The position numbers were made by a program, and so were the translations under genes. Shown here in pieces: positions 1-64,000 of a DNA stretch of 64,000 nucleotides; the stretch's first letter is position 1, and the number at the start of each line of letters is the position of its first letter. The notes beneath the pieces were generated by a model. That model did not search any database and had not been told where the DNA came from. It saw nothing but the letters and a program-made list of their open reading frames with translations. This stretch comes from a virus (lineage: Duplodnaviria; Heunggongvirae; Uroviricota; Caudoviricetes). The stretch spans positions 33,689-97,688 of IMG/VR virus record IMGVR_UViG_3300012909_000001; one strand, given 5' to 3'.

Positions 1-157
1 TCTCCATCTAATATTTCCTGTGTACCTGTAAATCCAGCAGTTGAAGCTTTCTCTAATCTTGATACTCTGTAGAATAATTCTTTAATAAGTTTCTTTAACT
101 CATAGAAATTGTTTAATCTTTTGTCTAAGTTCATTTTGTTTAATTTTAATTATTATT
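1..157 (-). CDS. Partial tail-fibre-like protein; N-terminus only, gene runs off the window start
   Basis: The reverse-complement frame opens with ATG at 155-157 and reads MNLDKRLNNFYELKKLIKELFYRVSRLEKASTAGF. This resembles the coiled N-terminus of the adjacent fibre gene (164..1573). Confidence 0.4.
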
Positions 158-163
158 ATTATT

Positions 164-1573
164 TTATACTACTATTGTAATAGGAGAGCTTACCCAAACA
201 TCAGAAGAACCTGCTTCTGTTACCTTTGTATAAATAAGTCCTGCTCCGATAATATCTTTACAAATTACTCTATAGCCTACTGGTACACTTGAATATGTTG
301 AATTTAATGTAGCAGAACTTAATGCTGTAGTTGTTGTATTTACAACACAAGAATAATTAGTAAGAGTATCTACATAACTCTTATTAACAGCATGTACAGC
401 ATTTGAAGGAGTAGATACTGATACTGTTCCATTTACTTGTAACTTAGAACCTGTACCATCATCTGTAGTAGTATTTGCTAATACTGTTCCTTTCAACAAA
501 GTTTCTATTATAGTTGAACCTCCTAATACAACTTGATTATTTTTAGTAGTATAAGCTCCTGTTCCTACAGCAGTTGAATTGATTGCATCTACTTTTTGTA
601 AAACATTATTTCCAGCATCAAAACCAAGAAAAGTATTACTTGTTCCTGTAGTTATTGTCTGTCCACTTCTACTTCCTAAACCTGCATTTTGTGCTCCTGT
701 AGTAATACCATATAAAGATTGTTGTCCTACTCCTGAATTATTAGCAGCTGTAGTAGCAAAATTAAAACCAGCCCTATGACCAACCAGAGTATTATCAGAA
801 CCTGTAGTTAAGAATCTTCCTGTTTCATTTCCAAAAAAACAATTTCTATTTCCTGTAGATATTTGAAACCCTGAGTTATAACCAAATATATTATTGTTTG
901 CACCATCTGTCAATTCAAATGCTGCTGTAAATCCAAATAAATTATTTCTGGTTGCTGTAAGTGCTTTTGTTGCAGTTCTCTCACCAAAGAACATATTTCC
1001 ATCTCCTGTTATATCTAATAAATTAGCTGCATCAAAACCTGAATGATATCCAATATACATATTAGAATTAGAATTATTCCTGTATCCTGCATCTGTTCCA
1101 AGAGCAACATTAAAACTCTTATCAGTACTTCTTGAAAATACTGCGTAACCTACACCTGTATTTCTTGTACCTGTTATATTAGTAAGTCCCGCATTATATC
1201 CTATATATAAGTTTGCATATCCAGTTGTATTATCTCTACCAGCACTTGAACCTATAAAGAAATTTTCCCTACCTGTATCTGTAGCTATAGGTGTATTATT
1301 TTGTCCTGCATTTGCTCCTATAAATAAATTAGTACTATAATCTGATTTAATATTTATACCTTGTACTGTAATATCATTAGTAGTAGTTTTACCAGTAGTT
1401 GTAACTTTTTGTAAATCATATACAGGTAATTGTGATTCAGGAACTTTACCAGCAACTAAATCAGCTTTACCTGATATATCAGTTGAGTTACTTGTTATAG
1501 TTCCTCTTAACTTTCTAAGTTCTTTTATTATATAATCTATTTTAGCTCTTAAACTTAAATTTAGTGCATTCAT
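164..1573 (-). CDS. Tail fibre / tail spike-like protein with Gly/Asn-rich beta-helix-type repeats
   Basis: 469 aa ORF with recurring N-x-(F/Y)-(I/F)-G-Y-x-(A/S)-G repeats (NLFIGANAG, NLYIGYNAG, NMYIGYHSG, NIFGYNSG). The N-terminus is coiled-coil-like, and the gene sits at the distal end of the structural block. Confidence 0.55.
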   Translation of the reverse strand: MNALNLSLRAKIDYIIKELRKLRGTITSNSTDISGKADLVAGKVPESQLPVYDLQKVTTTGKTTTNDITVQGINIKSDYSTNLFIGANAGQNNTPIATDTGRENFFIGSSAGRDNTTGYANLYIGYNAGLTNITGTRNTGVGYAVFSRSTDKSFNVALGTDAGYRNNSNSNMYIGYHSGFDAANLLDITGDGNMFFGERTATKALTATRNNLFGFTAAFELTDGANNNIFGYNSGFQISTGNRNCFFGNETGRFLTTGSDNTLVGHRAGFNFATTAANNSGVGQQSLYGITTGAQNAGLGSRSGQTITTGTSNTFLGFDAGNNVLQKVDAINSTAVGTGAYTTKNNQVVLGGSTIIETLLKGTVLANTTTDDGTGSKLQVNGTVSVSTPSNAVHAVNKSYVDTLTNYSCVVNTTTTALSSATLNSTYSSVPVGYRVICKDIIGAGLIYTKVTEAGSSDVWVSSPITIVV

Positions 1574-1576
1574 TTA

Positions 1577-4123
1577 TTAGGTGTTTATTGTTAATATATT
1601 AGAGAAAGCTATTTGTCCTTCACTGTTAATTCCTTTTAATCTGAATTCACAATATAAATCTGTTACAGGTGTAACATCAATTTCGCTATCTTTTTCATCA
1701 GGAGTAAGTATTACAAAATCCAAACTATCATTTTCATTTGTATCCAGTTTAGCCCAAAGCCATGTATAATCAACTCCATTACCTTCTCCTTCATTTACTA
1801 TAGTACTAATTAGTCTTGCATCATTACCTGTACCTTCATAGTCAGGGTCAAAAGCTATACTAATTTGAAATGGTTCTGGTGGTCCGGCAACTACTATAGA
1901 TACTGTATCAGTATCATCTTGCTGTGGGTCTCCATTATTAGCTGCATATAACCTGAATACGTATGTAGTATCAGAGAATAAATTAGTAACAGGAGTTCCC
2001 ATACTTAAAGTTGGGTATACTATAATAGGTAAGCTTGGTGGAGTTGGTGTTGCAGATACTAATTCCCATGAAGGGCTACTAATAAAAGTGTTAAAATCTA
2101 TTGAATCTCCATTACCATAACTTCTCACAAATCCTGAAAGATAAGTCTCAGTTGTATCTATTTCTAATTCCTGGTCTTCACCTGCATCAACAGTAAATGG
2201 AGTAACAGGTGGTTCAGCATCTGAAATCCATGTTACAGTATCTTGTGCTATATTCCCTAAAGTATCTGTTGCTGTTACTAAAAATGTATATAATACACTT
2301 GAATCAAGATTACTAATAGCGCAGTTTAAAGCATTTCCTGGAGTAAATATAGGGTCATTACCTGTATCCTCACTCATAGAGAGTAATGTCCATTCTACAG
2401 TATCTAAGCTTGCTCCTTCTTCTAAGTGTACTATAGAAGCAAGAAAATTACCAAAGGAAGTTGGTCCAACTACCTGATTCTCTCCTGCATCTATTGAGAA
2501 TGCTGTTTCAGCATTATCTACTACAACTAATATAAATGAGTCTGAGTCAGTCTGTTCTGATTCGTTTGTAGCAGTAAATGTAAGTGTATATACTCCTATA
2601 GGGAATGTTGCAGAAAATGTAACATCATATCCACCTGTGTAACTTGTTACAATCTCATCATCTGAATCAACAGCTACCCATAATGTAGATACTATTGGAC
2701 TATTATCACCACCTGCTATTTGTGTCGCACTTACTGTGCAAGTAGCAAATTCATTTTCATCTGGCATTATAATAGTCTGATTAGGACCTGCATCTACAAT
2801 AAATTCATTTGTAACTTCTACTTCTACCGTATCTGTTGCTACTTGTCCTACATTATTTGTAACTGTAAGTTGGAATACTCTTGTTGTAAGAGCAAGTAAT
2901 CCTGTTATACCAGTTATTAATGTATTAGGACTTGTTATAGTTGTAGATTGTCCTGATAGAACTTCCCATACTACTGATGTTATAGAAGTACCCATACCGA
3001 GATTTATTATACTTCCAGTTAATGTACTACTGGTTATATCATATGTTAACTCTTGATTAGGTCCTGCATCAATTTCGAAAAGCTCAAATAATAAGTTTAA
3101 AGTAGCAGATACAATATTAGATTCTACACTATTATTATCTACAATATGGTATTCAAATGTAGTTTCTAAAGGAAATGAATCTGATATAGTACTCTCCAGT
3201 TCAAATGTTAAATCTGCTAATTGGGAAATTAAAAATACTTGTCCTTCATATACAGGATTACCTAAATAGGTTAAATCTCCAATTAAAGGTAATGAGTCTA
3301 TTACTAAAACTATTGGTGTAGAATAAGATATATTATTAGATATATTTATAAGACTATCATTAAATTCAAATTCAAAACTAACTAGTCCTTCTAATTGTTC
3401 TTCTCCCGGAATATTATATTCTGTATCTAAAAGAGTTATTGCTGATGGTGGAGTATTTATTAATTCCTGAATATCAGTAAGATTAATTCCAGATTTCCTG
3501 ATACAGTTAAGTATAGGTTTAATGTAGAATTTACTATTTAAATATTCTGTCTCTTCTTCATCAGCAGATTGTGATAATTGTTTATAATATATAGCAAGAT
3601 AGAACATCATTACATGTTCTTTAGTTACAACAGCACAATCAGACTGACCTAAAATTAATTGATTTGTAGTAGTACATATTAAATCATCTTGTAATCTACA
3701 TCTGAAGTAAGGTATAATACTCTTATAGTATTCCTGATATAATGGAGAAGTCAGATTAAAATAAGTTTGATATCCATTAACCAGGCAGAGATTTTCATCA
3801 CAGTCAGAGTGACAATTATCACATTCTTTACATCTGCACCCACATAAAATATCCTTTGTACTTTCTACAAGAGACTTCAAAAAGTTCTCGTAATATACAA
3901 AGGATACTGTAAGTGTGTCAGATTCATCATTTAGTGTAAGTACATAATCTCCATCCTGTTGTATTATGAATGTTACTTCTGCATTTTGTGCAAGAGTACC
4001 TAAGACTATATCCTTTACTTCACTACAATTATCCTTTTTAAGGTTGTAGCTTAAAGTATCTACACCTAAGTTTGTTAAGGTGTAGATATCTTTATTTTTT
4101 ACTAATGTATGAAGTATAGCCAT
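1577..4123 (-). CDS. Large tail fibre / receptor-binding protein with tandem Ig-like (PKD/BIG-type) repeats
   Basis: 848 aa with four repeats that start (I/V)DAG(P/E)(N/D)Q (IDAGPNQ, VDAGPNQ, IDAGENQ, VDAGEDQ). The N-terminal region has a Cys cluster, CGCRCKECDNCHSDCDENLC. Confidence 0.55.
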   Translation of the reverse strand: MAILHTLVKNKDIYTLTNLGVDTLSYNLKKDNCSEVKDIVLGTLAQNAEVTFIIQQDGDYVLTLNDESDTLTVSFVYYENFLKSLVESTKDILCGCRCKECDNCHSDCDENLCLVNGYQTYFNLTSPLYQEYYKSIIPYFRCRLQDDLICTTTNQLILGQSDCAVVTKEHVMMFYLAIYYKQLSQSADEEETEYLNSKFYIKPILNCIRKSGINLTDIQELINTPPSAITLLDTEYNIPGEEQLEGLVSFEFEFNDSLINISNNISYSTPIVLVIDSLPLIGDLTYLGNPVYEGQVFLISQLADLTFELESTISDSFPLETTFEYHIVDNNSVESNIVSATLNLLFELFEIDAGPNQELTYDITSSTLTGSIINLGMGTSITSVVWEVLSGQSTTITSPNTLITGITGLLALTTRVFQLTVTNNVGQVATDTVEVEVTNEFIVDAGPNQTIIMPDENEFATCTVSATQIAGGDNSPIVSTLWVAVDSDDEIVTSYTGGYDVTFSATFPIGVYTLTFTATNESEQTDSDSFILVVVDNAETAFSIDAGENQVVGPTSFGNFLASIVHLEEGASLDTVEWTLLSMSEDTGNDPIFTPGNALNCAISNLDSSVLYTFLVTATDTLGNIAQDTVTWISDAEPPVTPFTVDAGEDQELEIDTTETYLSGFVRSYGNGDSIDFNTFISSPSWELVSATPTPPSLPIIVYPTLSMGTPVTNLFSDTTYVFRLYAANNGDPQQDDTDTVSIVVAGPPEPFQISIAFDPDYEGTGNDARLISTIVNEGEGNGVDYTWLWAKLDTNENDSLDFVILTPDEKDSEIDVTPVTDLYCEFRLKGINSEGQIAFSNILTINT

Positions 4124-4154
4124 CTATTCTAATTTTTTATTAGATGGCTTATCA

Positions 4155-5375
4155 TTAAGCTAAACCATCTGTTGCAACAGTTTTGTTGGTTGTTAACTCT
4201 ACTGTAGCAGGGTTAGTACTTGCAGCGGCAGCATCATCAGCTAAAGCATCAAATCCAGAAGGTGCTGTTAATCTATCTAAGATAGTAATAAGAGCATTCC
4301 TTGTAGTTGTATCTGCTGCCGGAATTGCTATAATAGTAGCTTCATTGTTCAGATACTCAAGCCAGGCACCAATTGAGAATTGGTCATAAGTAAGAGCAAT
4401 TTGGTCATACTTAGTTGCTGGGTTTATATAGTAAGTTCTTTCATCAGCTACTCCATTTAGAGTTGAAAGTCTGTAAGGACTGTCTCTCCAACCTTGAGCA
4501 ATATATTCTTTTTGCTTTAAATCATAACCATTTCCTTCTTCAAACACAGCTTGCTGTGTTGTAACAAGAGTACCATTACATTTGAATCCTTCAATTTTAG
4601 AAGGGATAATAACAGTTTCTCTTGGGTAGAAGTACTTAAGATTAACTGCACTGAAGTTGTTTACAGCCTGTGTTACAGTTGTAATTCTTAAGTCAGTGTA
4701 GTAATAATCTGCCGGGTCTGTTTGTGTAGCATTGTAAGCCATAATAGCTTCTAAATCTGCATCAGATACTACAGCTCCTTCAGCTAAATCTCCAGACAAT
4801 GCTGGAATAGTAGCATCAAGAATTGCTGTTCTTGCAATAGCTACAGCTGTAATAAGACCTGATGGGTCATTATTAATCTGTAGTTTCAAAATCTTAGTAA
4901 TCTCATTTGCATCTCCTGAAGGACATGTAGCTTCACAACCTTTGCAGCATGATGTAACCATACTGTAAGTTTTTGTAAATTGGTTGTAACCCTGAGTCCT
5001 ATAGATTTCCTGATTTCTTAATTCAAGTTTCAATCCGTATTCAGTTTCACAGTCTGCTGTATAGTCTCTCAACTCTACAATCATTGGTTGTCCTGGTGTA
5101 TGTGGTCTGTAGCTATAATGTACAATATTTCTTTTTTGTACAGCTGTACCTGTAGACTTCATTACATCAGTAGTAGTTCCTGTAGCACCTGGGTCTAAAC
5201 CTACAGCTACATAGAAATCTCTTACATTTGCAGTACCATCAATAGACAGGTTTGTATTTGCATCAAATACACCTATCTGACCAGGTAACAATGTACCTAC
5301 TCTGGCACCAGTTGCCTTTACAGCCTGATTACCACTTGTTGCTAATACTTGAAACACATCATTGTTTCTACTCAT
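4155..5375 (-). CDS. Putative virion structural protein, function unknown
   Basis: 406 aa ORF in the structural block between the capsid candidate and the tail fibres. It contains a CCKGCEATC cysteine cluster. Confidence 0.4.
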   Translation of the reverse strand: MSRNNDVFQVLATSGNQAVKATGARVGTLLPGQIGVFDANTNLSIDGTANVRDFYVAVGLDPGATGTTTDVMKSTGTAVQKRNIVHYSYRPHTPGQPMIVELRDYTADCETEYGLKLELRNQEIYRTQGYNQFTKTYSMVTSCCKGCEATCPSGDANEITKILKLQINNDPSGLITAVAIARTAILDATIPALSGDLAEGAVVSDADLEAIMAYNATQTDPADYYYTDLRITTVTQAVNNFSAVNLKYFYPRETVIIPSKIEGFKCNGTLVTTQQAVFEEGNGYDLKQKEYIAQGWRDSPYRLSTLNGVADERTYYINPATKYDQIALTYDQFSIGAWLEYLNNEATIIAIPAADTTTRNALITILDRLTAPSGFDALADDAAAASTNPATVELTTNKTVATDGLA

Positions 5376-5387
5376 AATTTCTTAATT

Positions 5388-6101
5388 TTAATTGTTTAAA
5401 TTTATTTTTGCCTGTTTTATCTGGTAGTCTGGCATTTGCAGATTCCCAGTGGTTATAAGTACAGCTATATCTACAATTTCCCTGTGTGTGTGTTCTGGAA
5501 GTTCACAATTTTGTGTCCCTGTCAATACTGTACCATCAGGTAAAGTATAAGACTGGGTTGGTAAAAAGTCTTGGGCATTGTGTACATATAAATGTTTTCT
5601 TATATAATTCAGTCTTAATTGTTGTACAGTAAATGTACTGTCTGTAAATATTTTAATTCCTTTTTCATAGAATCTTATATTTACTTCACCCCATTCATAA
5701 GAAGACTTATCAAAAGGGCTGTCCTGAAACCTGTCATCATGTTGTCTTACTATAGCTCTCGCTGTTTTAGGACCACAATTTAATTTGTCAATTGTTACAT
5801 TTGCTGAGATATAGAACATATAATCTTCTGGTATCTCTACATAATAACTGCCATCAGCTTCAAGTGTTGGACTTAAAACAAAATCATTGATTACTATAGT
5901 TCTTAAATCATCAATAGTTCTCTGACTTGTTTCGAAACCTAAGAAATTGTTTTGTCTTGGTTCAGCAATGGATTTTATGAAAATTTCAATAGCTTCATTC
6001 ATTGACCAATCAATCTCAGGTATCCTCAGATTCCTGTACTGTTGTGAATCAACTTTATTAAGCTTTTGCTTAAAATCATATTCCATTCCTTTTATATCCA
6101 T
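5388..6101 (-). CDS. Hypothetical structural-module protein
   Basis: 237 aa ORF, tightly packed and co-directional with the structural genes. Confidence 0.4.
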   Translation of the reverse strand: MDIKGMEYDFKQKLNKVDSQQYRNLRIPEIDWSMNEAIEIFIKSIAEPRQNNFLGFETSQRTIDDLRTIVINDFVLSPTLEADGSYYVEIPEDYMFYISANVTIDKLNCGPKTARAIVRQHDDRFQDSPFDKSSYEWGEVNIRFYEKGIKIFTDSTFTVQQLRLNYIRKHLYVHNAQDFLPTQSYTLPDGTVLTGTQNCELPEHTHREIVDIAVLITTGNLQMPDYQIKQAKINLNN

Positions 6102-6102
6102 C

Positions 6103-6327
6103 TTAATTAATATTGCCTATTTTTGTTAAGCCTTTTACTACACTATCTGATTTTATTATATAATAGTTATTTACAAATTGTAAATAATGTTTTCCTTCAT
6201 TGATAGCTATTTTTACATGAGGCCAGAAATCAGTTTTATCTATATCTAAGTTTCCTGTAATATCTGTTGGACATTGATATATATCTGAAATTTCTACTTG
6301 ATTTATCTCTGATAATAATATATCCAT
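6103..6327 (-). CDS. Hypothetical small protein
   Basis: 74 aa ORF that abuts its neighbouring ORFs (1-2 bp gap). Confidence 0.3.
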   Translation of the reverse strand: MDILLSEINQVEISDIYQCPTDITGNLDIDKTDFWPHVKIAINEGKHYLQFVNNYYIIKSDSVVKGLTKIGNIN

Positions 6328-6328
6328 C

Positions 6329-7123
6329 TTAATTTACTTTTTCTAAAACCTGTGCTTTTAAAGTCTGGTTTTTAGGGTCTATAAAATAATCCACAGTAGA
6401 TTCAACATCAAATCCTAACTGGTCATCCATGTAGTACACAGCTGAACCATCTTTTCTAAGAACTTGTTTATGTATTGCTTCCAATACTAATGCATGAAGA
6501 GATGTTCTTGTCTTATCTCTTTGGATAAGTGTAAGTACTCTTTCAGCTCCTGCTGAATCAATTGCTTCATCAAGTTTTAAATCTACGTAATCATCTGATT
6601 GATGTCTTACGGATACTCCTGATACAATTTGTACAATCTCAGCCTTTCTTGTTTTTGTAAGTTTAGAGGCTTCAATAATAACTTTTCTTTTGATAGAAGC
6701 TTTTGAAGCTTTCAATTCTGTATCTTCTTGCTCATCAAAGATTACGAACAATGCATCAGGATATTTTCCTTCTTCATATTCTTTCTGTGAATTTGCAACC
6801 AGGTCATGTGCTTTTAATACTTTAACCTTTATTTCATCTAATGGTCTTGATGTATCAAAAATGTTTGTTTTGAAATCCAGCTTAATTTGTGCTGCTGGAG
6901 AATTCCAAAAATCATGAGCTTTTCCTAATGTATAATCAGGAGATAAATTATAACCTGTTGTTGATTCCAATCTTACTCTGTCCTCTGGAGACAAACCTGT
7001 AGCAAATTGTCCAGTCCTAAGACTTACTAATGCTTCCAGTGTGATTGGTCTTGAAAAGTTCTCTTTACCTTTCTTATTATGCCATCTTTCTTTCTCAATG
7101 GGTTTTACTTCTACTATTGCCAT
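6329..7123 (-). CDS. Hypothetical structural-module protein, charged
   Basis: 264 aa ORF immediately downstream of the capsid candidate. Confidence 0.4.
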   Translation of the reverse strand: MAIVEVKPIEKERWHNKKGKENFSRPITLEALVSLRTGQFATGLSPEDRVRLESTTGYNLSPDYTLGKAHDFWNSPAAQIKLDFKTNIFDTSRPLDEIKVKVLKAHDLVANSQKEYEEGKYPDALFVIFDEQEDTELKASKASIKRKVIIEASKLTKTRKAEIVQIVSGVSVRHQSDDYVDLKLDEAIDSAGAERVLTLIQRDKTRTSLHALVLEAIHKQVLRKDGSAVYYMDDQLGFDVESTVDYFIDPKNQTLKAQVLEKVN

Positions 7124-7197
7124 TTTCTTGTTTTATTTTATTAATGCAATCCAGGAAAGGCTTTCTCTCCCGGATTGCAAAGATATGAAATATATTA

Positions 7198-8661
7198 TTA
7201 TCCTACATTTCTTTTTAGGATTAACTCTCCACATTTAGTAATATCTTCAATGTGAACTCCACATATTTTAGATACGTGCATAGAGTAGTATTCTCCAGAG
7301 TGAGACATTAAAGCTCCTTTATTAGGTCCGTAAGGATTTACTAAACCACCTACATATCCAAATTTGTATCCATCTTTTTTAGATACTAACTTCACATTTG
7401 AATTACCACCATCTCCTGAGAAATCTAAGAAAGTAAATCTCATAGATTCTGTTGGGTATCCTGTGATAGGGTCAATTTCGAAGTTAATACTTCTGTCATC
7501 ATACAATGGGTTGTGAACTAATTCAAGCTCAGCTCCGTTATGCATTTTGTACTGTACGAATTGATATCCGATAGAGTATGCATTTGTATGGTATTCAGAT
7601 TTAGCAGACTGAACTGGATTGAAGTTTTGGTTAGCAATAACCCAACCTCTTTTATCCATGATATCCTGCATTGCTCTGTTGAACAGAATCATACCGAACT
7701 CACCTGTAAATACTTTAATTTTTCTACCAGAACCTGGTTTAACTCTTGAATAGAAGATATCAAGTAAGAATTCTTCAATCAATTTAGCAGTTAATTCAGT
7801 GTAATAATGTAAGTGAGAATCCTCAAGTTTCTCCTGAATACCTGAGAAGGTATCTACTGGTCTACCTGTTACGTTCTCAATAGACCTTGCTTTTCTGTTA
7901 TACCAGTAAGCTCTCTCAAGCTCTCTGTACCATTGTTGCCAGTATTCTACCTCAGCGAATTTAACCCATGAATCATGAGTACCACCTTTTGAGTCTTGCA
8001 TTTTAATAGCAAGTACTTCTTCAGAAGCATAGTCAGTTACCTGATATTTCTTTCTGAATTTACCCATAGAGTCTCTTAGAGTTAAAGGCATAGAGTACTG
8101 TGTACTACCATCCTCATTATCTCCCTCTCCATAAGTAGAGTACATTTTAGCCCATTGTTGACCTGAAAGTAAGTAAGTAACTGGTAAGAAAGCTTGTGGC
8201 TCATCTGATACCAACCTTACTGTGTATACCCAACCATTACCATGTCTTTGTGGGTCCTCCATAATTCTACATTGATACTTCTGTCCTGAAGTACCAGGTG
8301 TAATTACATCCCCTGCAACATACCAATTCTCATCAAGTTTGATTTTGAATGTAGTTTTGAATTGACCTGGAGTAGTGTTGGTACTTGGTTCTACATTCTC
8401 AATAACCACAAGTGGTTTTGTAGTAGCACCTTTAAGTCCCCATTCCCATTCCATTGTACCAATTGTCATCTCAGCACCTGTTCCCCAAGCAATACTTGAA
8501 AGAGGGTTATCTGAGTAGTAATTTTGAGCAGAGAACAACTGGTTCATCTTATTCTCAAATACGTGAGGTTTAGCAATTAAAGCAGCTCCCAAGTGATTTA
8601 ACTCAGTCATGTTCGCGTGCCAAGGCATTTGTTTTGTTTTAAATTTTCCTAATGTTGCCAT
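7198..8661 (-). CDS. Major capsid protein candidate
   Basis: 487 aa ORF directly downstream of an acidic scaffold-like gene and the portal. This is the canonical TerL-portal-scaffold-MCP order, and the size fits crAss-like HK97-fold capsid proteins. Confidence 0.5.
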   Translation of the reverse strand: MATLGKFKTKQMPWHANMTELNHLGAALIAKPHVFENKMNQLFSAQNYYSDNPLSSIAWGTGAEMTIGTMEWEWGLKGATTKPLVVIENVEPSTNTTPGQFKTTFKIKLDENWYVAGDVITPGTSGQKYQCRIMEDPQRHGNGWVYTVRLVSDEPQAFLPVTYLLSGQQWAKMYSTYGEGDNEDGSTQYSMPLTLRDSMGKFRKKYQVTDYASEEVLAIKMQDSKGGTHDSWVKFAEVEYWQQWYRELERAYWYNRKARSIENVTGRPVDTFSGIQEKLEDSHLHYYTELTAKLIEEFLLDIFYSRVKPGSGRKIKVFTGEFGMILFNRAMQDIMDKRGWVIANQNFNPVQSAKSEYHTNAYSIGYQFVQYKMHNGAELELVHNPLYDDRSINFEIDPITGYPTESMRFTFLDFSGDGGNSNVKLVSKKDGYKFGYVGGLVNPYGPNKGALMSHSGEYYSMHVSKICGVHIEDITKCGELILKRNVG

Positions 8662-8679
8662 AATTTTTTATTGTTTGTT

Positions 8680-9816
8680 TTAATTAAATAGCTCAGCGAG
8701 ATTCTTACCTTGTAATGAACTTCCAGAATTACTTGGTCTTAGTCCTCTTCTCTGCTCTATATCATTTTTAACTTTTCTTGTTTGTTTTGTCTTAACTGTT
8801 TTTTCAAATCCTGACATGTCGAAATCACTTTCTACTAATTTAGCTAATAATACCATTTTGTTTGTATCCTGGAATACCTCTGCTAATTTTTTCTGGAATC
8901 CTGTTACTGATTTTGTATCTGTAACTTTATTATCTTTCTTAGTTAAGAAGTTAAACAATTTCTGTTTCTCTTGTATACTAACTTTAATTCCTTCTAAATC
9001 ATCTGTAGAATCCAAGAATTCTTTAATATTATTTTTAAAAGTATCTTCCTGTTCTTTTGCAAGAAGTTTATTTGTCTCAGCTTGTTTAATAAGAGCTGCT
9101 TTCTGTTTTTCTGAATCTTCTTTTAACTTATCATCATACTTCTTAGCAAATTTTTCTTTTCTTCCATTATCTGAGAGATATTGAAGTCTGTCCTCAATTT
9201 CATCTTTATCCCATCCTTCTTTAGCCAAACTGTATCTGATAACTTTATCTTGATGGTCTTCATCTTTGATATCTCCTGTTGGAATCTCTAAAGCTGATTC
9301 ATATGTCTTAAAGAAATCTACTGTATTACCACCTTCTCTTTTGAATTTGATGAATGCTTTAGCATCAGCATCAAGGTCATTGGTAGCCCATTCTTTAAGT
9401 CTGAAATTTACTTCAGCTTCATATTCTTCTTCCTGTAATTCAAGTAATTTGTCTGCATCAATTTCTTCATCATCAGCCACTTCTACGTGTTTGAATAATC
9501 CTGTTTCTTTCAGGTCTTTGAAAATCTCTTTGTAACTGCCTTCTTCAGATGTGTCTTCTTCCTCCTCTTCCTCTTTACCAGTTTTAACTTCTGGTGTTTT
9601 GAAAGCTTCGAAATCATCTTCGTCATCTTCTTCTTCATTACCCGGAGTAGTAGTTCCTTTATTCTTGTCTTCTGCTTCTTTAGCAGCAGCTTCAGCCTTA
9701 GCTTTGTCTTCTGCAATTTGTTCAGGAGTCTTTGTATCTCCTAATCCAAAATAACTGTCATTCTCATTTTCCCAATCAAATTCCAGTAATCCTTTGTTCT
9801 TTTCTTCTGTTGCCAT
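8680..9816 (-). CDS. Scaffolding-like protein, highly acidic with E/K-rich coiled coil
   Basis: 378 aa, extremely charged (EEEDDEDD, EEEEEEDTSEE runs) with low-complexity K/E repeats. It lies between the portal and the capsid candidate. Confidence 0.5.
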   Translation of the reverse strand: MATEEKNKGLLEFDWENENDSYFGLGDTKTPEQIAEDKAKAEAAAKEAEDKNKGTTTPGNEEEDDEDDFEAFKTPEVKTGKEEEEEEDTSEEGSYKEIFKDLKETGLFKHVEVADDEEIDADKLLELQEEEYEAEVNFRLKEWATNDLDADAKAFIKFKREGGNTVDFFKTYESALEIPTGDIKDEDHQDKVIRYSLAKEGWDKDEIEDRLQYLSDNGRKEKFAKKYDDKLKEDSEKQKAALIKQAETNKLLAKEQEDTFKNNIKEFLDSTDDLEGIKVSIQEKQKLFNFLTKKDNKVTDTKSVTGFQKKLAEVFQDTNKMVLLAKLVESDFDMSGFEKTVKTKQTRKVKNDIEQRRGLRPSNSGSSLQGKNLAELFN

Positions 9817-9900
9817 AATTTAAATGCAAATTTAAGATTAAATATTTAATATTTTTAAGTTTAAAACTTAACTAAGTTTATTTTTTAGCTAATAGCTTTA

Positions 9901-12336
9901 TTATTTTTTGACTACTTTATTGCCTTGTTGTTGTTTGATTTTTATCTCTTTATCCTTCTGTTCAAGCTTCTTTTTGTCTGTTACTATCTGGTGGTCCAGT
10001 TTTTTAGATTCAAGCTCAATCTTTTTAGCTTTAATATCAGCATCAACACCTACTTTATAAACTTCAAGTATATCTGGTGTACCATCTTTATCAAGGTCTT
10101 TATCTTCATTAAATCCAAGAGATAATATAGTTTGTTTTTGTAAATCAATAACACCTTTAGCATCAATTTCTTCCATAGTATTCTCATGTTCAATTTCAAG
10201 CTTCTCTCTCTCCCATTGTCTGACTTTCTCTTGCTCCTGAGCTTGTGCTTCAAGTGTTTGAGATTGTTCTCTCTGAGTTTGCTCTCTTCTGTTATTTTCT
10301 GCTGTTTCAAGTAATTCTTCAGCTTCCTGGATAGACTCACTTCTCATTATTTTGATTACATCAGAAAGTTCAACTTGCTGATTCTGTAATGCAGCATGAG
10401 ATAGTTGTTGTACCATTTGCAGAGCTTCATTAGATTTCATTGAGTTAGAAACAAATATTCCATAAGTTGAATTATCAAGTAAATCATAATCCATAGAAAC
10501 TAATTGTCTTGACATATCATCAAGTACATAAGATAAGTAATTAGGCTGGAATTCTGAGTAAGCTACTTTAGCACATTCAATAAGAGCCTGTAGTACATTC
10601 TTCTTAATATTGTTATGAGTCTCAAAATAAGGTTCAAGTATATTAACTGATTGTGTAATAGCTTGTTGTGTATTTCTTACAGCATCATCTGATGCAATCT
10701 GTCCTTCAATAGCTTTTGTTATACCAACTGATTCTCCACATCTTCTTTCTATATATTCAGCAAGTGAGATATATTTCTGAATATCAGAAGCAAGTGACAT
10801 ATCTATTTCCTTAACAGCATTAGTTACATCAGTACTACCTTTGTTTCCTTCTTCATTAGGATTCATCCATCCAATCTTAGAAGTCTCAAGATAATACATC
10901 CATTTCTCCAGTGTAATACCAGATGATTTAGGAACCATATTAAGGTTCATATATAACTGTTTTCCTTTATCTGATGCAGTAAGTAATTCAATTCTGTAAA
11001 GCAGAATATTATAGAAGTACTGATAGTACTTCATTCTGTCTACAAGTGATGTTACTTCTGAGTTCAGATTATCATAGGCAGCACCTATGTAGGATAATTT
11101 GCAATTATACAAATTACCCATATCTTTATATTGTCCCGGAACTTCTCTTAGAAAAGCATATTTATCCTCTCCAATTTTATATCCTTCGAACTTAGTTATA
11201 ATCCATTCATCTTCAATAGATATATCTCCATTGGCTGGATTAAGTTTGTAGCTTTCATCTACAATATCTTCTTGTATTTCTCCTGAATCTAAATCCTGAT
11301 ATTTTAGAAATCTCATTAATCTGAGTGATTTCCACTCAGAGTGTAATACTCTTATACCAAGAATGTTAGAAGTGCCATCATTTCTAAATGTAAAACTGCT
11401 GTCTGGAAGTGAGGATGCATGGCTATAGTCTTTATATATTTCATCAATTTCTTTATTTGTAAGTTCTGAACCAAAATGCTTAATTACTTCAGATGGACTC
11501 ATATACATTTCATATGATGCCCATTCCCCATCTTCAATATAATCTAAGTCAGATGACTTATCATAATCAAATCTGAGTGGATTAACTACCTTTAATGTTG
11601 GTTCTCCATTAACAATACCTACCCAAAATATTTCCCTTCCCGCAATAAGTCCATGTTTCCATGCCTTATTAAATTTCATCTTTATATCTTCTTTCTGTAT
11701 AAGATATTCTAATATCTGATGTGACAAAGTCTCAGCAGGGTCCTGATGCTCCCTTGTCATATACCTTTTAACTTCTGGTGGTGTCATAGCTTGCAGTTCT
11801 TCAGCTACAGCTTGTTGTACCTTTTCCTGCTCTTCAGGAGTAAGTTGTTTTCCTTTACTCTGTTCTGCGTATTTCTGTTCAATCTCACTTCTGATAGGAG
11901 CCATAATACTATTGATTACATACTCCCTGAGTTTACCAAACTCTGCCTGCTCTCTTCTTGTTGTAGCTTCTTCATTAGTTGCTACTACTTTCCAGGAGAA
12001 AGGTCTTTTCATTTCCATACCTAAAAGTGCTTTTACCTTACCAGATAAAATATCCTTATTTGTAAAGTCAGCAGGTAATTCTCCTACTTCTTTTCCAAAT
12101 GGAGCACATACATGGTCAAAGTCAGACTTGTTAACTCTATTGTTAAATAAGTCATAATTTACTTTCATCCTTGTATACTCAGATGCAACACCACTCCCAG
12201 ACTGTCCAAACATTCCTCCATTGGCAAAAGAGATACCATCCAGGTCATTCAACCTGTCCTTATACCACTGTTTGTCATTGGCATTTCTTTGTTTTCTTGT
12301 TAGCCTATTCTCAGGGCTAATGAACTGTTCTGCCAT
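9901..12336 (-). CDS. Portal protein candidate
   Basis: 811 aa ORF immediately downstream of the large terminase. The size fits crAss-like portals, and the C-terminal tail is E/K/Q-rich. Confidence 0.55.
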   Translation of the reverse strand: MAEQFISPENRLTRKQRNANDKQWYKDRLNDLDGISFANGGMFGQSGSGVASEYTRMKVNYDLFNNRVNKSDFDHVCAPFGKEVGELPADFTNKDILSGKVKALLGMEMKRPFSWKVVATNEEATTRREQAEFGKLREYVINSIMAPIRSEIEQKYAEQSKGKQLTPEEQEKVQQAVAEELQAMTPPEVKRYMTREHQDPAETLSHQILEYLIQKEDIKMKFNKAWKHGLIAGREIFWVGIVNGEPTLKVVNPLRFDYDKSSDLDYIEDGEWASYEMYMSPSEVIKHFGSELTNKEIDEIYKDYSHASSLPDSSFTFRNDGTSNILGIRVLHSEWKSLRLMRFLKYQDLDSGEIQEDIVDESYKLNPANGDISIEDEWIITKFEGYKIGEDKYAFLREVPGQYKDMGNLYNCKLSYIGAAYDNLNSEVTSLVDRMKYYQYFYNILLYRIELLTASDKGKQLYMNLNMVPKSSGITLEKWMYYLETSKIGWMNPNEEGNKGSTDVTNAVKEIDMSLASDIQKYISLAEYIERRCGESVGITKAIEGQIASDDAVRNTQQAITQSVNILEPYFETHNNIKKNVLQALIECAKVAYSEFQPNYLSYVLDDMSRQLVSMDYDLLDNSTYGIFVSNSMKSNEALQMVQQLSHAALQNQQVELSDVIKIMRSESIQEAEELLETAENNRREQTQREQSQTLEAQAQEQEKVRQWEREKLEIEHENTMEEIDAKGVIDLQKQTILSLGFNEDKDLDKDGTPDILEVYKVGVDADIKAKKIELESKKLDHQIVTDKKKLEQKDKEIKIKQQQGNKVVKK

Positions 12337-12338
12337 AA

Positions 12339-14546
12339 TTAATCTCTTTTAAAAAATTTATCCATCATTTTTACTATATCTTCAACTTTGTCATTTTTAC
12401 TATCTGCATAATCTTTTCCAAGGTCATCTTCCTGTACCTGGAACATACACATCATAAATGCCATAACTCTGTCAAAATTACCTTTCTTGTTATACTGTAT
12501 TAACTCTTCAAGTAATCCTATTGAATAAATCATATCAAGATTTAAAATAGGATTTCCATTTTCATCATAATCTCTTATCTCAAGTAGCCATTCTTTAATA
12601 TATTTCTCTCCATCATCCTTGATTTTATCAGGCATATGAATACCATATATCCTGGCTACAGTAGAATTCTTAACAGATTTAGATATTACTGCGTCTGGTT
12701 GTACTGCTAATTGGTCCAGTCTTCTTACTCTTCTGAAGTAATTCTTTACGTGAGTTACCTCATTCTCATGCATGATTTCTGCATTATATAAGTCTCCAAG
12801 TAAAGATGCTATTCTGTTTACATCATCAGCTTCCTGAGGTCTACCTACATACTCTGCTACTATTATATTTCTTGCATAAGAGAACTTATGTGAAGTCTTA
12901 TATACATATATAGCAGCTAAGGATACACCTGAAGACAAATCCTGTCTGTAAGGGTCATAACCTATTTTATATAAACCTTTAGGTGGATTATCTATTGGAT
13001 ACTCATATATAATAGGGCATCCTGATAAGTCATCAATCTTTGGTTTATAATTAAGTACTGGTTGTAATTGATTCTTTAAATCAGGAGTTGCAACTACCTT
13101 TCCTTCTCTTCTTTCCAGATATACAGGAGTACCTTTTTTAAGTTGTAGCTTCTCATGTATTACTTTATTAAGTTGATTTCTTAATTCAATAACAGGGAAA
13201 TTATTCATAGACACTGTTAAGAATGCTTCTGATGGACAGAATGGAAACTCTTGCACGTGCTTCTGTAATGTAAATGAAGAGTTAGACTTTTCTAAAATTA
13301 TTTTTCTTCTCTCCATTTCAAATTCAGTAGCAGCCTGTATATCAGAGTTACCCTGTTCATCATAGAATCCTTCCATATTCCATGTTACAGGATGGAAGAA
13401 CCCACATGTTGAATTCTCTGCATTCTCATCCCATATATTAATAAATGGAAGTAATCCATGTACTTCAGGATTATAGAACATATCAGCAAAATCAACTGTT
13501 CCTGATTCCATATCTCCACCTGTTCCAAAGATTACAATTTGTCCCGTAATATATGAACCAGCAGTTAGAGCTGGTACAATAGCAGCAAATGAATCTTTAA
13601 GATTAGGGAATGCTCCTGCCTCTTCAAGCAGAATTATCTTGGCATCCTTACCTCTGGCAGCATCAGGATTATCTTTAAATGATAGAGCAAATACTTCTGA
13701 TTTGTATCCCTTCTCAATTATAGTTCCATTAACTGTAGTTTTGTAAGATGCTTTTTTGTGGTCTTGTTTATCTACATAATCTCTTGACTTAGCCCAACCA
13801 GTGTGCTCATTCATAAAGTTTAGATAATCTGAAGTCATACCCATAGTTCCTTTAGGATAAAGGAATTTCTTTTCTGTAGCTCCAATAATTACCTGAGCAT
13901 TTCTTTCTGTATTGTATATGTTAGCACATACTGCTCCATTCTTATATGAATAACCTTTCCTTCTGGACTTACCTACTATCATATGGTATCCACCATTAAG
14001 ATAGTCAGGGTGTATTTTAACTTTAAGTTTTAATCTGTCAAATACTATATCTGATATAGCATCTCTTTTTGCTTTTGCTTTTATGTATTCAGGATTCTCC
14101 TGATACTTATCTCTTAATTCCTTCTTAATTATATCAAGCTCTGCCTGATATTTAAAGTAAGCATCTTTCTCTGATTGTGAGGTTTCAACTTGTGATTCCT
14201 CATTGAACACACCATTCTTAGCTATCTCAAGACACCAGAAATAATCATAATCACCATCCCAGAAGTCAGGTTGTTGTGTTATTTTCTTTGATGCTTTAGA
14301 GCCTTTGATTTGCTCTACAATCTGAATCTGTGTAAAGTTAAGATAAAAATAGTGATGTCCTGTAATCTTCTGGTCCTCTACTATATATCCTTCGAGACAT
14401 CTTCTTAGTTGTTCTTCCCAATAGGTAAACCAATCTGGTGTTCCGGTAGGAGCAGTACAAAAAGTTCCATTCTTCTGAAACTTAATTGCTTCTTCCCTGA
14501 AAACAGAAGAATCTATCCATCTACCATTTTTATCCCTTATCATCAC
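12339..14546 (-). CDS. terL: Terminase large subunit
   Basis: 735 aa. It has an N-terminal ATPase region with the P-loop-like HMIVGKSRRKG and a C-terminal nuclease-like region rich in acidic residues. It sits at the head of the packaging/structural block, directly upstream of the portal. Confidence 0.6.
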   Translation of the reverse strand: MMIRDKNGRWIDSSVFREEAIKFQKNGTFCTAPTGTPDWFTYWEEQLRRCLEGYIVEDQKITGHHYFYLNFTQIQIVEQIKGSKASKKITQQPDFWDGDYDYFWCLEIAKNGVFNEESQVETSQSEKDAYFKYQAELDIIKKELRDKYQENPEYIKAKAKRDAISDIVFDRLKLKVKIHPDYLNGGYHMIVGKSRRKGYSYKNGAVCANIYNTERNAQVIIGATEKKFLYPKGTMGMTSDYLNFMNEHTGWAKSRDYVDKQDHKKASYKTTVNGTIIEKGYKSEVFALSFKDNPDAARGKDAKIILLEEAGAFPNLKDSFAAIVPALTAGSYITGQIVIFGTGGDMESGTVDFADMFYNPEVHGLLPFINIWDENAENSTCGFFHPVTWNMEGFYDEQGNSDIQAATEFEMERRKIILEKSNSSFTLQKHVQEFPFCPSEAFLTVSMNNFPVIELRNQLNKVIHEKLQLKKGTPVYLERREGKVVATPDLKNQLQPVLNYKPKIDDLSGCPIIYEYPIDNPPKGLYKIGYDPYRQDLSSGVSLAAIYVYKTSHKFSYARNIIVAEYVGRPQEADDVNRIASLLGDLYNAEIMHENEVTHVKNYFRRVRRLDQLAVQPDAVISKSVKNSTVARIYGIHMPDKIKDDGEKYIKEWLLEIRDYDENGNPILNLDMIYSIGLLEELIQYNKKGNFDRVMAFMMCMFQVQEDDLGKDYADSKNDKVEDIVKMMDKFFKRD

Positions 14547-14793
14547 TATCTATATAATATATTCCAGATTTCCAATCCCTGAAATAAAGTAGTTTTTCTC
14601 CTTTTATCATCATATTCTCGTAGAAATTTTCTCTAAAATAAACTCTACATCCTTCAAATTGTGCTACTTCATCTCCTGTAGAATATAAGATTATACCTGA
14701 ATATAATACTTCAGGTTCTACACCAAATATTAAACTTTTAACTTCCGCTATATCTCTTCTTACAACTATAGCTCCTGGTGGTAACATTATCAT
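14530..14793 (-). CDS. Hypothetical protein
   Basis: 87 aa ORF overlapping the terL start. Confidence 0.3.
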   Translation of the reverse strand: MIMLPPGAIVVRRDIAEVKSLIFGVEPEVLYSGIILYSTGDEVAQFEGCRVYFRENFYENMMIKGEKLLYFRDWKSGIYYIDSDDKG

Positions 14794-15344
14794 ACTTCAA
14801 ATGGGTTTACTTGTTTATTACTTCTTGTTTTTGTTGTTTCAAACAATTCTTGCTCTACTTTCTCTTTCATTGCATTAATATTCTGTAATACTTTCTCAGT
14901 ATCAATCATTGCTCCTGTTATATCTTTTGGTTTATATATAGGTAGTCCTGTTCTTTCATTCTTTGCATTCATATCGAATGAATCAAAAAACTGTTTCATT
15001 TTATTAGCTGCATTTATAACAGATATAAAATAAGAATATGTTTCAGAAGCTTCTTTTTGAAATTCTGCCACTTTAATCAATCCTTGTTCTATTAATTTAT
15101 CCGGATTCCATCCTTCAGGTAAAAATTCTTTTACTAATCTTAAATGTCTTAAATCATCATCATAACCTCTATATGGATTGTCTTTCATTTTTGAAGACAT
15201 GAATTCTATATAAGTAAATTCTTTACTCGCTAAAGATTTTATAGGTGTTGTATCTCTTTCCCAGATTGTTTTAAAAGGTTCTATTAAAAGTGTATTAGGA
15301 TTAGGTTTTACTATACCGTTTTCTACTGTAAATAATATTCCCAT
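14790..15344 (-). CDS. Hypothetical protein; the position upstream of terL allows a small terminase subunit, but this is unverified
   Basis: 184 aa ORF, with position as the only argument. Confidence 0.3.
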   Translation of the reverse strand: MGILFTVENGIVKPNPNTLLIEPFKTIWERDTTPIKSLASKEFTYIEFMSSKMKDNPYRGYDDDLRHLRLVKEFLPEGWNPDKLIEQGLIKVAEFQKEASETYSYFISVINAANKMKQFFDSFDMNAKNERTGLPIYKPKDITGAMIDTEKVLQNINAMKEKVEQELFETTKTRSNKQVNPFEV

Positions 15345-15561
15345 TTAGTAGCTTATTAAATGATAAAGCATATTATAGTTTTCTTCTAAAGTCTTTCCTG
15401 TTGGCTGTTTAGATAATTCTAAAGCCATACTTAACAAATATAATTTTTGTTCTGTTGTCATTTTATTAATTGTATCATATTAAACAATATAATATAGTAT
15501 TCAGGTATTGAGTACTTATCATTATTTTCGTGCATCTTAGATGCTATTTCAATTAATTTCA

Positions 15562-15864
15562 TTATTTTACTATTTTAGCTGTGAAACTTATAACTTCTAC
15601 TTCCCCTGAAGTGTATGTAACAGTCAGAGCTTTTCTTACATATTGATATCCAGGATTTATTGCCAGGTGTTTTGGTAATGAACCACTTTTAAATGTTACT
15701 TTAAGCTCTCCTGTTTCAGGGTTATACTTCTTGTAATATGTACATGCTCCACAACTTGGTTTTACTTTCTCTATATCAAGTGGTCTTACAGACTTAAACT
15801 TAAATACAGTTCTTGATTTCTCTTTTACATTACCAAGGTTAATTAAAATATTTTCCCAATTCAT
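15562..15864 (-). CDS. Hypothetical protein
   Basis: 100 aa ORF. Confidence 0.35.
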   Translation of the reverse strand: MNWENILINLGNVKEKSRTVFKFKSVRPLDIEKVKPSCGACTYYKKYNPETGELKVTFKSGSLPKHLAINPGYQYVRKALTVTYTSGEVEVISFTAKIVK

Positions 15865-16223
15865 ATTGTATTTATTACTATTTCAAATTTATTCTTTCTA
15901 TTTAACAACCATATTAATCCTGTATTCTTATCTAAGTATAACCAACCTTCTACTAAAGAATTCCATTGTTCTTTATTAAGTATTGGTGGATAACAAGGTT
16001 TCTCACAAGATTTATTACACATCTGAAGAGCTGTAGTTTTACATCCACATAACTCACATTGACCATCCGTATAGCATTTAGAATTCATCGAATTAATTCT
16101 GCAATCTATTTGTTCTCTTATATGTTTTTTAATTAAATAAGAAAATCTTGAATCATACAATTCATATCTGATATTTCCTTGTAAATAATATAAAATATTT
16201 TTAAGATTTATTTTGCTCTTCAT
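15861..16223 (-). CDS. Cys-rich small protein, putative zinc-binding
   Basis: 120 aa with the Cys cluster CYTDGQCELCGCKTTALQMCNKSCEKPCYPP. Confidence 0.35.
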   Translation of the reverse strand: MKSKINLKNILYYLQGNIRYELYDSRFSYLIKKHIREQIDCRINSMNSKCYTDGQCELCGCKTTALQMCNKSCEKPCYPPILNKEQWNSLVEGWLYLDKNTGLIWLLNRKNKFEIVINTI

Positions 16224-16354
16224 TTTTTAAATTTATTATCATATCTAAAAGACCACTCAGTTGAGGAGACTCTTTTTTTATCTGGTCTAAAGCCAGTTTG
16301 ATATTTTCTTCTGTTAAATCTTTTTCATCTATACCCCAATCTTTGAAATTGGTA

Positions 16355-16663
16355 TTAAATGGTTTCTTCTCTTCTTTCATAATTGTTTAGTACTTTTATT
16401 CTTTCTTCGTATCTGTGTTTTGATATTAACTGATTCTCATAATTCTTTATCAGTTGTATTTTAGAATATTTAACTCTGCTTGCTGAAACTTCGAAATTAC
16501 CAAAATATTGGAATCTCATATTCTTCATAATGCCCAGAGTCATTATTCTTTTTAAGAGCACAAAAGGACTATTACAAATAATCTTAAAGTGCTCTAAATC
16601 TAAGTCATATTTGTCCTTTACTTCTTCATAGTATTGTTCTATATTACTTGTTGCTGATTCCAT
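16355..16663 (-). CDS. Hypothetical protein
   Basis: 102 aa ORF. Confidence 0.35.
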   Translation of the reverse strand: MESATSNIEQYYEEVKDKYDLDLEHFKIICNSPFVLLKRIMTLGIMKNMRFQYFGNFEVSASRVKYSKIQLIKNYENQLISKHRYEERIKVLNNYERREETI

Positions 16664-17055
16664 TAATTACCTCCTATAATTTTTCCTCTTGAATTTTCAA
16701 TTTCTGTCTTAGCTATATCCATCAGATTAATATCTGTTGGAGCATTAACTTCTGCTTCAATCATTTGTTCCCTGATAGCCCTGAAATCTGAGCTTCTCTT
16801 AGCATCTATTGTTTCAATCTCATCTAAAAATCCTGATAGGAAATGTTCAAGCTGAGGTAAAGTGGCTACAAAGATACAATATTCCCAATTGATATCAACT
16901 GCTTCATTTTCATTATCATCCAGGAATTTATAAAATAAATTCTCTTTTTGATGATTGTTTGCCTTAGCATATAACTGCTCAGGTCCTAATTCTCTTATGT
17001 ATTCAAGAATAAATAATCTTGAAATTAAATCTGATGGGTGTTGTAATTTAAACAT
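16663..17055 (-). CDS. Hypothetical protein
   Basis: 130 aa ORF. Confidence 0.35.
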   Translation of the reverse strand: MFKLQHPSDLISRLFILEYIRELGPEQLYAKANNHQKENLFYKFLDDNENEAVDINWEYCIFVATLPQLEHFLSGFLDEIETIDAKRSSDFRAIREQMIEAEVNAPTDINLMDIAKTEIENSRGKIIGGN

Positions 17056-17791
17056 CTTCTCTACTTATTTGGTCTAATTGCTCTATAATTTGTTCCTCTG
17101 TTAATTCTTGTGTTCTGTTTCTTCTTCTTTGTCTTCTTGTTCTTGGTTCTTCAATTATTTCTACTGTACCTTCTCTCCTACTATTTCTCCAGACAATTGG
17201 AGATTGTTGTATTCCTAATCTAGTATATTCCTCTACTTGCTCAGGAGTCCAAAATGTTGTTAATGAGGTACTAATTGGTAATTCTGATATATCCATCATT
17301 ATTGGTGGATGAGATTCATTATAACCTATAAATGGACTTACTGGGTCTACATATTGTCTCTCTCTTACCACTTCTCCATCATCAATCCATGAGACAGTTC
17401 TTGGAGACCTGTCAGCATACTCATCTTCATTGTATGGGTCAAATCCACCTATATATCTTCCAGTTGGAGGTGTTTCCCATATTCCTACTTGTTGTCTTAA
17501 AACTCTGTTAAATTCTTCCATACCTCTTCTACCAGTATATGCAGTTATCATTCTCTCCTGATTCTCAATTACCTGAGGTGTCATTAATTCTTCAAGTCTC
17601 TCAGCTAAACCTCTTACTGAATAAGGATTTCTGTCTTTCCATAAACCATTCTCAGTTATCATGAACTCAGGTTCTTCAAAGAAATTTACATCTGTTTCCT
17701 TGTCTTTTCTTTCTTCATCCCAGAAATAACCAGGTGTTATTTGCATAAGAGATTCATTAAGTTCATAAAAATTATCTGTTGTTGTCTGCAT
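17048..17791 (-). CDS. Hypothetical protein with a basic RRQRRRNRTQ C-terminal segment
   Basis: 247 aa ORF. Confidence 0.35.
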   Translation of the reverse strand: MQTTTDNFYELNESLMQITPGYFWDEERKDKETDVNFFEEPEFMITENGLWKDRNPYSVRGLAERLEELMTPQVIENQERMITAYTGRRGMEEFNRVLRQQVGIWETPPTGRYIGGFDPYNEDEYADRSPRTVSWIDDGEVVRERQYVDPVSPFIGYNESHPPIMMDISELPISTSLTTFWTPEQVEEYTRLGIQQSPIVWRNSRREGTVEIIEEPRTRRQRRRNRTQELTEEQIIEQLDQISREDV

Positions 17792-18137
17792 CTATCTCTA
17801 ATTTAAATTGATATAATTGCTCTCCTTTTTCAGGAATAAGAATAGGAAGTATTGAAAACTTCTTATCCTCTACTTCATAAATGAAGCCTTTGTCTCTTAA
17901 CTGGTCCAGATAATTACCTAAACCACCGGCTGAAATGCCTACCCTTTCCCTTACTATTTTTCTTCCTGAAGTCCCAAATGGGTCTTCTGCTATATCTCCC
18001 TCTAAAGACATGAATCCAGCTAATACTTCAGCTTCCTTCGATGTCATTTGTATTGGTAAGATATGATTAATAATAAGAAGATGCTTTCTGTAAAACTCCT
18101 CCTTATTAAGTTTTAATGTCTTTCTAATTATTTTCAT
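17772..18137 (-). CDS. Hypothetical protein, possible winged-helix DNA-binding regulator
   Basis: 121 aa. The segment GGLGNYLDQLRDKGFIYEV resembles an HTH recognition region. This is a weak call. Confidence 0.3.
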   Translation of the reverse strand: MKIIRKTLKLNKEEFYRKHLLIINHILPIQMTSKEAEVLAGFMSLEGDIAEDPFGTSGRKIVRERVGISAGGLGNYLDQLRDKGFIYEVEDKKFSILPILIPEKGEQLYQFKLEIDADNNR

Positions 18138-18448
18138 TCTATAAAATTTCTTATAGCTGTTGCAAACAGCTCTATGTTTGTTCTGAATTCCTTATGTGAC
18201 ATAAAGAATTTGAAGTCAGTATCACCCGGACAATGATATCTTGTACAACTCATAGTGTTTATTACTTCCATTATCTCATGACACATAATCATAAATACGT
18301 ATATATCATTACCATGCTGTAAATCATAAGTTCCTATTGTTATCAAAGGATTATCAAAAGTAAAAGAACCACCTGAGTTGGTTTTATCATATTTGATTTT
18401 GAAATCTGTTGAACCTATAGTAATCTTCTTTGGATATTTTAACTTCAT
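18134..18448 (-). CDS. Hypothetical protein; first gene of the minus-strand block
   Basis: 104 aa ORF, the 5'-most gene of the minus block. Confidence 0.35.
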   Translation of the reverse strand: MKLKYPKKITIGSTDFKIKYDKTNSGGSFTFDNPLITIGTYDLQHGNDIYVFMIMCHEIMEVINTMSCTRYHCPGDTDFKFFMSHKEFRTNIELFATAIRNFIE

Positions 18449-18722
18449 ATGTTTCTAATTTGATTATGCAAAGATACAAACTATTTTTACACTACAAAGA
18501 AAAATATGAATAATTTTTAATATTAATCTTAACATGAACTTAGATATGTTAAATTAAGCTATTAGAAATGTTAAAGTTGATTTTAGAGGTCTTGATTTAG
18601 TTTTAATTCTGTACCTTTGTCACAGGTTCAAGCAAAGCTGGAAACCTGAAAGGTTTAGAGGGTGGTGTGTTTATAAGAGAGGAGGGAGACTTTTGTGCCT
18701 CTCCCGGAAAACAATTTTGTAT

Positions 18723-18755
18723 AAGGTGTATCTTTAATTAGGTACACCTTTTTTG
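18723..18755 (+). terminator. Rho-independent terminator-like hairpin, AAGGTGTA loop TACACCTT followed by TTTTT
   Basis: Perfect 8 bp inverted repeat with a T-run, seen directly. There is no annotated plus-strand gene upstream, so it may terminate a small RNA made within the divergent region. Confidence 0.4.
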
Positions 18756-18794
18756 TTACCACAAAATTTTGTAATAAAATTTTTTAGAAAGTTA

Positions 18795-18849
18795 GTGAAT
18801 ACGTAATCTAACTTTAAAAAAATTTTTTACCTATACTGTGAATACGTAA
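18795..18849. repeat. 12 bp direct repeat GTGAATACGTAA at 18795-18806 and 18838-18849; each copy contains the TACGTA palindrome
   Basis: Exact repeat seen directly in the divergent intergenic region. It is a candidate operator or ori iteron. Confidence 0.5.
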
Positions 18850-19110
18850 CTGTCCTTGAGAGAAGCACCCGCACTTATTTTGAGTTCGAAACACCCCCAC
18901 CTATTTTCAGTCTAACTTAAATTCTTCAGCCATGAAATTATTCTTGTACTTTCTCTACTCTGGTATCTTATGTTGCTCTGGTTTCTATGCTTACTTCTAT
19001 CAGACACAACAATCTAAATCCATGCTGTGTCTTGTGTGTATCCTTGGTGCCTACCTGTGGTTACAAAGTGAGCTAAAGAAACATGTACAACTATAGTATG
19101 ATATAATACC

Positions 19111-19134
19111 ACTGAATACCCTCACTTATATTTA
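19111..19134 (+). promoter_or_regulatory. Promoter-like element ACTGAATACCCTCACTTATATTTA
   Basis: It shares an approximately 24 nt motif with 19520-19543 and a shorter core with 18868-18881. It has a TAnnTTT(A/G) -7-like box and sits 190 nt upstream of a small membrane-protein ORF. Confidence 0.4.
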
Positions 19135-19323
19135 GTAATGACAAGCTTGTAATTCGGTGTAATCCGTAACCACTTAATAGTCCGTAAGGTAGCTATATCA
19201 TTACATTATTATAACAAGTACAGTAATAAGCGTTCAATCCGTAAACCATGCTAACCACTAGGGAAACTTCGGTCACTTCGTAATTACTGTACTTATCTTT
19301 TATTAACCAATAACAACACAATC

Positions 19324-19494
19324 ATGACACACTCAAAGAAATCCCAAATGGCAGCAGATGTATTTCTTGCTATTGTACTTACTTCATTCAGTCTGCTATG
19401 TCTAATACAGCAATGTGCAGATATAGTAGCAATTGGTATTGTATTTACATGCTTATCAGTAGTATACTGGTACAACATAATTAAAGAGATTTAA
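19324..19494 (+). CDS. Small hydrophobic membrane protein, 56 aa; absent from the six-frame track because it is shorter than 60 aa
   Basis: ATG at 19324 reads MTHSKKSQMAADVFLAIVLTSFSLLCLIQQCADIVAIGIVFTCLSVVYWYNIIKEI. It lies between a promoter-like motif and a terminator hairpin, and is preferred over the antisense ORF 19293..19478. Confidence 0.45.
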   Translation: MTHSKKSQMAADVFLAIVLTSFSLLCLIQQCADIVAIGIVFTCLSVVYWYNIIKEI

Positions 19495-19510
19495 TTCTCT
19501 TTTTTTATTT
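19485..19510 (+). terminator. Terminator hairpin AGAGA-TTTAAT-TCTCT followed by TTTTTT
   Basis: Seen directly; it follows the 56 aa ORF. Confidence 0.45.
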
Positions 19511-19519
19511 GTTCCATAC

Positions 19520-19543
19520 ACTGAACACCCTCACTTATTTTTG
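19520..19543 (+). promoter_or_regulatory. Promoter-like element ACTGAACACCCTCACTTATTTTTG, with a -7 box TAttTTTG
   Basis: Conserved motif, second copy. Its TATTTTTG matches the Bacteroidota -7 consensus TAnnTTTG, and it lies 15-57 nt upstream of the next ORF. Confidence 0.45.
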
Positions 19544-19557
19544 CACTTATTGAATTA

Positions 19558-20046
19558 GTGTATAAAAACCCTTTTAATAATCCTTTAAATAATCTTATTA
19601 TGAGCACATCAAATGTTAAAGTCACTGTAGTGGCACATCCAACCACTAACTTGGTTATTACACCAAGCACAAAGAATCCTGAGTGGGGGACATTCAGAGT
19701 GGACTCTAAAAATGTATCTATGGAGAATGGTATCTTGAATATCAATTCCAGAAGTGCATTTGTCAGAGGTAAACTCGAAGACTTAGCTCAATTGAGCTTA
19801 TCAGCAGGTCAGGTATTACCTGGGAAGATTGTTAAGAGAGAGTCTTTTGACCCTTTCTATGAGAATCAGCCAAGCAAAATCAATCCTACTACTAAAGAGG
19901 TTGTCCTTACCAATGGTAAGCCAACTTACTTAGAGTTTGTCTACTCGGCAGACCCTGATGCTTTAGATGTGTGGGTTGGTGATACACCTGCTACATTAGC
20001 TGCAAAAGCTGCTAAAGAACTTGAAGCACAAACTACAGGTAATTAA
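19558..20046 (+). CDS. Hypothetical protein, a probable abundantly expressed early gene; an alternative start is at 19600
   Basis: 162 aa ORF with a strong promoter-like motif upstream and a strong terminator downstream. Confidence 0.5.
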   Translation: MYKNPFNNPLNNLIMSTSNVKVTVVAHPTTNLVITPSTKNPEWGTFRVDSKNVSMENGILNINSRSAFVRGKLEDLAQLSLSAGQVLPGKIVKRESFDPFYENQPSKINPTTKEVVLTNGKPTYLEFVYSADPDALDVWVGDTPATLAAKAAKELEAQTTGN

Positions 20047-20081
20047 TACCTGATGTATTCTATCAAGTCTAAGTAAATAGG

Positions 20082-20112
20082 GAGTGTGATTACACACTCT
20101 CTGTTTATTTTT
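20082..20112 (+). terminator. Rho-independent terminator GAGTGTG-ATTA-CACACTC followed by a T-rich run
   Basis: 7 bp perfect stem plus TCTGTTTATTTTT, seen directly. Confidence 0.55.
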
Positions 20113-20502
20113 ATGCTGAACTACTACCTAAATATTGTATTGTGGTTACAGGTTCTTTCTTTAAGGCTCCCTTATTGTACCAACACTGAACTAATTCATG
20201 TTCTACTGTAGTAAATACTGATAAATTATGTTGTGGATATGCTGCTCAGAATAGTACTACTCCATAACAATCACATTTCAAATCACTAAAATAACTCACC
20301 ATAATATAACATAGCTAAATCATGAACAATCACTTCCATATGATAAACCTTATTGTAGGTTTATTATGTTTTTTATGTCTTGTAATAAATTCATTATTAA
20401 TACATGATAATTACAAATTACACAGAAATACAAGAATATCTTTACTTATAGCTGGAATAGCTAACATAACTTTCTTTATACTAACCATCTAATACAAACA
20501 CC

Positions 20503-20721
20503 ATGAAATATCAAGATATTAATAAGTATTTAATACAATGGACAACATCAATATTCAAAGATATGTCTATTGGTGAGACTAAAGCAGGTCATCATGTGAT
20601 TACTAATCATGTGAAAGTAGGAGATTTTAATGATGAAGAATTAGAAACATTCTGTCAAAACAAAAGAGATTTAAAAGTCATATTTTTATATAATGTACAA
20701 TTTGATTATAAATCAGACTAA
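20503..20721 (+). CDS. Hypothetical small protein
   Basis: 72 aa ORF. Confidence 0.35.
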   Translation: MKYQDINKYLIQWTTSIFKDMSIGETKAGHHVITNHVKVGDFNDEELETFCQNKRDLKVIFLYNVQFDYKSD

Positions 20722-20738
20722 CTTAAACAAAAAACACC

Positions 20739-21128
20739 ATGAAACACCTTAAAATAATACTCATCTGTCTTATAGCTTTATTTACATTAGGCACATTCTG
20801 TATGAATGTAGACATGTACATAAACAGAGTTAAACCAGCTAAGTTTAGAAAACATTTACCATCAAATATCTATACTGATACTTACAAACGTAGTACATTA
20901 ATATGGAATGAAGATGATGAAGCAATACCACCAGTAGGTGGATTATGCCGTGTTGATTTCATTGAAGGAAATACAGTGTATTTATTACCTGTTGAAGATT
21001 TAGGTGTTAAGCCTGAATATACTCTTGAGATTATCTCACAAGATAGTGTTAAGATTAAGTGTGACAATACAGTATACAAATGTCATATGAAAGACATTCA
21101 AAATGTATTACTCAAAGATAACTTATAA
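20739..21128 (+). CDS. Hypothetical protein with an N-terminal signal or TM segment
   Basis: 129 aa; hydrophobic N-terminus MKHLKIILICLIALFTLGTFC. Confidence 0.4.
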   Translation: MKHLKIILICLIALFTLGTFCMNVDMYINRVKPAKFRKHLPSNIYTDTYKRSTLIWNEDDEAIPPVGGLCRVDFIEGNTVYLLPVEDLGVKPEYTLEIISQDSVKIKCDNTVYKCHMKDIQNVLLKDNL

Positions 21129-21150
21129 ATAACCATTAAACACCAACAAA

Positions 21151-21429
21151 ATGATAACAATTACAGTTACAGAGGAACAAATACAGGAAGAGTTCAACAA
21201 ATCAATGGAGAATTTATTTTCCAAAGGTAATTACAGTAATCCTGTAAAATCAATACTTGATAACCTATTAGGTTATTCAGGTGCAATGAAAGGTGCAATG
21301 GGTGACAAGATTAAACAATATCTTGAAACACAAATTGAAACACCTGATTTTCAACAGTTATTAGGTAAATCTATAGCTGATGAAATGGCAAGAAGAGTTG
21401 TTGATTCACTTGATAAAAGTAATAAATAA
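21151..21429 (+). CDS. Hypothetical small protein
   Basis: 92 aa ORF. Confidence 0.35.
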   Translation: MITITVTEEQIQEEFNKSMENLFSKGNYSNPVKSILDNLLGYSGAMKGAMGDKIKQYLETQIETPDFQQLLGKSIADEMARRVVDSLDKSNK

Positions 21430-23033
21430 AGCTCTCATTTTCCACATACAAATTCCTTCGACTCATAAAAATAGAATTAAAACTGTGGATTAACTCACAC
21501 TATTTATAGTCAATGAGGATGAGAGTTTCAGAATAAGGGATATTGTTACCAGACATGGTTGAGCAATAGTCATTCAAGGAGAAAATGTATGAAAGTGACT
21601 ACTGAAGCTGATAATGTGTCAGTGTGCTATTGAATATAGTTAACTCTCTAATTGAGAGCTATAATTTGATACTAAGTTTAAATAGCTACTCCAACAATAC
21701 CCTAAAATACAGAAGAATAGTACTCTTAAAGCTGAGACACGCAAATACCTTTAAGGTATCGAGTTGATAAACATCTGGTAAAGCCTATGACTCGTAAAGA
21801 GTCGGAGGTGTCAACACTATTCTTTTTTAACAATACCAGCTAAATAATTACATCCTAATAGAAGGTTTGAAACCTTCTTAGGTCCTGTGGTAAGGATGAC
21901 AAATGCTCTAAGGTGTGAGTTCCGGATAGTAATTGTTTAGTTTAAAAATAACCACTTAAATAAAAACCCAATGAAAAAACGCAGAAGAACAGGTAAATTA
22001 GTATATTCTACTAATCCTGACAGACAAAGATTAATACAGTTGTTTGAAAGCAACCGTAAATAATACCTTTTTGACCCCAAATCAAAATCAAAACTGTTAC
22101 CCGTCCTACTTATTATAAAGCAGTAGGGACATATATTGGTATATGTGTGTACAACATGTATCTGTAATTGTGAATTAATTACTCACATTAGTATGTTTAT
22201 TATACGCGTAAGGTAACAGTTTTAGTAATGTATCATAACTCACTTCCCAAGGGTGAGCAATTATAATAAGAGAGTCTTAAACTGGAAAGATACCATAAGA
22301 CACGATGGTTCTATGCTTATTATAATTGAATACAGAGGGCTAAAACAAACAAAATTAAATCACTTACTTGAAGATAGACAATATTGCAAAGTTCTCTTGA
22401 ATGAGATTACATAGAAATATGTACATTATATACTGTATCAGCAGTTGTGTTTATTGTAGAGGTATTTACCTGTTACAAGGTTATTAGAGTAAATAGACTA
22501 AGAATAATAATTGCAAATAAAATTCTTCAATTTTCTGAACTCAAAAAGCTTAACTGTGTCGTGAGTAGAAAAAATATTCCACTGAAATTTGGATAAGTGA
22601 TTTTTAAAACAAAGTCAGGATGTAAAAGTTCTCCATAACCACACTGACTATAATAAAATACTGGAATGGAAGAGAGTAGAACTCTCAAATTAAACTTCTA
22701 ATACAGGTATTCAGTTGTAAGCCCTGAAAGTATTAGTACTTAACGCTGAGACTACATCCGTATTATAAAAGTGTAGAAAAGTAGAGCTATCAGAAGTTTA
22801 TTATTAAAACTCTTGTGATGTTGATTTAAAATCCAATTATGAGAAAACTATATGTTATGTATCTGAGGATGAGTGACACCAGAATAAGAGTTTTATTTTA
22901 ACTATTGTAATACCAGTTAAACACCAGAGACGATAGAAATATCCTAAATTGAAAAAGTAGTGAGTGTCTCTGCTCCATACTACTTTAAGGGTTAAATTAC
23001 AATAGTTATTTTTAACAACTAAAACAAATTAAA

Positions 23034-23243
23034 ATGAAGAATACAGAAATAATTTGTACTAAAGGAATTTATAGGGGTAGTAATCTCTATTGTTTAGAGG
23101 GAGACATTTTAGAAATTCAAACAACAAGAAACGGAAGTTTGTATTTAACTCCTATAACAGGATATGCTGCGGACAGAGGAATTATAGAATTTAAAACCAA
23201 TGCTAAAGAAATTGTTGAACATTTTACCTCAATTAACAACTAA
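23034..23243 (+). CDS. Hypothetical small protein
   Basis: 69 aa ORF preceded by the 22 nt element TTAACAACTAAAACAAATTAAA. Confidence 0.4.
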   Translation: MKNTEIICTKGIYRGSNLYCLEGDILEIQTTRNGSLYLTPITGYAADRGIIEFKTNAKEIVEHFTSINN

Positions 23244-23256
23244 AACAAATTAAATT

Positions 23257-23478
23257 ATGAAAACATATTTTAAATCACTATTTCCATATAGATGGATACT
23301 TATAATGATATTTGAATTTTTAATGCTTTTTGTATTGTTGTGTGGAAAACAATTGACAAATGATGATTCATTTTATGATATATTATTAATTGGTAATATT
23401 CCGTTTTGGTTTATTATAGATTATATATTTGGTATTGGTCAAGAAAATATTTACACAAGAAATAAAAAGAAACCATGA
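23257..23478 (+). CDS. Small membrane protein
   Basis: 73 aa, hydrophobic; preceded by the same 22 nt element. Confidence 0.4.
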   Translation: MKTYFKSLFPYRWILIMIFEFLMLFVLLCGKQLTNDDSFYDILLIGNIPFWFIIDYIFGIGQENIYTRNKKKP

Positions 23479-24176
23479 AAACAATACAAAAGAAATGCCA
23501 GGTTGTATTATTGCCTACTGATAAACCTCATCCACAATTATTTATACATCAAGGTTTAGGTTGTAAAGAACAAAAAATTAGTTCAGGACAAGGTATGCAA
23601 CATCATATTGAAATGATGAAAGTAGGTGTATCTAAACCTCAACATCTATACATCCTATCAGATGAAGAGATTAAAGAAGGTGATTGGTATTTAGATAATA
23701 TTCCTAATTATTATTCTATTGAGCAAGCTATTAGTGATTGGGTTATAACAAAAGACCATAAAAAAATCATAGCTACAACAAATCCTGAACTTGAAATAAA
23801 AGTTGAAGGAGAATTTAAAACTTTTTATAGTGGTAATTTTAAAGCTAAAGGTTATAAACATTTACCAAAACCAACAGACAAATTTATTCAAGATTGGATT
23901 GAAAATGGTTGTCCTGAAATTGTGAATGCTGAATATATAAAATCATTTGAAGTTATCAGTGAAGGTAAAATTGGATTTCCGGAAGATACAATTAGTTGGT
24001 GGAAAGAAATTCTTAAAATTTCATCAGACAACACAATCACTTGTAGTTTTATTGAAGATGATTATTCAGACTACGAAGCTTATTGTGAGATGATAAAAGA
24101 ACTATCTTGTGGTCAAACTAAGTGGATAACACCAATGTCATTCGAAGAATGGCTAAAAGAAACTATAAAAAAATAA
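23475..24176 (+). CDS. Hypothetical protein
   Basis: 233 aa ORF. Confidence 0.4.
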   Translation: MKTIQKKCQVVLLPTDKPHPQLFIHQGLGCKEQKISSGQGMQHHIEMMKVGVSKPQHLYILSDEEIKEGDWYLDNIPNYYSIEQAISDWVITKDHKKIIATTNPELEIKVEGEFKTFYSGNFKAKGYKHLPKPTDKFIQDWIENGCPEIVNAEYIKSFEVISEGKIGFPEDTISWWKEILKISSDNTITCSFIEDDYSDYEAYCEMIKELSCGQTKWITPMSFEEWLKETIKK

Positions 24177-24309
24177 CTATGAATCCACCAGAACCATGTC
24201 CACCACATTCAGAATGTTGGTGTGAAGACAAGCCACCAAATCATCCTTGTCATGACCAGTATGTAGGTATTGATAGTATTGTAATATCTATTATTATGAT
24301 TATATTAAT

Positions 24310-24633
24310 ATGTTATTATACTATAAAAATGAAAAAGTTATGAATTACTACAGATACAAGAAACTAAGTAATATTCTAATGCCTTTTAATTGTATATTTG
24401 GAATTACATTAGTAGGCTCCTTTTTTACATATTGGTATTTATTTCCAGTACCTGTAGGTTTGTTTGCATTAAACTTATGGTTTTTTGATAAGACGCATAA
24501 GGTAGATTTACTTAGAATGCAAGTAGAAGACAGGCAGATGAGAAAAACACATGACTGGTTAGGTCATGGAGACGAATATAGAGACACAGATGTTTGGAGA
24601 AATAAAGAAACAGGAAAAATAACTGAGAGATAA
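24310..24633 (+). CDS. Hypothetical membrane protein
   Basis: 107 aa with a hydrophobic N-terminal half. Confidence 0.35.
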   Translation: MLLYYKNEKVMNYYRYKKLSNILMPFNCIFGITLVGSFFTYWYLFPVPVGLFALNLWFFDKTHKVDLLRMQVEDRQMRKTHDWLGHGDEYRDTDVWRNKETGKITER

Positions 24634-25210
24634 ATTATGAAAAACACAAACAGTCAAGCAGAAATAGGAATGAGAGTATTTAATACTTTATTCCCAAAAA
24701 CAAATAAGTAATGAACTAGAATAAAGCATTTAAGGGTATGATTTATATAATTCTAATTGGAGTTATTTTAATTGTACTATCAAGAATCTTAAACTAAAAC
24801 AAATAAATAATCACTAAATAATAACACCATGAAAAAACTTTTAACAATCTTAGTATTACTGTTAGCATTAAGTCTGACAGTAGAATCATGTTCAACATGT
24901 AAATCTTCAAAATACCGAAGACAACATCATTTGTAAACTAATCATGTGCAATAATACATCCAACAAAGGTAAATGTCTTTATCAAATGATATCAAGATAT
25001 TTGGGACAATGTATATTCTGCTATAAAATCAAAAGAATATGAATCCACAACAACAAATTAAATATGCACTTGAATTAGTACGTATTGGTATCTTTAACTT
25101 TTAAGTTATGGGACATATATTATACACTATAGGTTGCGTCATATTAATTGGCGCAATCTGTGGTTTAGCAGTTACAGCTTCGTGGATAGTATATAAAATA
25201 TACTTTTCAG

Positions 25211-25582
25211 ATGAGGGTTAAACTCAAAACCATACACACAGCAGGTAGAATACCTTTTCTTAAAAGGTTATCATTATACCTGAAAGATGGTTCATCAATC
25301 AAATTGCATTTAATACTGCATGATGATTTAGATGAGCCACATAGTCATCCTTGGGACTTTAGTTCATTAATTCTCTTCGGAGGATATAAAGAGGGTGATG
25401 TTAAATACTCTATAGGAGATATTAACATGAAGAAACATTACCAGACTCATCAGATAAAACTGTTGAGATTCATGGGATTCAGAGTACCAACATTAACTAT
25501 TGGCATTTACACAGAAAAATTAACTTTGTGTTCATTTTGCCAGGATTTAGGATATTGCAGAACAACAGGTAAACCATTATAG
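25211..25582 (+). CDS. Hypothetical protein with an HSHPWD motif
   Basis: 123 aa ORF. Confidence 0.35.
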   Translation: MRVKLKTIHTAGRIPFLKRLSLYLKDGSSIKLHLILHDDLDEPHSHPWDFSSLILFGGYKEGDVKYSIGDINMKKHYQTHQIKLLRFMGFRVPTLTIGIYTEKLTLCSFCQDLGYCRTTGKPL

Positions 25583-25584
25583 TT

Positions 25585-25785
25585 ATGGAAGCATTTATAA
25601 TTTATCTTATTGGATTTCTTATTTGCTATGTCTATATCAAAAAGAGAGTCAGAGAGAAACATAATAATGATTGGTCAGATGTAATTTTTACATTCTGTAT
25701 ATCACTATTCTCTTACTTAGGTTGGTTAGTTATGATAATCTTTATACTTAAAGAGGACAAAAGAAAACCACCTAAATTCCTGTAA
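25585..25785 (+). CDS. Small membrane protein
   Basis: 66 aa with two hydrophobic segments. Confidence 0.35.
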   Translation: MEAFIIYLIGFLICYVYIKKRVREKHNNDWSDVIFTFCISLFSYLGWLVMIIFILKEDKRKPPKFL

Positions 25786-25786
25786 T

Positions 25787-25975
25787 ATGAAATGGTATGT
25801 AATAGCTTTAGGTTATGCTACTGTTGTCATACAACTTCTATGTATTATACATTGTGTTACTCATGAACAAAGTGAGAACTATTATGTAACTGCATTAGGA
25901 ATAGTGTTACCAATATTGTATGTGTATTATTTATACAAACAATCAATTAAAAAAGAAAAAATAACAATTAAATAA
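25787..25975 (+). CDS. Small membrane protein
   Basis: 62 aa, hydrophobic. Confidence 0.35.
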   Translation: MKWYVIALGYATVVIQLLCIIHCVTHEQSENYYVTALGIVLPILYVYYLYKQSIKKEKITIK

Positions 25976-25985
25976 TTCAGAAATC

Positions 25986-26318
25986 ATGGCAGAAGCTAAA
26001 AACAAATTTGAGAAAAACTTATCTCAAGCTCACAAAGATATTATCGGTAAAAGAGCAAAACTATTCTCTCAATCAGCACAAGATGCACAAGAAGACCTCG
26101 TGAGAGACCTTCAAAGAAGAAAAAGAGAACTTGAAACCAAACTTATGAATCTTGATGATTTATCTCCGGATTCAACAATGAGCCTTAAAGTCACAAGAGA
26201 TGGCTTTGATGCTACTGTGTGGGTGAAAGAAGTTCAAGACACAAAAGTAAAACTTTCTATTCTGAATGTAGAGCTTGAAGTAGCTGTTGCAACTCAGAAA
26301 GAATATTTCGAGGTATAA
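25986..26318 (+). CDS. Hypothetical protein, coiled-coil
   Basis: 110 aa ORF. Confidence 0.4.
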   Translation: MAEAKNKFEKNLSQAHKDIIGKRAKLFSQSAQDAQEDLVRDLQRRKRELETKLMNLDDLSPDSTMSLKVTRDGFDATVWVKEVQDTKVKLSILNVELEVAVATQKEYFEV

Positions 26319-26986
26319 TGAAAATTTACCTGGCTAAATCTCAAATGGCTAAGACAGATATTGTTTTAGCCATTAAGAGTTACCTTACAGGTCAGGGACA
26401 TCAAATCCTTGAAGCTACTTCACCTTTTGATGTGACAGAAGACTCAAAGAAACTGAATGAAGCTGATTATGTTATTGTGATTCCACCATATCTGAATGGA
26501 CCTGCTCAATCAGAGAAAGATGAGTTTGAGTGTGAATCAGAATCTGTACTTGTTGGTAAAGGTATAATGTCTCAGATTGAAAATGTCAAAAAACCAGGTA
26601 AGACTTATATCTTATGGAGTTATCCTTACGATGTAATTGACTTTTATGATACTTTCTTTGCACCTGTAGTTAAAGTTTTTCCACTTACTGCGGATAATAA
26701 GGAAATGATAAGAGAAGATTTTGGATTTGAGTACCTTGAGTTAGGTTCATGGCAACACAGCTATGGAATTGCAAATATAAGGTTGTCTGATGAAACCACT
26801 ATTCATAAGTGGGCATCTGTATCAAATCCATGTGATGAAATTTCTCTAATTGATAGTTATAAAGTAAGTCTTCAGGATTTTGGTTACAGAGGAACCAGAG
26901 ATTTTACAGATGTTGTCCTGTCACAATCAAATGACAGAAAGAAACTACTTGTAACAGCAAGTACATTAGGTCTGTTATGTAGATAG
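26318..26986 (+). CDS. Hypothetical protein; the MKIYLA N-terminus is reminiscent of nucleoside 2-deoxyribosyltransferase-like folds, but this is weak
   Basis: 222 aa ORF. Confidence 0.35.
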   Translation: MKIYLAKSQMAKTDIVLAIKSYLTGQGHQILEATSPFDVTEDSKKLNEADYVIVIPPYLNGPAQSEKDEFECESESVLVGKGIMSQIENVKKPGKTYILWSYPYDVIDFYDTFFAPVVKVFPLTADNKEMIREDFGFEYLELGSWQHSYGIANIRLSDETTIHKWASVSNPCDEISLIDSYKVSLQDFGYRGTRDFTDVVLSQSNDRKKLLVTASTLGLLCR

Positions 26987-27017
26987 AAAATTCGTTTAAT
27001 TTAAAATAAATAAAAAC

Positions 27018-27488
27018 ATGTCAAAAATTGTAGATATTACAAAAGATGATTTAGGTGAAGCCCTAGGCTGTTCACCTGAGGAATTACAAAGCTTTCAAGA
27101 TAAAGCTGTTGATTTCCTCAAAGGTTTAGTTGAAAAGGTCATGAGTGCTGAGAAAGAACAAATCAGTGAACATGTACAAAGAGTAAATTTAAGAAGAGTT
27201 GATATCCTGAGTGCTGTTGAAGATACCTTCAATGAGAAAGAAAGATTAATCATTTGTACAGGTTCATTTGAAAACCAACTTCAAGAACTTGTTGACATTG
27301 AGCAAAAGAAATCAGTAATGAGAGAACTTGCTAAAGAGCTTGGAATCAAGCTTGACTCTGAAGGTAATCCAATCATGCCAAATTTCGAAGAGCTTACAGA
27401 TGCTTTAAACCCGGACAATGATAATGCCGAAACTCCAGAGAGTGAAGTAAAAACTGTGGGTCACACAGACCCACAAAATGCAATATAA
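27018..27488 (+). CDS. Hypothetical acidic protein
   Basis: 156 aa ORF. Confidence 0.4.
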   Translation: MSKIVDITKDDLGEALGCSPEELQSFQDKAVDFLKGLVEKVMSAEKEQISEHVQRVNLRRVDILSAVEDTFNEKERLIICTGSFENQLQELVDIEQKKSVMRELAKELGIKLDSEGNPIMPNFEELTDALNPDNDNAETPESEVKTVGHTDPQNAI

Positions 27489-28065
27489 CCAACAAAGGCA
27501 AAAGCCTGGGAAGAAAGTAGTATAATAAGTTTTGGTACTACATATTGCCTAAATTAAACAATTTTAGAAGGTAAAGCCTGTCAATGGTTAATTCCTTCAC
27601 ATTCCCCCTGTTTTGGTAATTATAGAAGGCGGACACATACCACGCGAGACTATTAGGTATGTGATGAAATTATCATTATTGTCGGTGTGAACAATGGGAC
27701 AGATTATAAACTGGTTAAAAATTTGTTTGGAAGAATTATCACACTCACCAGTTCAAAAACTCAAATAACTTCCCAAGTTGTTGAGGGCAGCTGTAGTTCT
27801 TATATTCTTGTTGGTTAAGGAAAGATTCAACAACTCACTCCTTACTAACTGAATATAAGTTTTAGCTGTAAAACACAATCTAAAACCCAATATTATGTTA
27901 ACAACAATAGTTTTCTTTGTTGCATTGTCATCCAGTATTGTACTGGTATTAGAAGCAATCAGTTATTATACAACATACAAGACTGAAAAGTTCATGTTGT
28001 ACAGAGTAGTACTATTTATTATAGTAGTCTGCTCATGGTCATATTTATATTATTTATCTCATTAA

Positions 28066-28322
28066 TGAGATGGATAATATTACTGTTATTACTCAGTAGT
28101 TGTTCTGTAAGAACTACTGAGTACTATGCTAAGCATGGATACAGTACAAAAGTAATTACAGGAGAAATAAAGTGGGAATGTAAGAATGCTATCTGGATTG
28201 ATACAATTAAAATTTGTAACTATAAAGGTAAGCAAAGAATTGGGGATACTGTTTCTATAACTTATATCTCACTAACTAAGTATAATCAAAATGAATTTAT
28301 ATGTACGAACCAGGAACAGTAG
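28066..28322 (+). CDS. Small lipoprotein; start trimmed from the track ORF 28035
   Basis: The signal peptide MRWIILLLLLSSC carries a lipobox L-S-S-C. Confidence 0.4.
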
Positions 28323-28594
28323 ATGTTAAAACCTATGAGCAAAGACAGAAAGAATGGCTACAAGAGAATAACTTTAAAGAAGGTGATTCTGTTAAAATAA
28401 TTAAAAAATTCTGTTATCAGGAACAAGGTTTTTTCCTCAGTTGGATAAATGATATGGATAAAAGTTTAGGAAAAACTTACAAGATACTATCTATAATGTC
28501 AGGATGTATTAAGTTAGAAAATAAATATGGTTATCCTTATTTCTCATTAGAGCCAGCACAAGACAAGAAGATATTACTTCTTGCAATTAAATAA
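28301..28594 (+). CDS. Hypothetical protein
   Basis: 97 aa ORF. Confidence 0.35.
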   Translation: MYEPGTVDVKTYEQRQKEWLQENNFKEGDSVKIIKKFCYQEQGFFLSWINDMDKSLGKTYKILSIMSGCIKLENKYGYPYFSLEPAQDKKILLLAIK

Positions 28595-28596
28595 GA

Positions 28597-28923
28597 ATGT
28601 CAGAGCAACATAAACCTGCTTTCAAGAAGAAGAAAAGTACCCTTGAAACAAGCCCGAAGCTGCTAAAAGCTTTAAAAAAGATTGAGAATGGAGTAGGAGG
28701 CACTGTCTCTTATGTCACTCTCACAGAGAGAATCAAATTTACAAAAGAAAACCCGGATGGTGAGGTGTATTACACCAAATCATTTTTGCATTCAAGCATC
28801 AATACTGAAGTATTCTTCAAGATGCATGAAGGTAAGAGAATGAAGAGGACTTATGCTGAGGTTATACAAGTGTTTCATGACACTTCTATTGACCAAGGAG
28901 CAAATTACTTCATTATTGGGTAA
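28597..28923 (+). CDS. Hypothetical protein
   Basis: 108 aa ORF. Confidence 0.35.
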   Translation: MSEQHKPAFKKKKSTLETSPKLLKALKKIENGVGGTVSYVTLTERIKFTKENPDGEVYYTKSFLHSSINTEVFFKMHEGKRMKRTYAEVIQVFHDTSIDQGANYFIIG

Positions 28924-28995
28924 TTCTTATGGGATTTGATTTCTTCTGATATAAGCCAAAAAATAATTGTCAAATCAAATTTGCACTAAAAAGAA

Positions 28996-30693
28996 ATGGG
29001 TAAATCAAATTCCAAACTCGCTGCTGCTATAGGAGCTAAAACTCCTAATCCAAAAGTAGTAGAAGCAAAAGCTATCCCGAAACCTGATACAAAGAATTTA
29101 TCAGGTAGTGAAGCTTACAAGCAAGACAAGTGGTTGAAACTACTTACTATGCTTAATGTACTGAAATTACAGCCTCAGTATTACAGGACAGAAAAACAGA
29201 CTTTAATAGATTTGCAAAATCTTATTAAAGAGTGTGCTGCTGAAGACCTGTACTTAACTTGTCAATGTATTGTGTATTCAAGATGTCTTGGAGAAGGTAT
29301 GAGAACTATTTCTCATGCAGCTTCAGTATTTATTGCACCTTATGTATCAGGACAGGATTATTCTAAAAGATTTTATGGTCTTTGGAATAAGAAAGAGAAA
29401 AGAGGTGGTGTAATCTTCAGACCTGATGATATGAGTGAAATCATAGCTGGGTTTGTAGCTCTCAATGGAGAGTACAGTACAACAACTGTAACAACAAGCT
29501 CTGCTAAGGGAACTTCAGTAGATATATCTACTGAAGTTACAGGTCCGAAATTAACTAATGCTATGAAGAAAGGTTTCAAAGAAGCTCTTGAGAATTTAGA
29601 TTCTTATTCTCTTTTGAAATACAAATCTACATTGGTTGATGTTATTAACTTAGTACATCCAAGAAGTAGTATCTCACAACAGATTGTTAAAGTCAATGGT
29701 GAAGATGTCTACACACTTGATGCAATCATGAGAGGACTTAATGTGTCAGCTGATACCTGGGAAGTAAACCAGGGAGAAGCAGGACAGATTGTGGCTAAAG
29801 CTGTTAAAGAAGGGAAACTGGATGAAACAGAAGCTAAAGAGGTCTTAACTCAGGCTAAGGCAGATAACTGGGAAGAATTGCTTGACAGCAACAGACTTGG
29901 TATCCTTGCAGGAATCAGAAATCTGAGAAATGTACTTCTGAATAAACCTAAGTCAACCACTATCAGCAAACTTTGTAATCTGGTATCTGATGGCAAACTT
30001 ATCAGAGAAGGTAAAATCATGCCATATCAATTAGATTTAGCTAATGAGATTATGATGTCTGAATTCAGTAACCCTGATTCCAGAGCTATATCTCAGGCAC
30101 TTGCTAAAGGATATGAAGAGGCTGTACCTAATCTGAAACTTATGCTTCCGGGTAGAAATATTATCATGCTTGACATGTCAATGTCTATGAGTTCTTATGA
30201 TATCAGACTTGCTAATGGTAAAACAGGACAAAGTTCAGCAGAGAAAGCATCATTACTTGCAGCTACAATAGCTAAGGCTACCAATGCTGATGTAATTGTG
30301 TTTGGTACTTCTGCTAATTATGTACAGTACAATCCTAATGCTGATGTATTTACAATTGCAAAACAATTGTGTAATGCACACATGGGAGGAACTAATCTGT
30401 CACTGGCATGGAGTTTAGCACAAAGGTCAGGTAATCAGTATGACAGAGTGTTTATTCTGTCTGATAACGAATGTAATAAGGCAAGCACTTATAGTTCTTA
30501 CATGTCATATGTAAAAGCTGTAGGTAGTCCTTATGTGTACTCAGTGGATTTAGCAGGTTACGGTACTAACTGTATTGCTGGAGATAAAGTGAGATATTAT
30601 TTTGGTTATGGATTTCAAATGTTTGATGATATTGCTTCATCAGAGTTTAATCCTAACTATCACCTTGAAAAAGTTAAACAAGTAATTATATAA
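28996..30693 (+). CDS. rsr: Ro60/TROVE-domain protein with a C-terminal vWA domain (Rsr-like)
   Basis: 565 aa. The vWA MIDAS motif is present as DMSMS (DxSxS) with a downstream GGT at the position of the MIDAS threonine. From memory of Ro60 sequences, segments QYYRTEKQ, LTCQC, GGTNLSLAWSLA and VFILSDNE align with Ro60 TYYIKEQK, ICSQC, GGTDCSLPMIWA and VFIVFTDNE. The size matches Ro60. Confidence 0.6.
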   Translation: MGKSNSKLAAAIGAKTPNPKVVEAKAIPKPDTKNLSGSEAYKQDKWLKLLTMLNVLKLQPQYYRTEKQTLIDLQNLIKECAAEDLYLTCQCIVYSRCLGEGMRTISHAASVFIAPYVSGQDYSKRFYGLWNKKEKRGGVIFRPDDMSEIIAGFVALNGEYSTTTVTTSSAKGTSVDISTEVTGPKLTNAMKKGFKEALENLDSYSLLKYKSTLVDVINLVHPRSSISQQIVKVNGEDVYTLDAIMRGLNVSADTWEVNQGEAGQIVAKAVKEGKLDETEAKEVLTQAKADNWEELLDSNRLGILAGIRNLRNVLLNKPKSTTISKLCNLVSDGKLIREGKIMPYQLDLANEIMMSEFSNPDSRAISQALAKGYEEAVPNLKLMLPGRNIIMLDMSMSMSSYDIRLANGKTGQSSAEKASLLAATIAKATNADVIVFGTSANYVQYNPNADVFTIAKQLCNAHMGGTNLSLAWSLAQRSGNQYDRVFILSDNECNKASTYSSYMSYVKAVGSPYVYSVDLAGYGTNCIAGDKVRYYFGYGFQMFDDIASSEFNPNYHLEKVKQVII

Positions 30694-30695
30694 CC

Positions 30696-30926
30696 ATGAA
30701 TCCATTCAGTACTAATATAGCATCATTACAACAAGAAAGTGATGATGCTATTGGTATCTTCAAGAAAACACTTAATAAGTTAACTGGAGTGAATACCAAA
30801 ATTCTTGCAGAGCAAGAGAAAAGAACCTCAAAGATTGAAGTATTAATCAATGAGAATGCAGCACTTGAGAAAGTTGCGCAAAGCAATAACAAGTATATTG
30901 CAAAAATCAACGAATTTTTAACCTAA
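30696..30926 (+). CDS. Hypothetical small coiled-coil protein
   Basis: 76 aa ORF. Confidence 0.35.
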   Translation: MNPFSTNIASLQQESDDAIGIFKKTLNKLTGVNTKILAEQEKRTSKIEVLINENAALEKVAQSNNKYIAKINEFLT

Positions 30927-30938
30927 AAACCCGAAGAT

Positions 30939-31301
30939 ATGTATTTAACACATAACGGAGAAGAGTTGGCATTCAAGTGGCATCATGACACTGAGAATAA
31001 TACAACTCATTGCGTAGTCACCAAGACAAGTGATAATTCAGAGGTAGCACATACTATGAGTAAAGTGCATCCAAATGACAATTATGACAGAGCTGAAGGA
31101 AGAAGAAGAACTCTTGGAAGAGTAATTCAGTCTCTTTATCCTACTTCAAAAGTAGATGAGGAGATTACACCAGAAGAGAAAGTTGCTGCTAAAGCAGGAA
31201 GACTTGAAATCTGGAGTCAATATGCTAACTGGAAGTCTGAAGAACCAAGAATGACTCTTGGAACTAAGAAAGAAAGAAAAGCAAAACTTAAAGTAGCATA
31301 A
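30939..31301 (+). CDS. Hypothetical protein
   Basis: 120 aa ORF. Confidence 0.4.
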   Translation: MYLTHNGEELAFKWHHDTENNTTHCVVTKTSDNSEVAHTMSKVHPNDNYDRAEGRRRTLGRVIQSLYPTSKVDEEITPEEKVAAKAGRLEIWSQYANWKSEEPRMTLGTKKERKAKLKVA

Positions 31302-31397
31302 CATGCCATTAAAAGTTGCAGAACTCGTAGCAATAGTTGCTGTTGTTGTATGGGTCTTCTGGATTACATACAAAGCAATTAAATCAGCATCTAAATA

Positions 31398-31616
31398 ATG
31401 GGAGCAATCTTATATTGGTTAGGTGCATTTATAGTGTTTATCATTCTTTGTAAACTATGGGCTAAAGAAATTCAGCGCAAAAGAGACAGACATTATGATT
31501 TGGTAGAGATATGGCAGTTTTGGCTGCTTATTATTACACCATTGACCTGGACATTTATGGTCCCAATCCTGCTTGTGATTAAAGCACTGAGTCTAATTTT
31601 CAATAAATTTAAATAA
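31398..31616 (+). CDS. Small membrane protein
   Basis: 72 aa with two hydrophobic helices. Confidence 0.35.
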   Translation: MGAILYWLGAFIVFIILCKLWAKEIQRKRDRHYDLVEIWQFWLLIITPLTWTFMVPILLVIKALSLIFNKFK

Positions 31617-31625
31617 ATAATCAAA

Positions 31626-32387
31626 ATGAAAAAATCTTTATTATTGTTTGCACTTAGTGCATTCGCATTGGTTTCCTGTGAGTCTGTCGGACCTAAGGAA
31701 AGAGGAGTTGAAGTGTCCTATGGAGGACAAACTAATATGGCACAGGTGTATTCACCTGGTATGGCAAATGGTTTTCACTGGATGTTTGATGATATGGTCA
31801 AGTATGACGTATCACAAGCAACTGTAGTGGAAAAATACGAGTTTAATGATGCCAAGAATATGTTAACAGGAGTGGAAATTTCTGTGGACTATTCTTTGGA
31901 CCCGGCTAAAGTGAATTTGCTACATGCAAATATCAATAACTATCATATAAAACTCGAAAAAACCATCAAAGCTGCCGCGAAGGAAGTTATTCCTCAATAT
32001 GCCGCATCTGACTTAAACCTTACTAAAAGGGGAGAAGCAGAGGCCAAAATTGCAGCCATTTTAGCCAAAGAGCTACCGGATTTCTATCTGTTATTTGATA
32101 GGGTCCAGCTTACTGATGTGGATATCCCACTGGCTATATCACAAGCAGCAGAGTTAACAGCAAAACAAGCAGAGCTGAACAAGTTGGCAGATTCTAAGAA
32201 AACAGAAGCTGAGAACAACTTCCATGCCGCTGAATGGGATGCCAAGACTAAAAATGTATTGTCACAACCTGCCATGTTAAAGCTTAAAGAGCTTGAAATT
32301 GACATGGAATATGCCAGAAGAGGTGTATCTAAGTATGGTCAGAACAATGTATTTGGTGCTAATACCGGGATTTTACTGAATAAGTAA
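31626..32387 (+). CDS. Lipoprotein with an SPFH/band-7-like domain
   Basis: The lipoprotein signal MKKSLLLFALSAFALVSC has a lipobox. The motif KRGEAEAKIAAIL and a following coiled coil are typical of SPFH (HflK/C, stomatin) domains. Confidence 0.45.
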   Translation: MKKSLLLFALSAFALVSCESVGPKERGVEVSYGGQTNMAQVYSPGMANGFHWMFDDMVKYDVSQATVVEKYEFNDAKNMLTGVEISVDYSLDPAKVNLLHANINNYHIKLEKTIKAAAKEVIPQYAASDLNLTKRGEAEAKIAAILAKELPDFYLLFDRVQLTDVDIPLAISQAAELTAKQAELNKLADSKKTEAENNFHAAEWDAKTKNVLSQPAMLKLKELEIDMEYARRGVSKYGQNNVFGANTGILLNK

Positions 32388-32406
32388 GATTAAATAAAAA
32401 ACTTTA

Positions 32407-32448
32407 AAATATTTAACCTATCTCTTGGTAGGTTAAATATTTTTCTTT
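32407..32448 (+). terminator. Strong rho-independent terminator: 14 bp perfect stem AAATATTTAACCTA / TAGGTTAAATATTT with a T-run
   Basis: Seen directly, 20 nt after the stop of 31626..32387. A TACATTTG -7-like box follows at about 32446. Confidence 0.6.
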
Positions 32449-32972
32449 ACATTTGCAAAGTATTACAAAATATAAGGGCCTGACAGGCTTTGATTGCATA
32501 TATTAGATAATAATAATTCAGCCAGAGAGATAACTGTAAACTAAGGTGAATTTTATAAATGGAAACATAGATAACAACCCACAAGTAAAAGCTAATATGA
32601 CTATAGTACATAACATCTTAAATGGTGATATGGCAGTAGGTCAATCAAATGACTTAATTCTTTACGGAAAAGATGATTTATTAGTAGCTGCCTAAGCTTA
32701 AATAGGAAGGTTTTCATAACCATGAAGTTTGTAAAGACTTTAGAATCTCAAGATTTCTTACTTAGATTAAAGTAAGTGGTGGAGTTGCCAAATTGAATTG
32801 GCTCCAATTTCTAACGTAAAGAATTCAAACAAACGTGAAGCTGTATAAAATTATATTGTTGAGGTAGGTAAGACCTGACTTCGATGTCAGCAGGTCCACA
32901 AACTCTTTTATTGGTGTTTTAGAGTGGTTAGAAGTTTTTGGCAATTTTTCTTTGATAAAATTGCTACCATAG

Positions 32973-33042
32973 CTGCTGTAGTGTAATTGGCAACATAATA
33001 CCCTGTCACGGTATAGTTTGGAGTTCGAATCTCCCAGTAGCT
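32973..33042 (+). tRNA. tRNA-Asp (anticodon GTC)
   Basis: Acceptor GCTGCTG/CAGTAGC with one G-U pair; anticodon arm ATACC-CTGTCAC-GGTAT; T-arm GGAG-TTCGAAT-CTCC. The D-arm is atypical. Confidence 0.55.
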
Positions 33043-33071
33043 GCAAACATAAAGGGTAGTAATAATTAGGT

Positions 33072-33144
33072 TACTTCTTAGCTCACTTGGTAGAGCAAAA
33101 ATTTTAGGTATTTTAGGTAGTGGGTTCAACTCCCACAGAGGCAC
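33072..33144 (+). tRNA. tRNA with anticodon TAG, which would read the Leu codon CUA; the body is class-I-like with a short variable loop, so the identity is uncertain
   Basis: Canonical D-arm TAGCTCACTTGGTAGAGC; anticodon arm AAAAT-TTTAGGT-ATTTT; T-arm GTGGG-TTCAACT-CCCAC. The acceptor stem has one A-C mismatch. Confidence 0.45.
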
Positions 33145-33186
33145 TTAGGTGTTAACACCTAATTAACTTTCTCCCTTTATTTTTAT

Positions 33187-33259
33187 GCCTGATTAACTCA
33201 GTTGGTAGAGTAATTCCCTTGTAAGGATTAAGTCATAGGTTCGAACCCTATATTAGGCT
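33187..33259 (+). tRNA. tRNA-Thr (anticodon TGT)
   Basis: Full cloverleaf traced base by base: acceptor GCCTGAT/ATTAGGC, D-arm ACTC-AGTTGGTA-GAGT, anticodon arm ATTCC-CTTGTAA-GGATT, T-arm ATAGG-TTCGAAC-CCTAT. Confidence 0.85.
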
Positions 33260-33322
33260 CAGCATAAGTTTCATTGACATATTGGTTTAAATCAGAGTTA
33301 AAGTTCTCATAAAAACTTAAAT

Positions 33323-33395
33323 AGTACTGTAGCTTAATGGATAAAGCCTCAGATTTCTAATCTGATTATTGTAGGTTCAAGTCCTATCAGTACTA
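33323..33395 (+). tRNA. tRNA-Arg (anticodon TCT)
   Basis: Acceptor AGTACTG/CAGTACT perfect; D-arm GCTT...AAGC; anticodon arm TCAGA-TTTCTAA-TCTGA; T-arm GTAGG-TTCAAGT-CCTAT. Confidence 0.85.
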
Positions 33396-33401
33396 CAATT
33401 T

Positions 33402-33474
33402 GGACAGATAGCACAATGGTTAATGCTGTGAGCTGTTAACTCATAAGGTCTAGGTTCGAGTCCTAGTCTGTCCG
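33402..33474 (+). tRNA. tRNA-Asn (anticodon GTT)
   Basis: Acceptor GGACAGA/TCTGTCC; anticodon arm GTGAG-CTGTTAA-CTCAT; T-arm CTAGG-TTCGAGT-CCTAG. Confidence 0.75.
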
Positions 33475-33485
33475 CAAATAGCAAT

Positions 33486-33507
33486 AGTAACGTAAGAGTT
33501 ACTTCGG
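33486..33507 (+). repeat. Inter-tRNA hairpin family, copy 1: AGTAAC-GTAAGA-GTTACT followed by TCGG
   Basis: Shares the motif AGTAA...TTACTTCG(G/T) with the copies at 33933, 34027 and 34515. It lies 12 nt after a tRNA 3' end. Confidence 0.5.
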
Positions 33508-33563
33508 AACAAATTTTTAGCTTGTAATTCAACAAATACTCTTACAATTTTCTTTGCTTTTTT

Positions 33564-33638
33564 GGTTTATTAGCACAGTCTGGTCAGTGCAACTCCCTCA
33601 TAAGGAGAAGGTCAGTGGTTCAAATCCATTATAAACCA
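33564..33638 (+). tRNA. tRNA-Met (anticodon CAT), first copy
   Basis: Acceptor GGTTTAT/ATAAACC; D-arm GCAC-AGTCTGGTCA-GTGC; anticodon loop CTCATAA; T-arm AGTGG-TTCAAAT-CCATT. Confidence 0.75.
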
Positions 33639-33711
33639 CAAATAGTATAACACTATCAACATTAAAACATATTATAGCTGAATGTCTGTAACGTTTTATA
33701 CTATTTCTTTT

Positions 33712-33784
33712 GCTTCCTTAACTCAGTGAGAAGAGTGTCTCCCTTACATGGAGAAAGTCCCAAGTTCGAATCTTGGAGGAAGTA
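33712..33784 (+). tRNA. tRNA-Val (anticodon TAC)
   Basis: Acceptor GCTTCCT/AGGAAGT; D-arm ACTC-AGTGAGAA-GAGT; anticodon arm TCTCC-CTTACAT-GGAGA; T-arm CCAAG-TTCGAAT-CTTGG. Confidence 0.85.
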
Positions 33785-33789
33785 CTAAT

Positions 33790-33860
33790 GCAGATTTCAT
33801 CTAATGGTAGGATAGTGCTCTCCAAAAGCATTCATGGAAGTTCGAACCTTTCAATCTGCG
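33790..33860 (+). tRNA. tRNA-Trp (anticodon CCA)
   Basis: Acceptor GCAGATT/AATCTGC perfect; anticodon arm GTGCT-CTCCAAA-AGCAT; T-arm GGAAG-TTCGAAC-CTTTC. Confidence 0.7.
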
Positions 33861-33892
33861 CAAAATGTTATAGTTCATTAAAAACTAAATAC

Positions 33893-34016
33893 GGGGAAGT
33901 TTAAAAAAACTTGACTTATATGCTTATTCTCCAGTAATGGTAGTTACAGTATAAGTTACTTCGGAAAACATTTTTATCATAAGAAAATCATGTTGGTTCA
34001 AATCCAACCTTCCCCA
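33893..34016 (+). ncRNA. tRNA-like RNA, 124 nt: 7 bp acceptor-type terminal stem GGGGAAG/CTTCCCC plus a canonical T-arm GTTGG-TTCAAAT-CCAAC, but with a roughly 50 nt non-canonical core. It could be an intron-containing tRNA or a Y-RNA/YrlA-like tRNA mimic
   Basis: Terminal stem, discriminator A and T-arm are seen directly. No canonical D-arm or anticodon arm was found. Hairpin copy 2 (33933-33964) lies inside it. Confidence 0.4.
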
Positions 34017-34026
34017 CAAAGACAGT

Positions 34027-34048
34027 AGTAAAGTATAACTTACTTCGT
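34027..34048 (+). repeat. Inter-tRNA hairpin family, copy 3: AGTAA-AGTATAAC-TTACT followed by TCGT, then an orphan T-arm-like hairpin ATTGG-TTCGAAT-CCAAT at 34055-34071
   Basis: Seen directly. Confidence 0.5.
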
Positions 34049-34208
34049 AATTTATTGGTTCGAATCCAATCACAGCCTTTGGCTATGTAGACAAACTGGT
34101 TAAGTCACTTTTCTTTAAAAAAAGCACAAACACTTTTCAGTTATACTAATTTCTCTGTCATTTTTATCAAGGTTTAAGAGGGCTGTACCTATAAACAGCC
34201 CATTATAA

Positions 34209-34282
34209 GGACCAGTAACTCAGTCTGGTAGAGTGTTCCCCTGAAGAGGGAATGGTCATAGGTTCAAATCCTATTTGGTCCA
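34209..34282 (+). tRNA. tRNA-Phe (anticodon GAA)
   Basis: Acceptor GGACCAG/TTGGTCC; D-arm ACTC-AGTCTGGTA-GAGT; anticodon arm TTCCC-CTGAAGA-GGGAA; T-arm ATAGG-TTCAAAT-CCTAT. Confidence 0.85.
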
Positions 34283-34342
34283 CTATTGTAGATTGTTACT
34301 AATTCATAGGACTGGAAAGTCACGTAAGCATAGAATTAGAAT

Positions 34343-34424
34343 GGAATATGAAAGTCATCTTGGATATGGCAGGCAGACTGTAAATCTGCTACGAAAGTGA
34401 GTGGTTCGAGTCCATCATATTCCA
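34343..34424 (+). tRNA. tRNA-Tyr (anticodon GTA), type II with a long variable arm
   Basis: Acceptor GGAATAT/ATATTCC perfect; anticodon arm GCAGA-CTGTAAA-TCTGC; roughly 11 nt variable arm; 82 nt in total. Confidence 0.7.
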
Positions 34425-34430
34425 CACATC

Positions 34431-34504
34431 TGTGGGTTGGTAGTAAATGGTTAACTCGCTGGGCTCATATCCCAGAGCTGAGGGTTCAAGTCCCTTGCCC
34501 GCAA
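34431..34504 (+). tRNA. tRNA with anticodon CAT, second copy; could be initiator Met, elongator Met or Ile2 (lysidine)
   Basis: Acceptor TGTGGGT/GCCCGCA with two G-U pairs; anticodon arm CTGGG-CTCATAT-CCCAG; T-arm GAGGG-TTCAAGT-CCCTT. Confidence 0.65.
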
Positions 34505-34514
34505 CTAAAAGAGT

Positions 34515-34536
34515 AGTAAGAGTTAAGTTACTTCGT
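34515..34536 (+). repeat. Inter-tRNA hairpin family, copy 4: AGTAA-GAGTTAAG-TTACT followed by TCGT
   Basis: Seen directly, 11 nt after the preceding tRNA. Confidence 0.5.
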
Positions 34537-34586
34537 TTACCATAAAATTAACTAAAAAATACTTAATTCATTTTCTCTCTTTAAAT

Positions 34587-34659
34587 CTGGTATTATATCA
34601 ATTGGTAGATTACGTGCTTTGGGAGCACGAGGCTGTAGGTTCAAGTCCTGCATACCAGA
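34587..34659 (+). tRNA. tRNA-Pro (anticodon TGG)
   Basis: Acceptor CTGGTAT/ATACCAG perfect; anticodon arm CGTGC-TTTGGGA-GCACG; T-arm GTAGG-TTCAAGT-CCTGC. Confidence 0.8.
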
Positions 34660-34790
34660 CAACACAGTTGGTCACACACTACAGTTCGTGATAGGGTTCC
34701 ATATCCTTATATACTGGTAAATTTTGTATTATTTTTGAATAAAGAAATTTTACAGGCTAACAAGTAGTATACTGCTTTTAGTAACAGATT

Positions 34791-34841
34791 GAGATTATTC
34801 TATTATCTTGTGTTAAGACTTAGATAAATCTCAATTTTTTT
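34791..34841 (+). terminator. Extended hairpin (GAGATT..TTATCT loop AGATAA..AATCTC) followed by A2T7; a terminator-like structure inside the tRNA array
   Basis: Seen directly. Confidence 0.45.
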
Positions 34842-34843
34842 AT

Positions 34844-34919
34844 TCCCTCGTTGCTTAGTCTGGCTCAAAGCACCACACTTTTAATGTGGGTATCAATGGT
34901 TCGAATCCATTCGAGGGAA
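34844..34919 (+). tRNA. tRNA-Lys (anticodon TTT)
   Basis: Acceptor TCCCTCG/CGAGGGA perfect; D-arm GCTT-AGTCTGGCTCA-AAGC; anticodon arm CCACA-CTTTTAA-TGTGG; T-arm AATGG-TTCGAAT-CCATT. Confidence 0.9.
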
Positions 34920-34984
34920 CAAGTGATGTAATTTTGTATGTTTTATTACATTGTGACCATTAGGTACACTTACAAACATATAAT

Positions 34985-35067
34985 GCAAGAGTGGCTTAAC
35001 AACGAATTGGTATAGTGGTAATACTTAGGATATTACAGCTTTGGGAGTTCGAGTCTCCCCTCTTGTA
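34985..35067 (+). tRNA. Atypical tRNA, 83 nt, with anticodon TAG and an unusually long region between the acceptor and the anticodon arm; identity uncertain
   Basis: Acceptor GCAAGAG/CTCTTGT; anticodon arm TAATA-CTTAGGA-TATTA perfect; T-arm GGGAG-TTCGAGT-CTCCC perfect. A 27 nt D-region could not be folded canonically. Confidence 0.4.
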
Positions 35068-35072
35068 CAAAT

Positions 35073-35146
35073 GGCTCGGTGGTGCAACTGGTAGACACAT
35101 AGAGCTTAAGCCTCTAAAAGTATGGGTTCGACTCCCTTTCGAGCTA
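35073..35146 (+). tRNA. tRNA with anticodon TAA (Leu, UUA) and a class-I-like short variable loop
   Basis: Acceptor GGCTCGG/TCGAGCT with terminal G-U pairs; anticodon arm TAGAG-CTTAAGC-CTCTA perfect; T-arm ATGGG-TTCGACT-CCCTT; discriminator A. Confidence 0.55.
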
Positions 35147-35161
35147 CTAAAATTATTTATT

Positions 35162-35227
35162 ATGGCTATATTTATTGGAATTGTTTTAGTAATCTGTATT
35201 GTTTGCATACTCTCAGGTGCAGAGTAA
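35162..35227 (+). CDS. Tiny hydrophobic peptide ORF, MAIFIGIVLVICIVCILSGAE, between tRNAs
   Basis: It is preceded by an AAATTATTTATTATG leader similar to those at 35321 and 35640. Confidence 0.3.
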   Translation: MAIFIGIVLVICIVCILSGAE

Positions 35228-35232
35228 ATTAT

Positions 35233-35318
35233 GGAAGGTATCCGGCAGGATGAGGAGCCTGTCTTGAAAACAGGTAGTGGCTAATTACCATTGATGAGTT
35301 CGAGTCTCTCACCTTCTT
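35233..35318 (+). tRNA. tRNA-Ser (anticodon TGA), type II
   Basis: Acceptor GGAAGGT/ACCTTCT; anticodon arm CCTGT-CTTGAAA-ACAGG perfect; roughly 20 nt variable arm. The T-stem is imperfect. Confidence 0.65.
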
Positions 35319-35332
35319 CTAAATTATTATTA

Positions 35333-35416
35333 TGATAAGATTATTAGTATTCTTTGTAGTTTTTACTGTTATTCTTATACTTGGTCACAAGTATTTGAAA
35401 TGGGATGGTGAATAAA
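35333..35416 (+). CDS. Tiny hydrophobic peptide ORF, MIRLLVFFVVFTVILILGHKYLKWDGE
   Basis: Preceded by AAATTATTATTATG. Confidence 0.3.
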
Positions 35417-35546
35417 AATTAGTCCTGTACCCTTGAATCCTATTAATTGCTAAGTGATGAACTTAGGATTATAACATGGAGTAGACCCGGATAAGTTCAG
35501 CAGGATAGGTATTGTTATAAAAGGGTTTAAAGACTTTACCATTTAC

Positions 35547-35631
35547 AGAAAGGTGCCAGAATGGTATTGGAGCAGATTGCTAATCTGTCGGAGCCTCAAA
35601 ACTTCTCAGGGTTCGAGTCCCTGTCTTTCTA
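35547..35631 (+). tRNA. tRNA-Ser (anticodon GCT), type II
   Basis: Acceptor AGAAAGG/TCTTTCT; D-arm CCA-GAATGGTAT-TGG; anticodon arm GCAGA-TTGCTAA-TCTGT; 18 nt variable arm; T-arm CAGGG-TTCGAGT-CCCTG. Confidence 0.7.
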
Positions 35632-35651
35632 CTTAGTTTTAAATTATTATT

Positions 35652-35828
35652 ATGAGCAGAACTATCAGAAAAGATGTTAATGACAAGCCTTACACAGAAG
35701 GTAGAACATCTAAAATAAGATATAGATGTCATTGTATTTATTGTGCAGGTCATGACAAGAATCAACTTGTTGAAAAAATAAGAAAAAAAGAATTAAATAA
35801 ACAATTAAAAGAATTGTCATGTGGATAG
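35652..35828 (+). CDS. Small Cys-containing protein ORF (58 aa), MSRTIRKDVNDKPYTEGRTSKIRYRCHCIYCAGHDKNQ..., between tRNAs
   Basis: Preceded by AAATTATTATTATG; it has a CHCIYC motif. A 28 aa hydrophobic ORF follows at 35819..35905. Confidence 0.3.
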   Translation: MSRTIRKDVNDKPYTEGRTSKIRYRCHCIYCAGHDKNQLVEKIRKKELNKQLKELSCG

Positions 35829-35911
35829 TATTTGTAATATTGCTAATTGGAGCAATTCTCTTCTGGGAACCAGGAGATGATAATGATTATCCACATTTTG
35901 GATAGTTAAAT

Positions 35912-43723: not shown

Positions 43724-44868
43724 ATTTTCAGGAAATATATCAGGAGATTATTGTCAACAGAGACAATCACCAGGATGGTTATTATAATTGTATACCTTTT
43801 ATGGGTATGGACAGACTGGAGAGATTTATTCCAGGGATTGAACAAGATACTTATTATCTGATAACTGCCAATTCAGGAATTGGTAAGTCTAAGTTAGTGA
43901 GATTTCTATTCATACATAATCCTTATGAATATATCCAGAAACATCCAGACTCAGGTATTGAACTTAAAGTTATTTATTTTTCTTTGGAAGAAAGTAAAAA
44001 GAAAATCCTTCTATCTGAAATATCAAAGTATTTACATACTAAATATGGTATTTCTATATCAATCAAGCAATTACAATCCAGAGGTAGGTTTAACACCATA
44101 TCAGAGGATGTGCTTGAGAAGATAAAAGAAGCAGAAGAGTATCTTACTAAGTTCCTTGAAACTGTAGATATTGTAGATGGAATAAGAAACCCTACAGGAA
44201 TGTACAAATATGTCATGAAATATGCCTTATCAATTGGCAGATATTATGACAAAGATGGAATTCCACTTACAGAAGAGGAGCATGGGCAAGTACTCAGAGC
44301 AGAAGGAGAGACTTACAAGAAGATAGCATACTACAGAAAGAATAATCCAAAACACTATGTAATAGTAATTACAGACCACTTAAAGCTTATGTCAGGAGAA
44401 AAGGACTACCCAGAGGGTAAGCCAGCTATGAATAAATGGTCAAGTGATTATTGTCTTAGAATGAGGGATAAATTAGGGTTCATTCCAGTTAATGTGCAGC
44501 AACAGGCTTCAGATAAAGAGAAACTGGAATTTACTAATATGGGTAAATCTATAGAGGAAAAACTTGAGCCATCAATGGATGGATTAGGAGAACACAAATT
44601 GACCCAGCAAGATGCTAACATAGTATTAGGACTGTTTGCACCTGACAGGTATGGTATCAAAGCACATAATGGCTATGATATAACTTTCTTCAGAGATAGA
44701 TACAGAAGTATGACAATTCTTAAGGACAGAGATGGTACAGCTAATAAAAAGCTTCCACTCTTCTTTAACGGAGCATCAGACTTCTTCAAGGAATTACCAA
44801 GAGCAGATGATGCAACAGGTATGGATAGGGTCTATCAGTACACAAGACAATTAAATACAAACAGTTAA
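43720..44868 (+). CDS. DnaB-like (SF4) replicative helicase
   Basis: 382 aa. It has the Walker A ANSGIGKSK and the DnaB H2-type Walker B VIVITDHLKLM (compare IDYLQLM). Confidence 0.55.
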   Translation: MNFQEIYQEIIVNRDNHQDGYYNCIPFMGMDRLERFIPGIEQDTYYLITANSGIGKSKLVRFLFIHNPYEYIQKHPDSGIELKVIYFSLEESKKKILLSEISKYLHTKYGISISIKQLQSRGRFNTISEDVLEKIKEAEEYLTKFLETVDIVDGIRNPTGMYKYVMKYALSIGRYYDKDGIPLTEEEHGQVLRAEGETYKKIAYYRKNNPKHYVIVITDHLKLMSGEKDYPEGKPAMNKWSSDYCLRMRDKLGFIPVNVQQQASDKEKLEFTNMGKSIEEKLEPSMDGLGEHKLTQQDANIVLGLFAPDRYGIKAHNGYDITFFRDRYRSMTILKDRDGTANKKLPLFFNGASDFFKELPRADDATGMDRVYQYTRQLNTNS

Positions 44869-44870
44869 AT

Positions 44871-45587
44871 ATGGCGAATGCAATTGCAGTAGTTGGAGAT
44901 TCAGGTAGTGGGAAGAGTACCTCAATAGGTCAGACACCTGAATTAGGAATCATTGGGTTAGACCCAAAAGAAACATTTATTATAAATGTAAAAGGTAAAC
45001 CTCTTCCTTTCAGAGGGTGGAAAGCACAGTATAAACATATTGATGTAAGTAAACCACCTACAGCAGAGAATGGTAATTATCTTGCTACAACAGACTCAGC
45101 TCTGATTATTAAAACTTTAGGTTTTATTAATGCTAACAGACCTGAGATTAAAAATGTTGTACTTGATGACAGCCAGTATATCATGTCAGAGGAATTCATG
45201 GCTAATGCCTTGAAAACAGGATATGATAAGTTCAACAAAATGGCTAAGAATATGTATGACATCATTAACATGGGAATAAACATGAGAGATGGTGTTAACT
45301 TCATGTTACTTACTCATGATGATGAAGAAGATGGTAAATCTAAAATCAAAACATTAGGTAAAATGCTTGATGATAAAGTAAATCTTGCAGGATTGTTTAC
45401 TGTTGTACTATATACAACAACTAAAACAAATATGCAGGGAACTACTTATCACTTCATAACCAATAAACATATAGATGACAGGGGCATACACATTATGGCT
45501 AAGTCACCAGCAGGTATGTTTGAGGAGAAAATGATACCAAATGATATGGGATTAGTTTTACAAAAAATTGAGGAATATAACGGGTAA
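44871..45587 (+). CDS. P-loop ATPase, possibly a Sak4/RecA-like recombination ATPase
   Basis: 238 aa with the Walker A VVGDSGSGKST near the N-terminus. Confidence 0.45.
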   Translation: MANAIAVVGDSGSGKSTSIGQTPELGIIGLDPKETFIINVKGKPLPFRGWKAQYKHIDVSKPPTAENGNYLATTDSALIIKTLGFINANRPEIKNVVLDDSQYIMSEEFMANALKTGYDKFNKMAKNMYDIINMGINMRDGVNFMLLTHDDEEDGKSKIKTLGKMLDDKVNLAGLFTVVLYTTTKTNMQGTTYHFITNKHIDDRGIHIMAKSPAGMFEEKMIPNDMGLVLQKIEEYNG

Positions 45588-45592
45588 AAATT

Positions 45593-46033
45593 ATGGCAAG
45601 AGAAGCAGTTCAAATTACAATTTCAGATTTAACATCTAAAGTTGAAGCTGGTTGGAAAAAACCAGCACTTGCAGAGCATTACGGATTACCTGTATCACAG
45701 GTAACAAGTGCTTTACAAGCAGCAGGACTTAGAATCAGAAAATTCCACCATCCTAAATTTATTTTGGTAGATGACACAGTAAATCCAATTACGGATGCAA
45801 CTCCATCTATGATGTCAGCACCAGAGGCAGAAATGACTCTTATGCAGGCTATTGCAGCTAACCATGCTGTTATGGCAGGTGAAGATGATATCAATGATGA
45901 GTTAGAACCAGAAACAGGAGATTGGGATTATGATGATTCAGAGTTCCCTTCAGATGAAGCTGAAGAACCAACTATTGTGCAGGAAACAATAGTACCAGTA
46001 GAAGCAGAATCAACAGAGGAAGCTACCTGGTAA
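45593..46033 (+). CDS. Hypothetical acidic protein with a C-terminal EEATW tail
   Basis: 146 aa with a DE-rich C-terminal half ending in STEEATW. Confidence 0.4.
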   Translation: MAREAVQITISDLTSKVEAGWKKPALAEHYGLPVSQVTSALQAAGLRIRKFHHPKFILVDDTVNPITDATPSMMSAPEAEMTLMQAIAANHAVMAGEDDINDELEPETGDWDYDDSEFPSDEAEEPTIVQETIVPVEAESTEEATW

Positions 46034-46062
46034 GATTACAAATTAATTAAAATTTTTTAAAT

Positions 46063-46785
46063 ATGAATTACGGATATCAAGATTCGAATGAAGTAGGTCC
46101 AGGTAAACAAGGTGGGAAGTATGGACTAAACACAGGGTTTGTAACTAAATTTGAGTACAATCCAAATGCAGGTAAAGACGGAGCACAACAAGATGCTATT
46201 GACTTAACTGTACAAGTGGGTGAAAAAGAATACAGAGACAGAATATTCCCTGTAAGCAAAGTATTTGCTAAAGGTGGTGGAGAAATCACTGATACAAATT
46301 CTCAGGATTACAAAGATGCATTCCAAAAAGAACAGTCATTGCTTAATGCAAAACTTTCTGATATTGTGAAAGCATTTGTATCTGAGGAAGATATCAAACA
46401 AGCTCTTGCTACTCCAATTAGCTCATTCGCAGATTATGCACAAATCTTACAAAGATTAGTACAATCTGTACCAAATTGGAATAAACAACCTGTAGATATA
46501 TTTCTACAATATCAGTTTACTCCATCAGGAGAAAACACAAGAACATTCTTGGAGTTACCTAAAAATGTTAAGCATGGTGCTTATATAACTAAGTCTCAAG
46601 GACCTGGTTTTACAGAAGAGAAAACTGATACACATGTAAGGTATGTAAGAGGAACAGAAGTTCACCCTCTGAAAAGAGGTGAATGGTTTGTTAAATCTGC
46701 ATTTACAATACCTGTTGTATTAGCTGATACTTCTTCAAGTACTCAGGACATGAATGCAGCTCCACAAGGAGAAGCAACCTGGTAA
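46063..46785 (+). CDS. Hypothetical protein, possibly ssDNA-binding, with a C-terminal GEATW tail
   Basis: 240 aa ending in PQGEATW. It shares the tail motif with the upstream gene. Confidence 0.4.
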   Translation: MNYGYQDSNEVGPGKQGGKYGLNTGFVTKFEYNPNAGKDGAQQDAIDLTVQVGEKEYRDRIFPVSKVFAKGGGEITDTNSQDYKDAFQKEQSLLNAKLSDIVKAFVSEEDIKQALATPISSFADYAQILQRLVQSVPNWNKQPVDIFLQYQFTPSGENTRTFLELPKNVKHGAYITKSQGPGFTEEKTDTHVRYVRGTEVHPLKRGEWFVKSAFTIPVVLADTSSSTQDMNAAPQGEATW

Positions 46786-46791
46786 TAATCT

Positions 46792-47835
46792 ATGTATGGT
46801 TATAAGGAATTTATACCTTTAACACCAGAAGAAATACTATGTAGAGTTTCAGAAGAAGACATATTTAGTATTATTATCAAAGAAGAAATTATTGAAGATA
46901 AGGGAGCTTTCTATAAGGCTCCCTATCGTAATGATGAAATAGCAGATTGTTATTTTACCAGATATGATGGTCACTTAAGATTTATAGACTTTGCAGATTA
47001 CCAAAGAGCTAAAACTTGCTTTGGCCTTCTGCAAAGAGCCTATAACATCTCCTACAGAGAAGCTATGGAACTTATCAACAATCATTTTAAGCTTGGCTTA
47101 GGTGACAACTTAGAGAAAACTAAAGAAGTTGTTATTGAAAATGACTGTGTAGAAGAAGAAAAAATAGTAAAATCCTTTAAGGAAAGGGTCATCACCTATC
47201 TGCCAAGACAATTTGACTACAAAGATAAACAATTTTGGGATAAGTATGGTATAACAAAGCAAAATTTAATTGATGACAAGGTAGTACCTGTTGAAATTTA
47301 CAGGTCTACAAACAGAAAGGGAGAGACCTTCACAATAAGATGCTTTGATATATGCTATGCATATACTGATTTTGAAAATAACAAGGTAAAGATATACAGA
47401 CCTCATGCTATTACAAAAGAGGCTAAATGGTTTACAAACTGTAGCCAGAATGATGTAGGTTCTTTACAACATTTACCACAAGAAGGAGAACTTCTAATAA
47501 TATCTAAGTCTTACAAAGATTGCAGAGTACTAAGAAATATGGGATTAAATTCCTGCTGGTTTCAAAATGAAGGTATGATACCTGGTACTGCAATAATTGA
47601 GGATTTATCCAAAAGATTCAAAAAGATATTAGTTTGGTTTGACAATGACAGTGCGGGTATGACAAACAGCAGGATAGTAATTCAGTATATAAACTCAATA
47701 CATCCAGATAAAGCAAAGAACATAATGCTACCCCCAAGATTATTAACAGAACAAATAAAAGACCCTTCTGATTTTTACGCAAGTAAAGGTAAAGAAGAAT
47801 TAATTAAATTTTTAACAGTAAAGAAATTGCTATGA
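46792..47835 (+). CDS. DnaG-like primase (Toprim domain)
   Basis: 347 aa. A Toprim DxD-type motif ILVWFDNDSAGMT is present and the protein sits in the replication module. Confidence 0.5.
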   Translation: MYGYKEFIPLTPEEILCRVSEEDIFSIIIKEEIIEDKGAFYKAPYRNDEIADCYFTRYDGHLRFIDFADYQRAKTCFGLLQRAYNISYREAMELINNHFKLGLGDNLEKTKEVVIENDCVEEEKIVKSFKERVITYLPRQFDYKDKQFWDKYGITKQNLIDDKVVPVEIYRSTNRKGETFTIRCFDICYAYTDFENNKVKIYRPHAITKEAKWFTNCSQNDVGSLQHLPQEGELLIISKSYKDCRVLRNMGLNSCWFQNEGMIPGTAIIEDLSKRFKKILVWFDNDSAGMTNSRIVIQYINSIHPDKAKNIMLPPRLLTEQIKDPSDFYASKGKEELIKFLTVKKLL

Positions 47836-48506
47836 ATCCTACATCAAAATTCCATGAATCCTGGAAACCTTTATTAAGTTACCTGGAAACTGACCCAATG
47901 ATGAAAAAACTAAGTCAGGAAATCCTACCTAATACTAAATACTATCCTGAAAAAGAAGACATTTTTAATGTATTTCAAATGCCTGTAGAGGACATTAAGG
48001 TAGTTATATTGGGACAAGACCCTTATCCAAATGAGGGTCAAGCTATTGGCTATGCATTTGCTGTGTCTGAAGACACACCTAAACCAGCTTCACTCAAGAT
48101 AATAGAGAAAGAAATAGGCTCTGTCTTAGACAGAACATTATCACATTGGACAGGGCAAGGTGTATTTCTATTAAATACAGCACTTACAGTCAAGGTAAAA
48201 GAAGCAGGAAGTCATCTCCAGTATTGGGATGGTTTCATCAAACAAGTAATCAGTTTTATCTCACTCAAAAACAGAGTAGTATGGTTACTATGGGGAAAGA
48301 AAGCTCAGGCTTTTACTCCTTACATTACCAGAAGAAGTGAATTCAAAACTCTCGCGGAAATAGCGGATTTTAATATAATCTTAAACGCAGCACACCCTGC
48401 TGCTGAGGCATATTCAGGAGGAAAAGCAGGCTTCTATGGATGTAATCACTTTAATCTTGTAAATGAGATATTACAACAACAACAAAAATCCACAATAGTG
48501 TGGTAA
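47832..48506 (+). CDS. ung: Uracil-DNA glycosylase, family 1-like
   Basis: The water-activating motif VVILGQDPYP is present (compare GQDPYH). The C-terminal His-containing motif is AAHPAAEAYS. Confidence 0.7.
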   Translation: MNPTSKFHESWKPLLSYLETDPMMKKLSQEILPNTKYYPEKEDIFNVFQMPVEDIKVVILGQDPYPNEGQAIGYAFAVSEDTPKPASLKIIEKEIGSVLDRTLSHWTGQGVFLLNTALTVKVKEAGSHLQYWDGFIKQVISFISLKNRVVWLLWGKKAQAFTPYITRRSEFKTLAEIADFNIILNAAHPAAEAYSGGKAGFYGCNHFNLVNEILQQQQKSTIVW

Positions 48507-48533
48507 ACTTTAAAATTTAAAATTATTTTTATT

Positions 48534-48842
48534 ATGGCAACAGCGTCAACAACAACAGCACCAACAACTTATTTTGCATTAATTTCTCAAGATGAGAAAG
48601 CAACTAAAGCAGAATCTTTAAAATTAAAAGCACAAGAATCAGGTTTAGCTTTAAACCAGGAAATTTTTAACTTAACTGTTGATATTTCTAAAAAGAATAC
48701 TCAAATTTTAGCACTTCAAAGAATTATTCCATATTCTGTAGCTGATGAATACAGAGCTACTAAAGAGCTTACTGAATTGGAAGCAAGATTAGCTTTTGCT
48801 AATACAGTGAAAACAGAAAGATTCTCAGATTCACAAATCTAA
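48534..48842 (+). CDS. Hypothetical protein
   Basis: 102 aa ORF. Confidence 0.4.
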   Translation: MATASTTTAPTTYFALISQDEKATKAESLKLKAQESGLALNQEIFNLTVDISKKNTQILALQRIIPYSVADEYRATKELTELEARLAFANTVKTERFSDSQI

Positions 48843-48894
48843 GAACTGACTGCTTACAACAAGGGAAGTTAAATACAAATTAAATTACATTACA

Positions 48895-49335
48895 ATGAGA
48901 AAGATTAAAATCTATTCAACAGTAGGTGTGTCAGGAAGTATTGACACAAATGTTAGAACTTTAGGAGAGCTTAAACCTCTTTTAAGACAAAGAGAGATTG
49001 ACTATAGCGGAATGAAGCTATTAGTTGGTGAAACAAGAAATGAACTTAATGTTGATGATGCAGTATTGCCAGAAGGAGACTTCAAACTTTACTTAATGCC
49101 TCAGAAAACTAAGTCAGGTAATGGAGCTAAGTTCGCAAGACTTAATGAACTTATCGGAGAGTTTCAGGAAATTGTTGAGGGATTAGAGGAGGATTTTGAT
49201 AATCAAGATTCTTCTTATTCAGCACCTAAAGCTTCTTATACTTCTTACGAAGATGAGCAAGCTTTAGCTGACATCAGAGCTTTGGCTGCTGGTGGAAGTG
49301 GTTCTGCTCCAAAACAAAGAGACCCTTGGGGATAA
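48895..49335 (+). CDS. Candidate ubiquitin-like (beta-grasp) protein with a C-terminal Gly-Gly followed by a 12 aa tail
   Basis: 146 aa. The N-terminal 75 aa (KIKIYSTVGV...VLPEGDFKLYLMP) look MoaD/ThiS/Ubl-like. The sequence ...LAAGG-SGSAPKQRDPWG ends like a pro-Ubl. It is the first gene of the Ubl-E2-JAB-E1 cluster. Inferred, not demonstrated. Confidence 0.35.
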   Translation: MRKIKIYSTVGVSGSIDTNVRTLGELKPLLRQREIDYSGMKLLVGETRNELNVDDAVLPEGDFKLYLMPQKTKSGNGAKFARLNELIGEFQEIVEGLEEDFDNQDSSYSAPKASYTSYEDEQALADIRALAAGGSGSAPKQRDPWG

Positions 49336-49395
49336 TGATTAACAAAAAGGGGGGCTATAACTTAGCTCCCCTTTTTATATTAAATTACTAAAATT

Positions 49396-50577
49396 ATGGA
49401 TTTTAGAAAATTAGAGGAACAAATTAAGTTAAGTCCTAATATTCGTGATTTCAGATGGGTCAAAAAACAGTATGATAAAGGAAGGCTAACTCTAAGAGGA
49501 CAGCCTATATCAGCACCAGCTTTTGAACAATTCAGAAAGTCAGTAAAGACTATTGAAGAAATATATGAAGGACAATGGGATTTTGATGTAGTTGTAAGAT
49601 TATCAGCCTTACCAAAAGGTAAGAGAAAAATAACTATTGATATACAAGGTGTAGTAATACTATTACCTGAAGTCATTATCAAGAATTCCAAAAAGAAAAG
49701 CCATAAGATTGTAGACTTATACATTAATATAATGTTAGGTATAAGAAACAACAGGTTATTTATAGAAGGTACTTATGGAGGAAGAGGACAACTTAGTTAT
49801 GCTGAGTGGAGTTCAGCTTATTTTCATAGTCATCTTCCAACAAGAAACCCAGAAGCAGGAGCAACACCACCATTTTGGGGTAACTTCTGTACAGGTTCAG
49901 GTCACATTAATGAGGCAATTGCTGAGATTAACTCAGATGGATTTACTATCCAGAAATTTACTTCTTATCTTCTAAATTTATATACTCTTGTAAGTTGGGA
50001 ATCACTTGAAGGTGGTCCTCATCATCACATAGAGAATATTATACCAAGAAGTGGAAGTGCCAGAGAACATACTGTAAATGACATGGTTAGCAGAGATTTA
50101 ATGAATGTGATATTAAATTATCACAGAAATAATAATCTTGTACCTAAGATTGATTTTACAATAGAGAACAACCAGTATGTAATTAAAGACAATGAAACCT
50201 TCGAGGAATTCTTAAAATCAGCACCACTCTCAGATGTGCAAAAATCAAGATTCCTTTGTATGAGGGACGAAACAGGAAGATATTATTCCTATGGTTCAGG
50301 AACATCTACGCATGTTGAACCACCAAGATTCACTGGAACATTTATATTCCAGGGAGAAAAGAAAAAACTTGAAGTATATGGTACACCAGGAGACAGAGGT
50401 ACAGCCATTGAATATTTCGTACACCCAAGAATTAAAGAATTTATTATTAAAGAATTACAATATGACAGCAACAAAAAAATCATTAGAAAGAGTACAATTG
50501 ACAGATACAAAAGTGAAGTTGATAATGCCACAGAACATACTCCAGTTAATCCAGTTCCTGTGCTCAAGGATAGCTAA
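49396..50577 (+). CDS. Hypothetical protein, candidate E2-like component
   Basis: 393 aa. The segment FHSHLPTRNPEAGATPPFWGNFCTGSG is loosely UBC-like (His...Cys). Assigned mainly from its position between the Ubl-like gene and the JAB gene. Confidence 0.3.
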   Translation: MDFRKLEEQIKLSPNIRDFRWVKKQYDKGRLTLRGQPISAPAFEQFRKSVKTIEEIYEGQWDFDVVVRLSALPKGKRKITIDIQGVVILLPEVIIKNSKKKSHKIVDLYINIMLGIRNNRLFIEGTYGGRGQLSYAEWSSAYFHSHLPTRNPEAGATPPFWGNFCTGSGHINEAIAEINSDGFTIQKFTSYLLNLYTLVSWESLEGGPHHHIENIIPRSGSAREHTVNDMVSRDLMNVILNYHRNNNLVPKIDFTIENNQYVIKDNETFEEFLKSAPLSDVQKSRFLCMRDETGRYYSYGSGTSTHVEPPRFTGTFIFQGEKKKLEVYGTPGDRGTAIEYFVHPRIKEFIIKELQYDSNKKIIRKSTIDRYKSEVDNATEHTPVNPVPVLKDS

Positions 50578-50638
50578 AGTAGAGTGGTCAGGAGTACTAT
50601 TTTATAGTGTACAGGGAGACATTACAAATCCTTCAGAA

Positions 50639-51721
50639 ATGGTATTAACCATAGAGGATATACTACCTATGAATAAAGGTACAGCAGCTTATACAGAATA
50701 CTCTTTTGATGAGAGAGTAATTGACTATATGATGGAGAATGAGACAATGGAGAAAGGCTGGAAAATGGGCCATATTCACTCTCATAATACTATGGGAGTA
50801 TTCTTCTCAGGTACAGATTGGTCTGAACTTGAAGATAATGCACCAAACCATAACTTCTATCTTTCACTTATTGTGAATAACTTTATGGAGTTCTGTGCTA
50901 AAGTATGCTTTATAGCAGAATCTCAGGACAGTAAAGAATTTGCTTTCTATGCTAAGAATTCAGATGGAGAGAAATACCTTTTCAAATCTGAAGAGTATAA
51001 AGTAGAGGAAAAGAAACTTGTAGTTTATGACTGTGCTATAGATTCTCCCAGGTCAGAAATATCTGTTCCCGAAGAATTTATTCTTAAGGTGGATAAAGTC
51101 ATTGAAGATGCAGATAAGGTGGCAGCAGCTGTTACAAAAATAAGTAATACTAACTATGCCGGATTCGGTACTGGTAAAGTATATGGAAGTAATGGTCAAC
51201 AAGTAGGTACAAGGACTCCCAGTAACCCCTCCACATGGGGAGAACACGGAGATAGTGCAGCATGGGATGACTATGACTACCCATATCAGGGGAAAAAAGA
51301 AGAAGAAGACCAGCAGGAATTCAACTGGGAACCAAAGGAGCAGAAGAAGGTAAGTACAAGTATTTACACTGATTTCAATGAAGAAGTAGAGCATTTTGCT
51401 ATGTTTGTTCTGAATACAGGTAATAACTTAAGAGAATTTGCTGATATTGAAGATATCATTAAGCATTATCTGAAGTTTAATCTGAAGCCTAAAATGTTAG
51501 CATCAAGTATCTTAGAGAAATATGCATCATTGTATGACAATTTCTTTGATAGTATGCCAAACAGAGAAAATGCTGATGTATTTACTTTTGTAACTGAAGG
51601 TGTAATCAATGAGTATGAAAATACTTTCCATCTTACACAAAGTAAAAGTGTACAGGAAATGTTAAGTCCTGTAATAGGAAGTTTAAAATCAATGTTAGAA
51701 AAATTCAAAGTAGCTAAGTAA
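50639..51721 (+). CDS. JAB/MPN (JAMM) metalloprotease domain protein; start set at the first ATG after the upstream stop
   Basis: JAMM motif E...HSHNTMGVFFSGTD (HxHx7Sx2D; compare Rpn11 HSHPGFGCWLSGVD) preceded by a conserved Glu. It has a charged C-terminal extension. Confidence 0.65.
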   Translation: MVLTIEDILPMNKGTAAYTEYSFDERVIDYMMENETMEKGWKMGHIHSHNTMGVFFSGTDWSELEDNAPNHNFYLSLIVNNFMEFCAKVCFIAESQDSKEFAFYAKNSDGEKYLFKSEEYKVEEKKLVVYDCAIDSPRSEISVPEEFILKVDKVIEDADKVAAAVTKISNTNYAGFGTGKVYGSNGQQVGTRTPSNPSTWGEHGDSAAWDDYDYPYQGKKEEEDQQEFNWEPKEQKKVSTSIYTDFNEEVEHFAMFVLNTGNNLREFADIEDIIKHYLKFNLKPKMLASSILEKYASLYDNFFDSMPNRENADVFTFVTEGVINEYENTFHLTQSKSVQEMLSPVIGSLKSMLEKFKVAK

Positions 51722-52440
51722 TGAATACAACACAATCATCAAGATTTAAAGATGCACCCTGGTTTCCTAAAGAAGAAACACATGTAATTGTAGGTGGTGC
51801 AGGTGGTATTGGTTCATGGCTTACTATGATGCTTGCAAGAGCCGGATTTATGCCTATTGTATATGACTTTGATACTATTGAAGAGCATAATATGGGAGGA
51901 CAATTATTTCCTAAAAGACTTATAGGTAAAACTAAAGTTGCTGCTCTTAAAGAGATAGTACAGGATTTTACAGATACTGTCATAGATATTCAGAATGAGA
52001 AGTACACTACAGAGAGTCCAACACATCATTATGTTTTCTCTGCATTTGATAATATGCAGGCAAGAAAGGATATGTTTGCTAATTGGAAAATTTATGTTAA
52101 AGATTGGCAAAACAGTTTGACTGAAGCTCCTTTAGCAGAAGGTGAAACTGAAATTGTACCAGTATTCATTGATGGTAGACTTACTATGGAACAATTACAT
52201 ATATTTTGTGTAACACCAGACAGAATTGAAGAGTATGAAAAACATCTCTTTGATGATTCTGAAGTTCCGGATGCACCCTGTACTCTTAAACAGACATCAC
52301 ACTCAGCTGCTATGATTGCAGCACATATGGTAGCATTCTTCACAAACCACTTTGCTAATAATCAAATTGGAGAAGATGACAGAGCACTACCATTTTCATG
52401 GGAATATTTTATTCCTATTAACTATCTAAATGAACAATAA
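51721..52440 (+). CDS. E1-like (ThiF/MoeB-family) adenylyltransferase
   Basis: Rossmann motif VIVGGAGGIGS followed by YDFDTIEEHNMGGQ (compare ThiF DFDvVelsNLqRQ). The start codon overlaps the JAB stop. Confidence 0.6.
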   Translation: MNTTQSSRFKDAPWFPKEETHVIVGGAGGIGSWLTMMLARAGFMPIVYDFDTIEEHNMGGQLFPKRLIGKTKVAALKEIVQDFTDTVIDIQNEKYTTESPTHHYVFSAFDNMQARKDMFANWKIYVKDWQNSLTEAPLAEGETEIVPVFIDGRLTMEQLHIFCVTPDRIEEYEKHLFDDSEVPDAPCTLKQTSHSAAMIAAHMVAFFTNHFANNQIGEDDRALPFSWEYFIPINYLNEQ

Positions 52441-52442
52441 TT

Positions 52443-53108
52443 ATGGCAACAAACATAGTTTCATTTGTGAGACCCCCAGTTAGCAGTTCAAATGCTAATA
52501 ATTTCAAAACAAGGAATATAGGGACTTCAGATTGTAATATGTTTATACCATTCTTCGCTGTATTTCAACACAGTTTAATTACTTTTAAAGACAGAGAAGA
52601 TGTACAAGTTTTAGAATATTCTCTACCTATAGATGTCCCTGAAATAAATGGATTTGAATATAGATATGACAGGATGATACATCATCTGATAAATACTATG
52701 ACTCCAAAGAGATTCAAATTTTCAGTTGCAACAGTACCTCAGCATGTAAATGTTGTAAGAGGTGCTATATATGGTCCAAATGAGAATCTTCTTATTTGTC
52801 TTGGTATAAATGTACAATATCTTTTTAGTAAGCCTATTGAAGAAATAGTAGCTAATCCGGATTATTCACAGTTTTGTATATTTGTGAGTAACGAATTAGA
52901 TGAAAACCCTATCTATAAGAATCTGAAGAAGAAACTTCATATGGATTACTTTCCTGAAGCAGCAGTGCAAGGTATAGATATTGTCTACACAACAAAAATT
53001 GCAGACAGATTGTTCAGAAACAATTTTGTCCAACCAAAGTTTAAAAATATTTCCGAAAGAGCTAAATATCTAAAAGAAGAAGTTCCTAAAAGCCTATTAA
53101 TAGACTAA
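52443..53108 (+). CDS. Hypothetical protein
   Basis: 221 aa ORF immediately downstream of the E1-like gene. Confidence 0.4.
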   Translation: MATNIVSFVRPPVSSSNANNFKTRNIGTSDCNMFIPFFAVFQHSLITFKDREDVQVLEYSLPIDVPEINGFEYRYDRMIHHLINTMTPKRFKFSVATVPQHVNVVRGAIYGPNENLLICLGINVQYLFSKPIEEIVANPDYSQFCIFVSNELDENPIYKNLKKKLHMDYFPEAAVQGIDIVYTTKIADRLFRNNFVQPKFKNISERAKYLKEEVPKSLLID

Positions 53109-53109
53109 T

Positions 53110-53523
53110 ATGGATATTCAAATAAAAAAAAGAAGCATTGGAAAAACAAACAAAAGAAATGGCTCAGAAGCTGAAAGGTTCTATGCCAACATATTCAGAG
53201 AAATAGGATTTAGTCATTGTAAAACATCAAGACTTGGTTCTAAACTTCATGATGATGCTGGTATAGACTTAATATTCTTACCTTTTAATGTGCAGGTTAA
53301 ACATGGAAAACAAGCAGGAATGAATCCAGCTAGGGAATTACAATATATGCAGAACAGAATGTTTGAGTTATTTCCTCAAAGTTCTCCTGAGCACTTATTC
53401 CCTAAAATAGTTATCCATAAAAAAGCTGTTGGTACAGGAAAAAGAAGAACTCCTTATGATGAAATAGTCACTATGACATTTGAGGATTTTTTAAAGATTA
53501 TTCAGAAGATTGAGAAATGGTAA
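53110..53523 (+). CDS. Holliday junction resolvase, Hjc/archaeal-type PD-(D/E)xK nuclease
   Basis: The region GSEAERFYANIFREIGF...RLGSKLHDDAGIDLIFL...VQVKHG matches the Hjc pattern (GSxxER...GF...GSK..DLI...K). Confidence 0.55.
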   Translation: MDIQIKKRSIGKTNKRNGSEAERFYANIFREIGFSHCKTSRLGSKLHDDAGIDLIFLPFNVQVKHGKQAGMNPARELQYMQNRMFELFPQSSPEHLFPKIVIHKKAVGTGKRRTPYDEIVTMTFEDFLKIIQKIEKW

Positions 53524-53615
53524 CAGGTTCTATTCATAAGTTATATATGTACTAATAAAGTAAATTAGACCAAAGAGATTGGTCTGGTATTATTGTATAA
53601 CTTAAAAAATGAACT

Positions 53616-54248
53616 ATGCAAATACAAAGTGGGAAGTTGTATAAGAATAGGACCTGGAAGTATATCTATCCATGCCTTAAGTACTATGGACCAGAATTGA
53701 ACAAACATTTAGGTACTTTCTTTAAATTAGGAGTAGGAATTAATGACTATAATATGGATATCAAAGGTGAGAGAAATCACATCTTTATACTTGTAGACAC
53801 TAATCTACCCTTTTCCTCAGAAGACCAAATAAAAGAGTATAAGTTGAAATTCTCTAAGTTCCTTGATTGGCTGACCTACCAACATTACTATGTAGCTGAT
53901 TATGTATATGAGGACTTTACAGGTAAACACATGATTGTGTTACAATTGCCTTATAAGCATGATGCATCTTTCCTGAGCTTTGTTCAGGGAAAATACAGTG
54001 ATATGTATGGAACAAAGGAAATAAATGATTACTTTAAATTTGTCACACTGACTGATAAAGCTATTGAAAAAACAAGGAATGATGAAATAAGGGAAGTCAG
54101 GATGGTTCTGACAAAAGACAAGAAATATTTGGGTAAGTTTACTGATATGGTAAACACTGAATTCAAGACTAAGTTAAAACCAGATGATTTTGCAGATGCA
54201 GAATTTGATTTTCCACCAGTCCTTAAAGAAGAAATTTTTAACTATTAA
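53616..54248 (+). CDS. Hypothetical protein
   Basis: 210 aa ORF. Confidence 0.4.
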   Translation: MQIQSGKLYKNRTWKYIYPCLKYYGPELNKHLGTFFKLGVGINDYNMDIKGERNHIFILVDTNLPFSSEDQIKEYKLKFSKFLDWLTYQHYYVADYVYEDFTGKHMIVLQLPYKHDASFLSFVQGKYSDMYGTKEINDYFKFVTLTDKAIEKTRNDEIREVRMVLTKDKKYLGKFTDMVNTEFKTKLKPDDFADAEFDFPPVLKEEIFNY

Positions 54249-54258
54249 TAAACAAAAT

Positions 54259-55131
54259 ATGGTAGAGAATCCATCACCTACAGACATGCTAAGGGGAGAA
54301 CCTGAAGCAGAACCTGAAATAGACTTATCAAAACACAAAGGATTAAGATTTAATGAAGGTAAACTAAGGTTTGATTTAGTTCATTCCTATGCTCATGAGC
54401 AAATGGTAAGAGTACTTACAAAAGGAGCCATAAAGTATTCTGATAGAAATTGGGAGAAAGGTATGGCATGGAGCAATATTATAGCTTCACTTAAAAGGCA
54501 TTTAAATGCTATTGAGAGAGGTGAAGATTTTGACCCAGAAACTGGTGAGCTACATGCAGCACATGTTGCATGTAATGCTCACTTTTTAACAGCATATTAT
54601 AAGATTTATCCACAAGGAGATGACAGACCACATGACTACTTATCAAGACCTAAAATTGGACTTGATATAGATGAAGTTATATGTAGCTGGACTGATTCCT
54701 GGTGTGAGAAGTTTGGTTATGATATGCCTGAGAATTGGAATTTTAGCTATTCAAATGAAGACCATTTCAAAAGCTTTACAACTGAAGAATTGGATGAATT
54801 CTATTTGAATATTCCAGCTAAAATATCTCCCAGAGATATTCCATTTGAACCTCATTGTTATATTACAAGCAGAAGTGTACCTGTAGAGCTTACCAAGAAA
54901 TGGTTACATAAACATGGTTTTCCAACTATGCCAGTGTACTCAGTAGGATTTGAACAATCCAAAGTGGAAGTAGCTAAAACATCAGGTATTGATATATTTG
55001 TTGATGACAGATATGAAAACTTCGTGGAATTAAATAATGCAGGAATTTGTACATTCCTATATGATGCACCTCATAATCAGAGATATGATGTAGGATACAA
55101 AAGGATTAAAACTTTAAAGGAATTATTATGA
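54259..55131 (+). CDS. Two-domain nucleotide-metabolism protein: an N-terminal domain of unknown function plus a C-terminal HAD-like 5'(3')-deoxyribonucleotidase-type domain
   Basis: The HAD motif I is IGLDIDEVI (hhhDxDxV). Start trimmed to the ATG at 54259. Confidence 0.4.
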   Translation: MVENPSPTDMLRGEPEAEPEIDLSKHKGLRFNEGKLRFDLVHSYAHEQMVRVLTKGAIKYSDRNWEKGMAWSNIIASLKRHLNAIERGEDFDPETGELHAAHVACNAHFLTAYYKIYPQGDDRPHDYLSRPKIGLDIDEVICSWTDSWCEKFGYDMPENWNFSYSNEDHFKSFTTEELDEFYLNIPAKISPRDIPFEPHCYITSRSVPVELTKKWLHKHGFPTMPVYSVGFEQSKVEVAKTSGIDIFVDDRYENFVELNNAGICTFLYDAPHNQRYDVGYKRIKTLKELL

Positions 55132-55289
55132 TAGTTTTTATTATCTTTGCAGTCCTTTTTATTGTAGAAGTAAAATTTGCTCCCAGACTTGATTGGACTG
55201 GGAGTAACTTACTTTTATGGTATAAAATCAGGAGTAAATATGGTACTTATATATTAAGAGAGTATATTAAAATATTTTAAATGTAAAAC

Positions 55290-57899
55290 ATGGGAAGTGA
55301 AAAATTATTAAATTACTTTGAAGGAGATGAGTTAGCCTCATCAGTATGGCAAGGTAAGTATGCTATTGAGGGAGAGGAAACTCCTGATGATATGCATAAA
55401 AGAATGGCTAAGGAATTTGCCAGGATTGAACATAAATATATACATAAGGAGAAGGTATTTTATTCTGAGAAAACTGATAAAGCTTTTATAGATGCTCAGA
55501 AAAATTTATCAAATTATGGTAAAGAAAGAGGTGACCTTACTGTACAAAATATTTATAGTTTTTTTCATAATTTCAAACACATTATACCGCAGGGAAGTAT
55601 AATGTCACAATTAGGAGCACCTCAAATAGGAAGCTTATCTAATTGTTTCGTAGTTGGACAACCAGTTGATTCTTATGGTGGAATATTCCAAAAAGAAGAA
55701 GAAATGGTACAGCTTATGAAAAGGAGAGGTGGTGTAGGTATTGATATTTCAACACTTAGACCCGCAGGAACTCCAACAACTAATGCTGCTAAATCCTCTA
55801 CAGGAGCAGTATCTTTCATGCACAGATATTCAAATGGTACAAGAGAGGTAGCTCAGAATGGAAGAAGAGGTGCATTAATGATATCAATAGATATCAAACA
55901 TCCGGACTCATTAGAGTTCATTAAGATTAAGAGAGATTTATCACAGGTAACTGGAGCTAATATATCTGTTAAACTTAATGATGATTTCATGAGGTCAGTA
56001 GAATCTAATCAAGACTATGTATTAAGATTTCCTTGTGAAGCCCCTATTCCACCTAATTATAATTATCTTAATTATAATGAGATGACTATATTAGAAGGAC
56101 AGGAAAAAATTCTTTTAAAAAAGATTAAAGCAAAGGAATATTGGGATGAAATTATCAAATCAGCACATAATGTAGCTGAACCAGGGCTTATGTTTTGGGA
56201 TAGAATGGTTGATTATTCTCCTGATGGAGTTTATGCTCAATTCAAACAGGTAACTACAAATCCATGTTCAGAAATAGGTATGCAACCATATGATGCTTGC
56301 AGACTTATGGCTATGAATTTATTTTCATTTGTTAAGAATCCTTGGACTCCAGAAGCTTACTTTGATTTTGAAGAATTCTACAAAACAAACTATGAAGCAA
56401 TGAGATTATCTGATGACCTTATTGATTTGGAACTTGAACACATTGAAAGAATACTGGCTAAAATTGAAGCTGATATAGAAGAACAAGATATCAAACAAAG
56501 AGAGCTTGACTTATGGTATAAGGTTTATAATACAGCTAAAGCTTCAAGAAGAACAGGTTTAGGTTTTACTGCATTAGGAGATACTCTTGCTGCATTAGGT
56601 CTGGCTTATGACTCTCAACAAGCTCTTACTGTTACAGAGCAAATCATGGAAATGAAAATGAAATCAGAATTAGACTGTACTATTGACTTAGCTATCCTTA
56701 GAGGTACTTTTGAAGGTTGGGACAGAGATGCTGAATTTCATGTTGTAGGAGATGATATGAATGGATATGTTATGGTAGGTGGAGAAAATCCATTCTATCA
56801 ATTTATCTATGAAAATTATCCTGAACAAGCTATCAGAATGAATAATTGGGGTAGAAGGAATGTTTCATGGAGCACAGTTGCTCCTACAGGAAGTCTTTCT
56901 ATTATGGCTAAACTTGCTAAATATTCTAATGTCTCGTCAGGTATGGAACCTATCTTCATGCCATTCTATATGAGAAGAAAGAAAGTAAATCCAGGAGAAG
57001 TCGGAGTAAGAGTTGATTTTACAGACCAGAATGGAGATACATGGCAGGAATATCCTGTTATTATGGCAGGATTTAAGGAGTGGATTGAAACTAATTATGA
57101 GCAAACTAACATTGATAATATTAGTAAGAACACTTTACAATCTCTATTTGAAGTTTCTCCATATTATGGTTCTACAGCAAATGATATTGATTGGGTAAAG
57201 AGAGTACAAATGCAAAGTGTCATACAGAAGTATATTACACATAGTATTAGTTCTACAATAAATTTACCTAATGATGTAACAGAAGCTGAAGTATCTACCA
57301 TATATTTGCAATCATGGAAGCAAGGTCTCAAAGGTATTACAGTATACAGAGATGGTTCAAGAAGTGGAGTGTTAGTGTCTGATTCTAAAAAGGATGAAAC
57401 ATTCAACTATGTTGATGCTATTAAGAGACCAAAAGTATTGGAAGGTGTAGCTCATACTACAAAAGTAAATGGTGTTATTTGTAATATCATCATAGGACTT
57501 ATAGATAGCAAGCCATATGAAATTTTCATAGACAATACTGAGAAAGGTCTCACAGGATTTGGAGATATTATCAAGAAAAGTAAAGGTCATTATTATTTTA
57601 AACAACATGATTTAACTTATGATATTTCTTCTAATATGACTGATGAGCAAGCTGCCATAACGAGATTGGTTAGTACATCACTCAGACATGGAGCTGATAT
57701 TAAATTTATTGTAGAGCAATTAACTAAGTGTGATGGAGATTTATTCTCATTTACAAAAGGATTAGCAAGAGTACTTAAAAAGTATATTCCTGATGGTGTT
57801 AAATCTACAGTAAGTTGTCTGGATTGTAATTCAGACAATGTAATATTCCAGGAAGGATGTATGTCATGCCAGAATTGTGGTTCATCTAAATGTGGATAA
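55290..57899 (+). CDS. Ribonucleotide reductase catalytic subunit, most likely class II (NrdJ-like)
   Basis: 869 aa. It has the catalytic NPCSEI (compare NPCGEI), GLKGITVYRDGSR and a C-terminal zinc ribbon CLDCNSDN...CMSCQNCGSSKCG. No NrdB-like gene is adjacent. Confidence 0.6.
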   Translation: MGSEKLLNYFEGDELASSVWQGKYAIEGEETPDDMHKRMAKEFARIEHKYIHKEKVFYSEKTDKAFIDAQKNLSNYGKERGDLTVQNIYSFFHNFKHIIPQGSIMSQLGAPQIGSLSNCFVVGQPVDSYGGIFQKEEEMVQLMKRRGGVGIDISTLRPAGTPTTNAAKSSTGAVSFMHRYSNGTREVAQNGRRGALMISIDIKHPDSLEFIKIKRDLSQVTGANISVKLNDDFMRSVESNQDYVLRFPCEAPIPPNYNYLNYNEMTILEGQEKILLKKIKAKEYWDEIIKSAHNVAEPGLMFWDRMVDYSPDGVYAQFKQVTTNPCSEIGMQPYDACRLMAMNLFSFVKNPWTPEAYFDFEEFYKTNYEAMRLSDDLIDLELEHIERILAKIEADIEEQDIKQRELDLWYKVYNTAKASRRTGLGFTALGDTLAALGLAYDSQQALTVTEQIMEMKMKSELDCTIDLAILRGTFEGWDRDAEFHVVGDDMNGYVMVGGENPFYQFIYENYPEQAIRMNNWGRRNVSWSTVAPTGSLSIMAKLAKYSNVSSGMEPIFMPFYMRRKKVNPGEVGVRVDFTDQNGDTWQEYPVIMAGFKEWIETNYEQTNIDNISKNTLQSLFEVSPYYGSTANDIDWVKRVQMQSVIQKYITHSISSTINLPNDVTEAEVSTIYLQSWKQGLKGITVYRDGSRSGVLVSDSKKDETFNYVDAIKRPKVLEGVAHTTKVNGVICNIIIGLIDSKPYEIFIDNTEKGLTGFGDIIKKSKGHYYFKQHDLTYDISSNMTDEQAAITRLVSTSLRHGADIKFIVEQLTKCDGDLFSFTKGLARVLKKYIPDGVKSTVSCLDCNSDNVIFQEGCMSCQNCGSSKCG

Positions 57900-58051
57900 T
57901 ATGAAAAAAGAAACTTTAGAGGAAACTCTAAAATGTTTATTTCATTTATCCAATAGTGTTGGAGAAGTAATTACAGAATATCATTGGAGAGACTTTTGTG
58001 GGTTGATACTAATGTTGAAAGAAAACTTTCCAGAGTATAATTTAGAACAAT

Positions 58052-58468
58052 TTGAAAAAAGCCTATATGAAAGACTGGATATTTGAACAATTTGCCTATG
58101 AACAGGCACAACAATTAAAATTATTGAAAATGGATGCAAGTGAATACCAAGGTATCATAAGAAAAACAGCCATATTTCCTAAAGAAATAGGTCTTACTTA
58201 TTGTACTTTAGGTTTATGTGGGGAAGCAGGTGAGGTTGCTGAAAAAGTGAAGAAACTATACAGAGATGCAGGTGGTGTAATAACTCCTGAATTTGTATAT
58301 AATGTTAAGAAAGAATTAGGAGATGTATTGTGGTATACTACTGCAATTGCTAATGAATTAGGTCTTACATTGGAAGAAATCATGGAAGCAAACTATGAGA
58401 AACTCACAAAAAGAAGAGAAACTGGTACTTTACATGGTAGTGGTGATAACAGAGAAGAGGGCAATTAA
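58052..58468 (+). CDS. MazG-like nucleotide pyrophosphohydrolase
   Basis: EExxE-type motifs GLCGEAGEVAEKVKK and ELGDVLWY. Confidence 0.55.
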   Translation: MKKAYMKDWIFEQFAYEQAQQLKLLKMDASEYQGIIRKTAIFPKEIGLTYCTLGLCGEAGEVAEKVKKLYRDAGGVITPEFVYNVKKELGDVLWYTTAIANELGLTLEEIMEANYEKLTKRRETGTLHGSGDNREEGN

Positions 58469-58494
58469 GCCCTCTTTTTCAAAACTTAAATAAT

Positions 58495-58965
58495 ATGACA
58501 GAACAACTAATAACATTTGAAACAGCTAGATTAGCTAAAAGAGTAGGATTTAGTACAAAAGTACAAAAATATTACACAGTAATTAGAGGTAATACACCTA
58601 ATAAAACTCTTGGAGGTATTTATAATTTAGGTGAAGTTTGTTCATCACCTCGTATAGGATATATTACGGATAAGTATAATTATAATAGTATAGAAGATTA
58701 TAATTACGAAGGTTCAGACCAAGAGTATGTATCAGCACCTACACAATCATTACTTCAAAAATGGTTAAGGGAAACTCATAACATTCATATTAAAATAGAA
58801 ATTTCTAATATAGGACGATATTATTTTCAAATATATCAATTTGAACCAAAAAACAAAAGTAATGTCTTATTTTTTATTAGCCAGAATGTAGGTCTATCGA
58901 AATATGACGTTTATGAAGAAGCTTTAGAAATAGGTTTACAAGAAGCCTTAAAATTAATAAAATAA
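58495..58965 (+). CDS. Hypothetical protein
   Basis: 156 aa ORF. Confidence 0.4.
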   Translation: MTEQLITFETARLAKRVGFSTKVQKYYTVIRGNTPNKTLGGIYNLGEVCSSPRIGYITDKYNYNSIEDYNYEGSDQEYVSAPTQSLLQKWLRETHNIHIKIEISNIGRYYFQIYQFEPKNKSNVLFFISQNVGLSKYDVYEEALEIGLQEALKLIK

Positions 58966-59073
58966 AAATATGAATGCGAACAAATTGAAAGATATTGCTA
59001 TATCAGCAATTACAGTAATAGTGATTATGGTACTGAGTATCATATGTACAAATAATCTATAAAATTTATAATT

Positions 59074-60111
59074 ATGTTTAAAAAACTATTTGCAAAGAAC
59101 CAAACCTCAACAGAGGTCTTGGAGAGAGAACCTATGGTTCAAACTGAAAAAGAAGAAGTAATTGATTCGAAACTTATACAGAAAGATATTTCTGCAAAGT
59201 TGGACCAGTTACTTGAAGAAGCTGGTGTTAATTACACAAGAAGTACTGAGATTGGAAATCTTAGAACTAAATTAGCAGAGTTTAAAGAGGATAATCAAAA
59301 GCTTTATGATAAAATTAAAACCTTATCACAACTTGGATTTACAAATACTCCTACTTCAAGGGTTCAAAAAGAACAACTTGAGAAAAAAGAGGAAGAAGTA
59401 AGACAGAAAATTATGGAGATTCAAAAAGAAATCTCTTACTATGAAAAGATGGAGAAACTAAATGCTGAATATGCTATTAAGTATCCATTCTTTAAATTTG
59501 TACCTACTGTAACAATGGTTCATATTCTTAAGAAATATAATCTTTTCTTAGGAGATACATGTTTCTATGGAAAAGAAATACCTATGGATGCTATTGATAT
59601 AGCAAAAGGTTTTATGACAGAAATTAATGAGTCTAAAAAGATTATGCAGATTACCCAAAGTAGTTATGGTGGGTATAGAACTAAAACAAAAGAAGCTCCA
59701 AAAACTCCACCAAGATTAAGTCCAGGAAGTATACTAGATTGGCAACATCAACAAATGTTAATACAAGAAATGCAATCTCATAGAGGTCCAAGTGAAAGTG
59801 TTGTAAAAGCATTTGAGATTTCAAAACTTAAAATTGTTGCTCCTATGACACACTTTATTATTCCTGAAATAATATTCCAAGAAGAATATGGTAACAGAGA
59901 ATCTTATCAAGTTCCTGTCGTTAAAATCAATAATAACAACTATCTGGAAATCTGTGCAGACAAGCTTAATGCAGCTGCTATTGAAGATGCTAAAAGAAAA
60001 GTTGTACTTGACCCAATTCTGATGCTTGAAGTTCCAGAAGGATTTATAATCCTTAAAGCCTGGGATGAAGAAGCTGACATTATAGAAATTCAAAATGGAA
60101 ACTTTAACTAA
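59074..60111 (+). CDS. Hypothetical protein with an N-terminal coiled coil
   Basis: 345 aa ORF. Confidence 0.4.
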   Translation: MFKKLFAKNQTSTEVLEREPMVQTEKEEVIDSKLIQKDISAKLDQLLEEAGVNYTRSTEIGNLRTKLAEFKEDNQKLYDKIKTLSQLGFTNTPTSRVQKEQLEKKEEEVRQKIMEIQKEISYYEKMEKLNAEYAIKYPFFKFVPTVTMVHILKKYNLFLGDTCFYGKEIPMDAIDIAKGFMTEINESKKIMQITQSSYGGYRTKTKEAPKTPPRLSPGSILDWQHQQMLIQEMQSHRGPSESVVKAFEISKLKIVAPMTHFIIPEIIFQEEYGNRESYQVPVVKINNNNYLEICADKLNAAAIEDAKRKVVLDPILMLEVPEGFIILKAWDEEADIIEIQNGNFN

Positions 60112-60380
60112 TGAGATATTTAGTTTTACTAATACCATTTGCTCTTATTATTGCATTTATTTGGTCTGTATCAAGTTTGGCTAAACAATCTAAAAAAGAT
60201 TGGGAGACCTTAGAATATTTGAAAAAGAGAGCAAATGAAGTTACAGGGAAAGAAGAGCTGGAAGAATTTCATAAAGAGTTTTTAGACAAAGCTTCCAAAA
60301 TACATAATAAATTTATAAATCCTAAACTTATGGAAATAGATGGTTATGTAAGAGGAATGTATAAACAATATATAAAATGA
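60111..60380 (+). CDS. Small membrane-anchored protein
   Basis: 89 aa with an N-terminal TM segment. Confidence 0.35.
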   Translation: MRYLVLLIPFALIIAFIWSVSSLAKQSKKDWETLEYLKKRANEVTGKEELEEFHKEFLDKASKIHNKFINPKLMEIDGYVRGMYKQYIK

Positions 60381-60712
60381 CAGCAGAAGAATTTTCAAAA
60401 AATTTTACTACAGGAAAAAGTGAGGAAACTACTGGAGAGTATATACAAAGTATGTTAACTAAGTTTGCTCAATATCATGTAGAGAAAGCTTTAGAGAATG
60501 TAAAGTTAAAAATACAACTATCTTTTATACCTTATGATGAAGAATCTTGGAATCAAAAATCTATAGAAAGAAAAGATATTCTTGACTTCTATGATGATGG
60601 AGAAGATGATACAGATTTTCAATATGAACAGTTAAGAAATAGAGATGGTTTCATTATTGAAGCAGATGAAGAATCAATTATTAATGCATACCCACTAACA
60701 AACATAAAATGA
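60377..60712 (+). CDS. Hypothetical protein
   Basis: 111 aa ORF. Confidence 0.35.
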   Translation: MTAEEFSKNFTTGKSEETTGEYIQSMLTKFAQYHVEKALENVKLKIQLSFIPYDEESWNQKSIERKDILDFYDDGEDDTDFQYEQLRNRDGFIIEADEESIINAYPLTNIK

Positions 60713-61533
60713 TAATAGATTTAAAAAGAGGTTTTGGAGATTTTGAAGAGTATAAACTTTCTAAATTTCCTGATAATTCAATTAAATTTGAATTAAAAGT
60801 AGACATTGAATCATGGGAAGAAGTTCTCATTCTAACAACATTCAGGTCTTCAGATGACATACTGGCTTTAGGATTGGTAGCAAATACTTTGAGAAAAGTT
60901 TGTCCTTGTCCTATATATTGTAATATATCTTATATGATGTATCAGCAAGATGACAGACAGTTTAAAGATACTGAGAGTTTTGGTCTTAAATTTATTTGTG
61001 ACTTACTTAATATCTATCCAATTGATAGTTATGAAATATTTCATCCACACTCAGATAAAGTAGAGTTTATAAATTCCTTAAGAATTCTAGATAACACACA
61101 ATTTTTGGAATGGTCTATAGCAGATATACATGCTGCTAAGAAAGACTTGGTTCCTGTAGTATGGGTAATACCAGATTCAGGTGCATTTAAGACTCAGTTT
61201 AAACAAATTGAGAAATTACATTATCATGAATTTATTACTTGTATGAAATCAAGAAATTCTGGTACAGGTGAAATAACTACTGTAGTTAACACAGATGATT
61301 TACAAGGTAAAGATTGTTTCATTGTAGATGATATTTGTCTTGGAGGAAGAACTTTTATTCAAATAGCTCAAGAGCTTAAGAAAAAGAATTGTGGTAAACT
61401 ATATCTTATAGTATCACATGGAGTACTTAATCATGGTTATATAGATTTGATAAAATATTTTGAATGTATATATACTACAGATTCTATTTGTACTTTACCT
61501 GAAACTGATAAACTCAAAATCTATGAGTTATAA
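60709..61533 (+). CDS. Phosphoribosyltransferase-fold protein, ribose-phosphate pyrophosphokinase (Prs)-like
   Basis: PRPP-binding motif CFIVDDICLGGRTF (compare VDDmidTGGT) and VWVIPDSGAFKTQ (compare the Prs PDaGg). Confidence 0.5.
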   Translation: MIIDLKRGFGDFEEYKLSKFPDNSIKFELKVDIESWEEVLILTTFRSSDDILALGLVANTLRKVCPCPIYCNISYMMYQQDDRQFKDTESFGLKFICDLLNIYPIDSYEIFHPHSDKVEFINSLRILDNTQFLEWSIADIHAAKKDLVPVVWVIPDSGAFKTQFKQIEKLHYHEFITCMKSRNSGTGEITTVVNTDDLQGKDCFIVDDICLGGRTFIQIAQELKKKNCGKLYLIVSHGVLNHGYIDLIKYFECIYTTDSICTLPETDKLKIYEL

Positions 61534-61557
61534 CAAAATAACTAAAACAATACTGCT

Positions 61558-61743
61558 ATGAAAGAATACAATAAGTTAATCCGTGAGATTGAAAAAATGG
61601 ATGACTTTAGTATTACTAAGTCTGGAAGAAGGAATACAATAAAGGTGACTCATAATGTGTCTAAACTATTGTATTCTGTTCATCCAGGTGAAAATGCAGT
61701 TAAACCACTACGAAAATGGATACAAAAACAAAGAGAAAAATAA
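61558..61743 (+). CDS. Hypothetical small basic protein
   Basis: 61 aa ORF. Confidence 0.3.
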   Translation: MKEYNKLIREIEKMDDFSITKSGRRNTIKVTHNVSKLLYSVHPGENAVKPLRKWIQKQREK

Positions 61744-62231
61744 AAAAAGATTTTCAGCTTCCTAAGGAATTTGCAGAAAAATGGCTTGCAGCTTTAAGAA
61801 GTGGTGAATATACTCAAATAGATGGTACTTTAATAAGTAGCTATGAGGATGATGATGGTTGTTCTGTTGCAGAACCAACTAAAGGATGTTGTCTTGGTAT
61901 AGCAGCTTTAGTATGTAATGCAGACCCAGAGAATCTAATAGGTGCAGGTATGCCTAAGGATGTAAGCAGATATCTATCTAAAATAGGATATCCTGAAGAA
62001 CTACTTACTACAGCAACTGTAGAAGAAGGAGTTAAAACTGTTGAAGACTTAAGTACTATACTTGCAAGTCTTAATGATGGTTTCACATTACTTCAACTGG
62101 ATAACTGGAAAAAGCATTACAAGAAAACAAAATTTCCTGGAGAAGATAAATTTGCTAGAGGTAGTACCAGAGCAGCTCTATCATTCACTGAAATAGCTGA
62201 TTGGGTTAGTAAAAATGTAGAATTCGTATGA
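61716..62231 (+). CDS. Hypothetical protein
   Basis: 171 aa ORF. Confidence 0.4.
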   Translation: MDTKTKRKIKKDFQLPKEFAEKWLAALRSGEYTQIDGTLISSYEDDDGCSVAEPTKGCCLGIAALVCNADPENLIGAGMPKDVSRYLSKIGYPEELLTTATVEEGVKTVEDLSTILASLNDGFTLLQLDNWKKHYKKTKFPGEDKFARGSTRAALSFTEIADWVSKNVEFV

Positions 62232-62309
62232 GTACAGAAATGACATTTATTTTCTTTCTCGTAGGATTTGTATTAGGTATGATTATTCAATACAATATAG
62301 ATAAAGAAA

Positions 62310-63131
62310 ATGGAAAATAAACAAAAAAGAACACTGGTAATTGGAGATATACATGGTGGACTCAGAGCATTAGTTCAGGTTCTAATCAGATGTAATTATA
62401 ATTACCAGGAAGACCAGATTATCTTCTTAGGAGATTATGTAGATGGGTGGTCAGAGACAGCAGAACTTGTTCAATACTTAATTGACTTAAGAGAGAAATC
62501 TGTACATAAACCTATATTTCTTAGAGGAAACCATGATAAGTGGTGTGAAGATTGGCTCTTAATGGGTCAATGTCCTAATATATGGGTAACACACAGTGGA
62601 GGTCAAGCTACTATAGATTCTTATATAAGAACAGGTTATATAACTGATGAAGCCCATAAACAATTCTTTAGAAATCTTCAAAATTTTTATATAGATGAAG
62701 AGAACAGAGGATTTGTACATGGTGGCTTTATATCCCAAAAGGGATTAGGTCATGATGCTAATGAAACTGATTACTACTGGGATAGGGACTTATTCGGATT
62801 AGCTGTCATGTTACATGGTAGAGAACTTGAAGCAGACCCTGATAATAGTGGTAAACCTAACAAGTACACAAGATTCAGGAAACATAAAGAGGTTTATATA
62901 GGACACACTTCTACACAGAATTGGAACTGTAAACCACATTATCCTGAATTTGAGAAAATGGGTAGAACTAATGCTCCAATAGATATTCCAATGAACAGAT
63001 GTAATGTTTGGAATATGGACACTGGAGGTGGATTCAAAGGTAAATTAACTATTATGGATATAGATACAAAGGAATACTGGCAATCAGATAATGTTCCTAC
63101 TTTATATCCTGAAGAAAAAGGAAGAGGATAA
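62310..63131 (+). CDS. Calcineurin-like metallophosphoesterase (PPP-family phosphatase / ApaH-like)
   Basis: Motifs GDIHGG, GDYVDGW and RGNHD. Confidence 0.65.
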   Translation: MENKQKRTLVIGDIHGGLRALVQVLIRCNYNYQEDQIIFLGDYVDGWSETAELVQYLIDLREKSVHKPIFLRGNHDKWCEDWLLMGQCPNIWVTHSGGQATIDSYIRTGYITDEAHKQFFRNLQNFYIDEENRGFVHGGFISQKGLGHDANETDYYWDRDLFGLAVMLHGRELEADPDNSGKPNKYTRFRKHKEVYIGHTSTQNWNCKPHYPEFEKMGRTNAPIDIPMNRCNVWNMDTGGGFKGKLTIMDIDTKEYWQSDNVPTLYPEEKGRG

Positions 63132-63502
63132 TGAGTTGGTTTACCAAAAAGAAACCTGAAGAGACAGAAGAAATCATATCCAAGAAAAAGGAAAAAAGAA
63201 TTAATGAAGGTATTAGAAGGGCAGCATATTTAAATGACCAACTAATAAATTATCAAAACTCTTTAATTCTTTGGAGAAATAATAGGATTATGGTTTTTGA
63301 TAGTGTAGGTTATAATGAAGAAGATGATGAGGTAAACTATAAGTTTTATATGACTACTACACAAAAAGGAAGAATTAATATTATAACTGATGATGGTTAT
63401 AATTATAATATTGACCATATCAAAAAGGCAAGAGAAAGATTTCAAAAAATTAAAGCTGATTTAAAACACTTTGGTTTTGAAGTAACAAAAATTGAAAAAT
63501 AA
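63131..63502 (+). CDS. Hypothetical protein
   Basis: 123 aa ORF. Confidence 0.35.
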   Translation: MSWFTKKKPEETEEIISKKKEKRINEGIRRAAYLNDQLINYQNSLILWRNNRIMVFDSVGYNEEDDEVNYKFYMTTTQKGRINIITDDGYNYNIDHIKKARERFQKIKADLKHFGFEVTKIEK

Positions 63503-63948
63503 TGGCAACATACGAATGGAAACAAACAATATTCACACCAGAAGCAATTGATGGTGTAGGTCATTATATTGTAAGAGAAAGTGTGAATAAAACTAATAGT
63601 CCTCATTTCTACGATACTGGGTATCTATCCACTGTCATGATGAAAATAGGTTATATTGGTGGCGGAAGAGATATCAACAGAGAGATAAGAGGAAATTATT
63701 ATTGTCTAATTGATATGTCTGATGGTAGAATCAGTACTGGATTCTTTAAGACAAAAGATGCAGATGGGAATAAGATTGAAGATTCTTCTAATTGGACCTG
63801 GATTTCTTTTTCTGATGATGAAAATTACGTAGCAAAACAAAAACTATGTGATTATCTTAATAATAATCAACACGGAGAAACATATAGATTTGCTACAAAT
63901 GAAGAATTAATTAGAGTAGCAGCTCATCAAAAGTGGAGAACTAAATGA
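63502..63948 (+). CDS. Hypothetical protein
   Basis: 148 aa ORF. Confidence 0.4.
   Translation: MATYEWKQTIFTPEAIDGVGHYIVRESVNKTNSPHFYDTGYLSTVMMKIGYIGGGRDINREIRGNYYCLIDMSDGRISTGFFKTKDADGNKIEDSSNWTWISFSDDENYVAKQKLCDYLNNNQHGETYRFATNEELIRVAAHQKWRTK

Positions 63949-64000: not shown

What the first reader, a model, noticed from the sequence alone, without database searches (positions are those of the whole stretch)
28996..30693. Ro60/TROVE-vWA (Rsr-like) RNA-binding protein encoded by the phage, 2 kb upstream of a tRNA/tRNA-mimic array
The 565 aa protein has a vWA MIDAS motif (DMSMS...GGT) at the position expected for Ro60. From memory of Ro60 sequences, several segments align with Ro60 (QYYRTEKQ with TYYIKEQK, LTCQC with ICSQC, GGTNLSLAWSLA with GGTDCSLPMIWA, VFILSDNE with VFIVFTDNE). 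Ro60/Rsr proteins bind Y RNAs, including tRNA-like YrlA-type RNAs, and misfolded RNAs. Their genes are usually adjacent to Y RNA genes. The nearby tRNA array here contains at least two tRNA-mimic or structured RNAs (33893-34016 and 36483-36579).
Basis: partly seen in the sequence, partly recalled or inferred. Interest (0 to 1): 0.8.

Follow-up and report, generated by a model that had tools for sequence, protein, structure and literature searches.

The report
Phage Ro60 with divergent Y RNAs
A crAss-like phage encodes a genuine Ro60 RNA-binding ring protein, and its tRNA gene cluster holds several copies of a previously uncatalogued variant of the small "Y RNAs" that partner Ro60, a variant also found next to Ro60 genes in many other phages and in Bacteroidota and Chloroflexota bacteria.

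Summary
ORF 28996-30693 (+), 565 aa, is a Ro60/TROVE-vWA protein. Pfam vWA_Ro60 passes its cut-off and TROVE misses by 0.1 bit. A family profile hits solved Ro60 structures at 1.7e-27 to 1.4e-4. The AF2 model's top 13 PDB matches are all Ro60, over the full length. The MIDAS residues are intact.

The host is a crAss-like phage (Crass_capsid, 1.5e-142). Phage Ro60 with Y RNA partners is already known (mycobacteriophages, jumbo phages, Thermus phage phiLo), so the protein is a new member of a known kind.

An Rfam YrlA-like RNA lies at 37546-37666 (42 bits, below the curated score). Four copies of a conserved element lie at 33049-34582: outer stem, bulged helix U-AGUAA/UUUCU, 9-bp stem, UACUUCG, variable insert. 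All 14 stem pairs covary. The element is 107:1 sense:antisense around 78 viral Ro60 genes. It also sits directly upstream of Ro60 in cellular genomes, where the core reads GGCGA, the canonical Y RNA motif. No Rfam family matches it.

I read these as divergent Y RNAs. Ro60 binding and function are inferred, not shown.

The parts
28996..30693 (+). Ro60 (TROVE + vWA/MIDAS) ortholog, 565 aa. HEAT-repeat ring roughly aa 30-380, vWA domain aa 387-565.
   Evidence: ORF. Pfam vWA_Ro60 33.7 bits and TROVE 22.9 bits. PHROG 850 4e-27. Profile vs PDB Ro60s 1.7e-27 to 1.4e-4. AF2 plus Foldseek: top 13 hits are all Ro60, full length.
30172..30186 (+). MIDAS DxSxS motif (D393-M-S395-M-S397). The remaining MIDAS residues are T466 and D490.
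   Evidence: D393, S395, S397, T466 and D490 are invariant in the 75-sequence alignment A4. Aligned to DVSAS of Xenopus Ro60.
32406..32443 (+). Long AT-rich terminator-like hairpin separating the Ro60 gene block (28996-32387) from the RNA gene array.
   Evidence: Terminator scan, 17-bp stem followed by a T-rich tail.
33049..33180 (+). Y RNA-like element, copy 1. Outer stem AAAGGG/CCCUUU, bulged helix UAGUAA/ACUUUCU, inner stem UAAUUAGGU/ACCUAAUUA, UACUUCU, and a 78-nt non-permuted tRNA-like insert that ARAGORN calls 'tRNA-Leu(tag)' (33072-33144).
   Evidence: MFE reproduces both stems, z = -2.5; orthologous inserts in relatives carry seven different 'anticodons'.
33480..33558 (+). Y RNA-like element, copy 2 (short, YrlB-like, 31-nt insert).
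   Evidence: Covariance model R1: 35.0 bits, E = 1.1e-5, + strand only. MFE reproduces the stems.
Acceptor-like stem, long hairpin in place of the D arm containing UAGUUA, then GUUACUUCGG, an anticodon-like arm (CAU) and a T arm.
   Evidence: Partial Rfam tRNA match, 25 bits. Fold z = -3.2. Conserved in L010 and L012.
34021..34159 (+). Y RNA-like element, copy 3. Outer stem GACAG/CUGUC, UAGUAA, inner stem AGUAUAACU/AGUUAUACU, UACUUCG, and a 91-nt insert with a permuted tRNA-like module (T arm, hairpin, D arm).
   Evidence: Weak Rfam YrlA match, 21 bits, at 34030-34139. Compensatory changes against the L013 homolog.
34508..34582 (+). Y RNA-like element, copy 4 (short, 25-nt insert).
   Evidence: Model R1: 36.6 bits, E = 4.5e-6. 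MFE.
37546..37666 (+). YrlA-like RNA. Closing stem CAAUAG/CUAUUG, then T arm, acceptor-like hairpin and D arm.
   Evidence: Rfam RF02553 YrlA 42.3 bits, full-length model match, E 6.8e-7 in 8.4 kb, below the gathering score of 69. Compensatory changes in the T stem and the acceptor-like stem against L011.
37680..37720 (+). Conserved hairpin with a CGAA-containing loop (AACGAAGG...UUGACC), between the YrlA-like RNA and the tRNA(CUA).
   Evidence: Fold z = -4.9. Two compensatory pair changes with a conserved loop in L011.
32971..38289 (+). tRNA array (24 ARAGORN calls) in which the Y RNA-like genes are embedded.

Best explanation
The ORF encodes a true Ro60 ortholog, a HEAT-repeat ring closed by a vWA/MIDAS domain, in a crAss-like phage. 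Its RNA partners are most likely a battery of phage-encoded Y RNAs transcribed from the same strand inside the tRNA array. These are four copies of a divergent Y RNA type (33049-34582), one YrlA-like RNA (37546-37666), and a related tRNA-like RNA (33893-34017). Each divergent copy has a two-part closing stem. Its conserved centre is a sequence-specific bulged helix: 5' U(bulge)-A-G-Y-A-A paired with 3' U-C-U-U-U plus a 2-nt bulge. This is an A/U-shifted form of the canonical GNCGAA Ro-binding helix. An invariant UACUUCG follows, and then a variable module that is either a short loop, a permuted tRNA-like domain, or a non-permuted tRNA-like domain. By analogy with Xenopus, Deinococcus, Salmonella and Thermus phage phiLo Ro60 RNPs, Ro60 would bind the bulged helix on its outer surface, and the variable module would tether or gate other factors. 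The best-documented such factor is the host 3'-5' exoribonuclease PNPase; tRNA-recognising enzymes are another possibility. This would adjust RNA decay or quality control during infection, in a genome region devoted to translation upkeep (tRNAs, tmRNA, suppressor tRNA). Shown here: the protein family and predicted fold, RNA structure conservation, and a strand-specific genomic linkage of the element to Ro60 genes across viruses and bacteria. Inferred: physical Ro60 binding, the effector, and the biological role.
For: Protein. These give HMM, profile and fold matches to Ro60 only, with MIDAS intact. RNA structure: all 14 stem pairs show changes on both sides, 147 double-changed cells against at most 20 in the slid-register controls. 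When the 5' motif is not imposed, 54 of 56 elements still have it, and loop position 2 pairs with 3'-loop position 7 in 56 of 56 (A-U 51, G-C 5). G.U 63 against A.C 11 under symmetric scoring, which indicates selection on the sense-strand RNA. MFE folds reproduce the architecture. Model R1 finds the two short copies at E about 1e-5, + strand only, with nothing else in 64 kb. Linkage: a motif scan of all viral contigs gave 118 new loci, of which 20 encode Ro60 within a few kb, including 14 of the 22 with a full element. The base rate is 34 of 50,697 phage records. Conversely, 78 viral Ro60 loci hold 107 sense and 1 antisense elements, often 46-300 nt from the gene. The element accompanies Ro60 proteins only 25-35% identical to this one, with its own terminator. 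Strict elements lie upstream of Ro60 in 16 of 36 cellular Bacteroidota/Chloroflexota loci with none antisense, and 8 of 11 loci checked have no tRNA gene called. Relation to known Y RNAs: the cellular core motif is GGCGA or AGCGA, grading to AGCAA and AGUAA in phages. The short copy plus tRNA-like copy pair mirrors YrlB/YrlA. Rfam YrlA matches at 37546-37666 and, in csAssE-Sib, beside two such elements. Precedent: Chen 2014 (PMC4201824) and Hu 2025 (PMC12135203, phage Ro60 binds Yrl RNAs and attenuates PNPase).
Against: No binding or expression data exist. The literal GNCGAA(N)G motif is absent from the four window copies. The YrlA-like RNA scores below Rfam's gathering threshold (42.3 vs 69) and lies 6.9 kb from the gene, outside the 4-kb criterion used by Chen et al. 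The NCBIfam Rsr equivalog model scores only 17 bits (cut-off 900), so this is a distant ortholog. In the window the gene and the RNAs are separated by four small ORFs, a Band_7 gene, a terminator-like hairpin and a tmRNA, so they are probably not one transcript. A Ro60 clade at 45-49% identity lacks the element. Stem partners were partly chosen by pairing, which inflates the percentage paired (caveat). No PNPase, RtcB or other effector gene is nearby.
Confidence: 0.72

Rival explanations
1. The UAGUAA/UACUUCG elements are punctuation of the tRNA array, for example processing sites for RNase III/E/P or stabilising stems around tRNA-like cargo. They would be linked to Ro60 only because both travel with tRNA islands, and Ro60 would act on other RNAs such as misfolded tRNAs or rRNA.
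For: In this window all four copies lie between tRNA genes. Several enclose tRNA-like inserts that ARAGORN and Rfam score as tRNAs. tRNA genes are also near the element in many viral loci.
Against: Eight of eleven cellular loci checked carry the element immediately upstream of Ro60 with no tRNA called anywhere in the locus. In the distant viral clade it is a stand-alone unit with its own terminator next to Ro60. Short copies have no cargo to process. The core motif grades into the canonical Ro-binding GGCGA.
Confidence: 0.12
2. The protein has the Ro60 fold but has been repurposed. It would work through its vWA/MIDAS domain as a protein-binding adaptor, for example with the MoxR-type AAA+ ATPases encoded upstream of it in relatives, rather than as a Y RNA-binding protein.
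For: AAA/AAA_5 ATPase genes lie 1-4 kb upstream of the Ro60 gene in relatives L010, L011, L014 and L015. MoxR ATPases commonly pair with vWA proteins (established knowledge). The role of MIDAS in Ro60 is unknown (PMC12135203). The NCBIfam Rsr equivalog test failed.
Against: The window itself has no ORF of 330 aa or more between 14.5 kb and the Ro60 gene. The full TROVE ring is retained and conserved. The tight, strand-specific, deep co-conservation with a structured RNA is not explained by this reading.
Confidence: 0.06
3. The repeated elements are DNA-level features, such as a miniature inverted-repeat mobile element, a homing-endonuclease target or a replication/recombination site, and not RNAs.
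For: They are multi-copy, have inverted-repeat architecture and variable cargo. Homing endonuclease genes (GIY-YIG, HNH) are nearby in some loci.
Against: Strand bias of 107:1 relative to Ro60. G.U outnumbers A.C 63 to 11 on the sense strand under symmetric scoring. Stems covary while the sequences differ between copies, so these are not recent copies. Terminators follow on the sense strand. The tRNA-like modules are in sense orientation.
Confidence: 0.03

Closest known systems
Bacterial Rsr (Ro60) with YrlA/YrlB Y RNAs (Salmonella Typhimurium, Mycobacterium smegmatis; Rfam RF02553; Chen et al. 2014, PMC4201824)
   Same: Ro60 ring plus vWA protein. Two or more small RNAs encoded on the same strand near the gene. 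One type carries a tRNA-like module (T arm, acceptor-like hairpin, D arm) and one is a short hairpin type. A closing stem carries a conserved purine-rich 5' motif; in cellular relatives of this family the motif is literally GGCGA.
   Different: In the phage the motif is AGUAA in a bulged helix with a conserved Y.U mismatch. There is an additional invariant UACUUCG. Some copies carry a non-permuted tRNA-like module. There are four to six copies embedded in a tRNA array 2.4-6.9 kb from the gene rather than directly adjacent. There is no rtcBA repair operon. Rfam YrlA scores are below threshold, or there is no match at all.
Thermus phage phiLo phiRo60 with Yrl1/Yrl2 (PDB 9KOP, 9L5Y; Hu et al. 2025, PMC12135203)
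   Same: A phage-encoded Ro60 and the closest solved structure (profile E 1.7e-27; Foldseek E 5e-14). Phage-encoded Y-like RNAs lie near the gene. This provides the only experimental model for phage function: RNA binding, a RYPER-like complex with host PNPase, and attenuation of PNPase.
   Different: Only 18% identity in the structural alignment. The phiLo RNAs are hairpins defined by a CGAA motif and lie directly upstream of the gene. No tRNA-like modules or tRNA array were reported for phiLo.
Ro-like proteins of mycobacteriophages and jumbo phages, with YrlA (Pedulla 2003 as cited in PMC4201824; Iyer et al. 2021, PMC7824862)
   Same: Large phages that combine a Ro60/TROVE gene, a tRNA-like partner RNA and many tRNA genes. 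The combination is interpreted as part of an RNA repair and translation maintenance toolkit.
   Different: Different phage lineage (here Crassvirales, about 100 kb). About 22-26% protein identity to actinophage Ro-like proteins. Different Y RNA subtype.
Deinococcus radiodurans Rsr-Yrn1-PNPase (RYPER)
   Same: Fold match (2nvo, Foldseek E 1.1e-13). Yrn1 has a tRNA-like domain whose orientation differs from YrlA, showing that both orientations occur among Y RNAs (PMC4201824).
   Different: A cellular stress-response system. No sequence similarity of the RNAs was tested here.

Membership tests
Ro60 / TROVE family (Pfam PF05731 + PF25045) | TROVE domain recognised by the family HMM | tested here: met
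   The window protein alone scores 22.9 bits against a cut-off of 23, which is marginal. However, 75 of 75 aligned family members match TROVE at E <= 1e-3, best 3e-13, and the family profile hits four different solved Ro60 proteins at 1.7e-27 to 1.4e-4.
Ro60 / TROVE family (Pfam PF05731 + PF25045) | C-terminal vWA domain of the Ro60 type with MIDAS residues (DxSxS...T...D) | tested here: met
   PF25045 vWA_Ro60 33.7 bits, above the cut-off of 27.7. D393, S395, S397, T466 and D490 are invariant. Aligned to the Xenopus Ro60 MIDAS.
Ro60 / TROVE family (Pfam PF05731 + PF25045) | Ring of HEAT-like helical repeats closed by the vWA domain | tested here: met
   Based on a predicted structure only: AF2 pLDDT 78.8, pTM 0.56. 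Foldseek against PDB: ranks 1-13 are all Ro60 structures, 541-618 aligned columns, TM 0.34-0.60 normalised to the target.
Ro60 / TROVE family (Pfam PF05731 + PF25045) | Binds Y RNA on the outer surface and misfolded RNA ends in the central cavity | not testable with these tools
   Needs EMSA, RIP or a solved structure.
NCBIfam NF041674 RNA-binding protein Rsr (equivalog) | Score at or above the curated equivalog cut-off | tested here: not met
   17 bits against a cut-off of 900. The protein is a distant ortholog, not a close equivalog of characterised bacterial Rsr.
YrlA Y RNA (Rfam RF02553) | Covariance-model score at or above the gathering threshold (69 bits) | tested here: not met
   37546-37666: 42.3 bits, full-length model match, E 6.8e-7. 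34030-34139: 21.2 bits. The short copies have no match.
YrlA Y RNA (Rfam RF02553) | Permuted tRNA-like module: T arm, acceptor-like hairpin, D arm | tested here: met
   Present in 37546-37666 and 34021-34159, with compensatory changes against homologs.
Bacterial/phage Y RNAs in general (criteria of Chen et al. 2014) | Encoded on the same strand as Ro60 and within about 4 kb | tested here: met
   The elements at 33049-34582 lie 2.4-3.9 kb downstream on the same strand. 37546-37666 is on the same strand but 6.9 kb away. In relatives and cellular genomes the elements are 46-600 nt from the gene.
Bacterial/phage Y RNAs in general (criteria of Chen et al. 2014) | GNCGAA(N)G / CGAA motif in the 5' strand of the closing stem | tested here: not met
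   The window copies read UAGUAA, so there is no literal match. At the same position, cellular relatives read UGGCGA or UAGCGA and phage relatives AGCGA, AGCAA or AGUAA, a graded series that keeps R-G-Y-R-A. A CGAA motif does occur in the loop of the 37680-37720 hairpin.
Bacterial/phage Y RNAs in general (criteria of Chen et al. 2014) | Bound and stabilised by Ro60 in vivo | not testable with these tools
   Only genomic linkage was shown.

The most novel reading that the evidence does not exclude
The phage deploys a Ro60 RNP armed with a set of five or six Y RNAs whose interchangeable tRNA-like heads (permuted, non-permuted, D-arm-replaced) act as decoys or sensors for host tRNA-targeting defences and tRNA-processing enzymes. 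Examples of such defences are anticodon nucleases and the PNPase/degradosome. The RNP would thereby shield the phage's own 24-tRNA, tmRNA and suppressor island. The invariant UACUUCG, the exact complement of the canonical Y RNA CGAAG motif, would be a second recognition or trans-pairing site specific to this Bacteroidota/Chloroflexota/phage branch.
Probability: 0.15. Interest if true: 0.8.

Novelty: new variant of a known kind. Interest (0 to 1): 0.55.

Why it matters
Ro60 is a conserved RNA quality-control protein and a major human autoantigen. Its bacterial and phage biology depends on finding the Y RNA partners, which have been hard to detect outside Proteobacteria and Actinobacteria. This analysis gives a concrete, testable sequence-structure definition of a Y RNA subtype that current Rfam models miss. 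The subtype accompanies Ro60 in crAss-like and jumbo phages, of which 395 viral stretches encode relatives, and in Bacteroidota and Chloroflexota genomes. Some phage 'tRNA' annotations are really Y RNA modules, including a suppressor-like 'tRNA-Stop' and odd isoacceptors next to Ro60 genes, which affects tRNA counts and codon-usage inferences. The work also places Ro60 RNPs in Crassvirales, an abundant and hard-to-culture phage order, as part of a translation-maintenance island. Finally, it offers short (about 75-80 nt) natural RNAs for direct binding and structural studies.

Tried and rejected
- Megablast of the gene against annotated phages gave no match; only protein-level hits exist, at 31% identity or less.
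- The Rfam gathering-threshold scan returned only tRNAs. The permissive scans were needed.
- BLASTN with the candidate RNAs found few homologs. The family only became visible through an architecture scan and inspection of the flanks.
- I considered that the 3' hairpin at 37680-37720, which has CGAA in its loop, is the sole Ro-binding module. This is not excluded, but the hairpin occurs only in the window and in one relative.
- I considered minus-strand transcription, since on that strand UACUUCG would read as the canonical CGAAGUA. It was rejected on four grounds: the 107:1 strand bias relative to Ro60, sense-strand terminators, the orientation of the tRNA-like modules, and G.U 63 against A.C 11.
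- A first attempt at the G.U vs A.C test with a fixed register was too noisy (169 'other' mismatches). It was replaced by a symmetric-scoring version.
- The covariance model R1, which has no insert, cannot span the long-insert copies and returns them as split halves.
- TAG or TGA recoding as an explanation for the tRNA(CUA): no support.
- Pfam and PHROG scans of the small ORFs around Ro60 found nothing except Band_7 and DUF7873.
- The supplementary tables of Chen 2014 and two Wolin-lab reviews were not available. I therefore could not check which Bacteroidota YrlA RNAs were already listed.
Full report
OBSERVATION

The ORF is real: ATG at 28996, stop at 30693, + strand, 565 aa. ARAGORN finds 24 tRNA genes, all on the + strand, from 32971 to 38289; Rfam confirms 21 of them at gathering score. 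The window is a phage. The major head, portal and large terminase genes lie on the minus strand at 7-14.5 kb, and the DNA polymerase and ribonucleotide reductase genes on the plus strand. The major capsid protein matches Pfam Crass_capsid over its full length (E 1.5e-142), so this is a crAss-like (Crassvirales) phage. The source contig is 100,452 bp. GC content is 32.9%.

THE PROTEIN

Family libraries:
- Pfam vWA_Ro60 scores 33.7 bits (cut-off 27.7), and TROVE 22.9 bits (cut-off 23), covering aa 274-350.
- PHROG 850 'RNA-binding protein' scores 4e-27 over aa 32-527.
- The NCBIfam Rsr equivalog scores only 17 bits (cut-off 900), so the protein is a distant relative of characterised bacterial Rsr.

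As a single sequence the protein hits the Thermus phage phiLo Ro60 (9kop/9l5y) at 5e-7 and Xenopus Ro60 at 3e-4. The family is very large in metagenomes: 1994 hits at E <= 1e-3, and a second clade at about 34% identity whose members JGI names '60 kDa SS-A/Ro ribonucleoprotein'.

A 75-sequence alignment with the window protein first (A4) gave these results:
- All 75 members match TROVE.
- As a profile it hits phiLo Ro60 at 1.7e-27, human RO60 at 1e-7, Xenopus Ro60 at 1.5e-7 and Deinococcus Rsr at 1.4e-4.
- The invariant columns include D393, S395 and S397 (the DMSMS MIDAS motif), T466 and D490.

AlphaFold2 on A4 gave mean pLDDT 78.8 and pTM 0.56. Low confidence is confined to residues 1-28, to 161-182 (a Ser/Thr-rich stretch absent from the L008 relative's protein) and to 253-259. 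In a Foldseek search of the PDB, ranks 1-13 are all Ro60 structures (phiLo, Deinococcus, Xenopus, human), aligned over 541-618 columns at E 5e-14 to 1.6e-10. From rank 14 onward the hits are isolated vWA domains. The HMMER alignment to Xenopus Ro60 confirms the remembered C-terminal correspondences.

WHAT IS ALREADY KNOWN

- Chen et al. 2014 (PMC4201824) found YrlA-type Y RNAs near Ro60 in 254 bacteria and 22 phages. They lie within 4 kb on the same strand, carry a GNCGAA(N)G motif near the 5' end and a tRNA-like module, and usually come with a second, hairpin-type Y RNA. The authors expected further sequence and structure variants.
- Iyer et al. 2021 (PMC7824862) list TROVE proteins with a tRNA-like partner among jumbo-phage RNA-repair functions.
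- Hu et al. 2025 (PMC12135203) solved the phiLo phage Ro60. They showed that it binds two phage Yrl RNAs defined by a CGAA motif, and that it forms a complex with host PNPase that attenuates the nuclease.
- A GenBank gut phage, csAssE-Sib, is already annotated with a 'Ro sixty-related protein'.
- I found no paper on Ro60 in crAss-like phages.

The protein is therefore a new member of a known kind.

THE RNAs

A permissive Rfam scan of 30600-39000 gave:
- a full-length YrlA (RF02553) match at 37546-37666: 42.3 bits, E 6.8e-7, gathering score 69;
- a weak YrlA match at 34030-34139 (21.2 bits);
- a tmRNA-like match at 32476-32901;
- nothing at candidate 2.

The 37546-37666 RNA has a closing stem (CAAUAG/CUAUUG), an inner stem, a T arm, a 7-bp acceptor-like hairpin and a D arm. 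Against its only homolog (L011, 84-90% identical) the T stem and the acceptor-like stem show compensatory double changes. The following hairpin (37680-37720, loop AACGAAGG...UUGACC, z = -4.9) shows two more. Rfam YrlA found nothing in five other close relatives.

I then scanned for the arrangement T arm, hairpin, D arm outside called tRNAs, and found such modules in nearly every related locus. Their flanks revealed a shared frame, mapped:

5' outer stem (5-8 bp) - UAGUAA - inner stem (9 bp) - UACUUCG - insert (11 to about 150 nt) - inner stem' - A(A/U/C)UUUCU - outer stem' 3'

Sixty-three distinct copies occur in the window plus 14 loci. The window copies are:
- 33049-33180, 78-nt insert;
- 33480-33558, 31-nt insert;
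- 34021-34159, 91-nt insert, which holds the weak YrlA hit;
- 34508-34582, 25-nt insert;
- a rearranged relative inside candidate 1 (33893-34017).

Evidence for the structure:
- On a fixed-register alignment of 34 copies (A3), all 14 stem pairs show changes on both sides. There are 147 double-changed cells against 7-20 when the 3' partners are slid by 1-3 columns, and the covariation score is 0.866 against 0.24 for shuffles. Because partners were chosen by pairing, the percentage paired is inflated; the diversity of pair types in a fixed register is the real evidence.
- Unconstrained MFE folding reproduces both stems in all four window copies.
- A covariance model built from A3 finds the two short window copies at E 4.5e-6 and 1.1e-5, on the + strand only, and nothing else significant in 64 kb.
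- When the 5' motif is not imposed, 54 of 56 elements still carry UAGUAA-like sequence. Loop position 2 pairs with 3'-loop position 7 in 56 of 56 (A-U 51, G-C 5). Then come G-C (53), a conserved Y.U mismatch (U.U 44, C.U 8) and two A-U pairs. The conserved 'loop' is therefore a sequence-specific helix with a bulged U on the 5' strand and a 2-nt bulge on the 3' strand. That is the kind of bulged, conserved helix that Ro60 recognises in Y RNAs (PMC12135203, introduction).

The inserts fall into three classes:
- Short loops.
- Permuted tRNA-like modules of the YrlA type.
- Non-permuted tRNA-like modules. In these, CUUC(U/G) of the invariant motif pairs with (A/C)GA(A/G)G after the T arm to form a 5-bp acceptor-like stem, followed by a covarying mini-hairpin.

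ARAGORN calls the non-permuted modules tRNAs. However, the orthologous copy just downstream of Ro60 in relatives carries 'anticodons' tag, tta, taa, ttt, atc, ttc and gca, and the window's 'tRNA-Leu(tag)' is 73 nt long and lacks the long variable arm of a real tRNA-Leu. These modules are mimics, not decoders.

LINKAGE TO Ro60

- Forward test. Of 118 new loci, 22 hold a full element and 14 of those encode a Ro60 relative within the 2-14 kb fetched. Six further Ro60 loci have relaxed elements, and 90 loci have neither. The base rate of Ro60 among annotated phages is 34 of 50,697 records.
- Deep conservation. The element accompanies Ro60 proteins only 25-35% identical to this one. There it is a stand-alone unit upstream on the same strand, followed by an intrinsic terminator (Ro60 ORF in L017). 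No Rfam family matches these.
- Converse test. A profile search found 395 viral stretches encoding relatives. In the 78 loci kept (1.1 Mb) there are 107 full elements on the Ro60 sense strand and 1 on the antisense strand. Elements are present in 4 of 4 loci at >= 65% identity, 33 of 44 at 50-64%, 2 of 11 at 40-49% and 10 of 19 below 40%. The nearest copy is often 46-300 nt from the gene.
- Cellular genomes. Thirty-six loci encode relatives at 26-45% identity, mostly Bacteroidota (including the isolate Neolewinella persica DSM 23188) and Chloroflexota. Strict elements occur upstream of Ro60 in 16 of 36, with none antisense, and TTACTTCG lies within about 450 nt upstream in many more. In the Chitinophagales locus L226, a short copy is followed by a copy with a permuted tRNA-like insert, then a terminator and then Ro60, which is a YrlB/YrlA-like pair. 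Neolewinella has three tandem copies. Eight of eleven cellular loci checked have no tRNA gene called.
- Strand. With G.U and A.C scored symmetrically, 98 elements show 63 G.U against 11 A.C on the sense strand. This points to selection on an RNA transcribed from the Ro60 strand, not on DNA.

RELATION TO CANONICAL Y RNAs

At the position of the phage AGUAA, cellular copies read GGCGA (4), AGCGA (3) or GGCAA (1). Viral copies read AGUAA (42), AGCAA (11) and other variants. GGCGA is the G-N-C-G-A of the canonical motif; the Rfam YrlA consensus reads cGGCGAaug paired with uCGCCg. The phage motif is therefore best read as an A/U-shifted version that keeps R-G-Y-R-A in a very AT-rich genome. csAssE-Sib has two such elements (UGGUGA/GCUUUUCC), both annotated as tRNAs, plus a weak Rfam YrlA match, all just upstream of its Ro60 gene. 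I conclude that the elements are divergent Y RNAs of the YrlA/YrlB family, with an extra invariant UACUUCG of unknown role.

MECHANISM

Shown: the protein family and predicted fold; conserved RNA structure; strand-specific and evolutionarily deep linkage of the RNA to Ro60 genes.

Inferred: Ro60 binds the bulged helix, and the variable heads tether or gate partners. PNPase is the best precedent, from Deinococcus, Salmonella and phage phiLo. tRNA enzymes are plausible for the tRNA-like heads; M. smegmatis YrlA is cut by RNase P and receives CCA (PMC4201824).

In this phage the RNAs sit in an island together with 24 tRNAs, a tmRNA and a tRNA(CUA). The most likely role is therefore to tune host RNA decay or quality control so as to keep the phage's translation apparatus working. 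I give about 0.95 that the protein is a Ro60 ortholog, about 0.7-0.75 that the elements are its RNA partners, and about 0.35 for the PNPase-centred role specifically.

CAVEATS

- There are no expression or binding data.
- The literal CGAA motif is absent from the four window copies.
- The Rfam and NCBIfam curated thresholds are not met.
- The Ro60 gene block (28996-32387) is followed by a terminator-like hairpin at 32406-32443, so the protein and the RNAs are probably separate transcription units.
- The Ro60 clade at 45-49% identity lacks the element.
- I could not check which Bacteroidota loci Chen et al. had already scored, because their supplement is not held.

VERDICT

The protein is a new member of a known kind. 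The RNA partner type is a variant that is not in Rfam 15 and that I did not find in the searchable literature. It is widespread in phages and in two bacterial phyla.

Noticed in passing
window 32476-32901 (+): tmRNA-like gene at the head of the tRNA array. Rfam tmRNA scores 34.5 bits (gathering 47) and ARAGORN does not call it, but homologs in relatives are called by ARAGORN (L010, L013, L015), and two of them pass Rfam's threshold (L015 66.2, L013 60.6 bits). The predicted tag is unusually long: ANMTIVHNILNGDMAVGQSNDLILYGKDDLLVAA*, starting at 32591.
   Followed up: partly
window 37721-37797 (+): An amber-suppressor-type tRNA (anticodon CTA, which ARAGORN labels 'tRNA-Pyl') immediately follows the YrlA-like RNA and its hairpin. 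Reading TAG or TGA as sense does not lengthen ORFs appreciably, so there is no genome-wide recoding. TAG is a rare stop codon (4 of 71 ORFs of 100 aa or more; TAA 50, TGA 17).
   Followed up: partly
window 33072-33144; also L003 11710, L004 11820, L005 10910, L006 5512, L007 11779, L008 11901, L207 5633 and 5778: tRNA finders and GenBank annotation call the tRNA-like heads of Y RNA-like elements as tRNAs (Leu-tag, Stop-tta, Lys, Asp-atc, Glu, Cys, Tyr...). tRNA inventories of Ro60-encoding phages are therefore probably inflated and contain spurious 'suppressors'.
   Followed up: yes
It has a closing stem AAAGCCAU/AUGGCUUU and three hairpins (z = -2.6), sits between tRNA-Glu and tRNA-Ala, and has no Rfam match and no homolog in any fetched locus. 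Its status is unknown.
   Followed up: partly
L013 17991-18062 and L015 19686-19751: Sub-threshold RAGATH-1 hammerhead ribozyme matches (48.3 and 45.3 bits, gathering 56.3) directly after the last tRNA (Cys) of the array in two relatives. No equivalent match appeared in the window.
   Followed up: no
L010 5046-8736, L011 6199-7530, L014 5854-9644, L015 7613-8785: MoxR-type AAA/AAA_5 ATPase genes lie 1-4 kb upstream of the Ro60 (vWA/MIDAS) gene in several relatives. The window has no ORF of 330 aa or more between 14.5 kb and the Ro60 gene. A possible AAA+/vWA partnership was not explored.
   Followed up: no
window 36622-37446 (+) and 31626-32387 (+): Protein genes are interspersed in or next to the RNA island: a DUF7873 protein (E 7.7e-37) inside the tRNA array, conserved at the same place in relatives L011 and L001, and an SPFH/Band_7 lipoprotein-like gene that ends the Ro60 gene block.
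   Followed up: no
L017 3767-4417 and 6260-6901: GIY-YIG-type homing endonuclease-like ORFs flank the Ro60 gene in a distant viral relative. One is inserted between the Y RNA-like gene and Ro60.
   Followed up: no
L172, L174-L179, L183, L185: A viral Ro60 clade at 45-49% identity to the window protein, on contigs of 39-190 kb, lacks the UAGUAA/UACUUCG element within 8 kb. It may use another Y RNA type.
   Followed up: no

What the first reader, a model, noticed from the sequence alone, without database searches (positions are those of the whole stretch)
33893..34016. 124 nt tRNA-like RNA with an acceptor stem and a T-arm but a non-canonical core; candidate YrlA-like Y RNA or intron-bearing tRNA
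A perfect 7 bp terminal stem (GGGGAAG/CTTCCCC, discriminator A) and a canonical T-arm (GTTGG-TTCAAAT-CCAAC) bracket about 95 nt. That stretch has no recognisable D-arm or anticodon arm. It does contain one copy of the AGTAA...TTACTTCGG hairpin family. Bacterial Y RNAs (YrlA) are tRNA mimics of about this size and are bound by Ro60/Rsr. This phage encodes an Rsr-like protein 3 kb upstream.
Basis: partly seen in the sequence, partly recalled or inferred. Interest (0 to 1): 0.7.

Follow-up and report, generated by a model that had tools for sequence, protein, structure and literature searches.

The report
tRNA-shaped Y-like RNA beside phage Ro60

Summary
Window 33893-34016 has a perfect 7-bp acceptor stem, a canonical T-arm, discriminator A and a non-canonical core. 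It is neither chance nor a decayed tRNA. I found 33 distinct homologs in viral and metagenome contigs, and their acceptor, T and cap stems covary (99.6% of cells paired; 12 of 15 pairs with double changes). The core is a long irregular hairpin closed by a 3-bp stem and a GNRA loop. It carries two conserved motifs, UAGYAA...UUACUUCG and AAUUUCU. The same stem occurs in "open" form in about 40 copies, closing around circularly permuted tRNA-like domains (YrlA layout; one lies directly downstream at 34021-34159), around tRNA-like cargo, or around nothing. A divergent Ro60/Rsr is encoded 3.2 kb upstream. In RNA-only scans, 18 of 46 sites had Rsr in the held DNA, all on the same strand, at a median of 1.1 kb. 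The "anticodon" is not conserved, and no tool calls a tRNA, an intron or a tmRNA. Best reading: a Ro60-partner Y-like RNA with an unpermuted, open-acceptor topology. It fails the tests for YrlA membership. Rsr binding is inferred, not shown.

The parts
33893..33899 (+). Acceptor stem, 5' strand (GGGGAAG). Inferred RNase P cleavage site immediately 5' of G33893.
   Evidence: Pairs 7/7 with 34009-34015. 33 of 33 homologs have a perfect 7-bp stem, in 11 sequence versions; 6 of the 7 pairs show double changes.
33900..33911 (+). A-rich single-stranded linker (TTTAAAAAAACT). It corresponds to the AAAAACA tract that precedes the 3'-type strand in open stem modules.
   Evidence: Alignments; table.
33912..33921 (+). 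Inner helix, 3'-type strand (TGACTTATAT).
   Evidence: Pairs with 33949-33958 in the MFE. In the family, own-strand duplexes average -6.55 kcal/mol against -2.86 for swapped partners.
33922..33930 (+). Conserved internal-loop strand (GCTTATTCT). It is a degenerate version of the family motif A-N-UUUCU.
33931..33940 (+). Cap: 3-bp stem CCA/TGG closed by the GNRA tetraloop GTAA.
   Evidence: All 3 pairs covary and 100% of cells pair. Loops were GNRA in 9 of 9 members found without requiring GNRA.
33941..33947 (+). Conserved internal-loop strand (TAGTTAC), the counterpart of the family motif UAGYAA.
   Evidence: L121 swaps C-G for G-C between the UUUCU and UAG motifs.
33949..33958 (+). Inner helix, 5'-type strand (GTATAAGTTA).
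33956..33964 (+). Conserved TTACTTCGG motif. It is the apical end of the stem module and a possible D-loop mimic (GG).
   Evidence: The 8-mer occurs 5 times in the window against 0.47 expected. It is invariant in 37 open modules. The Rfam tRNA model aligns it as a D-arm.
33970..33988 (+). Anticodon-arm-like hairpin: 6 bp, 7-nt loop AUCAUAA, with 'CAU' at 33978-33980.
   Evidence: MFE and the Rfam tRNA partial alignment. Homologs keep a hairpin here but with different loops, such as CUUGAAA, CUCAUAA and CUGCAAC.
33992..34008 (+). T-arm GTTGG-TTCAAAT-CCAAC.
   Evidence: The 3 outer stem pairs covary in the family.
34009..34017 (+). Acceptor 3' strand CTTCCCC, discriminator A34016 and the invariant next base C34017.
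   Evidence: C follows the discriminator in 33 of 33 members and CCA is encoded in 11 of 33.
34021..34159 (+). Neighbouring paralog M4. An open stem module (GACAG-TAGTAA-AGTATAAC-TTACTTCG ... GTTATACT-AATTTCTC-TGTC) encloses a T-arm (34054-34070), a closed acceptor (34071-34087), a D-arm (34090-34106) and a hairpin (34108-34124). The tRNA-like part is in YrlA order.
   Evidence: Rfam YrlA 21.2 bits; MFE; covariation of the stem.
33052..33177 (+). Open stem module M1, enclosing a 73-nt tRNA-like cargo that is called tRNA-Leu(UAG), 33072-33144.
   Evidence: The cargo at the matching position in relatives has a different anticodon in nearly every genome.
33480..33558 (+). Open stem module M2 with no tRNA-like cargo.
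34509..34581 (+). Open stem module M5 with no tRNA-like cargo.
28996..30693 (+). Divergent Ro60/Rsr (TROVE + vWA), 565 aa. It is the presumed protein partner.
   Evidence: Pfam vWA_Ro60 4e-8 and TROVE 5.5e-5. PDB matches: phiLo Ro60 9KOP/9L5Y at 5e-7 and Xenopus Ro60 1YVP at 3e-4.

Best explanation
The element is a stable non-coding RNA of about 124 nt (plus CCA) made from the phage tRNA-array transcript. It is a tRNA-shaped Y-like RNA.

One half is a tRNA-like acceptor/T-arm minihelix with an anticodon-arm-like hairpin. Because of that half, the host tRNA enzymes should cut it out and finish it: RNase P at G33893, 3' trimming after A34016, then CCA addition.

The other half sits where the D-arm side of a tRNA would be. 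It is a long irregular hairpin with a conserved internal loop (UAGYAA opposite AAUUUCU) and a UUACUUCG motif, capped by a GNRA loop. I infer that this stem is the docking site for the phage's Ro60/Rsr ring, as the stem of a Y RNA is. The tRNA-like half would then be the effector or targeting module, as in YrlA. The resulting RNP would act on the phage's large tRNA pool, in processing, quality control or repair, or would tether Rsr to a tRNA-binding enzyme or exonuclease.

In topology it is an unpermuted YrlA: open acceptor, closed Ro-type stem. Shown here: the structure, its conservation and covariation, the shared stem module, and the linkage to rsr. Inferred: expression, the processing sites, Rsr binding and the downstream function.
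For: Structure:
- MFE and z-score.
- RNAalifold on an uncurated alignment recovers the acceptor stem, T-arm, inner helix and cap.
- Across 31 distinct rows, 99.6% of cells pair, 12 of 15 pairs have double changes, and the covariation score is 0.694 against 0.232 in shuffles (0/500) and at most 0.15 with slid partners.
- The acceptor stem is perfect in 33 of 33 members, in 11 sequence versions; the swap control gives 1 of 192.
- The inner helix averages -6.55 kcal/mol with its own strand against -2.86 with swapped partners.

Shared stem module:
- In 37 distinct open copies, 87.2% of cells pair against 68.1% in shuffles. The covariation score is 0.527 against 0.180 (0/500). All 6 outer-stem pairs show double changes.
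- Unconstrained folds of M1, M2, M4 and M5 recover the stem.
- The open modules enclose permuted tRNA-like domains whose best non-tRNA Rfam match is YrlA: 21.2, 27.2 and 30.7 bits.

Ro60 link:
- The ORF at 28996-30693 is a TROVE/vWA protein that matches solved Ro60 structures.
- Modules flank rsr within about 2.5 kb in all 8 Rsr-anchored relatives.
- Of 46 capped-RNA sites found from the RNA pattern alone, 18 have Rsr in the held DNA. All 18 are on the same strand, at a median of 1.1 kb. Only 3 Rsr-negative sites have at least 3 kb held on both sides.
- Of 18 neighbouring ORFs, only Rsr co-occurs with the modules: 13 of 28 loci against 2 or fewer.

tRNA-like ends:
- C follows the discriminator in 33 of 33 members. 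CCA is encoded in 11 of 33, against 35 of 367 ordinary tRNAs in the same loci.

Precedent:
- YrlA genes lie within 4 kb of rsr on the same strand, and M. smegmatis YrlA is opened by RNase P and receives CCA (PMC4201824).
Against: - There is no direct evidence of expression or of Rsr binding.
- The stem lacks the GNCGAAN0-1G motif that marks the proposed Rsr site in YrlA. No such motif occurs on the + strand of 28-39 kb.
- The curated YrlA model does not hit the candidate.
- The window also holds a more canonical YrlA-like RNA at 37546-37666 (42.3 bits). That RNA could be the main or only Rsr partner, which would leave the motif-bearing stems to some other factor.
- Three well-covered sites (L040, L142, L143) have no Rsr within 3-7 kb.
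- Some open modules enclose sequences that look like ordinary tRNAs, which would also fit a role in precursor processing.
Confidence: 0.6

Rival explanations
1. The conserved stem is a processing or maturation signal for the tRNA-array transcript. A nuclease or chaperone unrelated to Rsr would recognise it, as RNase III recognises leader-trailer stems in rRNA operons. On this view the candidate is a by-product or a structural variant of that signal.
For: Open modules start 5-15 nt after tRNA 3' ends and can enclose tRNA-like genes such as M1 and L002 12222-12340. The conserved UUACUUC ends exactly at the tRNA 5' end in those cases.
Against: Only a handful of the 24-35 tRNAs per genome carry the module, and those cluster at rsr. 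The internal loop is conserved in sequence and asymmetric, which RNase III-type recognition does not need. In the candidate the stem is internal and capped, so it is not a leader-trailer duplex. No other neighbouring ORF co-occurs with the modules.
Confidence: 0.13
2. It is a working tRNA mimic that acts without Rsr. It might be a CCA-tailed, possibly chargeable decoy or sponge for host anticodon nucleases, tRNA-modifying enzymes or synthetases, or a regulator of translation. Its position near rsr would then reflect only the shared tRNA/RNA-repair neighbourhood.
For: The acceptor stem is an open 7 bp, G1-C72 and C74 are invariant, and encoded CCA is enriched. The T-loop is canonical. Phage tRNA arrays are thought to counter tRNA-targeting defences (PMC7824862).
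Against: The discriminator varies (A, G or U) and so does the anticodon-like loop, which argues against a single synthetase or nuclease target. The most conserved part is the capped stem, which a plain tRNA decoy would not need. The same-strand, roughly 1-kb linkage to rsr holds across Rsr proteins only 31-36% identical to the window's.
Confidence: 0.15
3. It is a precursor of a real tRNA, and the inserted stem is removed as an intron, or by permuted-tRNA-type cut-and-ligate processing.
For: The Rfam tRNA model aligns the 3' two-thirds with a CAU anticodon loop. A subgroup of homologs has a D-arm-like hairpin after the stem. Permuted tRNA genes are processed this way in some algae and archaea (bioRxiv 10.1101/312249).
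Against: ARAGORN in intron mode finds nothing. The insert is about 55 nt, which is too short for a group I intron, and no intron family matches. Removing the stem from the candidate leaves no D-stem. The anticodon-like loops are not conserved and often are not 7 nt. No bacterial splicing endonuclease for such sites is known.
Confidence: 0.04
4. It is a decayed tRNA pseudogene, or a chance juxtaposition of a stem and a T-arm-like sequence in an AT-rich spacer.
For: Neither ARAGORN nor Rfam at gathering threshold calls it.
Against: There are 33 distinct homologs, with compensatory changes in three stems and invariant motifs, from phages whose Rsr proteins are as little as 31% identical to the window's.
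Confidence: 0.01

Closest known systems
YrlA (Rfam RF02553): bacterial and phage Y RNAs with a tRNA-like domain, partners of Ro60/Rsr
   Same: It is about 120 nt and is encoded near rsr on the same strand. It combines a long irregular stem with a tRNA-like module that has a canonical T-arm. Several paralogs occur per genome. Sister RNAs in the same phages (M4; L007 9352-9475; L002 11840-11959) have the YrlA order of T-arm, closed acceptor and D-arm, and hit the YrlA model weakly.
   Different: The topology is inverted. The acceptor stem is open and carries the RNA ends, and the Ro-type stem is closed by a GNRA loop. There is no canonical D-arm and no GNCGAAN0-1G motif. The stem motifs are different (UAGYAA / AAUUUCU / UUACUUCG). 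The curated model gives no hit.
[quoted passage not shown]
   Same: Its tRNA-like domain has an opened 7-bp acceptor stem and a CCA end while it stays attached to the Ro-binding stem.
   Different: In M. smegmatis the opened form is two RNA pieces held together by base pairing. Here a single chain has the open acceptor built in, because the far end of the stem is capped.
tmRNA tRNA-like domain
   Same: It has an acceptor stem and T-arm, no proper D-stem, and a long helix leaving the core. It has an open 3' end with C74 and, in a third of members, encoded CCA.
   Different: It is 124 nt rather than about 350. It has no G3:U70, no tag reading frame and no pseudoknots. ARAGORN's tmRNA mode finds nothing.
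Circularly permuted tRNA genes of red algae and archaea
   Same: The family contains both permuted and unpermuted arrangements of the same acceptor and T-arm sequences (L128, L130 and L136 against the candidate).
   Different: No BHB motif or splicing machinery is evident. The anticodon-like loops are not conserved, so a mature decoding tRNA is unlikely.
Yrl1/Yrl2 of Thermus phage phiLo, bound by phage Ro60 (PMC12135203)
   Same: They are phage-encoded Y-like RNAs near a divergent phage Ro60. That Ro60 is the closest solved relative of the window's protein (9KOP, E = 5e-7).
   Different: The phiLo RNAs are described as terminal-stem Y RNAs with a CGAA bulge. No tRNA-shaped open-acceptor form is described.

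Membership tests
YrlA (Rfam RF02553) | Score at or above the curated gathering threshold (69 bits) of the covariance model | tested here: not met
   There is no YrlA hit on 33893-34016 even at E <= 10. Neighbour M4 scores 21.2 bits and the element at 37546-37666 scores 42.3 bits.
YrlA (Rfam RF02553) | Encoded within about 4 kb of the Ro60/Rsr gene on the same strand (PMC4201824) | tested here: met
   It lies 3.2 kb downstream of rsr on the + strand. Family-wide, 18 of 18 sites are on the same strand, at a median of 1.1 kb.
YrlA (Rfam RF02553) | tRNA-like domain in permuted order: RNA 5'/3' ends in the Ro-binding stem, then T-arm, loop-closed acceptor stem and D-arm | tested here: not met
   The acceptor is open and terminal, the stem is capped, and the D-arm is at best degenerate.
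YrlA (Rfam RF02553) | GNCGAAN0-1G motif in the 5' strand of the stem (the proposed Rsr site) | tested here: not met
   A regex search of the + strand of window 28001-39000 found no occurrence. The stem motifs here are UAGYAA, AAUUUCU and UUACUUCG.
Y RNA (functional definition) | Bound by Ro60/Rsr in vivo | not testable with these tools
   Only genomic linkage is available.
Y RNA (functional definition) | 80-130 nt RNA with a long stem that carries a conserved bulged or looped protein-binding helix | tested here: met
   It is 124 nt. The two-helix stem has an invariant internal loop and covarying flanks.
Canonical tRNA (RF00005) | Full cloverleaf recognised by ARAGORN, or by Rfam at 29 bits or more | tested here: not met
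   ARAGORN makes no call in any mode. Rfam gives 25.1 bits over model positions 9-63 only.
Canonical tRNA (RF00005) | 7-bp acceptor stem, T-arm with a UUCRAnY loop, and a discriminator followed by C74 | tested here: met
Canonical tRNA (RF00005) | Anticodon conserved among orthologs, in a 7-nt loop | tested here: not met
   The loops vary among homologs (AUCAUAA, CUCAUAA, CUUGAAA, CUGCAAC, and 4-6-nt loops).
Intron-containing tRNA | A tRNA is recovered once an intron is allowed; a group I intron or a canonical 37/38 position | tested here: not met
   ARAGORN -i and -i0,200 make no call at this site. No intron family hits. The insert is about 55 nt and lies 5' of the anticodon arm.
tmRNA | tmRNA detector hit, G3:U70 and a tag reading frame | tested here: not met
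   ARAGORN -m finds 0 genes. Position 3-70 is G-C.

The most novel reading that the evidence does not exclude
These phages graft one modular Ro60-docking stem onto tRNA scaffolds at several different positions: the acceptor end, the D-arm side, position 26 and the variable region. The candidate is the version that keeps a free, CCA-bearing acceptor end. It would then be a Ro60 RNP that can enter true tRNA pathways, such as RNase P, the CCA enzyme, and perhaps a synthetase, EF-Tu or the ribosome, or that acts as bait for tRNA-targeting defence nucleases. That would tie Ro60 directly to translation or to the tRNA arms race. It would also be a living intermediate between tRNAs and Y RNAs.
Probability: 0.15. 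Interest if true: 0.85.

Novelty: new variant of a known kind. Interest (0 to 1): 0.66.

Why it matters
Y RNAs and Ro60 are conserved from bacteria to humans, but what the tRNA-like half of bacterial Y RNAs does is still unknown. This family adds three things:

- **A new stem motif.** It is strongly supported and lacks the classical GNCGAA signature. If it does bind Ro60, it widens what a Ro60 site can look like.
- **An inverted topology.** These tRNA mimics keep an open acceptor end, often with encoded CCA. That makes "does a Y RNA enter tRNA pathways?" directly testable.
- **A natural series of arrangements.** The same phage group contains permuted, unpermuted, cargo-bearing and cargo-less forms. 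This bears on the proposal that YrlA evolved from tRNA precursors.

It also places a Ro60 system inside the tRNA arrays of crAss-like and related environmental phages. I found no paper in the held library describing that.

Tried and rejected
- **tRNA and tmRNA detectors.** ARAGORN in default, intron, low-threshold, tmRNA and mitochondrial modes makes no call at the site.
- **Rfam.** At gathering threshold only ordinary tRNAs are found. In sensitive mode the candidate gets a sub-threshold partial tRNA match and no YrlA match.
- **Phage GenBank records.** Megablast of the array found nothing.
- **Local AGTAA/TTACT hairpin.** I rejected it because it has no covariation and is broken in 12 of 37 copies.
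- **Capped copies in the eight Rsr-anchored relatives.** The first regex was too strict and did not even match the candidate's own degenerate motif. Blastn and later patterns found the real homologs.
- **5'-motif scan of the viral collection.** It returned mostly chance single hits. Only loci with complete modules were used.
- **MAFFT alignment of the capped family.** It misplaced parts of the window row. I therefore used fixed-field alignments (A3, A4) and an alignment-free duplex test instead of a covariance model.
- **Two script and register errors.** An off-by-one and a T-stem register error were found and corrected.
- **Reviews not held.** PMC10870794 and PMC6047535 could not be read.
- **Promoter and terminator scans.** They gave no more hits than shuffles and were not informative for a Bacteroidota-type phage.
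- **Permuted-tRNA splicing and tmRNA-like readings.** I considered both and rejected them; see the rival explanations and the membership tests.

Full report
**Setting.** The window comes from a crAss-like phage: the major capsid protein matches Crass_capsid at 1.5e-142. It carries an array of 24 tRNA genes, all on the + strand, at 32971-38289. The array covers all 20 amino acids and includes a CUA suppressor. The finding lies in a 348-nt gap between tRNA-Trp (33790-33861) and tRNA-Phe (34209-34283).

**Checking the observation.** The sequence is as described. GGGGAAG (33893-33899) pairs with CTTCCCC (34009-34015), the discriminator is A34016, and the T-arm is GTTGG-TTCAAAT-CCAAC (33992-34008). 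The 565-aa ORF at 28996-30693, 3.2 kb upstream on the same strand, is a divergent Ro60/Rsr. It matches Pfam vWA_Ro60 (4e-8) and TROVE (5.5e-5, just under the cut-off). It also matches solved Ro60 structures from Thermus phage phiLo (9KOP/9L5Y, 5e-7) and Xenopus (1YVP, 3e-4). ARAGORN in default, intron, tmRNA and relaxed modes does not call the element. Rfam at gathering threshold does not call it either. In sensitive mode the Rfam tRNA model aligns 33954-34008 to model positions 9-63 at 25.1 bits, below the cut-off of 29. That alignment reads a degenerate D-arm, an anticodon arm with loop AUCAUAA, and the T-arm. The whole 124 nt folds at -28.4 kcal/mol, z = -3.2, into five elements: the acceptor stem, a 10-bp helix, a small capped stem, a 6-bp hairpin with a 7-nt loop, and the T-arm.

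**The "hairpin family" is one strand of a long-range stem.**
- TTACTTCG occurs 5 times in the window against 0.47 expected.
- I anchored on the Rsr protein and fetched eight related loci (Rsr 55-60% identical), which come from contigs of up to 207 kb. rsr sits inside tRNA arrays there too.
- Listing every TTACTTCG with its context and searching for partners showed a two-part unit. The 5' strand is [outer stem]-UAGYAA-N8-UUACUUC(G). After a variable cargo, the 3' strand is (A)ACA-N8'-A(A/C)UUUCU-[outer stem].
- On 37 distinct copies, cut in a fixed register with no pairing filter on the outer stem, 87.2% of cells pair against 68.1% in shuffles. The covariation score is 0.527 against 0.180 (0/500), and 0.11-0.17 with slid partners. 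All 6 outer-stem pairs and 7 of 8 inner pairs show double changes. Four pairs inside the conserved loop never vary.
- Unconstrained folds of the four open modules in the window recover the two-helix stem.

**What the stem encloses.** From the sequences the cargo is one of the following:
- a tRNA-like domain in the order T-arm, loop-closed acceptor, D-arm, hairpin (window M4, 34021-34159; also in L002, L003, L004, L006 and L007);
- the order hairpin, T-arm, closed acceptor, D-arm (for example L007 9335-9480);
- an unpermuted tRNA-like gene (window M1 around 33072-33144);
- nothing (window M2 and M5).

The best non-tRNA Rfam match of the permuted forms is always YrlA, but far below its gathering score of 69: 21.2 bits for M4, 27.2 for L002 11840-11959 and 30.7 for L007 9352-9475. 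The tRNA-like cargo just downstream of rsr in the relatives has a different "anticodon" in nearly every genome (taa, tta, ttt, atc, gca). These cargos are therefore not ordinary decoders.

**The candidate is the same stem with the topology inverted.** In the candidate the 3'-type strand comes first (33912-33930) and the 5'-type strand second (33941-33964). They are joined by a 3-bp stem and a GNRA loop (CCA-GUAA-UGG, 33931-33940). The whole hairpin sits between the 5' acceptor strand and the anticodon-like hairpin. Blastn found homologs, including one in the syntenic Trp-Phe gap of L121, whose Rsr is 71% identical to the window's. A scan for the T-arm plus the 3' acceptor strand gave 9 distinct full-length members, all with GNRA caps. 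RNAalifold on the raw alignment recovered the acceptor stem, T-arm, inner helix and cap, with 6 compensated pairs. One of those is a C-G to G-C swap between the UUUCU and UAG motifs.

To test the acceptor stem I then scanned with the capped-stem motif and the T-loop only. This added viral and metagenome copies from lakes, sediments and activated sludge.
- Of 33 distinct members, all have a perfect 7-bp acceptor stem, in 11 different sequence versions. In a swap control only 1 of 192 foreign 3' strands finds a perfect partner upstream.
- On the fixed-field alignment A4, 99.6% of cells pair and 12 of 15 pairs show double changes. The covariation score is 0.694 against 0.232 in shuffles (0/500), and at most 0.15 with slid partners.
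- The inner helix is supported by own-versus-swapped duplex energies: -6.55 against -2.86 kcal/mol, with 22 distinct strands.
- The hairpin before the T-arm is kept as a structure, but its loop varies (CUUGAAA, CUCAUAA, AUCAUAA, CUGCAAC, and 4-6-nt loops). The discriminator is A, G or U.
- One subgroup has a clear D-arm-like hairpin (GCUAAAUGGUUAGC) right after GUUACWUCG. The candidate's GUUA-CUUCGGA-AAAC may therefore be a degenerate D-arm.
- The base after the discriminator is C in 33 of 33. CCA is encoded in 11 of 33, against 35 of 367 ordinary tRNAs in the same loci.
- L128, L130 and L136 carry the same T-arm and acceptor sequence in the permuted, closed form: T-arm-CTTCCCC-loop-GGGGAAG-UA-D-arm.

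**Link to Ro60.**
- In the eight Rsr-anchored relatives the modules lie within about 2.5 kb of rsr on the same strand.
- In loci found only through the RNA motif, 13 of 28 loci with a complete module contain Rsr in a median of 8.6 kb of held DNA.
- For the capped family, 18 of 46 distinct sites have Rsr in the held DNA. All 18 are on the same strand, at a median of 1.1 kb. Only 3 of the Rsr-negative sites have at least 3 kb held on both sides.
- Of 18 ORFs around the array, only Rsr co-occurs with the RNAs.
- This meets the operational criterion that Chen et al. used for YrlA, namely within 4 kb and on the same strand (PMC4201824).

**Comparison with what is known.** YrlA RNAs are defined by four things: a GNCGAAN0-1G motif in the terminal stem; a tRNA-like domain with T-arm, closed acceptor and D-arm; proximity to rsr; and Rsr binding. 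The candidate meets only the proximity criterion. It has no GNCGAA motif, its acceptor is open, and the curated model does not hit it. I therefore do not file it as YrlA.

It does look like a Y RNA in design: a protein-type stem combined with a tRNA mimic. It corresponds to what M. smegmatis YrlA becomes after RNase P opens its 7-bp acceptor and CCA is added, but as a single chain. I found no paper in the held library on Ro60 or Y RNAs in crAss-like phages, or on this motif. [quoted passage not shown]

**Caveats.**
- Expression, RNA ends and Rsr binding are all inferred.
- The window also contains a much better YrlA-like RNA at 37546-37666 (42.3 bits). It has the canonical permuted layout and a 7-bp closed acceptor with an 18-nt loop, but it carries neither GNCGAA nor the TAGYAA/TTACTTCG motifs. 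It has no homolog in the held loci. It may be the main Rsr partner, or one of several, as in Salmonella (YrlA/YrlB) and Deinococcus (Yrn1/Yrn2).
- The shuffle controls do not correct for relatedness among sequences. The slid-partner and swap controls do, and they agree with the shuffles.

**Verdict.** The Y-RNA interpretation is partly supported and the intron-bearing-tRNA interpretation is not. The element is a member of a new, well-supported family of phage tRNA-shaped RNAs. That family shares a conserved stem module with YrlA-like neighbours and is linked to a phage Ro60 gene.

Noticed in passing
window 37546-37666 (+): This is the best YrlA-like element in the window: Rfam YrlA 42.3 bits (gathering score 69), E = 2e-8 in the local search. 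It has the canonical permuted layout: terminal stem CAAUAG/CUAUUG, a T-arm, a 7-bp closed acceptor with an 18-nt loop, UA, a D-arm and a 4-bp stem. It lacks both GNCGAA and the TAGYAA/TTACTTCG motifs. It lies between a DUF7873 ORF and the suppressor tRNA.
   Followed up: partly
window 37721-37797 (+): A tRNA with anticodon CUA (amber suppressor; ARAGORN labels it 'Pyl') sits in a crAss-like phage that already encodes tRNAs for all 20 amino acids. This suggests TAG recoding late in infection. I did not check for in-frame TAG codons in the ORFs.
   Followed up: no
window 34985-35067 (+): An extra tRNA-like element. Rfam tRNA scores 32.5 bits (above the cut-off of 29) in the sensitive scan. ARAGORN calls it only in relaxed modes, inconsistently, as Leu(tag) with a 6-nt intron or as Pro(tgg).
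   Followed up: partly
window 33052-33177 and relatives (L002 11695, L003 11805, L004 10895, L005 5497, L007 11888): The tRNA-like cargo enclosed by the stem module directly downstream of rsr has a different anticodon in almost every relative (taa, tta, ttt, atc, gca; tag in the window). It is therefore probably a tRNA mimic and not a decoder, although tRNA finders call it a tRNA.
   Followed up: partly
L128 (- strand, around the T-arm ending at reverse-strand position 4948): A tandem arrangement in which the 3' acceptor strand CTTCCCC could pair either with an upstream GGGGGAG, giving a tRNA-like body with a 66-nt insert, or with a downstream GGGGAAG followed by a D-arm. This is a dimeric tRNA-like layout of the kind proposed as the evolutionary origin of YrlA.
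   Followed up: no
L129 (- strand, 117-nt element ending at the T-arm/acceptor match): It has the same GGGGAAG/CTTCCCC acceptor and T-arm as the candidate, but the interior is replaced by three unrelated hairpins without the stem motifs. The acceptor/T-arm body and the inserted stem therefore seem to be separable modules.
   Followed up: no
window 36622-37446 (+): A DUF7873 ORF (Pfam 7.7e-37) sits inside the tRNA array. As listed, its start overlaps the 3' end of tRNA-Ala (36585-36658), so the true start is probably further downstream. It does not co-occur with the RNA modules in other loci (1 locus).
   Followed up: partly
window 31626-32387 (+): An SPFH/Band 7 family protein (8.8e-16) is encoded between rsr and the tRNA array. 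It has no homolog in the other loci held.
   Followed up: partly
window 34181-34202 (+): A perfect 7-bp GC-rich hairpin (GGGCTGT-ACCTATAA-ACAGCCC) lies just upstream of tRNA-Phe and downstream of M4, with no T-run after it. Its role is unknown.
   Followed up: no

Follow-up and report, generated by a model that had tools for sequence, protein, structure and literature searches.

A predicted ubiquitin-like protein-conjugation cassette among the replication genes of a crAss-like phage

The virus represented by the 64-kb window (the whole stretch of DNA analysed here) is by sequence a crAss-like phage, because its capsid gene matches Pfam Crass_capsid (E 1.5e-142). This phage encodes 24 tRNAs, along with genes for nucleotide metabolism. 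Among its DNA-replication genes lies a cassette (48895-52440) for a ubiquitin-like protein (Ubl), an E2-like protein, a JAMM/JAB peptidase and an E1, whose genes abut or overlap one another. The four open reading frames of the initial annotation were all present, as was the phage replication module in which it had placed them, and ENA's gene call for the source contig, made independently, gave identical 102/146/393/398-aa products. The features of the locus are as follows.

48895..49335, + strand: Ubl precursor gene, 146 aa; open reading frame with a ubiquitin-fold domain, then a variable C-terminal extension
48895..49119, + strand: Ubl domain proper, residues 1-75, with the invariant C-terminal end ...P-x-K-T-K-S-G75
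49344..49376, + strand: terminator-like hairpin between the Ubl and E2 genes; 14-bp stem and T-run
49396..50577, + strand: E2-like protein gene, 393 aa; UBC/UEV/RWD-like core predicted at ~residues 40-205, with a further region on the C-terminal side
49819..49896, + strand: predicted E2 active-site stretch Y142-x-H-S145-H146 ... F-C165-x-G167, from conservation and position in the model
50525..51721, + strand: JAMM/JAB metallopeptidase gene, 398 aa; start from P0283 and the ENA gene call
50582-50584, + strand: catalytic Glu20 of the JAMM peptidase (VEWSG), an invariant Glu upstream of the zinc motif
50777..50818, + strand: JAMM zinc motif H85-x-H87-x7-S95-x2-D98, HSHNTMGVFFSGTD, from translation and conservation
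51721..52440, + strand: minimal single-domain E1 gene, 239 aa (Pfam ThiF)
52279..52281, + strand: invariant Cys187 of the E1 (P-C-T-L-K-Q-T), candidate thioester site
52443..53108, + strand: fifth gene, 221 aa, always directly 3' of the E1 gene

The order Ubl, E2, JAB, E1 was found in 75 of 79 IMG/VR loci and in every cultured-phage and MAG locus; Flavobacterium FpV phages share it, as does Bacteroides phage crAss001 (gp79-gp76). In the relatives primase/UDG always adjoin the cassette. The families are large, with 3063 E2 cluster representatives, 757 Ubl homologues and 969 JAB homologues. The gene identities, the conservation and the strict linkage of the cassette are directly observed. We found no published description of the phage cassette in the literature.

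The AF2 model of the Ubl (residues 2-69) formed a beta-beta-alpha-beta-beta-beta unit (pLDDT ~89), which Foldseek matched to ubiquitin, SUMO and NEDD8 at probability 1.0 with a TM(target) of 0.6-0.7, bearing out the beta-grasp N-terminus initially proposed for the 146-aa protein. P69, K71, T72, K73, S74 and G75 were invariant in 31 homologues, and K-S-G was invariant in the Ubl of FpV4, crAss001 gp79 and a bajarodcaudo virus. Across relatives the domain ends in K-x-K-S/A-G, with KIKGG in the single lineage of locus L012. The extension beyond the Gly ranges from 1 to 252 residues across loci (71 in the window); the protein stops one residue past the Gly in L065, L089, L090 and L096 and four residues past it in L091, and the JAB gene is retained even with such tails of 1-4 residues. 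We consider Gly75 the likely site of Ubl processing and activation, with cleavage directly after it, because it is invariant from FpV4 to crAss001 and belongs to a GG in one lineage, because the JAB is kept while the extension varies in length down to these short tails, and because BilC and BubC likewise cut directly past a conserved Gly. The initial annotation had proposed an AAGG-12 tail as the end of the pro-Ubl. Indeed, ...AAGG followed by 12 residues is present; the AAGG, however, is not conserved, and the conserved Gly is Gly75.

The JAMM protein consists of a JAB domain (~1-190), a variable linker and a C-terminal helical domain. By itself the zinc motif would be weak evidence, since a six-frame translation of the 64 kb contains just two instances of H.H.{7}S..D. 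The initially noted HxHx7Sx2D, together with the upstream Glu, was nevertheless invariant in 28 JAB homologues, and the motif was conserved in 11 of 11 compared loci and in 68 of 70 distinct IMG/VR homologues. The PADLOC JAB model matched 19 of the 28 family members (best E 1.5e-6), and Pfam Prok-JAB gave weak matches in 17. These profiles and the conservation support a JAMM peptidase as the predicted product. The start at 50639 proposed initially is wrong, because the conserved catalytic Glu would be lost. The gene overlaps the E2 gene by 53 nt and the E1 gene by 1 nt (TAATG), not by one codon as described before.

By sequence, the 239-aa protein is a bona fide E1-superfamily adenylation domain, as the initial annotation had claimed. 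It matched Pfam ThiF at 4.2e-17 (62.5 bits against a curated cut-off of 28.1), GGAGGIGS lies at 51793-51816, and the full ATP/Mg residue set is invariant; G26, G28, S32, D49, D51, N57, Q61, K72, D110, R115 and D151-G-R are among the invariant positions. A profile search against the PDB gave UBA5 as the best match (5.7e-14), with ThiF at 1.1e-12, Cap2 at 6.6e-9 and further matches to MccB, PaaA, UBA1/6, NAE and MoeB. Across 12 E1 sequences, that of a jumbo phage included, no Cys other than Cys187 was invariant, and Cys163 varied; Cys187 was present in at least 67 of 69 IMG/VR E1 sequences (58 scored by a narrow pattern and nine more added by eye from the printed sequences). The variable stretch just before it is taken to be the crossover loop, and the catalytic Cys of UBA5 lies near the end of that loop. 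Cys187 is a candidate thioester site, equivalent to UBA5 Cys250 as judged by position and not by alignment.

The E2-like protein family carries no annotation. The initial annotation had noted a His...Cys segment in the 393-aa protein, and YFHSHL...FCTGSG indeed lies at 49819-49896; the stretch was conserved in 97-99% of 162 family representatives. S-H, C-x-G and E202-S203..G..P were invariant across the FpV4, crAss001 and MAG lineages, and these parts of the signature were found in 66 of 67 and 67 of 67 distinct IMG/VR sequences. The model predicts a UBC/UEV/RWD-like fold, in line with the UBC-like fold suggested before, with the invariant Cys in the expected place, a loop leading from strand 4 into the following helix. 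From this position we infer that Cys165 corresponds structurally to the catalytic Cys of E2 enzymes.

The hairpin behind the Ubl gene (MFE -21.8 kcal/mol, z -4.9) is one of only 7 such hairpins on the + strand of the 64 kb. A strong hairpin of unrelated sequence occupies the same spot in 12 of 12 individually examined loci, and hairpins also follow the Ubl gene in most of the 75 IMG/VR loci. Such a hairpin may hold the level of Ubl mRNA above that of enzyme mRNA. Every locus has an open reading frame of 208-362 aa in the fifth-gene position, with clear homologues of the window's fifth gene behind E1 in FpV4-like loci and in L008; hhalign between the fifth genes of the two lineage groups gave a probability of 54% (E 1.3e-4). 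We found no catalytic signature in the fifth gene, including a Ser-His dyad, and no DUF6527 match. Its product is possibly an accessory protein or a target.

The cassette probably gives the phage a self-contained pathway for ubiquitin-like protein conjugation, which sits with the replication genes and is presumably expressed together with them. This core reading of the initial annotation is supported, and none of the contrary findings it had named was obtained. The JAMM peptidase would cut the 146-aa precursor directly past Gly75 (KTKSG|N), releasing a 75-residue ubiquitin-fold modifier and the variable C-terminal fragment. The minimal E1, which presumably forms a homodimer as UBA5, ThiF and BubCD do, would adenylate Gly75; the modifier would probably be loaded onto Cys187 and then handed to Cys165 of the E2-like protein, where the adjacent Ser145-His146 would replace the canonical HPN motif. 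The Ubl would finally be joined to lysines of a target, and the peptidase might also reverse the modification. We identified no E3 gene or target of the cassette; targets may be chosen by the E2-like protein through its large non-UBC part, and perhaps also by the fifth gene. Our best guess is that host or phage proteins are modified during the early to middle stages of infection, to serve takeover, replication control or counter-defence.

The E1 profile scored peptide-modifying (MccB, PaaA), sulfur-carrier (ThiF, MoeB) and conjugating E1s about equally. Activation might serve something other than protein conjugation, such as attachment of the Ubl, or of a small product, to a non-protein acceptor, or a modified C-terminus of the kind made by MccB and PaaA; alternatively, only JAB processing might matter, as has been proposed for lambda tail proteins I and K. 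In either case the UBC-like protein would be an adaptor of the UEV/RWD type with no catalytic role, or an enzyme that binds a metal. MccB and PaaA rank with the top PDB profile matches of the E1, the best Foldseek matches of the E2-like model, all weak, were double-RWD kinetochore proteins, and the invariant S-H...C...E-S might bind a metal; a phage Ubl and JAB pair lacking E1 and E2 also has precedent (Iyer 2006). We nevertheless regard this as unlikely, as the substrate is a full ubiquitin-fold protein rather than a short peptide, and the four genes stay together in 75 of 79 loci. Moreover, the near-universal Cys of both the E2-like protein and the E1 fits a thioester relay, and an E2-type Cys is characteristically absent from UEV and RWD domains. 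Least probable of all is a sulfur-carrier pathway, in which the JAB would trim a ThiS/MoaD/CysO-type carrier much as Mec+ does CysO, and the E1 would adenylate it ahead of its thiocarboxylation; the sulfur would go into a thio-modified nucleoside, tRNA base or cofactor required by the phage. Sulfur operons with JAB, Ubl and E1 are known (Iyer 2006), the tRNAs and nucleotide-metabolism genes would suit such a role, and GenBank labels the E1 ThiF; the ThiF models that are its best NCBIfam matches, however, score far under their cut-off (54.8 against 159 bits). ThiF and MoeB do turn up in the PDB profile search, at ~1e-12 to 1e-9, but we found no CxxC zinc motif or rhodanese domain in the E1 and no sulfurtransferase or synthase in the conserved block, next to which lie primase, UDG and a RusA-like protein. 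Neither ThiS nor MoaD was among the top 50 structural matches of the Ubl model, which contained ubiquitin, SUMO and NEDD8, and a strictly linked UBC-like-fold protein with an invariant Cys would have no place in the pathway.

The cassette might also act purely in counter-defence, jamming host Type II CBASS Cap2/Cap3 priming, Bil or Bub; the phage JAB might, for instance, take host conjugates apart while the Ubl, E1 and E2 served as decoys with no targets of their own. All known bacterial relatives of such systems are tied to anti-phage immunity, the gene location suggests expression ahead of virion assembly, and the E1 matches PADLOC Cap2 (E1-E2) models at 3e-9, as the JAB family matches PADLOC JAB (Cap3-type). 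The phage proteins are, however, no close homologues of Cap2, Cap3 or Bil (matches were sub-threshold or absent), and a lone JAB would suffice for deconjugation. The strict retention of a dedicated Ubl whose invariant Gly could be activated, together with an E1 and an E2-like protein, argues for the phage's own conjugation chemistry, leaving pure interference doubtful, if less so than the sulfur carrier and more so than activation without conjugation.

Phage-encoded Ubls with C-terminal extensions and a JAB have a parallel in lambda/T1, where a Ubl domain with a conserved terminal Gly is fused to the C-terminal part of protein I, and protein K, a JAB peptidase, is predicted to cut past that Gly (Iyer 2006). 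That pair, however, belongs to a tail-assembly module without E1 or E2, and profile comparison found no similarity between the cassette JAB and lambda K. The E1 of the eukaryotic UFM1 pathway (UBA5-UFC1, pro-UFM1), like that of the cassette, is minimal and lacks a separate Cys domain, and UBA5 is the best PDB match of the cassette E1 profile, though at low sequence identity. The UFM1 Ubl is likewise made as a precursor and trimmed to expose a Gly, but by cysteine proteases rather than a JAMM enzyme, and the pathway requires an E3 complex. Type II CBASS Cap2 has an E1 adenylation core related to that of the cassette, and both have a JAB peptidase partner (Cap3 in CBASS). Cap2, however, is an E2-E1 fusion and CBASS conjugates the CD-NTase, whereas the cassette has separate genes, a beta-grasp Ubl and no cyclase or effector gene.

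The initial annotation had likened the cassette to Bil and 6E operons. The gene order is indeed that of BilA-D and of an unfused Type I Bub, but the cassette is an analogue and not a member, because its E1 architecture and Cys chemistry differ and family matches are absent; by architecture and sequence it falls outside Bil, Bub and Cap2/3. Type I Bub (6E.1 / DUF6527) has the same linear domain order (Ubl-E2, JAB-E1, fifth gene) and a minimal, UBA5/ThiF-like E1, and its JAB cuts a long Ubl precursor directly past a conserved Gly, as predicted for the cassette, and frees a functional C-terminal part. Bub proteins, however, are fused (BubAB, BubCD), while no fusion was seen in 80 phage loci; the Bub E1 and E2 lack Cys and use Ser/Tyr oxyesters, while both Cys are invariant in the cassette, and the phage fifth gene lacks the Ser-His dyad and DUF6527 match. 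BilABCD (Types I and II) shares four separate genes in the same order, a Ubl whose universally conserved Gly precedes a non-conserved stretch trimmed off by the JAB, and the lack of an E3 gene, the E2 being thought to pick targets. No cassette protein matched the Bil sequence families; the cassette E1 consists of one 239-aa domain, in which the Cys adjoins the adenylation core, the Bil Ubl extensions do not exceed 9 residues, and the Bil E2 has a conserved His past the Cys rather than S-H ahead of it. Bil is encoded by bacteria, for defence, whereas the cassette is encoded by phages. To our knowledge, protein-tagging systems of this kind have so far been described only as bacterial anti-phage defences, and the cassette therefore suggests that these phages run one of their own.

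The window has a G+C content of 29-36% and consists of a minus-strand block (~1-18 kb) and a plus-strand block that runs from ~20 kb on. Since the ORF at 7198-8661 (minus strand) matches Pfam Crass_capsid (1.5e-142), we assign the window to a crAss-like phage. Translation recovered the four ORFs and every motif quoted in the initial annotation, and independent gene calls on the source contig, a metagenome assembly of 100,452 nt in ENA, gave products of 146, 393 and 398 aa. The surrounding genes also bore out the proposed placement in a replication and nucleotide-metabolism module: the cassette lies among genes for a DnaB-like helicase, an AAA ATPase, a primase, a uracil-DNA glycosylase (UDG), a RusA-like nuclease, a MazZ-like/NT5C protein, ribonucleotide reductase and a family A DNA polymerase. 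A sigma-70 promoter scan, with a model ill-suited to Bacteroidota, gave background level, and a search for the TAnnTTTG motif found no evident promoter in the gap between the Ubl and E2 genes. The features of the cassette and its immediate surroundings are as follows.

48895-49335, plus strand, ubiquitin-like (Ubl) precursor, predicted
49344-49376, plus strand, hairpin with a T-run directly 3' of the Ubl gene (-21.8 kcal/mol, z -4.9)
49396-50577, plus strand, E2-like protein
50525-51721, plus strand, JAB/JAMM peptidase
51721-52440, plus strand, E1
52443-53108, plus strand, fifth gene, whose ORF always begins at the E1 stop codon

The 239-aa E1 scored 62.5 bits against Pfam ThiF (PF00899; curated cut-off 28.1, E 4.2e-17), as the ThiF/E1 identity put forward in the initial annotation had predicted. 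A profile of 12 homologues matched 64 E1-family chains in the PDB, among them UBA5 (5.7e-14), MccB, PaaA, ThiF (1.1e-12), UBA1/UBA6, NAE, MoeB and Cap2 (6.6e-9). Because of the above-cut-off Pfam score and these profile matches, membership of the E1 superfamily is firm, but the subfamilies are not separable by sequence. We scored the GxGxxG nucleotide loop, the ribose-binding Asp, and the Mg-binding Asp and Arg (FDNMxAR). The ATP/Mg-type residues G26, G28, S32, D49, D51, N57, Q61, K72, D110 and R115 are invariant in the 12 sequences, and FDxMxAR is kept in 68/69 IMG/VR E1 sequences. The protein is a single adenylation domain, and inspection of its sequence found no CxxC zinc motif, rhodanese domain or second adenylation-like domain. 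Cys187, in P-C-T-x-K-Q-T, is the only Cys invariant in the 12 sequences; it directly follows a variable stretch that we take to be the crossover loop, a position that makes it a candidate catalytic Cys. ThiF C184 and the Atg7 Cys presumably occupy the corresponding position. In UBA5 the catalytic Cys is placed near the end of the crossover loop. Cys163 (IFCVTPD) was rejected as the catalytic residue, being A, N or F in other lineages.

The JAB gene carries the JAMM motif by which it had been recognized, but the start first assigned to it (50639) is not tenable because the strand with the catalytic Glu (VEWSG) would be removed; with the start at 50525 the product is 398 aa (P0283). The gene overlaps the preceding E2-like gene by 53 nt and the E1 gene by one nucleotide (TAATG), instead of the one codon described earlier. 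The residues E20...H85-x-H87-x7-S95-x2-D98 are all invariant or nearly so among 28 homologues, and E...HxHx7Sx2D is kept in 11/11 loci from divergent lineages and 68/70 distinct IMG/VR sequences. Profile matches are fainter: Pfam Prok-JAB does not reach its cut-off (14 vs 25 bits) and matches 17/28 family members weakly, the PADLOC JAB model matches 19/28 members (best 1.5e-6), and a family profile found no meaningful match in the PDB. Profile comparison with lambda protein K gave no similarity, an uninformative outcome. The JAB domain is followed by a variable linker and then by a conserved helical C-terminal domain; domain shuffling between the latter and the N-terminal extension of crAss001 gp76 was rejected, as the two have no similarity.

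The 146-aa Ubl precursor has 757 detectable homologues. Conservation is high over residues 1-75, whose end is an invariant P-x-K-T-K-S-G, and everything beyond is variable. AlphaFold2 predicts a beta-beta-alpha-beta-beta-beta unit over residues 2-69 (pLDDT ~89), then a flexible segment (70-76) and helices. Foldseek matched this model to ubiquitin, SUMO, NEDD8 and UBL domains (probability 1.0, TM(target) 0.6-0.7, 76-80 columns); the 50 matches listed include neither ThiS nor MoaD. The N-terminus thus has a predicted beta-grasp fold. The idea of a JAB-processed precursor with such a fold, raised in the initial annotation, was therefore upheld, but the processing site had been misplaced: we rejected the AAGG tail, which is unconserved even in close homologues, against the invariant Gly75. 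Because of the conservation of this Gly, the variable tail, the predicted fold and the structural matches, Gly75 is the predicted counterpart of ubiquitin Gly76. K-S-G is also invariant in the longer proteins (225-289 aa) of Flavobacterium phage FpV4, crAss001 (gp79) and a bajarodcaudo virus, and one MAG lineage has K-I-K-G-G, that is, a GG end. Among IMG/VR sequences the Gly is followed by 1 residue (…KTKSGK*, …KVKSGI*, …KMAAGI*), by 4, or by up to 252; in five lineages the protein stops 1-4 residues past the Gly, and the JAB gene is present whatever the length of this stretch.

Ubl precursors outside the lineage of the window share a motif just past K-S-G, roughly SY.E....IK......fGKNyT...t..L..LL, which is missing from the window protein and to the eye looks like a DNA-binding element of the helix-extended-helix or SAP-like kind. 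It is carried at five of the compared loci.

L001, 4709-5578
L006, 4289-4966
L007, 4568-5329
L008, 7342-7869
L010, 6-737

The family of the E2-like protein (393 aa in the window) comprises 3063 cluster representatives at 50% identity. It matched nothing in Pfam, NCBIfam or PADLOC, UQ_con and Prok-E2 included; the family profile gave no meaningful match in the PDB, and Foldseek of the model against the PDB nothing significant. Across the family the conserved residues are D62, N97, G128, R130, E137, Y142, S145-H146, F164-C165-x-G167 and E202-S203..G206.P208, and the E2-like signatures are near-invariant in IMG/VR (66/67 and 67/67 sequences). The AlphaFold2 model (pLDDT 82) consists of a helix, a four-strand antiparallel meander, a long loop and further helices. 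S145-H146 and Cys165 lie on the long loop after strand 4, and ~170 more residues extend beyond the UBC-like core. The model thus points to a UBC-type fold, with Cys165 as the candidate active site by position. This predicted fold agrees with the earlier E2 assignment, whereas UBC/E2 profiles gave no match.

Only seven comparable plus-strand hairpins occur in the 64 kb. At the same position, 3' of the Ubl gene, 12/12 loci have a hairpin of unrelated sequence, and so do most IMG/VR loci; the hairpin may be a terminator or attenuator that would raise the ratio of Ubl to enzyme transcripts. The fifth gene, encoding 221 aa, has clear homology inside the FpV4-like group and weak homology to the crAss001-type gene (hhalign 54%, E 1.3e-4). 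No catalytic signature was found in it, and the possibility of a BubE-like serine protease was rejected, as it has neither a Ser/His dyad nor a Pfam (DUF6527) match.

The plus-strand block has several other features. An array of 24 tRNA genes covering all 20 amino acids (32971-38289) includes a putative amber-suppressor tRNA (anticodon CTA; 37721-37797); since the stops read in the Ubl, E2-like, JAB, E1 and fifth genes are TAA, recoding leaves them untouched. About 2 kb upstream of the array, 28996-30693 encodes a 565-aa protein with Ro60/TROVE and vWA domains (Pfam 4.2e-8 and 5.5e-5), and no Y RNA above Rfam thresholds was found. The product of 54184-55131 has a MazZ-type dATP/dGTP diphosphohydrolase domain at its N-terminus (PF18909, 3.4e-30) and matches NT5C weakly, possibly a hint that the dNTP pool is manipulated or that non-canonical bases are involved; a gene resembling PRPP synthetase is found at 60709-61533. 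The DNA polymerase gene is flanked by four small ORFs (38978-39250, 41117-41467, 41464-41790 and 41787-42074) that share a C-terminal ...(P)NGLF, which resembles a clamp- or replisome-docking peptide. Trp is among the last three residues of the products of 45593-46033 (...EEATW), 46063-46785 (...GEATW), 47832-48506 (...TIVW), 48895-49335 (the Ubl precursor, ...DPWG) and 53110-53523 (...IEKW), and homologues of the Ubl precursor also end in W, WD or WS. We rejected an enrichment of C-terminal Trp in replication-module proteins, which at 5/61 genes is not significant over the whole plus-strand block (P = 0.11).

The order Ubl, E2, JAB, E1 recurs beside primase, UDG or DnaB genes in Flavobacterium phage FpV4, the bajarodcaudo virus and Bacteroides phage crAss001 (gp79, gp78, gp77, labelled 'metalloprotease', and gp76, labelled 'ThiF'), and likewise in close IMG/VR relatives, five MAG loci and one NCBI contig. 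A tblastn search with E1 returned 79 phage records, made up of FpV phages, Steigviridae-type crAss phages and four jumbo phages, and a scan of IMG/VR yielded at least 522 contigs. Among the 79 IMG/VR loci retained for sufficient upstream sequence, the complete four-gene order is present in 75; three are without a detectable Ubl and one is without Ubl and E2. No fused cassette ORFs were found in 80 phage loci. A set of 185,579 species genomes yielded only five loci, each in a MAG and each in this same setting of phage genes; the cassette is a phage module rather than a bacterial defence island.

In a Bacilli MAG (JBMNLZ010000002.1, 5028-7300) a CRISPR array whose repeat, GTTTCAATCCTTGTTTTAATGGATCTTGCTCTCGAAT, occurs at least 32 times (period ~72-73 nt) runs into a 5'-truncated phage Ubl gene, followed by E2, JAB, E1 and UDG genes. 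The junction is probably an assembly join via a phage-matching spacer, which would tie the phage lineage to the host of this MAG. Xanthomonas phage PhiXhv-16 (PV764603.1, 1754-5630), a jumbo phage of 229 kb, encodes an E1 of 227 aa that is related (27% identity) and matches Pfam ThiF at 4.8e-21. Upstream of it are an 892-aa Cys-rich protein whose 'IHPHM...GSLCLGSF' is reminiscent of the E2 HPN...C motif and, before that, a 140-aa protein with the C-terminus '...KASGG'. This locus showed no JAB, and the candidate Ubl and E2 have no Pfam support; it may hold a second phage set of Ubl, E2 and E1, independent of the first, in which the GG terminus is ready-made.

We propose, as a reading whose chances we hold to be evenly balanced, that Steigviridae-type crAss-like phages (crAss001 among them), together with their relatives from aquatic sources and Flavobacterium, operate a complete cascade of their own during infection and covalently tag host or viral proteins, by means of a 75-residue Ubl, a JAMM peptidase that processes its precursor, a minimal E1 and an E2 of a new family. 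In such a cascade JAB would cut the precursor after Gly75; E1 would adenylate the Ubl, probably forming a thioester on Cys187, and the Ubl would pass to Cys165 of the E2-like protein. Conjugation would be independent of an E3, the E2-like protein picking the targets through its non-UBC part, and JAB could undo the modification. Host takeover, control of replication proteins and counter-defence are candidate roles. As precedents, cleavage by BilC and BubC falls precisely after the conserved Gly, BubAB is itself a long precursor with a functional C-terminal part, and Bil works without an E3.

Existing labels in GenBank and PHROGs read hypothetical, 'metalloprotease', 'thiamine biosynthesis protein' and, once, 'E1 enzyme family protein'. 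The open-access literature, the scope of our search, yielded no prior description of such a cassette in crAss-like, Flavobacterium or jumbo phages, and a selective reading of the Bil, Bub and Iyer 2006 papers turned up no phage-encoded counterpart either. Prokaryotic ubiquitin-like conjugation has so far been described as anti-phage bacterial defence (Bil, Bub, CBASS Cap2/3). If the proposed reading is true, the cassette would be the first E1-E2-Ubl-DUB pathway encoded by prokaryotic viruses, a phage-side mirror of the conjugation used in bacterial immunity; being complete and strictly conserved, it would show that bacterial viruses use protein tagging too, much as viruses of eukaryotes manipulate ubiquitin. 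Its place is the replication module of a lineage to which cultured gut crAss-like phages belong. Three large families without an assigned function, PHROGs 15560 (Ubl), 15310 (E2-like) and 16107/21448 (JAB), would gain a testable role, the widespread annotation 'thiamine biosynthesis protein ThiF' would be corrected, and the minimal E1/E2 pair would offer a compact system for studying the evolution of ubiquitin systems. As crAss001, DAC15 and the FpV phages have cultured hosts, the cassette is directly testable.

The likeness to Bil and 6E (Bub) operons drawn in the initial annotation holds for the gene content and order of Bil and the domain order of Type I Bub, but the defining features of both are missing. 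BilABCD has Ubl, E2, JAB and E1 genes in one operon in the same order, but its E1 is IAD-AAD-CYS, whereas that of the cassette is a single adenylation domain; the cassette proteins gave no Bil matches in NCBIfam or PADLOC, libraries in which the presence of Bil models is unconfirmed. Bub has fusions of Ubl with E2 and of JAB with E1 (Type I) or of E2 with E1 (Type II), a DUF6527 protease and Cys-less E1/E2 working through oxyester intermediates; the cassette, in contrast, is unfused, its fifth gene lacks these protease hallmarks, and Cys187 and Cys165 are invariant or near-invariant. In CBASS, Cap2/Cap3 involve an E2-E1 fusion that acts on a CD-NTase, with an effector, whereas the cassette genes are separate; the cassette block contains no cyclase or effector gene, and Cap2 (E1-E2) models are matched by the E1 core only. 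A ThiS/MoaD-type sulfur-carrier system differs as well: the NCBIfam ThiF score is 54.8 (cut-off 159), no curated ThiF/MoeB equivalog is reached, and the conserved neighbourhood has no sulfur-transfer or synthase partner genes. The E2, Ubl and JAB families of the cassette matched no curated profile. The cassette is a distinct phage-borne variant, predicted to work like the Bil, Bub and Cap systems.
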